The notes under the pieces: model-generated | What the model saw: the letters and a program-made list of their open reading frames with translations, nothing else | What the model was told of the DNA's origin: nothing | The model's database searches: none | In this document: positions 1 to 32,000 of the stretch, one piece after another | How positions within the stretch are numbered: position 1 is the first letter of the stretch | Layout: every line of letters begins with the position of its first letter | Made by a program: the position numbers and the translations under genes | Source of the DNA: Halomicronema hongdechloris C2206 | GTDB taxonomy: Bacteria; Cyanobacteriota; Cyanobacteriia; Phormidesmidales; Phormidesmidaceae | Reading direction: 5' to 3' | NCBI RefSeq assembly: GCF_002075285.3 | Contig: NZ_CP021983.2 | Coordinates: 1,530,001 to 1,562,000, forward strand | DNA: 32,000 bases

Positions 1-367
1 CAAACAGACCTACCTTATACTCAGCTCCGAGATCATAAAATGCCTGAAACTCCTGATAATCGTATCCTAGAGATTCGCCTTTATGGTTTCTATCTTGAGT
101 AATTTGGTAATTCTCTGGATGGTACTTTGCGGTATCCCAATAGCCTGTTTTGCTGGGATAGCAACCTGTTGAGAAGATCACCCAGTTTCGCTCAGAGCAA
201 ATTGTATCCGTTGCAGTCCCACATAAATCTACTTGAGTTTTGAGGCGTCCATAAGCGCCGCGATTACGTAACCCGCTCAAATTTGGTAGATGTCCTTGGG
301 ATATTAAACGCTCAAGCAACACTGGGTCTGCTGCATCTAAACCAATAGCAATTACTTTTTTCTTCAT
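1..367 (-). CDS. Alkaline-phosphatase superfamily protein (type I phosphodiesterase / nucleotide pyrophosphatase-like), N-terminal part; the 3' end runs off the window
   Basis: Hand translation of the minus strand from the ATG at 367-365 gives MKKKVIAIGLDAADPVLLERLISQGHLPNLSGLRNRGAYGRLKTQVDL... and stays open to position 1. The IGLDAADP...LPNL opening is typical of this family. It is missing from the ORF track because there is no stop in the window. The DNA is low G+C. Confidence 0.55.
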   Translation of the reverse strand, partial: MKKKVIAIGLDAADPVLLERLISQGHLPNLSGLRNRGAYGRLKTQVDLCGTATDTICSERNWVIFSTGCYPSKTGYWDTAKYHPENYQITQDRNHKGESLGYDYQEFQAFYDLGAEYKVGLF

Positions 368-616
368 AATATTCTCCTTATCAATTTCATTAACTCAAGA
401 AGCATTAAGCTGCCATTGGGAGTTTATGCCTATAAACATAAATAGTTGAAGTTCTTGGCAACCAAAACGCTCTGTAGAAGTCTGGCAAATAAGTTGATAG
501 ATAATCGCACTGTATTTATTCATCCTGGAGTTATCGCTTACTTACGAATTTAAATCACTTTCAAATCACTGCTCTCAATTAAAGTCTAATAATTCCGCAG
601 TCTTCATGATCTACCT

Positions 617-2425
617 TCAGCTTACATCTCTAAAGCAATTAGCCCAAAATAAATTCTCTAATGGCAGGGGCTTCTTAAGTTGATATCCCTGAACATAAGG
701 TATACCTAGTCTTTTGGCAACATCTAACATCAATTTCTTCTCAATTCCTTTGGCAATTATGGTGATTTTGGATGAATTGGCATGCTCAATAATATTCCTA
801 AATTCTTGCAATCTAACTAGGCTTTTCATATGCAATTCCAATGACAAAAAACTGAGTTTAAAGTGGTAAATGCTAGTTTCTGGTAGCTGTCGGAGAAGCC
901 CAGGATCACGAAAATCATCTAGAATAATGTTACAACCTATCTCTTCGATTTCGTGGGTCAAGCGAGCGACCGCATCTGGATAAGTTTTCGCCGCATGTTC
1001 AGGGATCTCAATCCAAAAATTCTCTGCAGGAAATTGATGTCGATTCAATAAATCAGAAAGAAAGACAGAGAAATACTGATCGCGTATGCTGGCCTGTGAC
1101 AGATTGATAGAGTAGTTTGCCTGACAGTTTTTTTGAGGTGATGATCTTTTGATTGAGTTGAATAGCGTTCGGATTACCCAGCGGTCAATTGTTTTGGTTA
1201 GTTCATAGTACTCAGCAATTGGCATGAAATCTTTTGGTAACAGAAGTCTCGTTGTAGGGGAATCGGAATTAAGTGTACAGGATAAGAGCCTGACTAATAC
1301 TTCATAGTTGAGTGGATCGTTTAGGCAATTATCAGTCGAGAAAATCGGTTGCTGGTATAAGCAGAAAAGATTATTCTCAAATCCCGACTCAATCTGATCA
1401 ATGACTGTCTTGCATTTATCCTTGCTAAGGCCACTCAAGGTAGTCTTACCGTAGTCTTTCAATCCCTTCCGAGCAATGAAAATTGGGCTAGATAATGTGC
1501 TAAAAAGGTATTCTCTTTCGCAGGCAAACAACAAATTTTTGTAAGGCTCTCGTTTTTCTCTAATTATATGCAACAATAACTTGCGTAAGTCATTAACTAT
1601 ATATAAAGGTAGCAATAAAGGTCGCTTCCAAGCGCTTGTACTTAATATGCGAATATAAAAGCGGCTTAGCCCAACACAACGTATTAAGGTAACTAAATAC
1701 TCTTTCTGAAGCCGTCCTTTAGGAATTTGATGGTAAACGACCATGGCTGGGTTATACCAAACTTCCCAGCCCGCTTTTCGGATATATAAGATGGCTTCTA
1801 AGTCTTCGCTGGCAAGGCCAGCAGCCTTACCTTTATTATTCAAGAATAATCGCCTAGGAACGCTTTGGAGCCACGCGTCTCGACGAACAACGAGTCCTGC
1901 TCCTGGTGGCAGAACCTTCGTATGTTGGTCGTAACGATGAGGATTTGGTCCTCGTTCGACAATGGCTAAGAAACAGGCAATATGTTTAAATTCCTCGGGT
2001 GGTGCTTGTTCAAAATCCCCGTGAATTTGACTGCCAAATGCGCCTGCTTCTGGATGTTGCTGGGCGAAGTTCCAAGCCTTAGCTACCCAATCGTCTTCTG
2101 GAAGGTTGTCATCATCTAGAAAGGCGATTAGCTTACCCCGAGCACTTTCTACCGCTCGCTGACGGGCAAAGGCGGCTCCTTGTTCCGCAACAAAGCAGTA
2201 CTGCAATTCAGCAGCCCCGGTCCAGGTGCGTTGATATTGCTGAGTTACTTGAGCTGTCTCATCCAGGCTATTGTTGTCACAGACAATAATTTCCCAAGTA
2301 ATGTGATCAACATGTTGCTGCGATCGCAACCGGTCCAACAGGCAAGGCAATCGCTGAGCACCATTATAGGTAGGGATGGCGACCGAGATATCTAACTGCT
2401 GTGTTGGTATACCAGAAATCACCAA
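617..2425 (-). CDS. Family-2 glycosyltransferase (HpsE-like, hormogonium-polysaccharide type) fused to a C-terminal EAL (c-di-GMP phosphodiesterase-fold) domain
   Basis: 602-aa ORF. N-terminal GT2 motifs are present: VAIPTYNGAQRLP, VCDNNSLDET, FLDDDN (DxD) and GAFGSQIHGDFE. The C-terminal ~260 aa carry the EAL-fold motifs in order: YEVLVRLL, SINLS, EIPE, ILDDF, FKLS, AKGIE, VQGYQLKKP. Confidence 0.8.
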   Translation of the reverse strand: MVISGIPTQQLDISVAIPTYNGAQRLPCLLDRLRSQQHVDHITWEIIVCDNNSLDETAQVTQQYQRTWTGAAELQYCFVAEQGAAFARQRAVESARGKLIAFLDDDNLPEDDWVAKAWNFAQQHPEAGAFGSQIHGDFEQAPPEEFKHIACFLAIVERGPNPHRYDQHTKVLPPGAGLVVRRDAWLQSVPRRLFLNNKGKAAGLASEDLEAILYIRKAGWEVWYNPAMVVYHQIPKGRLQKEYLVTLIRCVGLSRFYIRILSTSAWKRPLLLPLYIVNDLRKLLLHIIREKREPYKNLLFACEREYLFSTLSSPIFIARKGLKDYGKTTLSGLSKDKCKTVIDQIESGFENNLFCLYQQPIFSTDNCLNDPLNYEVLVRLLSCTLNSDSPTTRLLLPKDFMPIAEYYELTKTIDRWVIRTLFNSIKRSSPQKNCQANYSINLSQASIRDQYFSVFLSDLLNRHQFPAENFWIEIPEHAAKTYPDAVARLTHEIEEIGCNIILDDFRDPGLLRQLPETSIYHFKLSFLSLELHMKSLVRLQEFRNIIEHANSSKITIIAKGIEKKLMLDVAKRLGIPYVQGYQLKKPLPLENLFWANCFRDVS

Positions 2426-3303
2426 TGTCTTAAACTCCTTGAGCTTGGTAGAGACCCCTTGAGGTGATCACCAGTTCACCGGGGAGCTATGATATGGTGG
2501 CCACTCAGTCTTAGTTTAGCTCTCCCTGAGGCTGCATAATTTCATTGATCCATTCCCAGTGGCTCAACTCGGCATTTTAGCTTTGGATGCTGTCCATCTT
2601 TAAGGAAAAGGTAAATGTCTGTGGAGGCTATCCAATCTAGGAACATTTTAACTAGCCTTCCTCCTGGCGTCCTACTAATAAAGATGCGGGAATTATGACA
2701 GATCGATCGTATAAGCTAAGTCAGTTTAACCAGCACAGCCCTCACCTTACGGAAATACCTGTTTGCCGATTCAGTGAGTAATCTAGTCTAATTTGTTACA
2801 GGGCAAGTAGCGTGGTAACGGTGCGTTGACTTTACTATAGCTTTTTCGTATTTTCGGGTAAGTCGCATAAGCTTTATAAAAGCTTCAAACAAAGTTATCC
2901 TCTTCTCCACAAGCCCTATGGCCATCTACCAACTTTGGTAACTTCGCCAGTGCTGCATTATGGTAATGACGGCCGATAACTAAGAGCAGTATGAGCAAGT
3001 CAAGGGGCTGACTCTAGACTCAATCCAGCATGTGACTATTTGGCCCATCCTAACTTTATCCTCCCTGGCCAGCATGATCAGCACCACCTAAGATCTCTAC
3101 TTGGAATATTCTTGCTCTGGTATGATAATAGGTTTGAGGCAGTCCAAGGGAGTACAGCCGACTGGTGTTTGGCTGGCACGTAGATGTGCCTGTAAGCATC
3201 TCTAGATTTCAAGTTCGCTGAATTTTGGCTATAGGAGACCACCACTGACTAGAGTGTATCTTCTAGGCTATAGAGGTGAGATACGGGAGTGAGACAGTAG
3301 CCC

Positions 3304-3975
3304 ATGCCGCTGATGATTCTGGTGGCTGAAGATGATGAAGGCACTCGGCTGTCTATCAATGATTACCTTGAAATGCAAGGGTATTCAGTCGTTACGGCCA
3401 GCCACGGAGCCGAAGCCCTAGAGTGCATTCAAACCTATCAGCCCCATTTGTTGATTACCGATATTGCCATGCCCTACATGGATGGGTATGAGTTGGTACG
3501 CCAGGTGCGTCAGCAACCGATGCTGCGGCTCTTGCCAGTGGTTTTCTTGACGGCTCACAACGATACCGGGGATCGGATCCGAGGCTATCAGATGGGATGT
3601 GATCTCTATTTACCTAAGCCTTTTGAGTTGGAAGAGTTGGCCGCCATCGTCCGCAATCTGCTGGAACGGACGCAGATGATTCAGGCGGCTTGGCTGCAGC
3701 AATCTTCTCTAGAGATGCGGTCTGACGATGCCTCATTAACCCCCAATCAACGTCCTAAAGCCATGCCCGATACTATACAGCTGGATCTAACGGCTCGAGA
3801 ACGGGAGGTGCTGTCATTGCTATCCGACGGATTATCCAATGCCCAAATTGGGGACCAGCTTTACCTGAGTTCTCGCACCATAGAAAAATACGTCAGCAAC
3901 CTACTGCGCAAAACAGAGACAAATAATCGGGCAGAATTGGTACGGTTCGCCATCGATCATCACTTGGTGTCTTAG
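3304..3975 (+). CDS. Two-component response regulator, REC + LuxR/NarL-type HTH (Rre1/Ycf29-like)
   Basis: 223 aa. The receiver has ILVAEDDE, the phospho-acceptor context LLITDIAMPYMDG, and KPF. The C-terminus has the LuxR HTH (LTAREREVLSLLSDGLSNAQIGDQLYLSSRTIEKYVSNLLRK). Confidence 0.9.
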   Translation: MPLMILVAEDDEGTRLSINDYLEMQGYSVVTASHGAEALECIQTYQPHLLITDIAMPYMDGYELVRQVRQQPMLRLLPVVFLTAHNDTGDRIRGYQMGCDLYLPKPFELEELAAIVRNLLERTQMIQAAWLQQSSLEMRSDDASLTPNQRPKAMPDTIQLDLTAREREVLSLLSDGLSNAQIGDQLYLSSRTIEKYVSNLLRKTETNNRAELVRFAIDHHLVS

Positions 3976-3989
3976 TCTTAGGGTCGGGG

Positions 3990-5054
3990 CTAGGGTACGG
4001 GAACAGCCATCGGCGACACGGCTTGGGCTAAGGTGCGTAGCATGGTAGCCGTGGTATTGAAGTCAACACAGGCATCGGTGATGCTCTGGCCGTAGACCAG
4101 ATGGTTTAAATCGGTAGGAATAGGCTGCTTACCAGCAACCAGATGACTTTCGATCATGACTCCTAGAATATGCCTAGAGTCGTCTTTTAGCTGCTGGGCG
4201 ATATCTCTCAGCACCGCAACTTGGCGGTTGTGGTCTTTGTTGGCATTGGCATGGCTACAATCAATCATGATTCGGGGATTGAGGCCTAAGGTTGCCAGTT
4301 CCGCACTTGCTTGGTCGACATGATGCCGGTCGTAGTTAGGCCCTTGCTTGCCCCCTCGCAACACTAAGTGACCATCGGGATTGCCGGTGGTGGCGACGAT
4401 GCTGGCGAGACCGTGGTGATTGATCCCCAGGAAGTGATGGGGCTGACTAGCGGCTAGCATGGCGTTTGTAGCGGCCTGCAAGCTGCCATCGGTATTGTTC
4501 TTGAAGCCGATGGGCATAGAGAGGCCTGAGGCCATCTCGCGGTGAGTTTGGCTCTCAGTAGTGCGAGCGCCAATTGCTGTCCAGGCGATGACATCGGCAA
4601 TGTACTGGGGGGTAATGGGATCCAGCAGTTCGGTGGCTGCAGGCAGTCCGAGATGAGCCAAGTCGAGCAGTAGCTTACGGGCTAAGCGTAAGCCCGTGTT
4701 GATGTCGTAGCTATTATCTAGGTGGGGATCATTAATCAGACCTTTCCAACCAATGCTGGTGCGGGGTTTTTCGAAATATACCCGCATGACAATTTCTAAC
4801 CGGTCAGCCAGCTCTTGGCGAAGCTCTGCCAGCTTTTGGCCGTACTCATAAGCCGCCTTGACGTCATGGACCGAACAGGGGCCAACGATTACCAATAGAC
4901 GGTGGTCTTCGTTGTACAAAATGGTGCGGATGCGATCGCGAGTGTCAGCAACCAAGGCAGCCGCTTTCTCACTCATAGGTAACTCGTGATGCAGTAGTGC
5001 CGGGCTAACTAGCGGACGAGTTTCAACGACGTGGAGATCTTGAGTCTTATGCAT
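3990..5054 (-). CDS. aroG: 3-deoxy-7-phosphoheptulonate (DAHP) synthase, class I (AroG/F/H type)
   Basis: 354 aa, with LLVIVGPCSVHD, EKPRTSIGWKGLINDP and IMIDCSHANA. It is collinear with E. coli AroG over the full length. Confidence 0.92.
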   Translation of the reverse strand: MHKTQDLHVVETRPLVSPALLHHELPMSEKAAALVADTRDRIRTILYNEDHRLLVIVGPCSVHDVKAAYEYGQKLAELRQELADRLEIVMRVYFEKPRTSIGWKGLINDPHLDNSYDINTGLRLARKLLLDLAHLGLPAATELLDPITPQYIADVIAWTAIGARTTESQTHREMASGLSMPIGFKNNTDGSLQAATNAMLAASQPHHFLGINHHGLASIVATTGNPDGHLVLRGGKQGPNYDRHHVDQASAELATLGLNPRIMIDCSHANANKDHNRQVAVLRDIAQQLKDDSRHILGVMIESHLVAGKQPIPTDLNHLVYGQSITDACVDFNTTATMLRTLAQAVSPMAVPVP

Positions 5055-5260
5055 AGGGTCGGCAGAGTGAAGTCAATGGCAGATCAGCGCTGACTCTAAG
5101 GCAACGCATCATTTCTATTGTGCAAGGTCCATGACTTATTTTGAGGGGTGCCCTCACGAAAGCCAACCCAGTGTTTGCATCTCTTCAGCTAGCCAGGCGC
5201 TGGAGCACAGTTCAGAAGCGGATTGGTCCAAGGGACTATGGGATAGGAGGCCATGCTGAG

Positions 5261-5731
5261 CTATCCCATGGTTACCTCTAGACTGACATTCAAGCGACCG
5301 CCGCCACTGAGTTCAATCACGTCATGGTCGAGACCGGACAGCGCAATGTGGACTGTGGCGGCGGCAGGCTGATACTGGCCTGTTAGCTCGATGCGGGTAG
5401 TCTGACCGGCGGTGAGATAGGGCGTTAACTCCAGGCGGGTGGCAGCATTAAAGGATTGAACCACGTTGCCGTCGATGCGAATTTGGCCCTTGAGCTCTGC
5501 CCCACTACTGCGAATATGGAGATGGTGAGTTTGAGGATTGGCATCGCTGGCCTCTAGATGAATCACTGTAGGGGTGGACGATAGCATCACCTTCAAGCTG
5601 GTGAGGGCACTGGCTTTGACCTGGTGATAGAGGGGATCTAGGGAAGATTCGAGGGGCTGACTAGGAGAGGCCATAGCAGCTCCCATTAGGGCCAGCGTAG
5701 ACAAAAGAGCCAGAGAGAATGGACGAGTCAT
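5261..5731 (-). CDS. Hypothetical secreted protein
   Basis: The track ORF is 5261-5860. The internal ATG at 5731 begins MTRPFSLALLSTLALMGAAMASP, a signal-peptide-like sequence. I recognise no family for the remainder. It lies on the same strand downstream of the cyclase and DUF2358 genes. Confidence 0.5.
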   Translation of the reverse strand: MTRPFSLALLSTLALMGAAMASPSQPLESSLDPLYHQVKASALTSLKVMLSSTPTVIHLEASDANPQTHHLHIRSSGAELKGQIRIDGNVVQSFNAATRLELTPYLTAGQTTRIELTGQYQPAAATVHIALSGLDHDVIELSGGGRLNVSLEVTMG

Positions 5732-6021
5732 AGTGATGATGACCTCTGACGAGTCAACAACCGTGCGTGGTAACTTAGCTTTCAAGGGGGCAGAAGCTGG
5801 ATCGATTGGGACATTTCCACCGATGGTTGTGACGCTCACCAGCCCTGATGAAGTTCCCAATCAAGATGATATTTAATTCAGGTTTGGTAACTTCTCCAGA
5901 GCACTAGGGCATATTTGAAGGCGAATGTACCGGTCACAGTGTCAATCCTGCTGTGTAATTTTTTCCGATGTCTGAGGATAGTATTGTTGCGCCTGAACGG
6001 TTTGAGCCCATAACCCGCTAT

Positions 6022-6405
6022 TTAGTCTGTGCTCATCATCACTTGCCTGAGCACTGCCCAGCGAGAGCAGTCCCAGTAGTCGATGTGGGAAATGATCTGG
6101 CCAGCCGGATTGAGCTGCAGTTCACTGTGGCCGGGAATGGCAATACGGGGACGCCAGGGTAAGGGAGCCGTGAAGGCCAAGGTCCAGCGCGTTACAATTT
6201 GGTCGGCATGACGATCGATAGCGTGGAGTTGGAGATCGATGTCGATGAACCAACGGCGGATAAACTGGATCATCTGGCGGTATCGAGCTAACCCACGAAA
6301 GCGATTCAGAGGATCTTGGAAGTAGACCTGGTCGGCGTAGAGATCATAACTTTGATCCTCAGGGAAGCGCTGATAATCCTGCTTTAATCGCTCCAGAATA
6401 TCCAT
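6022..6405 (-). CDS. DUF2358-family (NTF2/SnoaL-like fold) protein
   Basis: 127 aa. MDILERLKQDYQRFPEDQSYDLYADQVYFQDPLNRFRGLARYRQMI matches the cyanobacterial/plastid DUF2358 pattern as I recall it. It starts 17 bp after the cyclase stop. Confidence 0.6.
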   Translation of the reverse strand: MDILERLKQDYQRFPEDQSYDLYADQVYFQDPLNRFRGLARYRQMIQFIRRWFIDIDLQLHAIDRHADQIVTRWTLAFTAPLPWRPRIAIPGHSELQLNPAGQIISHIDYWDCSRWAVLRQVMMSTD

Positions 6406-6421
6406 ACTGGTCGATGGTCTC

Positions 6422-9400
6422 TCATCGGTGGCGGCGATGGAGCAACCAGTAGGTGGTCATTTCACCGCGCCCTTTAATCGTAACGGTTCCCCGTTTCTGG
6501 AAGTGATACTGATCGTTAAGTCGTCGGTAGACCTGTTTGGTCACTTGAATGTGGTTAGCTTGCCCTTGGGATTCCATGCGACTGGCGACATTGACGGCAT
6601 CACCCCAGAGGTCGTAGGAGAACTTACGTTTGCCAATGACCCCAGCCACGACTGGCCCAGTAGCGATGCCAATGCGTAGCCCGAAGGAAGCCCCATCCTG
6701 ACGTTTGAACTGGGTAATAGCTTGCTGCATATCCAGGGCCATATCGGCGATGGCTTCGGTGTGGTTGGCCATCGGGTTGGGGACGCCTCCCACTACCATG
6801 TAGGCATCGCCGATGGTCTTGATTTTCTCTAGGCCGTGGGTTTCGGCGAGTTGATCGAAGATGGAAAAGATTTGGTTGAGGAGGTTGACGAGGTCGGTCG
6901 GTGCGATCGCAACAGACAGCCCCGTAAAGTCGACGATGTCGGCAAATAGGATGGTAGCTTCGTCAAAGCGATAGGCCACTGACTGGTGCTGCTGCTTCAG
7001 TTCTTCAGCAATGGATTCTGGCAAAATATTCAGCAACAGTCGTTCCGACTTCTCTCGCTCGATCTGCAGGGCCTCTTCTATTTGCTTACGCTCGGTGATA
7101 TCAGTGACAAACCCCTCAATAAACTCGGGAGTGCCATCAGCTGCATAGGTGCAGACGCCCTTTTCCAGTACCCATTTTTGCTCTCCTGCGGCCGTGATCA
7201 TGCGATAGATCGTCTCGAAAGGCTGGCGTTCCTGGATCGCCCGTTGTAGTTTTTCGCCCACGTAGGCATGATCCTCAGGATGGACTAGCCGACCAAAGGC
7301 TCCATTCACCTGCATCAATTCATCCGGTTGATATCCAGTTAGCTCGTAACACCCTTCACTGACAAAGGCCACCTGCCGCTCGTGATCGCACATGCGGCGA
7401 TAGGCCATGCCCGCTAAATTGCCCATCAGGGTAGCAAGATCCCGTTGGCTAGCTCGCAGGGCCTCTTCTGCCTGCTTGCGCTGGGTGATATCGGCCACAG
7501 TGCCCTCGTAGTAGAGGATCTGACCACTGCTGTTCTTGACTGTGCGGACATTCTCAGAGACCCAGATGATGGTGCCATCGGCCCGGTAGATCTGCGATTC
7601 AAACTTGGCCACAGAGCCTCGAGCATGTAACTGGTGTTCTAGGGCATGCCGATGCTCTGCATCGACATAGAGCCGCCGAATATCGCTTACCTGGCCAATC
7701 AATTCAGCCGGAGAGAGATACCCCAACATGCGAGCCAGGGCAGGGTTAGCACTGAGGCAACGACCTTGGTCATCCACCTGGAAAATTCCCTCGGCCACAT
7801 TCTCGAAAATGCTGCGATATTTCTCTTCCGCTCGCTGCAGGGCTAAGTCGGCTCGACGCCGTTCGGTGATATCGCGAGCCACCCAAATGACCCGATTGTT
7901 GGGCATGGGGGAGACAATGGCGGTGTACCAAGCAGTGGTCTCAAAATCTTCTGGAGCGGCGATGCCATCGGGATGGGTATCGTCTCGCCATTCCCCAATG
8001 GGTAAGCTGTAATCGAGGCGCACGGGTTGGCGAGTATTGAGGGCCTGCTGGATGTGGCGCATGAACAGCTGCGCTTGATAGGGCGGCAGGACATCGTAGA
8101 TGTTTTTGCCTTCCCGCTCGGTCTCGGGGTTATAGACCAAAGCCGAATTAGTGGCCACGATATTGAGGTACTGCCCCTCGGCATCGAACACCGTGATCAC
8201 ATCGGTCATAGCCGCAAACAGGGCCTTCAATTCCGCGGTAGAGGCCTGCAGCTCTTCTTCGGCCCGCTGGCGTTCACGAATCTCGGTCATCAGGCGCTCG
8301 TTGGCGGCACTCAGGGCTTCTGTGCGGGCTGTGACCCGTTGTTCCAGCTCTTCGTTGGCACGCTGGAGGGCGGCTTCCACCTCTTTGCGGTCGCTAATGT
8401 CTTCGACCGTGCCCTCGTAGTACAGCAGGGTGCCATCGTCAGTATGAACAGAGCGGGCATTTTCAGAAATCCAGATGATATTGCCATCCCGCTGGTAGAC
8501 CTGAGACTCAAAATTCTTGACCGAACCATGCTGCTGCAGAGTCCGGGTGAACTCTTCCCGGCGTTTCGGGTTGACATAGAGTTGCTGTTGGATGCTGGTG
8601 ATATTCGCCATCATGTCCGCTGGCGAATCATAGCCGTAGATTCTAGCCAGGGCAGGATTGGCACTGACATAGTGCCCATCTGAGGTGGTTTGAAAGATGC
8701 CCTCGACGGTATTTTCGAAGATGTTGCGGTACTTGGCTTCGGCTTCCCGTAGGGCCTCCTCCGCTTGTTTGCGCTCACTGATGTCAATGCCCACGGTAAA
8801 GGCCGCCTTGCCTTCGTTATATTTCTGGGCCACGATCAGGAACTGGCGGCGATTACCGCCCACGTAGGCAGAGACTTCTTTGAAGGCATCCTGCTGATCA
8901 CTCTGGAAGAAATCCGCTACAAATTGGTTAAACTCGGTGCTGGTATGGAGGAACCCAATGTCTTGATTGGTAAAGGCCTCAGCTGGCATCTTGAAGGTCT
9001 GGGCCAGATGCCGATTGACTCCCAGATACCGTAGGTCAGAACTAATCCACGACACGATGCCAGGCACGGCATCTAGGATGGCCTGCAGTTGATCCTTGGC
9101 ATCCCTGAGGGCATTTTCTGCTTGGGTTTGTTTGACCACCTCAGCCACGAGAGTGTCGTTGGAGACTTTGAGATGGGCGGTCTGCTCTTGGTATTTCTTC
9201 TCTAGGGCGGCTTTATCTCGGGTGAGTTGCTCCAGGGTCTGGGTGCGATCGCACAATGTCTGGCGCAACTCTGCCACTTCAGCTTGCAGGGCCTCCACTT
9301 GAGCTTGCAGGGCTACCCTCTGCGACGACTCGTCTGGGGGTGGCTCCAACGGCGATGCTGCTGGGGCAGCAGGATCTGGCGATGGGGACGGTTGCTGGGC

Positions 9401-9511
9401 GTTCGAGGCAGCTGACGGCGGAGAAAAGCGCTGGGTCATAGCTGATATCACAGGATCCGACAGAGTATCTATGGCATTGGCTAGATGCTTCAGGGGCAAT
9501 GAACTTGTCAA
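6422..9511 (-). CDS. Multi-PAS sensor adenylate cyclase (class III cyclase homology domain)
   Basis: 1029-aa ORF. The N-terminus is P/A/S-rich low complexity followed by a coiled coil. Repeated PAS/PAC modules follow (YRNIFENTVEGIFQ..., YRSIFENVAEGIFQ...). The C-terminal cyclase has ILFADIVDFTG, KIKTIGDAYMVVGG and FSYDLWGDAVNVASRMES, and the Lys/Asp specificity pair indicates ATP. The track start is a TTG at 9511; the first ATG is at 9439. Confidence 0.9.
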   Translation of the reverse strand: MTSSLPLKHLANAIDTLSDPVISAMTQRFSPPSAASNAQQPSPSPDPAAPAASPLEPPPDESSQRVALQAQVEALQAEVAELRQTLCDRTQTLEQLTRDKAALEKKYQEQTAHLKVSNDTLVAEVVKQTQAENALRDAKDQLQAILDAVPGIVSWISSDLRYLGVNRHLAQTFKMPAEAFTNQDIGFLHTSTEFNQFVADFFQSDQQDAFKEVSAYVGGNRRQFLIVAQKYNEGKAAFTVGIDISERKQAEEALREAEAKYRNIFENTVEGIFQTTSDGHYVSANPALARIYGYDSPADMMANITSIQQQLYVNPKRREEFTRTLQQHGSVKNFESQVYQRDGNIIWISENARSVHTDDGTLLYYEGTVEDISDRKEVEAALQRANEELEQRVTARTEALSAANERLMTEIRERQRAEEELQASTAELKALFAAMTDVITVFDAEGQYLNIVATNSALVYNPETEREGKNIYDVLPPYQAQLFMRHIQQALNTRQPVRLDYSLPIGEWRDDTHPDGIAAPEDFETTAWYTAIVSPMPNNRVIWVARDITERRRADLALQRAEEKYRSIFENVAEGIFQVDDQGRCLSANPALARMLGYLSPAELIGQVSDIRRLYVDAEHRHALEHQLHARGSVAKFESQIYRADGTIIWVSENVRTVKNSSGQILYYEGTVADITQRKQAEEALRASQRDLATLMGNLAGMAYRRMCDHERQVAFVSEGCYELTGYQPDELMQVNGAFGRLVHPEDHAYVGEKLQRAIQERQPFETIYRMITAAGEQKWVLEKGVCTYAADGTPEFIEGFVTDITERKQIEEALQIEREKSERLLLNILPESIAEELKQQHQSVAYRFDEATILFADIVDFTGLSVAIAPTDLVNLLNQIFSIFDQLAETHGLEKIKTIGDAYMVVGGVPNPMANHTEAIADMALDMQQAITQFKRQDGASFGLRIGIATGPVVAGVIGKRKFSYDLWGDAVNVASRMESQGQANHIQVTKQVYRRLNDQYHFQKRGTVTIKGRGEMTTYWLLHRRHR

Positions 9512-9881
9512 GGCCTCACCTGGGAACTATCTAGCCCCCAACCAACCTCAAGCATGATGACGACAGTCGTCTCTTGAGTGTCCCGTAGGGTAGGCATCAG
9601 GACCTAAATGCAAGCGCCAGATAACTGGGGAGACTATACAATCAATTCAAGCAACCAGCAGACAATCCGGTTGATTTTTGCCTTAACCTTGCAACCCCAT
9701 GAAGCCTGACGGCGTCCCATTGCATTGCGGCCACTCCCCCTATTGTGAATCAGCGGTCACGAAAGTGCAGGATTATAGCCCCACTTTGCTGGGATTCGTT
9801 AAGGGCCTGATCACCGATCAGCTTCTCAGGCACCTTCCATGGCAAAATAAGGAGCGCTGCGATGAGTAGGTACAAGATCTG

Positions 9882-11162
9882 GTGAGAGCGTTAGTAGTCG
9901 GCAGTGGCGGTCGCGAGCATGCCTTAGCATGGAAGCTTCTACAATCTCCTACCATCAGCGGGATTTTCTGTATTCCTGGCAATGGGGGAACAGCAACACT
10001 GGCAGGCTGTCGTAACCTAGCCCTAGCCCCTAGCGACTTTGAAGGGATTGCTCGATTTGCCCTGGTCAATAATTGTGCCCTCGTGGTGATTGGCCCAGAA
10101 CAACCCCTAGCCGATGGCATTACAGACTATCTCACCAGTCAGGGACTCAACGTCTTCGGTCCTACCCAAAGTGGGGCCCAAATTGAAGCTAGCAAGGCTT
10201 GGGCCAAAGCGCTGATGTACTCGGCCCAGATTCCTACCGCCCAGGCCAGGGTCTTTACAGAAGCAGCCCCAGCCATCGCCTACGTAGAAAGCCAAGGCAT
10301 CCCCATCGTCGTCAAAGCCGACGGATTGGCTGCTGGCAAGGGCGTTACCGTTGCCCACTCCCTGGAGACAGCCATTACCGCCATTGAGGCAGCCTTTGCC
10401 GGAGAGTTTGGTGCAGCCGGGCATCGAGTTGTCATCGAAGACTATCTCACTGGCCAGGAGGCCTCTGTACTGGCTGTAACCGATGGCCACACCATTCGCC
10501 CCCTGCTGCCAGCCCAAGACCATAAGCCCATTGGCGAAGGCGACACAGGCCCCAACACGGGCGGTATGGGAGCCTATGCCCCGACGCCGGTTGTGCCCCC
10601 TTCCCTGCTAGAGAGAATTCAGCAGGAAATTTTAGCTCCCACCCTAGCCGCGCTGCGACAGCAGGGCATCCTCTACCGGGGGGTGTTGTATGCGGGGTTA
10701 ATGATCACGCCCACAGGGGATCCTAAGGTGATCGAGTTCAACTGTCGCTTTGGCGATCCCGAAACCCAGGTAGTGCTGCCCCTGCTCAAAACTCCCTTAG
10801 CCGATCTGATGCAGGCCTGCCTAGAAGAACGACTCGACCAGTTTCCACCACTACAGTGGCACACTGGCACGGCAGCCTGTGTCGTAGCCGTGGCAGGGGG
10901 CTATCCTGGTGCCTATAAGAGAGGCCACAGTATTACAGGGCTCGAGCAAGCCGAAGCTGCAGAGGATGTTTGCGTCTTCCAAGCCGGCACCCAACGGCAA
11001 GGCCAACAGCTGGTCACCCATGGTGGCAGGGTACTAGGCATAACAGCCCTAGGCGACACCATAGATGGGGCTCTGGCCAAAGCCTATGATGCCATGACCT
11101 ATATTCACTTCGATGGCATGTACTATCGTCGAGATATTGGCTACCGTATCAAGAATCATTAA
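9882..11162 (+). CDS. purD: Phosphoribosylamine--glycine ligase
   Basis: 426 aa with a GTG start. MRALVVGSGGREHALAWKL, the ATP-grasp core, and FNCRFGDPETQ. Collinear with PurD over the full length. Confidence 0.95.
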   Translation: MRALVVGSGGREHALAWKLLQSPTISGIFCIPGNGGTATLAGCRNLALAPSDFEGIARFALVNNCALVVIGPEQPLADGITDYLTSQGLNVFGPTQSGAQIEASKAWAKALMYSAQIPTAQARVFTEAAPAIAYVESQGIPIVVKADGLAAGKGVTVAHSLETAITAIEAAFAGEFGAAGHRVVIEDYLTGQEASVLAVTDGHTIRPLLPAQDHKPIGEGDTGPNTGGMGAYAPTPVVPPSLLERIQQEILAPTLAALRQQGILYRGVLYAGLMITPTGDPKVIEFNCRFGDPETQVVLPLLKTPLADLMQACLEERLDQFPPLQWHTGTAACVVAVAGGYPGAYKRGHSITGLEQAEAAEDVCVFQAGTQRQGQQLVTHGGRVLGITALGDTIDGALAKAYDAMTYIHFDGMYYRRDIGYRIKNH

Positions 11163-11611
11163 TCCCGTTTCCCAGCCACCCCGATAGCGCCATCTATTCT
11201 CTATGCCTGTCTCTATGCCTGGATAGCGGATTGGCGCCGCCATCAGACCTGACTGACTGATGGTATCGGCAGCCCCTAAACTGAAAATTGGGATGTCTTA
11301 TCCGTTATCGGAATTTGGCTGAGAGGATATTTGGAAAGTACCCTGCAACCTTGCTCCAGACGGGATTCTGGCCAACAGAGCCATACGCTCTAAAACGCTT
11401 ACCCGGCAGGGCTTTCAGCCGAGCTTTCACATGTCCTCTAACCGGCATCTAGGTCCGGATCTAGCGTCCAGACCTAGAGGGGGATCTAGGGGGAAAGCCA
11501 GATCTCCAGCTGGACTTGGTATAAGCTTTAAGCGAAGCCGGTTGTACTCAGCTATTTGGCTAACGCTATAAATTTAGAAGCCCTTTATTAGCAACACTGT
11601 TTAGAGGTACC

Positions 11612-13609
11612 TTGATCCGACTATTGAACCAGATACGGGAGCTCATTGTTCGTTGGTGGGGAGATTTCACCCTCCAGACCCGCCTGATGGCAGGGGCAAC
11701 CCTGATGGTTTCCTTACTCATGAGTGCCCTCACCTTTTGGGCCGTCAATACGATTCAACAAGATGCCCGTCTCAACGACACTCGCTTTGGCCGAGATTTA
11801 GGCTTGCTGCTGGCGGCCAATGTTGCGCCTCTGGTGCAGAAGGAAGATCGCACCGAGTTGGCCCGATTTTCCTATAGCTTCTATCAGAGTACCTCTAGTG
11901 TTCGCTACATGCTCTATGCCGATGAGGACGGCAACATTTTCTTCGGCATTCCCTTTTCTGAGGCTACGGTACAGAACTCCTTAACGCTGCGACGGCGCAT
12001 GCAGTTGCCGGAAGACTATGCCAAAAATGCCGATCGCCCCATGGTGCGTCAGCACCTAACTCCGGCAGGTGAGGTGACTGATGTCTTCGTGCCCCTCAAC
12101 TATAATGGTGACTATTTAGGGGTCTTAGCGTTGGGGATCAACCCCAATCCGACGGTGGTGGCCTCCTCTCATCTGACTCGTGATGTCACAATCGCGGTGT
12201 TTGTCTCGATTTGGGTCATGGTGATCTTGGGGGCTGTGTTTAATGCCTTGACCATTACTCAGCCAATTAAGGAACTCTTGGTTGGGGTAAAAAACATTGC
12301 TGCTGGCAACTTTAAGCAGCGCATTGATCTGCCGCTGGGGGGTGAGTTAGGCGAACTGATTCACAGCTTCAACGATATGGCAGAGCGGCTGGAGCGTTAT
12401 GAAGAGCAAAATATCGAAGAGCTAACGGCAGAGAAGGCGAAGCTGGAAACGCTGGTGTCTACCATCGTCGATGGCGCCATCTTGTTAGATGCCGATATGA
12501 ATATTGTGCTGGTAAACCCGGCGGCTCGCCGTATGTTTGGCTGGGATGGCCACAATCTCACCGCAGGCAATGCCCTGGAGCACTTTCCCAATCAGGTGCG
12601 GGTGCAGTTGACTCGGCCCCTATTCCAGGCAGTGGCGGGGGAGTCTGAAGGCATGGAATTTCGGATCGCCCTGACTGAACCAGCCAATCGCATGGTGCGG
12701 ATTCTGCTGAATACGGTGCTGGATCAGGCTAAGGAGAATGTGAAGGGGATCGCCATCACGGTGCAGGATATTACCCGGGAGGTGGCCCTGAATGAAGCCA
12801 AGGCGCAGTTTATCAGCAATGTCTCCCACGAGTTGCGCACGCCTCTATTTAACATCAAGTCGTTCATTGAGACGCTGCATGAGTACGGCACAGATCTCAC
12901 CGCAACCGAACAGCAAGAATTTTTAGAGACGGCCAACCACGAGACCGATCGCCTGACTCGCTTGGTCAATGACGTCTTGGATTTGTCGCGATTAGAGTCG
13001 AACCGGCGCTATCAGTTTGAGGCCGTTGACATTCATCAGCCCATTGAGCAAACCCTGCGCACCCACCAACTCAATGCTAAGGACAAGCAGATCGAACTCG
13101 TCCAGAAGGTCGCAGCTGACCTGCCACCGGTGTTTGGCAATTATGATCTGCTGCTGCAGGTCTTCAGTAATCTGGTGGGCAATGCCTTGAAGTTTACGGA
13201 GGCTGGGGGCCGGGTGGCTATTCGCGCCTATCCAACTCCCTTGAAGCGCCAGCACCCTGATGAACCGGCCTGTGTCAGGGTGGAGGTGTCAGATACGGGC
13301 ATTGGGATTGCCCCGGAGGATCAAGAGGCGATTTTCGATCGGTTCTTTCGGGTGGAGAATCGAGTCCATACCCTGGAAGGAACTGGCTTGGGGCTATCTA
13401 TCGTCAAAAATATCATCGAAAAACACAATAGCCGGGTCCATCTCATCAGCGAAGTGGGAACGGGGACCACGTTTTGGTTTGATCTAGCGGTGTATGAGAC
13501 TGAGGATGCCGATAACGCTGCAGACCTTGATAATTGCGATCGCACCCCCTCATGCCAAGATTCAGCGGTGGCCGATCCGGTGGTGATGGGCCTGGCCCCA
13601 GACCTTTGA
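11612..13609 (+). CDS. hik33: Sensor histidine kinase, Hik33/NblS/DspA (Ycf26) type: 2 TM, HAMP, PAS, HisKA, HATPase
   Basis: 665 aa with a TTG start in the track. The N-terminus LQTRLMAGATLMVSLLMSALTFWAVNTIQQDARLNDTRFGRDLGLLLAANV and ITQPIKELLVGVKNIAAGNF (HAMP) match my memory of NblS/Hik33. H-box FISNVSHELRTPL; the G-boxes are present. Confidence 0.78.
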   Translation: MIRLLNQIRELIVRWWGDFTLQTRLMAGATLMVSLLMSALTFWAVNTIQQDARLNDTRFGRDLGLLLAANVAPLVQKEDRTELARFSYSFYQSTSSVRYMLYADEDGNIFFGIPFSEATVQNSLTLRRRMQLPEDYAKNADRPMVRQHLTPAGEVTDVFVPLNYNGDYLGVLALGINPNPTVVASSHLTRDVTIAVFVSIWVMVILGAVFNALTITQPIKELLVGVKNIAAGNFKQRIDLPLGGELGELIHSFNDMAERLERYEEQNIEELTAEKAKLETLVSTIVDGAILLDADMNIVLVNPAARRMFGWDGHNLTAGNALEHFPNQVRVQLTRPLFQAVAGESEGMEFRIALTEPANRMVRILLNTVLDQAKENVKGIAITVQDITREVALNEAKAQFISNVSHELRTPLFNIKSFIETLHEYGTDLTATEQQEFLETANHETDRLTRLVNDVLDLSRLESNRRYQFEAVDIHQPIEQTLRTHQLNAKDKQIELVQKVAADLPPVFGNYDLLLQVFSNLVGNALKFTEAGGRVAIRAYPTPLKRQHPDEPACVRVEVSDTGIGIAPEDQEAIFDRFFRVENRVHTLEGTGLGLSIVKNIIEKHNSRVHLISEVGTGTTFWFDLAVYETEDADNAADLDNCDRTPSCQDSAVADPVVMGLAPDL

Positions 13610-13628
13610 ACTCCCAAGATCTTTGAAC

Positions 13629-13979
13629 TTAGGTCAGGCTAATCAGTAAGCTCAGCCCTAACAGGGCCAGAAGACCTACCCATAGCGAATGCCGGCGCAG
13701 CCAGCTTTGCAGCCGCCATTGAACGGGAGGAGCAACGGTGGGGGGTGAGACCGGGGTTGCCATATCCCGAAACAAGATGCAGGTTTGGGCATGGGGACGT
13801 TGGGGAAATGTGCAGGTATCATCCTGGTGATAGGTGCAGCGATCGCATAGGGGCATGCCATCTGTGGCGCGATGTAGGGTCATGCCAGGATGGCCATAGG
13901 CTTTTAGGGGCAACCGACAGGTTGGACAGTGAATATCGCCGGGGGTAATACGAGTTTGGCAACGGGGGCAAACGGTCAT
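13629..13979 (-). CDS. Zinc-ribbon domain protein with C-terminal transmembrane anchor
   Basis: 116 aa. CPRC...CPTC and CDRC cysteine pairs, with the hydrophobic tail LWVGLLALLGLSLLISL. Convergent with the kinase gene. Confidence 0.6.
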   Translation of the reverse strand: MTVCPRCQTRITPGDIHCPTCRLPLKAYGHPGMTLHRATDGMPLCDRCTYHQDDTCTFPQRPHAQTCILFRDMATPVSPPTVAPPVQWRLQSWLRRHSLWVGLLALLGLSLLISLT

Positions 13980-14191
13980 AGGGAAGCAGGTCTTTTGGGC
14001 GCCATGCCCCTATTTTAGGCAGTGATCCATCGTCTCGGTGCCACAATGGTTATACCGTTAGCTACGCCATGCCGCCAGCCGTCGCTGATTGGCCCCGGCG
14101 ATATCTAGAACCGTCGCTGGCTGCGAGTGCCCTGTCTACCTAACGGTTGATCTGACCGTCTGTCCTGACATTTCGACATCCCTCTGACGCT

Positions 14192-15172
14192 ATGTGCCGA
14201 CAGGTGTCCCGCATTTTGATCATCGATGACGACAAAGTTGCTCGAGCTGTGCTGCGGCAACGCCTTGAACAGGAAGCTTACGATGTTGTCGAGGCTGACA
14301 GCGGCAGCACTGGCTTAGAGTTGTTTCAGATGCTCTGCCCCGATCTGGTATTAGTGGATGCCGTGATGCCGACCATGGATGGCTTTGAGTGTTGCCGCCG
14401 CCTACAAACCTTACCGGGGGGGCAGCATATCCCGGTGCTGATGATTACTAGCCTAGAGGATGAAACCTCGGTGAAACGGGCCTTTGCGGCAGGAGCAGCT
14501 GATTTTGTCACCAAGCCAGTGCAGTGGGCAATTTTGCTACAGCGGGTACGGCGCATGATCTGGCAGGCCCATCTCTACCAGCAGCTAGAGGCGGCGAATC
14601 AGGCCTTGCTGAAACTGGCGAATCTGGATGGACTGACTCAAATTGCCAATCGCCGTCATTTCGATCAGCATCTAGAGCAGGAGTGGCGGCGACTGATGCG
14701 ATGGTCAAAGACCGGCCCTCAAGGGCCATCGCATCGATCTCTGTCTCTCATCCTCTGCGACATCGACTATTTCAAAGCCTACAATGACCACTACGGCCAT
14801 CAAGCCGGCGACGAGTGCCTGCAACGGGTCGCCCATATTCTGCAACGGACGATTCAGCGACCAGCCGATTTGGCCAGCCGCTATGGCGGCGAAGAGTTCG
14901 CCATCACCTTACCAGAAACCCCACTATCAGGGGCATTACAGATAGCTCACTGCATCCGGGCGGCCATCCACGCCGAACGGTTACCCCATCACTACTCCAG
15001 CGTTGCTGACCATATCACCCTCAGCTTCGGCATCGCCAGTCTGATTCCCCAGGCCAACCAGGGCCCAGAGGATCTCATCGCCAGCGCCGACCAGCGACTC
15101 TATCGGGCCAAGCAACAGGGACGCGATCGCATCTGCGCCGACCTCACCGTGATCTCGGAAGCAGGCCATTGA
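14192..15172 (+). CDS. Response regulator with GGDEF output (diguanylate cyclase, PleD/WspR-like)
   Basis: 326 aa. Receiver motifs ILIIDDD, LVLVDAVMPTMDG and TKP. The GGDEF domain has DGLTQIANRRHFD and the active-site motif GGEEF. Confidence 0.9.
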   Translation: MCRQVSRILIIDDDKVARAVLRQRLEQEAYDVVEADSGSTGLELFQMLCPDLVLVDAVMPTMDGFECCRRLQTLPGGQHIPVLMITSLEDETSVKRAFAAGAADFVTKPVQWAILLQRVRRMIWQAHLYQQLEAANQALLKLANLDGLTQIANRRHFDQHLEQEWRRLMRWSKTGPQGPSHRSLSLILCDIDYFKAYNDHYGHQAGDECLQRVAHILQRTIQRPADLASRYGGEEFAITLPETPLSGALQIAHCIRAAIHAERLPHHYSSVADHITLSFGIASLIPQANQGPEDLIASADQRLYRAKQQGRDRICADLTVISEAGH

Positions 15173-15237
15173 CGCTGCCTCGGCCGAAGTGCTAAGCAGA
15201 CCGAAGACGACCAGCCCACTCTCAGCCCAGAGATGCC

Positions 15238-16233
15238 ATGAAAGTCGCCGTCTTCAGTGCCAAAGCCTATGACCGCCACTTCCTGACCCAGGCCAATCAC
15301 GCTTACCACCACGACCTGACCTTCTTCGAAACTCGCCTGACGCCCAAAACCTCTCCCCTAGCCGAGGGCTTTCCGGCAGTCTGTGCTTTCATCAACGATC
15401 AGCTGGACTCAGAGACACTCCATGCCCTCCGACAGCAACAGACGCACCTGATTGCCCTGCGCTCCGCTGGCTTCAACAACGTGGATTTAGAGGCTGCCCA
15501 AGCCCTAGACATGACCGTAGTACGGGTGCCCGCCTACTCTCCCTACGCCGTCGCCGAACATGCCGTGGGCCTGATTTTAATGCTCAATCGCAAACTCTAT
15601 CGAGCCTACAACCGAGTCCGAGACGATAATTTCTCCCTAGATGGTCTCCTCGGTTTCGACCTGCATGGCTGCACCGTCGGCATCATCGGCACCGGCAAGA
15701 TCGGCCAGTGCTTTGCCAGTATCATGCATGGATTCGGCTGTAACCTAGTGGCCTACGATCCCTACCCAGCCTCTGCCTGCCTCGAATTGGGAGTCACCTA
15801 TACAGACTTACCCGAGCTGCTAGGCCAATCCGATATGATTTCCCTACATTGCCCCCTGCTCCCCGACACCTACCACCTGATCAACCGAGAGACGATTCAG
15901 CAACTCAAGCCTGGCGTCATGGTGATCAACACCAGCCGTGGCGGTTTGATCGATACTCCCGCCATCATTGAGGGCATTAAGTCAGGACAGGTGGGCTATT
16001 TCGGTGCCGATGTCTACGAAGAAGAAGGTCCCCTTTTCTTTGAAGACCGCTCAGACACGGTGATTCAAGACGATACCTTCCAACTGCTGCAGTCCTTTCC
16101 CAACGTGGTGCTGACGGCCCACCAAGGGTTCTTTACCCGCAATGCCTTAGACAACATTGCCCAGACAACTCTGGCCAACATCGCCGACATTGAGGCCAAC
16201 CGCCCTTGCCCCAACCGAATTGCTATCACCTAA
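15238..16233 (+). CDS. ldhA: D-lactate dehydrogenase (D-isomer-specific 2-hydroxyacid dehydrogenase)
   Basis: 331 aa, collinear with E. coli LdhA. Shared blocks are AGFNNVDL, VVRVPAYSPYAVAEH, GIIGTGKIG, ISLHCPL, VINTSRG and FFED...VIQDD. Confidence 0.9.
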   Translation: MKVAVFSAKAYDRHFLTQANHAYHHDLTFFETRLTPKTSPLAEGFPAVCAFINDQLDSETLHALRQQQTHLIALRSAGFNNVDLEAAQALDMTVVRVPAYSPYAVAEHAVGLILMLNRKLYRAYNRVRDDNFSLDGLLGFDLHGCTVGIIGTGKIGQCFASIMHGFGCNLVAYDPYPASACLELGVTYTDLPELLGQSDMISLHCPLLPDTYHLINRETIQQLKPGVMVINTSRGGLIDTPAIIEGIKSGQVGYFGADVYEEEGPLFFEDRSDTVIQDDTFQLLQSFPNVVLTAHQGFFTRNALDNIAQTTLANIADIEANRPCPNRIAIT

Positions 16234-16295
16234 GAACAACGGGTGAGGGCTGATGAAGCGCCTGACTCTAGAGATTGAGAGATTCAGTATTTAGG

Positions 16296-18827
16296 CTACT
16301 CCCGGGGTTCCAGCAGTACCCCTTGGCTGTCCTGCAGGGTAAACGACCGCAGATCTTCAATCGCCACCCCAGGTGAGGCGATCGACACCTGCCACTCATC
16401 CATATCCAGCTGCAGCCAGTCGCCTAGGGTCACCGGTAGAGGATCTCCCCCCATGTGAGCCACCATCACGACCTGACGCGTGGAGGCCGAGTCAGCCTCT
16501 GATTCTGCCGGTGCCCGCCGCCAGCCGTAGAAAACTGTGCAATTTTGATCGCTAATGTGGTTAAACCGATCGGTGCCTGAGAGATTCTGGCGTAGCCAGG
16601 GATTGGCGTGCCGAAAGCGTCGCAGGGCTAAGTTGTAGGCTAGTTTGTCCTGATCCAGCACACTTTCCTGCAGCCAGACGTTACACATGGCGTGGGCGTC
16701 TTCCATGAAGGCTTTGGCAAAGGCCTTCAGAGCTGTAACATTGAGCTCCGTCAACACCTGGGATTTCCCAGGGCGATTGAGTTTTTGCAGTTGGGCTCCA
16801 GAACGACGCTGTTGAGCCGCTTGCTGAACTTCAGGGGTATCTGAGCTGCTTCCTAGAAACTGCTGGCAGAGATTGGCGACTTCCTCCAGGTCGTAGTCAG
16901 TTTCGTCGATGGCTTCCCAGAGCCCTCGCACAAACTGCCGCAATTCATCCAACTGGGCAAACCCCATGGCTTTAAGTTGAGGAAACAGCTGCGGCCAATT
17001 GTAGGTCTCTGGGATAATTTGCCAATCTAAAAATCCCCCTGCCTCTTCAGCCATCACCTTGACCCCGTAACGATCGTCCGTGTTGCGCAAAAAGCCCCAG
17101 GGAGCCTTCATGGTGCAGTTGATGAAATCCATCGGTAACCCCGGGCTAAAACCATAGGTGAAGAGAGTAATAGCAGGATTATCGTAGGCGTTATTGAGCA
17201 CCTCAGGCAGGCTATCGCCTAGATTCCAATTGATGGGTAGTTCCGGATCAACCTGAGTGCCTCGTCGCAGAGTGTCATGGTTGCCGCATCCGGTAATCCA
17301 ATTGGCCCCTAGCTGAGCCTGTTCAACCACCCGCGGCCATTTCTTGTCCCAGAAGCCGCGCAGGCTGGGAGTATTGTGAGCAAAGATCAACGGTCCCCAC
17401 TGGAACGCCTGCGGTTGAAATTCAATGATGTCGCGGTAGGTGGATATCTCTTCCCAGCCTTCTGCAGGCCAAGGACGACCATCTTCAAAAATGGCAAATA
17501 ACCGCCGTTGGGCAGCACCGATCTGCTGGGTCACCCGGGCCATCTCCTGCAGATAGGAGTCGTCGTATTCCACCCTTCCCGAGATGGGGTTGAAGAACTT
17601 GAAGTCCTGAGCCCCGTCTACCCGAATACCATCGGCTCCAGTGTTGATCTTGCGCCGTTGCATCTCCAGGAGAATCGCTCGCACAGTTGGGTTCTGATGG
17701 TTAACATCCTGGCCATACATATTAGGGCCTTTGAGAAAACGGCCATTCAGCAGAGCCAGAGCCTGGTTATCGGCATGACCGTAGACAATGTCGTAAATCA
17801 GCTGAATTGGTCCCGTGGGGAAGTTGTGCAGGGTTTCTACAAAGGTGACTAGCTCATCGGGCCGTAGTGTTCTCAACACGGAGGGATCAATTGCACTACT
17901 GCCGAAGATGACAATGTCGTAGCCCCAGTTTTGGGTGTCAGGTTTCTTCAGGGTAATCAGGATATCTCCTGGTTCCCGCTCGATCTCCTCGGTGTCGGGA
18001 TCCATTTCATCCAAATCATTTTCGTCGAAGATGAAAAAGCCCTCCCCCAGATCATGCTTGCCTCGATACTCGACAGTGGGTTCGATGGGCATGACTTGCA
18101 GGGCATCATAGCCAATAAAGGCTTGCTCAGCCGCAGTAAGTGGGGCTTGCTGGGAGATTTTCTGACTCAGACGCTGATAGACCTCGGTGAGGCCAGCTAG
18201 GGTGCCATCGGGGGAACTGGTATTGACATGGAGCTGCAGGATGTTGGTGGGGGGATGGACGCGAACGATGCCGTCTTCCTGGTCTCCTTGGTGGAAATAG
18301 CCTAAATCTTGGCGCTGGGCTTGGAGGCTGGCCATGTCATAGACTTCTGCGGGCGCGTAGATACCGTAGGGCAGTGAGTAAGCCAAGCAGTCGCCGACGA
18401 CGCGCACTTCGTTGCTGTTCATATCCAGATAGCGCAACCAGTAAAAGGAGCCCAGTTGCTCTCTATTGCCCGCCTTCAGACCGGATAATACGCCCCAGAA
18501 ATACTCTCCTTGCTTGACCAGACTGACATAGTCCTGCCGGAAGCGAACTTTTTGCAGCGGTTTGGTGGGGTCGATAGAGCGCTTGGGAGTGAATACCTCT
18601 AGGTAGATATTCTTGGGCTGGATCATGTCGGCGGCAAGTTCAGGCACCCACAGCCCAATCTCGGTTAAACCATCTTTAGCTCGGTAGTGGGCGCCCAGGC
18701 GCGTGGCAAGCTGTTGAGCTTTACCGAAGACGGTGTCGTCGGAAGACTCGACGGCTTCGGCCCAATCCAGCAAGGCTTGTGTCTCGTCTTCGATGAGCTG
18801 GATACGGGGTTGAGCAGTAGTCACCAT
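16296..18827 (-). CDS. Large alpha-amylase-superfamily (GH13-like) glycoside hydrolase; possibly glucosylglycerol-hydrolase (GghA)-like
   Basis: 843 aa. GH13-like catalytic regions are GADGIRVDGAQDF (region II nucleophile Asp), AIFEDGRPW (region III Glu) and CGNHDTLRR (region IV). The specific substrate cannot be read from the sequence. Confidence 0.6.
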   Translation of the reverse strand: MVTTAQPRIQLIEDETQALLDWAEAVESSDDTVFGKAQQLATRLGAHYRAKDGLTEIGLWVPELAADMIQPKNIYLEVFTPKRSIDPTKPLQKVRFRQDYVSLVKQGEYFWGVLSGLKAGNREQLGSFYWLRYLDMNSNEVRVVGDCLAYSLPYGIYAPAEVYDMASLQAQRQDLGYFHQGDQEDGIVRVHPPTNILQLHVNTSSPDGTLAGLTEVYQRLSQKISQQAPLTAAEQAFIGYDALQVMPIEPTVEYRGKHDLGEGFFIFDENDLDEMDPDTEEIEREPGDILITLKKPDTQNWGYDIVIFGSSAIDPSVLRTLRPDELVTFVETLHNFPTGPIQLIYDIVYGHADNQALALLNGRFLKGPNMYGQDVNHQNPTVRAILLEMQRRKINTGADGIRVDGAQDFKFFNPISGRVEYDDSYLQEMARVTQQIGAAQRRLFAIFEDGRPWPAEGWEEISTYRDIIEFQPQAFQWGPLIFAHNTPSLRGFWDKKWPRVVEQAQLGANWITGCGNHDTLRRGTQVDPELPINWNLGDSLPEVLNNAYDNPAITLFTYGFSPGLPMDFINCTMKAPWGFLRNTDDRYGVKVMAEEAGGFLDWQIIPETYNWPQLFPQLKAMGFAQLDELRQFVRGLWEAIDETDYDLEEVANLCQQFLGSSSDTPEVQQAAQQRRSGAQLQKLNRPGKSQVLTELNVTALKAFAKAFMEDAHAMCNVWLQESVLDQDKLAYNLALRRFRHANPWLRQNLSGTDRFNHISDQNCTVFYGWRRAPAESEADSASTRQVVMVAHMGGDPLPVTLGDWLQLDMDEWQVSIASPGVAIEDLRSFTLQDSQGVLLEPRE

Positions 18828-19039
18828 AGATACGCTGTCGGTATGATGTTCAATGCCATTAATACCAGGTCCTGCCAGGAAAGCAAGCTATATTGGCCGG
18901 GGAGTAGAGGTGCTAAGGGAACATCGGGGCAGAATTTGCCGCTTCAATATTAGGGCAGCGATACCAGGCTGGATCAAGCTTTATGGATAGCTTTGTTTCT
19001 CTGCTGTGCGGTTAAGCTCATTTTGAGAGCTGCGATCGC

Positions 19040-19077
19040 AAAAAAACGGCCTTCAAAGAGAGTACTCTTTGAAGACC
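19040..19077 (-). terminator. Rho-independent terminator of the 19756->19198 two-gene unit
   Basis: The minus strand reads GGTCTTCAAAGAG-TACT-CTCTTTGAAGGCC followed by G and T7. The stem is 13 bp with one mismatch (19048-19060 pairing with 19065-19077). The T-tract is the complement of the A-run 19040-19046. Confidence 0.8.
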
Positions 19078-19197
19078 TATTAGAGAGTGTTCTGATTTTT
19101 GTGTAACCCTCGGTTCTGGGCACGGAAAATCAAGGGTTCCAGGCTGGTCGAACCCAGTTTGCTGAACACTCCCCCTGTTACAATCACCGGTTAAGGT

Positions 19198-19503
19198 TTA
19201 GATCACACCCGGTCCTTTACCGCCAGGCTGATTTACTTCCTTGAGTTCTTCCACCCGAGCTGCTTCTTCAGCTTCCTGCTGCTGCCGCAGATCTCCCGGT
19301 TCGTTGACATACATCTCGGGCTCGATCGGATAATTATTGAGTTTACCCTCGCGATCCGTGGTGTATCCTGAAGTACTATCAGCACCTGGCTTGGCATCAT
19401 CAGGGGTCTCTCTAAAGTCTTCCCCTTCTCGCTCTTGCCGGGCCGCCACCTCGGCGGGTGTCAAGTCGCGGTCGTAATTGTTGAATTGATCTTCAGTCGT
19501 CAT
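19198..19503 (-). CDS. Small acidic, probably disordered hypothetical protein
   Basis: 101 aa, rich in E, D and P. AGGAG lies 8 nt upstream of the ATG, and the terminator follows 120 bp downstream. Confidence 0.6.
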   Translation of the reverse strand: MTTEDQFNNYDRDLTPAEVAARQEREGEDFRETPDDAKPGADSTSGYTTDREGKLNNYPIEPEMYVNEPGDLRQQQEAEEAARVEELKEVNQPGGKGPGVI

Positions 19504-19570
19504 AATTTAGACTCCTAACTTAAATCGCCAATGGATTTAACGCAGGTCTATTGACCTGATTGACGGCGGC

Positions 19571-19756
19571 TCATTCCTTGTCGATCTCGGGAACGATGTC
19601 GGGCCGCTCCTTATCTTCCCAGCCCACTGGTCGCTTCGAGTTATACCAGGCAATAGAGCCTATGCCGGCAGCTGCAATAAATCCGACCAGCAGCAGTACC
19701 GTGGCAGATACTGGGAACTGGCTTGATGCCGCCGTAAAATCTAACAACAGGTCCAT
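19571..19756 (-). CDS. Small single-pass membrane protein (conserved cyanobacterial type, identity not certain)
   Basis: 61 aa with one hydrophobic helix (VLLLVGFIAAAGIGSIAWY) and then NSKRPVGWEDKERPDIVPEI. A strong AAGGAGG lies 7 nt upstream of the ATG. Confidence 0.6.
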   Translation of the reverse strand: MDLLLDFTAASSQFPVSATVLLLVGFIAAAGIGSIAWYNSKRPVGWEDKERPDIVPEIDKE

Positions 19757-20137
19757 AAGTTTGACCTCCTTATCGTAAGATCGCCATCGCTATCCCACCG
19801 CTAATGACAGCAGCACTACTGTGCTATATCCTCTACTACAAGTAGCCATGGGGATTCCAACAGAATCCCCTACCTTCGTAGGGCCACCATAACGGGCCGC
19901 TACAGGCGACAGGAATAAGCGCTGTCGTATCTAGTTTCACCATAGCAATGGCAATTATTTCTAACATCTGTCAAGGGAATTAGGTCGACTGGATAGGAAG
20001 ATGCTTGAAAGGTCTGATCGAGCCTCGGAAATGCCTCAATAGGCCTTCTTTAACCATCTTCTAAAGGCAAGCAGCACCGCGAAATAGCCATCGAGTGCTG
20101 GTCTTGCCGGCCAAGCGATCCTAAACAGTGGTTAGAA

Positions 20138-20539
20138 TCAGCGTTCTTGGGGCTCGAAATCTAAAGCCGCCGAGTTCAGGCAATAGCGTTGCCCTGTGGG
20201 CGGCGGACCATCATTGAAAACATGGCCCAAATGGGCATCGCAGGCGGCGCAGAGAACCTCAGTGCGAATCATAAAGTGGCTCAAATCCCGCTTGGTGGCC
20301 ACATTATCCTCATTGATGGGAGACCAAAAGCTGGGCCAGCCAGTTCCTGAATCAAATTTGGTCTCAGCACTAAACAGCTCAGTGCCACAACAGATGCACT
20401 TGTAGATTCCCGGCGCCTTATTGTCATGATATTGACCGGTAAAGGCGCGCTCAGTCCCCTTCTGACGGGTTACATGAAACTGCTCGGGGGTCAGCTGCTG
20501 CCGCCACTCCTCATCCGTTTTCACTATTTTCTGAACCAT
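20138..20539 (-). CDS. msrB: Peptide-methionine (R)-S-oxide reductase
   Basis: The track ORF extends to 20614, but family-length alignment starts at the ATG at 20539 ([37 protein letters not shown]). It has two CxxC zinc motifs and the catalytic RYCLNS. Confidence 0.9.
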
Positions 20540-20797
20540 AATGAATTCCCGACGTCTACTCGAACGAATCAAAACGAAGCAACCAATACGGCATATTCTC
20601 TCTAGGTGAGGCACAGCCGATCTCCTAAGATCAAGAGATCAAGGGGATTGTGGTCGGCCATGCGCCTCACTGGATGCAAAAACGCCGTAGAGCTGACCGT
20701 TACCATCCATCACAGAGCATAGTAGGTAGCTCCACTTGAATCGTAACGTAGTGTAAAGTTCTGGCCCCAGTTGATTTTTTGAAAATAGCGATATTAT

Positions 20798-22156
20798 TTG
20801 GGGCAGCACGCCAGAAATATGGCCAGAGTATGTCTCCTGGCAATGCCCAGTAATTCACCCATTCCATTTGGTATGACTAACGTGCACCCCCATTCCTCAG
20901 GCGACCCTCGACAGCATCGGGTGGCGATTCATGCCACCGGATCAGCCGAACTCAATCCGGTCCTAGGTAATGCCCTGGGTAGTTTAACGATTAACCTAGA
21001 TGACGAACTGTCCCGCTATCGCCGCCTGCGTCAGGGACAGTCAACGGCAAGGGCTTACCACCCTCCCTTTCGTAAATCCCGTAAAGCCCTTGGCCTGATC
21101 AGCGTTCAGCCTCAGGCGGCTCAGGCACCCACCACACCTACCAAATCCCAAGGGGCGCCATCGGTCGTACCACCACCACCGCCCAATCCCCGGCTGACTC
21201 GCCAACCTGACCCAGGGCAGCTAACCGTGGCGACAACAACGGCATCCCAGCCTTCATCCTCGCCGTCAGAGCCATCCTTAGTCCCTGCCATCGAGTCTCC
21301 CCAGGATTATCTGGCCTCTTCAGAAGCCCTGCTCAGGAGCACTCCTTCCCAGTCGGTGCCATCTGAGTCTGGCAGTAAACCCTTGCTCTGGCGTCACCTC
21401 ACTACCCCCCTAGGATTGGGGACGCTGTTGTTCCTATTAGTGGGGAGTGGTGGACTGGGCTATGTGTTGACGAATCCGGCTACCTTAGAGCACCTCTGGC
21501 AGGGGCATCCATCAGAGACAGCGGCGGATGGCGCCCAGAGGTCCGCAGCCACATCAGACACTCAAACTCAATTCGAATCGTGGGGACCCGATTTAGCCAG
21601 TCAGGAATTTATCGAGCTCAATCTCAACACCCTCAGCACTCTATCTAGCCAGTTAGCCAGTCCGGAGCCAGATCTGCCCTCCTCAGCAGCAACCTCTACA
21701 GAGGCAGAGGCAGAGGCAGAGGCAGACCCCAACGGCACCACTAGCGAGGCTACGACAACCAGGGCTTCAGCCTCCGAGTCTCCACCCAGTGGTTCGGCAG
21801 CAGCAGTCCCCACGCCTGCCCAACCTCGAACCATGTCACGGCGACCAGCCCCGACGCCACAAGCCCCGACGCCCCCATCGCCAAGGCCCTCGCGCTCGGC
21901 AGCCCCTTCTGCCAGCCCTGCCGCTTCTGCCAGTCCTACCCCAACGTCTGTGCCGCCGAATTACTATGTGGTGGCTGATTACACCGGGGATCAATCTCTG
22001 GCGGCGGCTCGTCAGGTTGTCGGTGACGCCTATGTACGCAACTTTTCCATGGGGGCCCGCATTCAACTGGGAGCCTTTGTGGATAGTGAATCGGCCCAAT
22101 CACTGGTGAGGCAACTACAAAGTCAGGGCATCACGGCTCAGGTCCATACACCGTAG
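20798..22156 (+). CDS. SPOR-domain (peptidoglycan-binding) membrane protein with long P/S/A/T-rich linker regions
   Basis: 452-aa ORF with a central TM segment (LGLGTLLFLLVGSGGLGYVL). The C-terminal ~75 aa are SPOR-like (YYVVADYTGDQSLAAARQVV...RIQLGAFVDSESAQSLVRQLQSQGI). The start is uncertain: TTG at 20798, or downstream ATGs at 20819, 20846 or 20873. Confidence 0.7.
   Translation: MGQHARNMARVCLLAMPSNSPIPFGMTNVHPHSSGDPRQHRVAIHATGSAELNPVLGNALGSLTINLDDELSRYRRLRQGQSTARAYHPPFRKSRKALGLISVQPQAAQAPTTPTKSQGAPSVVPPPPPNPRLTRQPDPGQLTVATTTASQPSSSPSEPSLVPAIESPQDYLASSEALLRSTPSQSVPSESGSKPLLWRHLTTPLGLGTLLFLLVGSGGLGYVLTNPATLEHLWQGHPSETAADGAQRSAATSDTQTQFESWGPDLASQEFIELNLNTLSTLSSQLASPEPDLPSSAATSTEAEAEAEADPNGTTSEATTTRASASESPPSGSAAAVPTPAQPRTMSRRPAPTPQAPTPPSPRPSRSAAPSASPAASASPTPTSVPPNYYVVADYTGDQSLAAARQVVGDAYVRNFSMGARIQLGAFVDSESAQSLVRQLQSQGITAQVHTP
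21701..21724 (+). repeat. Perfect hexanucleotide tandem repeat (GAGGCA)x4 inside the SPOR gene, encoding (EA)4
   Basis: Read directly: gaggca gaggca gaggca gaggca. Confidence 0.95.
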
Positions 22157-22259
22157 TGCTGATCTGAGGAAGAGTGCCTTCTGAGCCAGCCTACCCTACC
22201 GTCGCAAGGATACCCCTGCTATGCTTCTAGGCAGGGCAGCTAGCGGTGGGAGCAGCGGT

Positions 22260-22976
22260 ATGGGATTACTGGACCGTCTCTGGCGCGTGATTCGATCCAA
22301 CATCACTAGCTTGGTTAGCCAAGCCGAAGATCCTGAGAAGATCTTGGATCAGGCCGTTGACGATATGCAGTCGGATTTGATTCAGCTGCGTCAGTCAGCG
22401 GCTCAGGCTATTGCCATTCAGAAGCGTACAGAACGCCAGTACGCTCAGGCCAACTCAACGGCTGAGGAATGGTATAACCGGGCTCAGTTAGCCTTGCAAA
22501 AGGGAGAAGATGACCTAGCCCGACAGGCATTAATGAAACGCCAGACCTATCTTGAGACCACCAATGCCATGGAGGGGCAGTTGCAACAGCAACGTCAGGT
22601 GGTTGCCAAGTTGAAAGACAACATGCGAGTGCTGGAGTCAAAGATTGCCGAAGCTAAGACCAAGCGGGATATGTACGTTGCCCGAGCTCGCTCTGCTCAG
22701 GCCTCTCAACGTATCAATGAGATGATTGGACGGGTAGGAACTAATGATGCGATCGCAGCCTTTGACCGCATGGAAGAAAAGGTATTAAACCTGGAAGCCC
22801 AATCAGATGCCTTGGCTGAACTCAGCACCGCCGGTAGCCTAGAGGCTCGCTTTGCCGAACTGGAAGGCCACCCCGACTCGGTAGAGGCCGAACTCGCCGC
22901 CATGAAGACGCGACTACGGGGAAGCACCGATCCCGAATCGGGTTCCCTGCCGCCAGGGGCATCGGGCAATAAGTGA
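22260..22976 (+). CDS. PspA/IM30 (Vipp1) family membrane-remodelling protein
   Basis: The family N-terminus MGLLDRLWRVIRSNITSLVSQAEDPEKILDQAV starts at the ATG at 22260 (the track ORF starts at 22221). The protein is long coiled coil. Only one C-terminal VEAELAAMK-type helix is present, so it looks more like PspA than full Vipp1. Confidence 0.85.
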   Translation: MGLLDRLWRVIRSNITSLVSQAEDPEKILDQAVDDMQSDLIQLRQSAAQAIAIQKRTERQYAQANSTAEEWYNRAQLALQKGEDDLARQALMKRQTYLETTNAMEGQLQQQRQVVAKLKDNMRVLESKIAEAKTKRDMYVARARSAQASQRINEMIGRVGTNDAIAAFDRMEEKVLNLEAQSDALAELSTAGSLEARFAELEGHPDSVEAELAAMKTRLRGSTDPESGSLPPGASGNK

Positions 22977-23176
22977 GCAATAAGTGAGGGCGATGGGGCA
23001 AGGTTAGTTGCCCAGCGCAGGGCGGCAGGTATGCCATCAGAGCTAATTGGCAAAGGACATCTTAAAGAGTCGTCAAGCCAAAGGCTTGCAAGGCTTACAG
23101 CGATCTTGAGGGCGTGGTCGCGGTGTCCCTAACAGTCTTGCTCTGACTACTGTATGGGCGTTTTGCAAATCACCGC

Positions 23177-23554
23177 TCAGGCTGACTGGGGCCAAGACTG
23201 GTGCACAATCAAGCGATTGCCATCGGGATCGTAGGCATAGACCTCGCGGCCATGGGAGGCCGTGATGATAGGACCCCTGGGGGCACAGTCGAGGGTCTCT
23301 AGACGTGCGATCGCATCGTCCAGACTATCGACCTCCAGGCACAGACTGATGGCCCCGGCTCCGGAGGGAAATAGAACCCGATGGTCAGCGCGGGGGCAAA
23401 AGATACCAAGCCTACTGCCTGGCAGCCGAAACTCAGCATAGGTTTGAGCCTGGTAGACCGCCGGGGCTTGCCCTAAAAGGTCTTGATAGAAGCACACCAG
23501 CCGTTCCAACTCCAGACTGGCAACGGTGATCATTGTCTGTTGCACTTGCATCAA
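23177..23554 (-). CDS. VOC-family (glyoxalase/bleomycin-resistance fold) protein
   Basis: 125 aa. The pattern of beta-alpha-beta-beta-beta modules (VASLELERLVCFYQDLLG..., ISLCLEVDSLDDAIARLE..., YAYDPDGNRL) is typical of small VOC proteins. Confidence 0.65.
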   Translation of the reverse strand: MMQVQQTMITVASLELERLVCFYQDLLGQAPAVYQAQTYAEFRLPGSRLGIFCPRADHRVLFPSGAGAISLCLEVDSLDDAIARLETLDCAPRGPIITASHGREVYAYDPDGNRLIVHQSWPQSA

Positions 23555-23644
23555 GACCCTCCTAACGTCAGATGCGATTCCCAGGCCAAGGCACTAAGCT
23601 TCTAGTACAGATGCTCACTCGATACCTCAGAGGAGGTTGCTGCT

Positions 23645-23911
23645 ATGGTTGCGACTGCATCTCCCCAAACCCACGCCATTGTCGACCTCCTGGGCAACGA
23701 GGCCGACAATCTCCTCAATTATTCTGCCGAAGTCCCCAAAGAGTCCCTACACCTGCCCGGTCCAGACTGGGTCGATCGCATTTTCGCCTCCAGCGATCGC
23801 AATCCTCAGGTACTGCGTAGCCTACAACAACTCTACGGCAGTGGGCGCCTAGCTCACACTGGCTACCTCTCCATTTTGCCGGTAGATCAAGGGGTGGAGC
23901 GCTCTGGATAG
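23645..23911 (+). pseudogene. fbaB: 5' fragment (~85 codons) of an FbaB/DhnA-type class I fructose-bisphosphate aldolase gene, truncated at the island junction
   Basis: LLGNEADNLL...LHLPGPDWVDR...RNPQVLRSLQQLYGSGRLAHTGYLSILPVDQGVE matches the N-terminus of E. coli FbaB block for block. Similarity ends at GVE and a stop follows 3 codons later, whereas family members are ~350 aa. Confidence 0.85.
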
Positions 23912-23913
23912 GA

Positions 23914-25353
23914 GTGAAATTGAAGGAGTTCTTTGATTGGCGACGCCAAGGCGATCAACTACCCGGTCCGCCGGCTAGCCTTTTGTCTGGAAACTTGAGA
24001 GAGGTTCAGGAATACGGAGGCTTCTTCAGCTTCCTTCCAGCAATGCATCAACGGTATGGAAAGGTGCTTCGGTTCTGGATGGGATCGTCAGATCTGATGG
24101 TGTCCATTAGCGACCAGGATATTCTTTCTCAAATTGCTTCTACTTTACACTCAAGACCGAAAGCCGCCAAGAAAGCCTTGGGGTGGTTAGGGCATGAGAG
24201 TCCAACATTCAAGAGCCATGAGGAATTGAGGACCATTCGCTCAAAGGTGATGCCCTTGCTGATGGGTGAGTCCTTAAAGTATCTGTGCCTAGTTGGTCAA
24301 GAGCGCACGAAACGAATGCTGGACGGCTGGAAAACTGCGACTGACGCAGTCGAAGTGGCAAGCGACTTCAGTGAGATAACTTTTGATATCATTGGGGTCG
24401 CTTTATTTGGACAAGAGTTCAGTAGCACTGACCTAGGCCAAAAGTTCAAAAAATTGTTTGTGCATGTCCTCCGTGAGGCTCACCCAAGGTCTGAGGAAGT
24501 CATTCCTTCTTTCTGGGATCCAAAATATTGGCAATGGAGAAAGAGCATTTCCCGCTTGCAAGACTGCGCTGAACAACTGATCAAGCAGAGGAGACAAGCT
24601 CTAAATATGAATAAAAGGAAGGATTTATTGTCTCTGGTTCTAAGTGAGAAAGATGGAAGTGGGAATCCATTTTTCTCTGATGAACAAGCCCGTGCCACAA
24701 TTGTAACCTTTGTCTTTGCTGGGTTTGACACCTCTGCATCATCTTTAGCATGGATTTGCTATCTGCTCTCCCAACACCCTGAGGTTCAGGCTAGGGCACA
24801 GGATGAGGTTGATAAGGTACTGGCTGGTCGGTTGCCAGAGTTTGAGGATCTCGACAAACTTAACTATCTGACATGCGTGGTCAAAGAAGCAATGCGCTTG
24901 TACCCACCTGTTCCTGAGGCACTGCGAGCGCTGGAGTCAGATTTGGAAGTTGGTGGCTATTCCATTCCCAAAGGAGCAACCTTTGTTATTCCCATCTCTA
25001 TGCTCCATGAGGATGAACAGATTTGGGAGGAACCCAGAAAGTTTTTGCCAGAGCGTTTCACCCAAGAAAATGGAAAAGACCACCCTCGATATGCTTACCT
25101 TCCGTTCGGAACAGGTTCGAAGAGTTGTATGGGGGCAAGATTTGCCATGACAGAGATTCGACTGGTGCTAGCAATGATGCTGCAAAGGTTCTCATTACAG
25201 TTGGTTCCCGAGCAGGAAGTTATTCCGGAAATGCAATCCATTATTTTGCAACCGAAGTATGGGCTCAGGTTGAACGTTGTGACCAGAAACATGAATGGAA
25301 CCAGAGGACAGACTTTGGAATATTCTGCGTCTGCCGGAGTTGCCAACGCATGA
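23914..25353 (+). CDS. Cytochrome P450 (E-class, CYP3/4/110-like)
   Basis: 479 aa with a GTG start. Proline hinge LPGPP, I-helix AGFDTSA, K-helix EAMRLYPP, PERF, and the heme loop FGTGSKSCMGARFA. The last ~20 codons look like read-through into the next, decayed gene. Confidence 0.88.
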   Translation: MKLKEFFDWRRQGDQLPGPPASLLSGNLREVQEYGGFFSFLPAMHQRYGKVLRFWMGSSDLMVSISDQDILSQIASTLHSRPKAAKKALGWLGHESPTFKSHEELRTIRSKVMPLLMGESLKYLCLVGQERTKRMLDGWKTATDAVEVASDFSEITFDIIGVALFGQEFSSTDLGQKFKKLFVHVLREAHPRSEEVIPSFWDPKYWQWRKSISRLQDCAEQLIKQRRQALNMNKRKDLLSLVLSEKDGSGNPFFSDEQARATIVTFVFAGFDTSASSLAWICYLLSQHPEVQARAQDEVDKVLAGRLPEFEDLDKLNYLTCVVKEAMRLYPPVPEALRALESDLEVGGYSIPKGATFVIPISMLHEDEQIWEEPRKFLPERFTQENGKDHPRYAYLPFGTGSKSCMGARFAMTEIRLVLAMMLQRFSLQLVPEQEVIPEMQSIILQPKYGLRLNVVTRNMNGTRGQTLEYSASAGVANA

Positions 25354-25800
25354 AGGCGCGGAGGACTACCTTCTAACTGTAAAAAGTCTGGCATTGAATC
25401 GTGATGGTCAATGGTTTGCGGGGATTGGGCACAAAAAGAGGCGATCATGTTGCCTTGTTTTCGCCAAACGTTCTAGAATTCGTCATCTCCTATCTTGGCA
25501 TTTTGAAGCTCGGTGATGTTGCAGTTTCACTATACGTCAGGTATCACAGGTTTCCCCAAAGAGGCTACTTTTTCCCATGGCAATGTAATTTCTAACACCC
25601 ACTCATAGAACTGCTGTTGTGTAATGCGGCCTGATGAGCAGTTACTAGTTTACCTGCCCCTATTCCATTGCTTTGGTCAAAACGCAATTCTCAACAGTGG
25701 TTTCAATGCCTGTGCCACTATTATTCTGCAACGCCGATTAAACCAGAGCAAGTCCTGGAAACTATTACCGCTGAGCAGGCTGCTACCGTTGCTGCGAACT
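25291..25800 (+). pseudogene. Decayed AMP-dependent synthetase/ligase (acyl-CoA ligase) gene
   Basis: Family blocks are scattered over three frames: NGLRGLGTKRGDHVALFSPNVLEFVISYLGILKLGDVAVSL (frame of 25401), and then directly YTSGITGFPKEATFSHGNVISN (AMP motif, shifted frame). About 100 codons that normally separate these two blocks are missing. An in-frame TAG follows at 25606-25608, then LVYLPLFHCFGQN, then another shift to KPEQVLETITAEQ. Similarity is lost at ~25800. Confidence 0.8.
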
Positions 25801-26121
25801 TCCCACTGCCCAGACTTGAGAATAGGCAAAATCAATCGCCTCTTTTAATGCTTCATAAGTTCGCGCTCCAACTGAGCCCAAGATGCTCTTTACCTTCGAC
25901 CAAAATGGTTCTATCGGTGAGAAGTCTGGGGAATAGGGTGGTAAAAATCTGATCTCGGCACCTACCGCCTCAAGCGTAACTGTGACCTCTTCTGTGGCTT
26001 TATGGGTAGAGCTATTATCCACAATAAGTACGGCTCCAGGCCATAGCTTAGGTGCTACTCGACGAATGATGTACGCTTCAAATGTCGGCTCTCTTGGATC
26101 TATGGTGACGGACTTGTTTTC
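25783..26121 (-). mobile_element. IS630/Tc1-mariner family transposase, C-terminal fragment only
   Basis: The minus strand reads ...TFEAYIIRRVAPKLWPGAVLIVDNSSTHKATEE...RFLPPYSPDFSPIEPFWSKVK (the DDE third-Asp/Glu region). There is no N-terminal half, and it abuts the ISL3 stop codon at 26122. Confidence 0.8.
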
Positions 26122-26505
26122 TCAGGAGAAACAGGCTAATAGCCTAATTCGCAGATTTTCAAAGTTTGTAAACCCATAAGCCTGCCGCTTGATCAACTTT
26201 ATTTTGTTGTTTATCCCTTCCATAACTCCACTGGTTGTACGGTCGATAAAGTAATGACATATTCCATCAAGATGGTTTTTAATCGTTTTGATACAACTGC
26301 AATACAGATTTTCTCCTTCTTTCATCCACTTTTCTAGTTGAATTCGGGCTTCTTCTGGCGCTTGGTAAGATTGATAAATATCTCTGAAACTCTCTTTAAG
26401 CTCATAAGCCTTTCTCAATCGCTGAGAGCACCTCAGAACCTCCTCTACTTGCTCTTCTTGTTCTGCATCTAACTCAGACCTACTCTTGAGTATTAAGTAT
26501 TTTGG
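26122..26505 (-). mobile_element. ISL3 family transposase, C-terminal fragment
   Basis: KYLILKSRSELDAEQ...LRKAYELKESFRDIY...DRTTSGVMEGINNKIKLIKRQAYGFTNFENLRIRLL is the canonical ISL3 C-terminus. Confidence 0.8.
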
Positions 26506-27168
26506 TGGTGCTACACAGGTAATGATGCATTGCAGTGATGAATGAAGTTCCACAACAATCCGATATGATTGCGTAGACTTTTTGAGAAGGCCAAACTCCG
26601 TCGCACAAACCGTGAGACTCGCTGACGCAGGGTGCAGTTGAATCGCTCGATATAGCTGGTTTTGCCACTCGCTTTAGTCACTACCCGATGCCGCTTCTGG
26701 GGCAGCATGCTCTGGTAGGCTTCCCACTCATCGGTGCAGAGCACGGCGCACTGACGATAGACCGGCGGCAGTGATCGCCACAGGCGCTGGGCGCGCTCTC
26801 GATCCCGCCTGCCCACGTGCGCCTCAATGATTTCTCGGGTATCGGCATCAAGGGCAAGCCAACCCCATTGTTTGTTGCCTTTATGGTCAACGAAGGACCA
26901 AAGTTCGTCGCACTGCACGGTTAATTGCCTTTTTTTTGGGCTGTACCTCGGCCCGGGTCGCGGTTTGTGCCGATTTGTCCTTGACGGAATCCTGCAGCCA
27001 TTGTTCGGAAACCTGCATCGCTCGCGCGATGCCAGCCATCGAGATGCGTTCCAGCAGAAGTCTGTCAATCAGCTCTCGGGTCGGCTGGTCAATGCGTTTA
27101 TCCGTTGGATTCTCCATGAACTGGTAACCGCATTGGCGGCAGAGAAAGCGTTGTTTTCCGGTATGAAT
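26506..27168 (-). mobile_element. IS1 family element, 5'-truncated (InsA-like and InsB-like frames)
   Basis: The InsA-like part is IHTGKQRFLCRQCGYQF...LLLERISMAGIARAMQVSEQWL. The InsB-like part is CDELWSFVDHKGNKQWGWLALDADTREI...YIERFNCTLRQRVSRFVRRSLAFSKSLRNHIGLLWNFIHHCNASL. The two frames overlap at an A8 run. The first CxxC of InsA and the left end are absent. Confidence 0.8.
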
Positions 27169-27471
27169 ACGCTCTGTTGAATGGCGGTCGAAATCGATAA
27201 AATCTATCGCTTCTGTAAAGTACTTCTGACAGTTTTCACACTTAAACTGGCGACGCTCGATTGTCAGTACTGTAAATTTTCCCAAGATTGACAAATCGCG
27301 AACTTGCAGTGGACGATGCTGATTAACTTTATCTGTTTCACAGCCACAAAACTGGCAAGGTACAGACTGATTGAGCCATCTCAGACCCAAATGCACTTCA
27401 TTGTCAGTCTCCGTACACCTCTCTATGGTTACATTTGGAAAATTGAGCAATCGTTCTAAATGAAAGTCCAT
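27169..27471 (-). mobile_element. ISL3 family transposase, N-terminal zinc-finger fragment (same gene as 26122-26505, split by the IS1 piece with the middle ~200 codons lost)
   Basis: MDFHLERLLNFPNVTIERCTE...CQFCGCETDKVNQHRPLQVRDLSILGKFTVLTIERRQFKCENCQKYFTE is the typical ISL3 N-terminus. Confidence 0.8.
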
Positions 27472-27598
27472 TTCTCTTGTGATTGTGTTTGTGCCTCAGT
27501 ATACATGAGACACCGTCTATCCAGGAGAGCCTAAATTTTTCACTTGTCTGGCATTCTTTTGAGGATGCCTAGAAGGAGAAAACTTGAGCTGAATCTCA

Positions 27599-28477
27599 TC
27601 AAAACGAGATAGCTGGAGAGCGCGAGGCTAAAAAGGATTGAAACCGACTTACTATTTCGGATCTTTGCTCAGACCTCCAAACAAGACCTACTTTACGGCT
27701 CAAATGAAGGTCTGAGAGGTGCAAATATTTTATGATGCTGCCAACTTGCTTTTGACATGGCATTATTGCCAAACCAATTCCTGCAGCAACAAGGGCCTTA
27801 GTCCATTCGTCAGAAGGCGACTGATAAATAATTTTAGGACAAATATTTTTGGATGCGAATAATTCCTGCAACTGATTTCGAATTTCGCATTCACTCCGGT
27901 CGATATAAGAATAATTATTCAGGACTTCTAAAGATACTGATTTTCTCTCTGCTAGAGGATGATCTTTGGCAACTGCAAGTAAATACTCTTCTTGAAAAAG
28001 GGTAGACGACGAGCTTTTTATTTCATTATCTTGTAAGACACAGATAATAAGATCAATTTCTCCTTTATCTAGCAAACTCTTTAGCTTTGGCACGCTGCTA
28101 TCGTTCAGTTGCTCTATTTTTACGCCTGGATTAAATTTGATAAATTCACTAATCAACTCAGTTAAATAAGTCACGGATATCGTGTCAAAAATACCTATTC
28201 TAAGTAGATTGTAACTTTCGCATTCTTTCTTTATCTCTTGCCTGGCTGATTCATATTCCCTGATAATAGTTTTAGCTTTGTTTAGAAAAAGCTTTCCTGC
28301 CTGAGTTAGAAGAACACGTTTCTTCCCTCGTTCAAAGAGCCTTACTCCAAACTCTTCCTCTAGCTTTTTAATACCTACTGATAATGAGGGTTGAGTGATA
28401 AATAGGCATTCTGCTGCTTTTGTAAAACTCCCCGTTTCAGCCACAGTGATGAAATACTTGAGTCGTTCTGGGTTCAT
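27599..28477 (-). CDS. LysR-family transcriptional regulator
   Basis: 292 aa. N-terminal wHTH (LKYFITVAETGSFTKAAECLFITQPSLSVGIKKLEEEFGVRLFER) followed by a LysR substrate-binding fold. Very low G+C: my count on one 60-nt line, 28021-28080, is 17/60. Confidence 0.9.
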   Translation of the reverse strand: MNPERLKYFITVAETGSFTKAAECLFITQPSLSVGIKKLEEEFGVRLFERGKKRVLLTQAGKLFLNKAKTIIREYESARQEIKKECESYNLLRIGIFDTISVTYLTELISEFIKFNPGVKIEQLNDSSVPKLKSLLDKGEIDLIICVLQDNEIKSSSSTLFQEEYLLAVAKDHPLAERKSVSLEVLNNYSYIDRSECEIRNQLQELFASKNICPKIIYQSPSDEWTKALVAAGIGLAIMPCQKQVGSIIKYLHLSDLHLSRKVGLVWRSEQRSEIVSRFQSFLASRSPAISF

Positions 28478-28737
28478 ATCTCTTTCCTCTCATAATCTAT
28501 TTCATTTCTAAGGGAGTTGTAGACAGATGACTCAGCTGATGAGGTAAGTGACCGAAAACCTGGCAATGCAAGTGATCGCGCAACCTCAAGATTTTCTTCG
28601 CAAGCAGACTCTAAATTTCAACAGATAAGATGTTACTCCGTAAGGACCCACATGGAAGCGGTATGGATTTGTTGCCATTTAGTGATGAGCTCCCCTGTTA
28701 AGGGCGAGAAATTGAGCGATCGCCCCTTGGGCTAGAA

Positions 28738-29199
28738 TTAAGATGTAGAATTGGAGTAATCATTGATAATTTCCCAAACCACCTCAATTCCTGTAACAAA
28801 TTGCCATCCAAACAGCACAGTGATAGTAAGGGCGATTGCAATATGTGTGTAGCGTGCCCATTCTTTGCCTCGTTGCATCAGAGGTGCTAATGCCGCTGCA
28901 TTTGCCATTAGCACTGTCATTCCTAAGCCAACGAGGGTATGGGGAACCACATACAACTTGCCACTGTTAAGGTATTCGATACCCAGGACACCGATACTGC
29001 CAGTTGTCATTAATGCCAAGAGTAAAGCTCCGAGTTGGTAGTGTCTTTGTCCGAATTTCTGTTTGACCAACGCTTTTTTCAGCTCGCCAGTTGCAGTCCG
29101 GGTACGCCGAACTTGAATCCCCAAATAGAGGGCATAGAGTGTGAAAACAAACACGACCCACATCCAAGCGGGATGGATTGCATAGAGCCAGTAGTTCAT
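28738..29199 (-). CDS. DUF4079-family integral membrane protein
   Basis: 153 aa with four hydrophobic helices. The N-terminus HPAWMWVVFVFTLYALYLGIQVRRTR and the later HYQLGALLL / PHTLVGL histidines resemble the cyanobacterial/plant DUF4079 family. Confidence 0.65.
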   Translation of the reverse strand: MNYWLYAIHPAWMWVVFVFTLYALYLGIQVRRTRTATGELKKALVKQKFGQRHYQLGALLLALMTTGSIGVLGIEYLNSGKLYVVPHTLVGLGMTVLMANAAALAPLMQRGKEWARYTHIAIALTITVLFGWQFVTGIEVVWEIINDYSNSTS

Positions 29200-29421
29200 A
29201 GTAGGGTCTCGTTTACTCGGAAAATGAAAGCTATACTGTTCCAGATTCTACTGTCCACTCTGATCCTCCAGAATTACTATTCACGGCTCTCCTGGTTTTA
29301 GGGTGAGAGAGGTTCAGTAAGGATACAAAAATCTTGCTGTTGAAATATTGAAAGGCTTGCTGTGAAAGGCTTTCAGGATTGATCCGTTGTACTCGTCACC
29401 ATGGATCCAAGAGAGCCCTAT

Positions 29422-30042
29422 TCACCAGCTTGAAATGAGAGCCTGAATCGCTGTTTGCGCAGCTGTCAGTGATTGCTGTCGGGCTTCATCTCCCATTGTC
29501 AAATTCTCAGCGTGGATAAAGGTGATATCAGTAATCCCAATGAACCCAAAGATTGCCCGCAGGTAGGGTTCTTGAAAATCGAGATGTGCTGTTGGCGTGC
29601 TAGCCGAGTAACTGCCACCTCGTGCTGTAATCACCAGCATTTTCTTATCTTTTACTAAACCTTTCTCGCCATCTGCCCCCATCGCAAATGTCCGTTGAAC
29701 ACGTACAATCTGGTCAATGTAGGCTTTGAGATTTGCTGGAACGCTAAAGTTGTACATTGGAACGCCAAAAACATAGCGATCGGCAGCTAATAATTCGTCA
29801 ATCAGCTCATCTGAAATCGTCAAGGCAGTGGCTAGATGGGGAGAGATCTTGTCTGACGAACTGAATGCAGCAGCAATCCAAGCTTCGTCAACAGGTGGAA
29901 CTGGATATTGTCCAATATCTCGATACGTTACTGTGTCGTTGGGGTGCTGCTGTTCCCAAGCAGTAATAAATTCTTTGGTGAGGGAGCGAGAAACCGAACG
30001 CTCCACGCGTGGACTGAAATCCACATAAAGGATATGTGTCAT
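29422..30042 (-). CDS. azoR: FMN-dependent NADH-azoreductase / quinone reductase (AzoR/AcpD family)
   Basis: 206 aa. ILYVDFSPRVERSVSRSLTKEFI, YVFGVPMYNFSVPANLKAYIDQIVR and VITARGG are the flavodoxin-like AzoR blocks. Confidence 0.82.
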   Translation of the reverse strand: MTHILYVDFSPRVERSVSRSLTKEFITAWEQQHPNDTVTYRDIGQYPVPPVDEAWIAAAFSSSDKISPHLATALTISDELIDELLAADRYVFGVPMYNFSVPANLKAYIDQIVRVQRTFAMGADGEKGLVKDKKMLVITARGGSYSASTPTAHLDFQEPYLRAIFGFIGITDITFIHAENLTMGDEARQQSLTAAQTAIQALISSW

Positions 30043-30204
30043 TTTAATGATGGGTAGTTTAATTCAACTCAATGACGCGATCGCACTAGCGCAACCGTAA
30101 GAATGGCACTAACGATTACAACCCTACGTCTTCTCATATCTCAGTATCCAGAAGAGTTTGATGCGGTTATTGCAAAGTCTTCTGTTTTTTCAGCAAATTC
30201 TTAC

Positions 30205-30212
30205 TGATTTTT
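30205..30212. repeat. Left copy of the 8-bp target-site duplication TGATTTTT of the IS66-family element
   Basis: Identical octamer at 31791-31798; both lie immediately outside the inverted repeats. Confidence 0.8.
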
Positions 30213-31790
30213 GTAATTAGTCACCGCAACAAGACGAGGCTATTGCGAATAAGGCAAAAGTCTGTAGAGTAAGGGATATGACGATACACCCCTCCTCAGA
30301 ATTGAACCGCTCGGAGATCGACCCTGAAGAACAGGGGGCGAGGTATTGGTACGAGCGCTATTGCGAGCAACGAGCAGAGACCGAACGCCTTAAGGAACGG
30401 GTGAAAGCGTTAGAGGAGCAATTTGAGCGTCTCAATGAGAAACTTAGGAAGCTGAGTGAACGAACCAGTGAGACGAGTTCACAGCCACCGTCTTCAGATG
30501 GCCCCAAGAAACCGAACCGGGACCCGCAAAAGCCCCAACGAAAACGAGGCCCCAAATACAACCACCCTGGCAAGACCCGCAATGGCTTTGGCTAGATTAA
30601 CCACGCCGAGTTGCTCGAGGTGCAACGCTGTCCGATTTGCGGGGGTAGCGTGGAGCGCCAACTCCAGGGAACCAAACGACAGCAAGTCGCCGAACTGGTG
30701 CCGGATCTCGTCGAGGTTTGGGAGTACGAGCGCCCCTTGTATCGGTGTCCGGCCTGCAGGTGGCAGGGCTATCAGGACTTGCCGCTGGGGTGCCGAGAAG
30801 GGTTTAGCTATGGTGGACGGCTGAGTAGTGTAGTGGGCTGGTTGGGGTATGGGGGCACCCTATCCTGGTCAAAACAGCGTTATGTCGTCGAGAGCATCTT
30901 CGGGATTCCGATGTCTCAGGGGAGCTTAGCCAAACTCCATCAGTGGTTTTGTGAGGCTCTGCAACCCGCGTACGAGCAGTGGTGGAGTTGGATTCAACAG
31001 CCTGGCGTGCGCTGTGTTGATGAGACCAGCTATCGCTTAAATGGCGTGAATCATTGGATTTGGATCGCCACCGCCCCGGAGTGCTGTGTGCTGTTCTTTG
31101 CCCCCACCCGGAGCTCAGCCGAGGTCAAGACCCTCTTGGGAGAGGACTTCTCAGGGGTCCTCAGCAGCGACTGCTGGTCGGCCTATGGACCGCAATCGGC
31201 AGTTGCCAAGCAGAAGTGTTGGGCGCACCTGGAAGGGGAACTCAAGGCGTTAGCCACCTCTCGCTTCTCAGAAAATCGGGAGTTTGCCCACCGCGTCTTC
31301 CCCATTATCCACACCGCTCGGCAAGCCCACCGGGACTACCATCAGGGGCGGCTAGTCGGGCTGAACTTCAAGCCCTCAGGCCCATTGTTGAAGCAGAATT
31401 AGCCGATGTGCTGGAGCATCCGCTTAAGGGGCGTTGGGCGGCTGATGCCCAAACATTGGCCAATCGATTTGGCAGACATTGGTCAGATTGGTTTACCTTT
31501 CTCTCCCAGCCTGAGGTAGACCCAGACAACAATGACGCAGAACGCGGTCTGCGGCCTGTAGTGATTCATCGCAAAGTCACCAGCGGTGCCCGCAGTGATT
31601 GGGGCGCTCAGCTTGTGGCCATGATGTTCAGTTTTCTCGAATCGATGCGCCGTCAAGGTGAAAATGCCGTAGACCGACTCTTTGAGCTCATCGCCTCGTC
31701 GGGATGCTCACCTCCCGCTTTGTTACCAGGGTAAGTCTACAGCGTCAGAGGCTGTCTCATTAAGCCTCTACTATTGCGGTGACTAGTTAT
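30213..31790 (+). mobile_element. IS66-family insertion sequence (single-ORF, ISBst12-like size, 1578 bp) with intact ends but an inactivated transposase
   Basis: IRL at 30213-30229 is GTAATTAGTCACCGCAA. The reverse complement of 31774-31790 is ATAACTAGTCACCGCAA (15/17), extending imperfectly to ~28 bp. An 8-bp TSD flanks both ends, and the internal ORFs are IS66-type. Confidence 0.85.
30278..31734 (+). pseudogene. IS66-family transposase, disrupted by one in-frame TAG (30593-30595) and one frameshift (~31340-31350)
   Basis: Three track ORFs join into one ~485-aa protein. The first has a leucine-zipper N-terminus with SSQPPSSDGPKK...KRGPKYNHPGKTR. The second has the zinc finger CPICGG...CPACR and the DDE core (VDETSYRLNG...SDCWSAY...QKCWAHL). 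The third is the C-terminal DNNDAERGLRPVVIHRKVTSG. Confidence 0.85.
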
Positions 31791-32000
31791 TGATTTTTTT
31801 GAAATGCTTTAGGTGTTACTCCGACTAATCGCTTGAAATGGTAATTCAAATGGCTTTGGTGAGAAAATCCAAGGTTATGGGCAATATCTGCAATTGCCAC
31901 TTCATGATCCCGTAACAGTTGCTTGGCGCAGTTGATTTTGCATTGAATAATATATCTATGAGGCGAAATTCCCATTGCTTGTTTAAACAAGGTGGCGAAA
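31787..32000 (-). CDS. AraC/XylS-family transcriptional regulator, C-terminal HTH part (5' end outside the window)
   Basis: ...FATLFKQAMGISPHRYIIQCKINCAKQLLRDHEVAIADIAHNLGFSHQSHLNYHFKRLVGVTPKAFQKNQ is the double-HTH AraC signature. The frame stays open to the window edge. The stop codon lies inside the IS66 terminus. Confidence 0.85.
   Translation of the reverse strand, partial: FATLFKQAMGISPHRYIIQCKINCAKQLLRDHEVAIADIAHNLGFSHQSHLNYHFKRLVGVTPKAFQKNQ
31791..31798. repeat. Right copy of the 8-bp target-site duplication TGATTTTT
   Basis: Identical to 30205-30212. Confidence 0.8.

Follow-up and report, generated by a model that had tools for sequence, protein, structure and literature searches.

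The window analysed here is a 32,000-nucleotide stretch of the Halomicronema hongdechloris C2206 genome (contig NZ_CP021983.2), and towards one end it carries a gene, here called hpsE-EAL, which lies on the minus strand (617..2425) and holds a 602-aa open reading frame that is 100% identical to the H. hongdechloris C2206 protein P0001. The annotated NCBI product is 601 aa long, its likely start being the GTG at 2422, and a Shine-Dalgarno sequence (AAGGAG) is found at 2440-2435. Downstream lies the 5' part of a gene of the type I phosphodiesterase/nucleotide pyrophosphatase family (1..367, minus strand), which is cut by the window edge, and on the other side an 878-nt non-coding region (2426..3303) separates hpsE-EAL from a divergently transcribed response-regulator gene. 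A promoter/terminator scan of this long upstream region and leader gave background levels, and an Rfam scan of positions 1-3400 for known RNAs at E<=1 returned two chance-level matches only.

The initial annotation described the product as one reading frame joining a GT2 glycosyltransferase to an EAL domain, and this is borne out by Pfam, in which these are the only domains detected: Glycos_transf_2 at aa 14-148 (8.6e-23), with Glyco_tranf_2_3 covering aa 13-236, and an EAL match spanning aa 344-586 (7e-31), whose 107.8 bits exceed the cut-off of 31.3. Every motif it quoted is present in the protein, both in the GT2 part (AIPTYNG at 16-22, DNNSLDET at 50-57, DDDN at 104-107 and GSQIHGDFE at 131-139) and in the EAL part (EVL at 375-377, SINLS at 439-443, EIPE at 473-476, DDFRDPGLL at 503-511, FKLS at 522-525, KGIE at 559-562 and QG at 579-580). 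The catalytic domain of the glycosyltransferase (aa 10-238; 1712..2398, minus strand) has a GT-A fold (PF00535/PF13641; AlphaFold pLDDT 91) and bears a DDD motif of the DXD type (aa 104-106; 2108..2116, minus strand) that is invariant in 119/119 homologues. It is followed by three long basic helices (aa 240-329; 1439..1708, minus strand), which are still inside the HpsE homology region, and then by the EAL domain, a TIM-barrel fold recognized by Pfam, PDB sequence matches and Foldseek (aa 334-590; 656..1426, minus strand). AlphaFold models the whole as a single compact two-domain protein (pLDDT 91, pTM 0.91), and no transmembrane segment is predicted in it (maximum KD19 = 1.4). PDB sequence matches of the EAL part include RbdA/PA0861 (1e-23) and FimX (7e-14). 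In Foldseek it reaches TM values of at least 0.8 to EAL structures, including those of RbdA, MorA and RocR, and ~0.8 to FimX EAL structures, with PDB 4fou and 7lkq among the fold matches; no solved structure covering both a GT2 and an EAL domain is found among them.

The likeness of the GT2 part to HpsE is confirmed by the NCBIfam equivalog model EPS_HpsE (NF038302), with 450 bits (cut-off 300) and an almost complete alignment (model 1-306/307 at aa 11-316). The same model also gives 445 bits on a neighboring paralogue in relative A, introduced below, and therefore does not tell HpsE from HpsF. The HpsE of Nostoc punctiforme (Npun_F0070), one of the hpsEFG glycosyltransferases of the hormogonium polysaccharide system, is homologous to the GT2 region over the full NCBIfam model, and the short Nostocales HpsE proteins are 50-58% identical to this region; unlike the window protein, however, HpsE of the Nostocales and Coleofasciculaceae is only ~320-370 aa long and has no EAL domain. 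Context also differs. In the hps loci of most genomes a tandem GT2 paralogue of the hpsF/hpsG type comes next, whereas this second paralogue is absent from the window and hpsE-EAL is directly followed by the PF01663-family gene, as is also the case at L084 and L002. The HpsE function is a putative one, assigned by homology, and genetic evidence for a role in hormogonium/slime polysaccharide and motility is limited to N. punctiforme hpsEFG, as cited in PMC10581220.

Full-length proteins combining GT2 and EAL form >115 protein clusters, and the long form was present in 29/80 fetched genome loci. In a neighbor-joining tree of the GT region all 32 long forms (the 29 genome loci, the window gene and relatives A and B) make up one clade within HpsE. 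The GT part is on average 67% identical across the HpsE-EAL family and the EAL part only ~31%, and the identities of the two domains co-vary (Pearson 0.81), which indicates that the fusion is old and that both domains have been kept together. The long form occurs across Leptolyngbya-, Phormidium-, Oscillatoria- and Okeania-like lineages. When the EAL part alone was used in a word-index homologue search no matches were obtained, as it is too diverged for this method, and an exhaustive search of representatives gave one representative past 1e-30, with generic GGDEF-EAL proteins scoring almost as well. The architecture is no rarity: it is common, monophyletic and already in public annotation, where such proteins are named HpsE or "EAL domain-containing protein," and degenerate EAL receptors as a class are well known. 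On the other hand, a paper linking HpsE to EAL or dealing with a GT2-EAL protein was not found in the searchable literature, so the earlier remark that such a protein has yet to be characterised appears right.

Base composition changes within the reading frame. The four 60-nt G+C counts first reported (36, 37, 15, and 19) are exact, and the step is real in total G+C when followed along the sequence, with 0.494 giving way to 0.382 and a maximum-likelihood change point near 1737. Almost the whole step is carried by first codon positions (0.615 vs. 0.424, p=4e-6), whereas third positions do not differ between the halves (GC3 0.408 vs. 0.388, p=0.67), which both lie far under the host genes (0.61; p=1e-10 and 1e-15). 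A synonymous-site, that is mutational, boundary was rejected on this ground, and so was a family-wide effect of domain composition, as the N-minus-C difference averages 0.022 and exceeds 0.05 in 3/31 genes. The step stems from AT-rich amino-acid usage in a weakly constrained 3' part, whose amino-acid composition leans more strongly to AT-rich codons than that of any other of the 118 members (FYMINK 0.314, mean 0.214). Further upstream, in 2426..3303, G+C stays under the host level until about 2900-3300, which places the edge of the compositional island in this non-coding region and not within the reading frame.

The gene is a mosaic, in which the helices and the EAL domain, along with the downstream gene, are of a different lineage from the leader and the first ~262 codons. 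The tract at 1649..2659 (minus strand), made up of ~230 nt of leader and the first ~259-262 codons, shares 80% nucleotide and 89% amino-acid identity with relative A (L081 / P0004; SRR23862445), whose EAL domain is only 29% identical to that of the window gene. The downstream gene, in turn, is 83% identical in amino acids and 80% in nucleotides to that of relative B (L084; SRR28089850), compared with 50% amino-acid identity to A. The most likely recombination breakpoint is at aa 262-264 (1634..1642), at the start of the helical region. The initial annotation had put a switch at ~1650-1850, inside the GT2 domain; a junction does lie close by, but at the C-terminal margin of the GT-A domain (modelled to ~aa 238) and not in mid-catalytic sequence. 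Either the window gene or relative A may be the recombinant, as the nearest-neighbor comparison fits both, and a further homologue search, aimed at finding nearer kin of the 5' tract, yielded nothing but short HpsE proteins with 56-69% identity.

It had also been proposed that a native hpsE-like 5' half recombined with a foreign low-G+C homologue carrying the EAL extension, the G+C step being the junction. Such an origin would agree with a breakpoint no more than ~100 nt away from the G+C change point, with a step of a size that is rare in the family, with the extreme FYMINK value of the 3' part and with its first-position G+C of ~0.42, which resembles that of genes from 34-38% G+C genomes. 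We nevertheless think it unlikely. The two halves share a GC3 far under the host value, which means that the 5' half does not have a native composition either, and relative A combines the same 5' tract with an unrelated EAL tail of its own and shows a G+C step of 0.10 too. Since A also bears an EAL domain, recombination exchanged EAL-bearing tails and was not the source of the EAL extension; nor, since the fusion is monophyletic and old, was it the origin of the fusion.

The EAL domain has been called partly degenerate, and this description not only stands but applies to the family as a whole. Eight positions are nearly invariant among the 119 HpsE-EAL homologues (Q359, E375, R379, N441, E473, D503, K523, and Q579), and with Q579-G580 these residues preserve the canonical c-di-GMP pocket and the first metal site. 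By contrast, the second-metal/general-base Glu, the conserved partner Asp, the loop-6 anchor and loop 6 itself have been lost. The general base, the first Glu of EGVE, is replaced by Lys in KGIE (K559; codon at 749..751, minus strand), a site which corresponds to E352 of RocR and aligns with the Glu of an "EFVE" stretch in the active phosphodiesterase RbdA. This position holds Lys in 105/119 homologues and has lost the Glu in 117/119, whereas Glu is found in 135/150 generic EAL domains used as a control. Two further acidic positions are variable in the family and conserved in the same controls, with Asp at position 504 in 70/119 as opposed to 139/150, and Glu at position 476 in 49/119 as opposed to 143/150. 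In the DDFRDPGLL stretch (aa 503-511; 893..919, minus strand) D503 is conserved, D504 varies and loop 6 is degenerate, reading DFRDPGLL where DFG(T/A)GYSS would be expected; the loop is unconserved in the family, and the controls show DDFG[ST]G. Of the features that mark an active EAL phosphodiesterase, the protein thus has the EAL HMM match and fold and the first-metal and substrate ligands, and lacks the general-base Glu and loop 6. Loss of the latter two throughout the family alongside a retained pocket favors a c-di-GMP sensor over a phosphodiesterase, and the receptor reading put forward at the outset is strengthened by the recurrence of the same residue pattern across the whole family.

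FimX and LapD offer the nearest comparison. They share with the HpsE-EAL family the EAL fold and the loss of the catalytic Glu (in the sequence alignment the first Glu of EGVE is missing from FimX too), and in both cases nucleotide-contacting residues are kept without the full catalytic set; the role proposed here is likewise to sense c-di-GMP and not to degrade it. FimX additionally lacks the Asn, Glu and Asp-Asp metal ligands, whereas the HpsE-EAL family retains the first-metal site and, unlike FimX and LapD, substitutes a conserved Lys for the Glu. The partner domains of FimX and LapD form a GGDEF/PAS/REC/HAMP array, and here the partner is a glycosyltransferase; the GGDEF-EAL tandem (with REC/PAS in FimX, and HAMP plus a periplasmic domain in LapD) is absent, and the LapD NCBIfam model gives 39 bits against a cut-off of 1020.

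EAL domains can also serve as ligand-independent interaction modules. It is conceivable that this one binds no nucleotide and acts only in dimerisation or protein docking, as in YdiV- or CsrD-type proteins, for example as a tether to a pilus or secretion apparatus. Its fast evolution and its exchange between lineages would suit such a role, as would the docking of FimX-type EAL domains onto PilZ/PilB partners (4fou and 7lkq). We regard this as quite unlikely, however, given that eight pocket residues are nearly invariant in a domain that has otherwise drifted to 31% identity. Very unlikely, in our view, is a still-active c-di-GMP phosphodiesterase serving as a local sink beside the glycosyltransferase, in which K559 would stand in for the second metal or the Glu ligand as a charge or a base. 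With the first-metal site (E375, N441, E473, D503) and K523 intact, residual or lysine-assisted hydrolysis would be possible on sequence alone, Q579 is nearly invariant too, and among solved structures the nearest in sequence is the active RbdA. Against this, the general-base/second-metal Glu has all but disappeared from the family in favor of Lys, and D504, E476 and loop 6, which ordinary EAL domains conserve, have been allowed to vary. Mutants of RocR in E352 or loop 6 lose activity by orders of magnitude, and this counts against an active enzyme as well.

That the mosaic is itself an artefact of unequal constraint, with a conserved catalytic domain, a fast tail and no recombination, is hardly credible, as the lower identity of EAL than of GT throughout the family accounts neither for the change of nearest neighbor from A to B nor for the ~230 nt of non-coding leader in common with A. 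Informative sites divide 53:10 between A and B before the breakpoint and 16:82 after it, and the maximum chi-square of 72 was reached by 0/1000 permutations. Third-position (synonymous-site) identity to A is 0.64 before the breakpoint and drops to 0.28-0.33 past it, which is saturation. Moreover, the median EAL identity is 70% among family pairs whose GT parts are 85-90% identical, and the 29% of the window gene and A is the lowest in this bin.

The protein belongs to a widespread HpsE-EAL family, of which the window holds a mosaic copy. We consider it reasonably probable that its EAL domain binds c-di-GMP but does not hydrolyse it and switches the GT2 through the helices, and that the gene sits at the edge of a low-G+C island. 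A probably non-processive GT2 with a GT-A fold, of the hormogonium/slime-polysaccharide type, is connected through the three long helices with the EAL domain, which would bind the nucleotide and leave it uncleaved. The helical linker may then act as an allosteric switch on the glycosyltransferase, or on its recruitment to secretion machinery, such that polysaccharide synthesis would track the c-di-GMP level, positively or negatively. Modules of the polysaccharide island may be exchanged through homologous recombination anchored in the conserved GT-A coding region.

The proposed design has the same logic as the PilZ domains of BcsA, the cyanobacterial XcsA and Alg44, the degenerate GGDEF domains of PelD/PssE, and PgaCD, in that a sensor is physically coupled to a polysaccharide glycosyltransferase. 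The protein has neither a PilZ nor a GGDEF domain and, unlike synthases of the BcsA type, scores 17.9 bits against a cut-off of 27 for PF13632 and shows no 19-residue hydrophobic stretch above 1.4. As a small GT-A enzyme, soluble or peripheral, with no predicted transmembrane channel, it probably carries out a step in the assembly of an oligosaccharide repeat unit and is probably no processive synthase-translocase. If correct, a GT2-EAL design would join the PilZ, GGDEF I-site and PgaCD routes that couple c-di-GMP to polysaccharide synthesis, and HpsE-EAL is a directly testable candidate effector in the synthesis of motility polysaccharide. Effectors of c-di-GMP in cyanobacteria have been little studied according to a 2023 review, and in Leptolyngbya boryana high c-di-GMP suppresses gliding, as does a diguanylate cyclase (PMC10581220). 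More tentatively, HpsE-EAL could perhaps be the missing effector that leads from c-di-GMP through slime secretion to gliding in non-heterocystous filamentous cyanobacteria, with a one-metal EAL and its Lys as the switch and with the sensor exchanged together with downstream sugar genes. A single recombination event would then re-tune both the type of polysaccharide and its regulation.

The O-antigen and capsule clusters of Gram-negative bacteria are likewise low in G+C and mosaic, with modules of different relationships on either side of a conserved anchor. However, these clusters recombine in conserved flanks, whereas here one junction falls within a coding sequence, where the catalytic domain ends, and the regulatory domain has therefore been exchanged together with the downstream genes. 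The mosaic shows that a regulatory domain can move between lineages within a cassette of sugar genes. In a further parallel, a low-G+C sugar-biosynthesis island lies beside host-composition genes in several genomes, among them L001 (0.58/0.44) and L041 (0.53/0.41).

The hpsE-EAL gene (617..2425, minus strand) is a single 602-aa ORF in which a GT2 glycosyltransferase domain is joined to an EAL domain, as the initial annotation had proposed; the motifs it quoted were each found in their place and its four 60-nt G+C counts were exact on recount. The product is identical to the 601-aa H. hongdechloris C2206 protein P0001, publicly annotated as 'EAL domain-containing protein/glycosyl transferase'. 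Pfam places Glycos_transf_2 at aa 14-148 (8.6e-23), Glyco_tranf_2_3 at aa 13-236 and EAL at aa 344-586 (7e-31), while aa 11-316 span the NCBIfam HpsE (hormogonium-polysaccharide glycosyltransferase) equivalog model end to end, with 450 bits against a cut-off of 300 bits. A tandem GT2 paralogue (2214-3167 in L081, the locus of relative A, and downstream in most of loci L001-L080) also passes this model, at 445 bits, and 'HpsE' is therefore best taken as a subfamily and not as a strict orthologue, since the model does not separate tandem paralogues (HpsE vs HpsF-like). The AlphaFold model from 118 sequences (pLDDT 91, pTM 0.91) comprises a GT-A core (aa 10-238), three long basic helices (aa 240-260, 264-291 and 297-329), in which no 19-residue window is hydrophobic enough for a membrane span, and an EAL barrel (aa 334-590). 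Foldseek matches in the PDB (RbdA, MorA, FimX and RocR, TM ~0.8 on target) were limited to the EAL half, with no solved structure spanning both halves.

The architecture is widespread. A first homologue search with the hpsE-EAL protein returned 542 proteins at E<=1e-10, and 118 of the best 120 combine GT2 with EAL across 95-100% of the query and are 45-60% identical to it, the self-match excepted. Many bear the NCBI name HpsE, in Leptolyngbya, Laspinema, Adonisia, Phormidium, Romeria, Leptothoe and many metagenome-assembled genomes. When one genome per species was scanned, the long form (~600 aa) occupied 29 of the 80 best loci, including Leptolyngbya, Phormidesmis, Laspinema, Phormidium, Okeania, Oscillatoria, Dapis, Sphaerothrix, Adonisia and a Xenococcaceae genome; the remaining 51 have a short HpsE of ~320-370 aa without EAL (Nostocales, Coleofasciculaceae, Floridaenema, Symploca, Crinalium, Oculatella). 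A neighbour-joining tree of GT regions, with the tandem paralogue as root, puts all 32 long forms in a single clade that sits within the short ones, and the two halves have co-evolved (Pearson 0.81 between GT and EAL identity over 6903 long-protein pairs). The fusion thus seems to have arisen once, long ago, and to have been kept since; it is not peculiar to the H. hongdechloris genome. Two proteins of ~655 aa (P0003 and P0010), whose 52% identity is confined to the GT half, have a different C-terminal extension without EAL and would be another HpsE-based architecture.

To locate the catalytic set, the EAL domain was aligned with RbdA/PA0861, an active enzyme, and with FimX. The H. hongdechloris protein keeps Q359, E375, R379, N441, E473, E476, D503, D504, K523, E562 and Q579, but the Glu that serves as general base and second-metal ligand is replaced by Lys (K559), and loop 6 is degenerate (DFRDPGLL). 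We take the RocR counterparts to be E175, R179, N233, E265 and E268 for E375, R379, N441, E473 and E476, D295/D296 for D503/D504, K316 for K523, E355 for E562, Q372 for Q579 and E352 for K559. Residual phosphodiesterase activity is one explanation for such a domain, however, the general-base Glu is replaced by Lys in 105 of 119 homologues and present in only 2, and loop 6 has no consensus among them. Two further residues kept here vary in the family, position 476 being Glu in 49 and Ala in 42 of the 119 and position 504 Asp in 70. By contrast, in a control set made up of the top 150 generic EAL domains of an exhaustive search, position 559 is Glu in 135, position 476 Glu in 143 and position 504 Asp in 139, and the loop reads DDFG[ST]G. 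Another proposal, that the domain is a nucleotide-free scaffold, has to contend with pocket residues (Q359, E375, R379, N441, E473, D503, K523, Q579 and G580) that are invariant or nearly so across the homologues although mean EAL identity to the query is only ~31%. These alignments indicate that second-metal and loop-6 features have been lost while the nucleotide/first-metal pocket is under strong purifying selection, a pattern that a ligand-binding, non-hydrolysing EAL domain would show; the sensor-like divergence noted in the initial annotation is thus family-wide. By the usual EAL classification the domain belongs with the inactive class, and it is less eroded than that of FimX, in which the Asn, Glu and Asp-Asp ligands are also lost.

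c-di-GMP is the inferred ligand of the EAL domain, which would probably bind it with one metal and leave it uncleaved; the helical linker may relay the bound state to the glycosyltransferase or to its partners in slime secretion. Gliding in Leptolyngbya boryana is suppressed by high c-di-GMP (PMC10581220), which would fit inhibition of HpsE-EAL by this nucleotide. The gene was already annotated, its family is large and named, and precedents are established both for EAL domains degenerated to receptors and for polysaccharide enzymes under c-di-GMP control; full-text literature searches found no paper on an EAL domain on HpsE or on a characterised GT2-EAL protein. The chief value of HpsE-EAL is as a clear, cheap experimental lead.

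Independently of base composition, hpsE-EAL is a mosaic with respect to its two nearest relatives. Amino acid identity to relative A (P0004, locus L081) is 90.5% at aa 11-230, 45% at aa 231-330 and 29% in the EAL, against 74%, 58% and 49% to relative B (P0002, locus L084). Window positions 2659..1649, which take in ~230 nt of non-coding leader, match L081 at 80% nucleotide identity over 1032 nt before similarity ends, and third-codon-position identity to A drops at codon 262 from 0.64 to a saturated 0.28-0.33. When the three sequences were compared by a maximum chi-square test, the breakpoint fell at aa 262-264 (window ~1634-1642), with informative sites 53:10 before and 16:82 after (chi-square 72, reached in 0 of 1000 permutations). 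The downstream phosphodiesterase-family gene (367..1) is 83% identical in amino acids and 80% in nucleotides to B, against 50% in amino acids to A. EAL identity has a median of 70% in pairs whose GT identity is 85-90%, and hpsE-EAL and A form the minimum of that bin. Recombination, as first proposed, is therefore upheld, but not the gain of the EAL by this route: A has its own, unrelated EAL tail, so the event swapped an EAL-bearing tail and cassette and did not create the fusion. One such tail and cassette appears to have been replaced by another, the recombinant being either the window gene or relative A.

Discordant GT and EAL identities recur (98 vs 53 for P0108/P0112, 87 vs 30 for P0005/P0057), and at a further locus, L002, the downstream genes are B-type at 76-79% yet the EAL is only ~30% identical to B's. 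Such discordance between GT, EAL and downstream genes suggests that modules have been exchanged repeatedly at hpsE loci in cyanobacteria; the locus behaves as a composite of interchangeable parts, for which the conserved catalytic coding region would serve as the anchor. P0018 and P0073 are a further pair with discordant similarity.

The G+C step is real, with total G+C dropping from 0.494 to 0.382 within the gene (change point near 1737), but the earlier reading of a native 5' half joined to a foreign homologue fails, since G+C at codon position 3 is equally low in both halves (0.408 in the first 262 codons vs 0.388 in the rest, p=0.67), far under the host's 0.61 pooled from ten neighbouring genes (p=1e-10 and 1e-15), and A shows the same step. 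The difference lies mostly at codon position 1 (0.615 vs 0.424, p=4e-6), with position 2 at 0.408 vs 0.341 (p=0.11). The share of AT-codon amino acids (FYMINK) in the 3' part is 0.314, the highest of 118 long proteins (family mean 0.214), and that of the 5' part is average. Low G+C extends beyond the stop codon, where it reaches into the following gene, and in the upstream non-coding DNA up to about 2900-3300, so the compositional island includes the entire gene; the step arises because AT drift at non-synonymous positions is open to the tail but barred to the constrained catalytic domain. A family trait was also considered and rejected, the N-C difference in 31 other long genes averaging 0.022 and exceeding 0.05 in only 3.

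Whether long or short, hpsE is followed in most genomes by the second GT2 paralogue and often by a PF01663-family gene; the paralogue is absent from the window, as from L084 and L002. Several genomes have lower G+C downstream of hpsE than upstream. Downstream of A's hpsE-EAL, L081 2214-7770 holds GT2, PF01663-family, GT2, unknown and GT10 fucosyltransferase-like genes with G+C of 0.33-0.42 (adjoining genes 0.50-0.54), and resembles a low-G+C island of sugar genes, the genome itself being seemingly close in G+C to H. hongdechloris. Rfam gave no known RNA family in the 878-nt upstream region, nor a match for the ~230-nt 5' leader/promoter region conserved with A (2426-2659 vs L081 138-387), which could be a regulatory leader and has several near-identical blocks (for example GGCT.GTT.AAATGTTCCT, CTGAGT.GCCACCAT and AAGGGG.CTCTACCAAGCT.AAGGAG). 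Signalling genes lie within 13 kb of hpsE-EAL: a divergent REC-LuxR response regulator (3304-3975, plus strand), a multi-PAS adenylate/guanylate cyclase (6422-9511, minus), a HAMP-PAS histidine kinase (11612-13609, plus) and, about 12 kb away, a REC-GGDEF diguanylate cyclase (14192-15172, plus). An 843-aa protein (16296-18827, minus) matches Pfam GHL5, the uncharacterised 'hypothetical glycoside hydrolase 5' family, end to end (1307 bits). A second low-G+C patch (0.41-0.48), with IS66-family transposase ORFs after it (24000-30000 and 30611-31402 together), may represent a further acquired island; its genes encode a cytochrome P450, a LysR regulator (G+C 0.38, GC3 0.33), a DUF4079 protein and a flavodoxin-like reductase.

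Follow-up and report, generated by a model that had tools for sequence, protein, structure and literature searches.

A join between the 5' quarter of fbaB and internal sequence of a foreign cytochrome P450 gene where an IS-rich block begins in Halomicronema hongdechloris C2206

Altogether our results leave very little doubt that a stretch of the Halomicronema hongdechloris C2206 chromosome carries the 5' quarter of a class I fructose-bisphosphate aldolase gene, fbaB, in its ancestral position, that this quarter abuts, at 23906|23907, internal sequence of a foreign cytochrome P450 gene, and that the product it now encodes is 88 residues long (positions are those of the whole 32,000-nucleotide stretch analysed, hereafter the window). 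A fuller account, in which the remnant would be a dead pseudogene produced by a deletion after a block of foreign DNA had settled downstream of fbaB, we consider slightly better than an even bet. What is new here is the exact breakpoint, which alignments on its two sides place within both genes, so that both are cut. The feature is an ordinary genome-rearrangement scar at the edge of a transposon-rich island and not a new kind of gene.

Results

The open reading frame at 23645-23911 on the forward strand, present in the window's ORF list as earlier described, encodes 88 amino acids and, judged by profile and alignment matches, is the N-terminal ~87 codons, about a quarter, of an FbaB/DhnA-type class I fructose-bisphosphate aldolase. 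The 88-residue fragment is hit by four NCBIfam class I fructose-bisphosphate aldolase models, all from the PRK09250 (FbaB/DhnA) group. The best of them, NF006707 (E=5.6e-31), pairs fragment residues 9-87 with profile positions 4-83 of 355, and the matches to NF006707, NF006705 and NF006706 (E=5.6e-31 to 1.4e-24) cover profile positions ~3-83 of ~350 only. At 107.8 bits, the score against NF006707 lies below the curated full-length (equivalog) cutoff of 327, and a Pfam search with the 88-residue fragment alone gave no match. To the whole window we compared, by tblastn, a 359-residue relative reconstructed from locus L002, whose noisy assembly contains three frameshifts. Residues 1-85 of this query match 23645-23905 at 76% identity (E=8e-38) and the second-best match has E=0.75, revealing no further aldolase part in the window; because only residues 1-85 are matched, the window, in whatever frame, lacks the other ~274 codons. 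The preliminary description of this DNA had recognized an FbaB-type N-terminus that ends just past LSILPVDQGVE and has no continuation in any frame within the window. The first of these points is borne out by NF006707, tblastn and the nucleotide alignment, and the second by the restriction of the tblastn match to residues 1-85.

The remnant is 60-79% identical to cyanobacterial FbaB members, and its GC3 of 0.60 is like that of native genes. In 26 columns conservation among 74 listed relatives reaches 95% or more, and the remnant departs from it at two, I84V and H86R; the histidine of IEHS, invariant in 74/74 listed relatives, is an arginine in the remnant. In a leave-one-out comparison 9 of the 74 intact listed relatives also departed at two or more conserved columns, and the remnant is within this range.

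Full-length FbaB relatives are ~355-360 amino acids long, in keeping with the earlier estimate that they are about four times the length of the fragment. Genome contigs were searched with the C-terminal 274 residues, and 74 of the best 80 loci were usable; in every one of these 74, among the matches listed, the N-terminal block is contiguous with the rest of the gene. Short database entries called aldolases are contig-edge partials or frameshift-split genes in error-rich assemblies (for example L001-L003). The uninterrupted usable loci and the nature of the short entries together argue that there is no stand-alone 88-residue family, and short stand-alone members of ~88 residues, a possibility raised in the preliminary description, were not found in the listed loci.

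On its left, the remnant is flanked by a divergently oriented gene of the glyoxalase/bleomycin-resistance family (Table 1). The divergent pair, glyoxalase on the reverse and fbaB on the forward strand, is kept in at least seven other cyanobacterial loci (L002, L003, L004 from Halomicronema sp. CCY15110, L005, L007, L010 and L035), in which fbaB is full length and immediately preceded, on the other strand, by the glyoxalase-family orthologue (43-55% identity). Because this divergent neighbour is conserved, the remnant is the cell's native fbaB, still at its ancestral site. A sigma-70 consensus scan of the intergenic region 23555-23644, where the fbaB promoter presumably lies, found nothing, and a scan for promoter and terminator consensus sequences gave counts equal to those in shuffled sequence. 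In ~80-83 listed related loci, the DNA up to 10 kb from fbaB contains none of the genes that follow the junction in the window.

Table 1. Features on either side of the fbaB/P450 junction (window coordinates).
Feature	Position	Strand	Basis and remarks
Glyoxalase/bleomycin-resistance-family gene, 125 aa	23177..23554	-	Pfam PF00903, E=7.5e-6
Intergenic region between the divergent genes, presumably with fbaB promoter and 5' UTR	23555..23644	.	Inferred from position
fbaB 5' remnant, aldolase-derived	23645..23906	+	262 nt = 87 codons + 1 nt; NF006707, tblastn, nucleotide alignment
Breakpoint, fbaB interior / P450 interior	23906..23907	.	Alignment end and blastn start
Cytochrome P450, 5'-truncated, otherwise intact	23907..25353	+	PF00067, E=2.2e-94, profile 2-456/462
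AMP-binding (acyl-CoA synthetase-like) pseudogene pieces, degraded	25401..25848	+	Cut off by IS630 fragment
IS630-type (DDE_3) transposase C-terminal fragment	25783..26022	-	PF13358, E=3.3e-12, profile 85-143/146
ISL3-family element, terminal inverted repeats GGCTCTCTTGG... / ...CCAGGAGAGCC	26087..27531	-	Inverted repeats I1, I3
LysR-family regulator, intact, G+C 0.38	27599..28477	-	PF00126, PF03466
DUF4079 membrane protein, intact, G+C 0.46	28738..29199	-	PF13301, E=1.1e-42
MITE, 133 bp, ISL3-type inverted repeats, 8-bp target duplication CTATTCAC	29285..29417	.	I1, I3; flanks read
FMN-dependent NADH-azoreductase-like gene, intact, G+C 0.47	29422..30042	-	PF02525, E=2e-52; NF010075, E=4.2e-36
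IS66-family element, frameshifted transposase, 8-bp target duplication TGATTTTT	30213..31790	+	NF033517, PF03050, PF13005, repeat I6

The point at which aldolase similarity ends can be read to the nucleotide. At the break, the ...GAG CAY TCN GCN GCN (IEHSAA) of ten relatives corresponds in the window to ...GAG CGC TCT G|GATAGGAGTGAAATTGAAGGAG; identity to the aldolase genes stops at 23906, and in the nucleotide alignment the ten relatives, unlike the window, continue CNGCN beyond that position. From the other side, window 23907-25280 matches positions 7860-9233 of L084, a locus that carries a related P450 gene, at 85.7% identity over 1374 nt (blastn). The breakpoint, previously put at 23913/23914, is thereby moved to 23906|23907. 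In genome coordinates it falls at ~1,553,905|1,553,906, a window position w being roughly 1,529,999 + w. This conversion is anchored by the ISL3 element that the genome authors list at 1555122-1557559, whose entry (1557559-1555122) starts with the reverse complement of window ~27560.

The aldolase and P450 frames differ (23914-23645 = 269 = 3x89+2), and the aldolase frame consequently reads G|GA TAG across the join and halts two codons into P450 DNA; the TAG that ends the remnant ORF, at 23909-23911, thus falls within P450-derived sequence. No fusion protein is encoded across the join, and no canonical slippery heptamer that would support a -1 frameshift fusion of FbaB' to P450 was seen by eye. 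In a repeat search of the window no repeats, inverted or direct, fell on the join, and the join showed neither an IS terminus nor a target duplication. There are no tRNA genes in the window, and the scanned ORFs of 23907-32000 match no integrase families. The nearest IS-derived sequence starts at ~25783, and the P450 interior abuts fbaB directly. The join resembles neither a classical island border (tRNA/att plus integrase) nor an IS terminus, and the lack of an IS end, target duplication, tRNA gene or integrase there makes it a non-homologous junction. The preliminary description had proposed the junction of an insertion or deletion event: a precise two-gene join it is, and not the insertion junction of an element end. 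The exact 30-nt junction sequence has 0 matches in public metagenomes, so the junction rests on a single assembly.

The P450 gene has lost its start. Its frame is open from 23821, a stop lying at 23818-23820, and the longest ORF runs from GTG 23914 to 25353 (479 aa); an in-frame TTG at 23920 sits 5 nt past AGGAG (23910-23914), and the GenBank start is ATG 24043 (436 aa). In L084 the P450 gene begins at 7792 and the window match begins 68 nt inside it, from which we conclude that the window gene is without ~23 N-terminal hydrophobic codons. When the P450 frame is aligned from 23821, homology begins at IGVKLKEFF, two codons before the GTG, and four full-length relatives extend ~9-35 more residues, mostly hydrophobic, upstream of this point. 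An open frame back to 23821 and an incomplete 5' end had both been suspected, and the stop at 23818-23820 and the shortfall of ~23 codons relative to the closest relative agree with this.

What remains of the P450 gene looks sound. The heme-loop FGTGSKSCMG (FxxGxxxCxG), the I-helix AGFDTS, EAMR (ExxR) and the PGPP hinge are all kept, dN/dS against L084 is 0.235, and a relative-rate test gives no rate acceleration (20-23 lineage-specific changes in the window gene vs 28-35 in the relative). The G+C content is 0.475, and that of the closest relative is 0.418. The closest proteins form a small cyanobacterial clade of P0122 (81% identity), followed by P0124, P0125 (Leptolyngbya sp. Heron Island J) and P0126 at 60-64%; beyond this clade identity is below 40%. 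The window protein shares with the clade 60-81% amino acid identity over ~460 residues and the motifs. It differs in being shorter than P0122 by ~23 codons, the N-terminal hydrophobic segment, and the gene has neither its own upstream region nor any of the partner genes of the clade's clusters. In both contexts examined, close relatives lie among methyltransferases, a halogenase and FAD monooxygenases, beside transposases, and by this comparison the window P450 is probably the leftover of a mobile secondary-metabolite cluster. In the published annotation the gene is XM38_014580, 'Putative cytochrome P450 120', directly after XM38_014570, 'fbaB' (PMC6416890), and the 88-residue product of the remnant agrees at every residue with a GenBank protein of H. 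hongdechloris C2206. The GenBank name 'P450 120' is a label only and carries no weight here for or against a relationship to CYP120.

To the right of the junction the composition of the DNA changes. G+C is 0.547 for 3501-23906 vs 0.451 for 23907-30250, spanning 0.38 to 0.56 within the block, and the published genome mean is 54.6%. The lower G+C and IS fragments that had been noted from this place onwards are thus both there, the latter as IS630, ISL3, IS1 and IS66 sequences. Beyond the P450 gene, 25401-25595 matches PF00501 (E=1.4e-10) over profile positions 36-81 of 384 only; the ORF at 25624-25848 has no Pfam match, and its LPLFHCFG motif looks AMP-binding-like by eye. The ISL3 protein matches PF01610 and NF033550 in its C-terminal half and the PF14690 zinc ribbon in its N-terminal part. 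The ISL3 copy is interrupted by an IS1-family element (~26511-27180; PF03400, NF033558) and has no target-site duplication (flanks CAAATGTC vs TAAATTTT).

NF033517 matches the IS66 element on two ORFs in different frames. One of these, ORF 30611-31402 (263 aa, G+C ~0.58), was considered as the missing 3' part of fbaB, 88+263 being approximately one FbaB, and was rejected as an IS66 transposase (NF033517, E=1.5e-50); the idea that the island is an insertion inside fbaB was rejected together with it. IS66 is a simple insertion, and the sequence to its right (31790-32000) has a G+C of 0.379. The low-G+C block therefore extends past the end of the window and does not stop at ~28.7 kb. A gap in the HIP1 repeat (GCGATCGC) between 23801 and 28715 had also been cited as a mark of the block. 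Copies do occur at 23793 and then at 28716 with none between, but the native density of 11 per 23.9 kb predicts only ~2.3 in this interval (P(0) ~0.1), which makes the gap weak evidence and not significant alone.

The remnant retains almost nothing of the catalytic domain. PF01791 (DeoC/LacD) spans residues 74-335 of the full-length orthologue, and the remnant, ending at residue 87, keeps ~14 of its ~262 barrel-domain residues. The closest solved structure to the full-length orthologue is that of the archaeal-type class IA fructose-bisphosphate aldolase (FBPA) of Thermoproteus tenax (1OJX, E=2.8e-15), with which the orthologue has a TIM-barrel core in common; because this alignment starts at orthologue residue 68, the remnant overlaps just ~20 residues of 1OJX and cannot form a barrel. 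In the T. tenax enzyme the Schiff base is formed by K177, and the lysine aligned with it lies at orthologue residue ~241, beyond the remnant. Set against the E. coli FbaB-type family (NF006707/PRK09250; PF01791), the remnant has the N-terminal 87 residues and the glyoxalase-side position in common, but neither a complete barrel nor the Schiff-base lysine. Since it ends at residue 87, before most of the domain and the lysine, it cannot be an aldolase, and we infer that it is a dead pseudogene.

In a published TMT proteome the peptide count is 0 for all genes of the run XM38_014560 to 014680, XM38_014570 among them, and the P450 (XM38_014580) gave no peptides in white-light, far-red or shift conditions (PMC6416890). 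PspA, just upstream, has 2 TMT peptides, and XM38_005380, annotated 'FBA class 1', has 90. The zero counts are supportive only, and weakly so, because about half of all proteins also have zero. The loss of fbaB would be tolerable because the cell has other aldolase capacity. In calling the gene a destroyed central-metabolism paralogue the preliminary description was right that fbaB is truncated, and the word paralogue is plausible given the abundance of XM38_005380 in the proteome.

Discussion

How the join arose has to be read from its two sides, and the reading we favour, at somewhat better than even strength, has two steps. A low-G+C, IS-laden block of secondary-metabolism leftovers would first have settled downstream of fbaB. 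A single non-homologous (illegitimate) recombination event would then have made the join, the resulting deletion removing the 3' ~820 nt of fbaB, the intervening DNA and the P450 start. The truncation looks recent, since neither the remnant nor the P450 shows detectable sequence decay. The fate of the 3' part bears on this reading as well. No H. hongdechloris locus is among the best 80 genome matches to the C-terminal 274 residues, and no H. hongdechloris protein is among the best 120 matches to the C-terminal 194 residues (down to ~71% identity), in a protein search that covers annotated ORFs of 340 aa or fewer. As the 3' part was found neither in the window nor in these listed matches, loss is favoured over displacement, without proof.

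The main competitor is a direct replacement, in which illegitimate recombination, possibly homology-facilitated, inserted linear foreign DNA that happened to end within the P450 gene, a single step that would swap the 3' part of fbaB and the downstream DNA and need no later deletion. Such an event would join gene interior to gene interior without an element end or obvious microhomology and would make the change in composition coincide exactly with the join, both of which we observe, and the fresh look of the two halves suits it too. However, the block is pieced together from several kinds of IS, nested insertions and a MITE with its own target duplication, and its G+C varies from 0.38 to 0.56, a make-up that fits long residence and repeated rearrangement better, and the G+C of the P450 gene (0.475) is already above that of its closest relative (0.418). 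In addition, the right-hand junction lies outside the window, so no homologous anchor is seen there. We regard direct replacement as unlikely, at roughly one chance in five.

It is less likely still, though we would not call it far-fetched, that the join is one of the two reciprocal junctions of an inversion or translocation, with the 3' three-quarters of fbaB lying elsewhere in the chromosome beside the first 68 nt of the P450 gene. The genome has the means for such an event, with 123 IS ORFs of 62 types (published), and the ISL3 copy without a target duplication shows that the block has been rearranged in the past. Yet the 32-kb window holds no other aldolase-like sequence, the C-terminal part finds no H. 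hongdechloris match among the best 80 loci or 120 proteins, and IS-mediated inversions leave an IS at the junction, where there is none.

Could the join have been kept because it is useful? In that case the fbaB promoter would drive an anchor-less, soluble P450 through re-initiation at GTG 23914 or TTG 23920, with the aldolase stump as a leader ORF, and, if selection maintained this arrangement, a membrane-associated foreign P450 would have become a soluble enzyme under central-metabolism control. The layout invites the idea: the TAG at 23909-23911 is 2 nt before GTG 23914, and AGGAG (23910-23914) is 5 nt before TTG 23920. The P450 ORF and its catalytic motifs are intact with no rate acceleration, the PGPP hinge is kept and dN/dS is 0.235. 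Against this, AGGAG-N5-TTG is ordinary coding sequence, L084 reading GGA GTG AAG TTG, and because relatives also carry it, it was not shaped for re-initiation. A merely recent event would predict an intact ORF just as well, only debris is left of the adjacent genes of the putative pathway, and no P450 peptide was detected in white-light, far-red or shift conditions (PMC6416890). We therefore give promoter capture a very low probability. Lowest of all, and hardly credible, is an assembly artefact, the published C2206 contig being chimeric at the join: the junction is known from one genome, its protein cluster has 1 member on 1 contig and the metagenomes hold no exact match, but the join lies in unique sequence and not in a repeat, the chromosome is finished (5.58 Mb; 5,577,845 bp) with frameshifts that the authors report verifying, and a chimera would leave both the coherent step in composition and the absence of both genes' remainders nearby unexplained.

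The locus compares with the pseudogene remnants found at the borders of IS-rich acquired regions: as they do, it combines an abrupt change in composition with several families of IS, with elements that are nested and degraded, and with a housekeeping-type gene cut short at the margin. It differs from such borders in that its edge is a blunt join of two gene interiors and not an element terminus, an att site or a tRNA gene.

The value of the feature is mainly one of annotation and bookkeeping, and no open question of the field turns on it. The deposited annotation treats XM38_014570 as a normal CDS, fbaB, which enters UniRef as 'fructose-bisphosphate aldolase'; a pseudogene flag is due, and XM38_014580 merits a flag for its 5' truncation. 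When the metabolism of this chlorophyll-f organism is reconstructed, the locus should be left out of the tally of aldolases. The junction, defined from both sides and exact to the nucleotide, shows cleanly how an IS-rich acquired block can be bounded by a non-homologous join, and it can be used as a marker for comparing Halomicronema strains.

Start of the P450 gene and end of the aldolase remnant

The GenBank model of the P450 gene (P0121) begins at ATG 24043 and encodes 436 aa; two other possible starts lie upstream of it, at 23914 and 23920. Because the homology of relatives to this gene reaches back to 23907, upstream of ATG 24043, the annotated start is probably placed too far downstream; a protein beginning there would lose the conserved PGPP hinge. 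Under any choice of start, the gene is 5'-truncated. On the other side of the junction, codon 86 of the fbaB remnant (23900-23902) encodes Arg in place of the His of the IEHS block (CAY to CGC), a residue that is invariant in the relatives (74 of 74). This change lies two codons ahead of the breakpoint.

Mobile elements in the low-G+C block

Mobile elements identified in the block, in window coordinates
Element	Position	Features
ISL3 element with an IS1-family element inside	26087-27531	IS1 part ~26511-27180
MITE-like element, 133 bp	29285-29417	ISL3-type terminal inverted repeats GGCTCTCC... / ...GAGAGCC
IS66-family element	30213-31790	8-bp target duplication TGATTTTT

Comparison of the two flanks of the ISL3 element (CAAATGTC and TAAATTTT) revealed no target-site duplication, and at least one flank has therefore been rearranged. 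The IS1-family element within it has a G+C content of ~0.55, and a 194-aa ORF (26887-27471) is a chimera that joins the ISL3 zinc ribbon to IS1 InsA-like sequence. The MITE-like element is flanked by the DUF4079 gene and the azoreductase-like gene and has a perfect 8-bp target duplication (CTATTCAC), the right-hand copy of which overlaps the stop codon of the azoreductase-like gene. Judging from its reading frames, the IS66-family element is probably inactive, since its transposase is spread over at least two of them (ORFs 30611-31402 and 31054-31734). A second low-G+C stretch (0.37-0.43), separate from the block that begins at 23907, occupies the left end of the window (1-3500).

Tables, searches and other genomes

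The Gene Ontology columns in supplementary file 3 of PMC6416890 appear displaced against the gene rows, with, for example, "DNA binding" on the P450 row and "fructose-bisphosphate aldolase activity" on that of the Na+/H+ antiporter; our readings from this file are therefore limited to gene names and peptide counts. The matches listed in our protein-database homologue searches were all at most 1.75 times the query length (an 88-aa query gave none above 154 aa, and a 194-aa query none above 340 aa), and a search with a short fragment therefore cannot show full-length relatives.

In Iningainema tapete BLCC-T55 (locus L041, 11922-13220), a P450 lies ~1.1 kb downstream of full-length fbaB. It is unrelated to the window P450 (30% identity), and its proximity to fbaB is probably a coincidence. 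Three further fbaB loci, L001-L003 (ENA ERZ2680845/47/48), lie on long contigs from a Halomicronema-like organism in which frameshifts split many genes: fbaB is in two to three pieces and, in L001, glycogen phosphorylase is in five. These contigs look like uncorrected long-read assemblies, and they are a source of spurious short "proteins" in protein databases.
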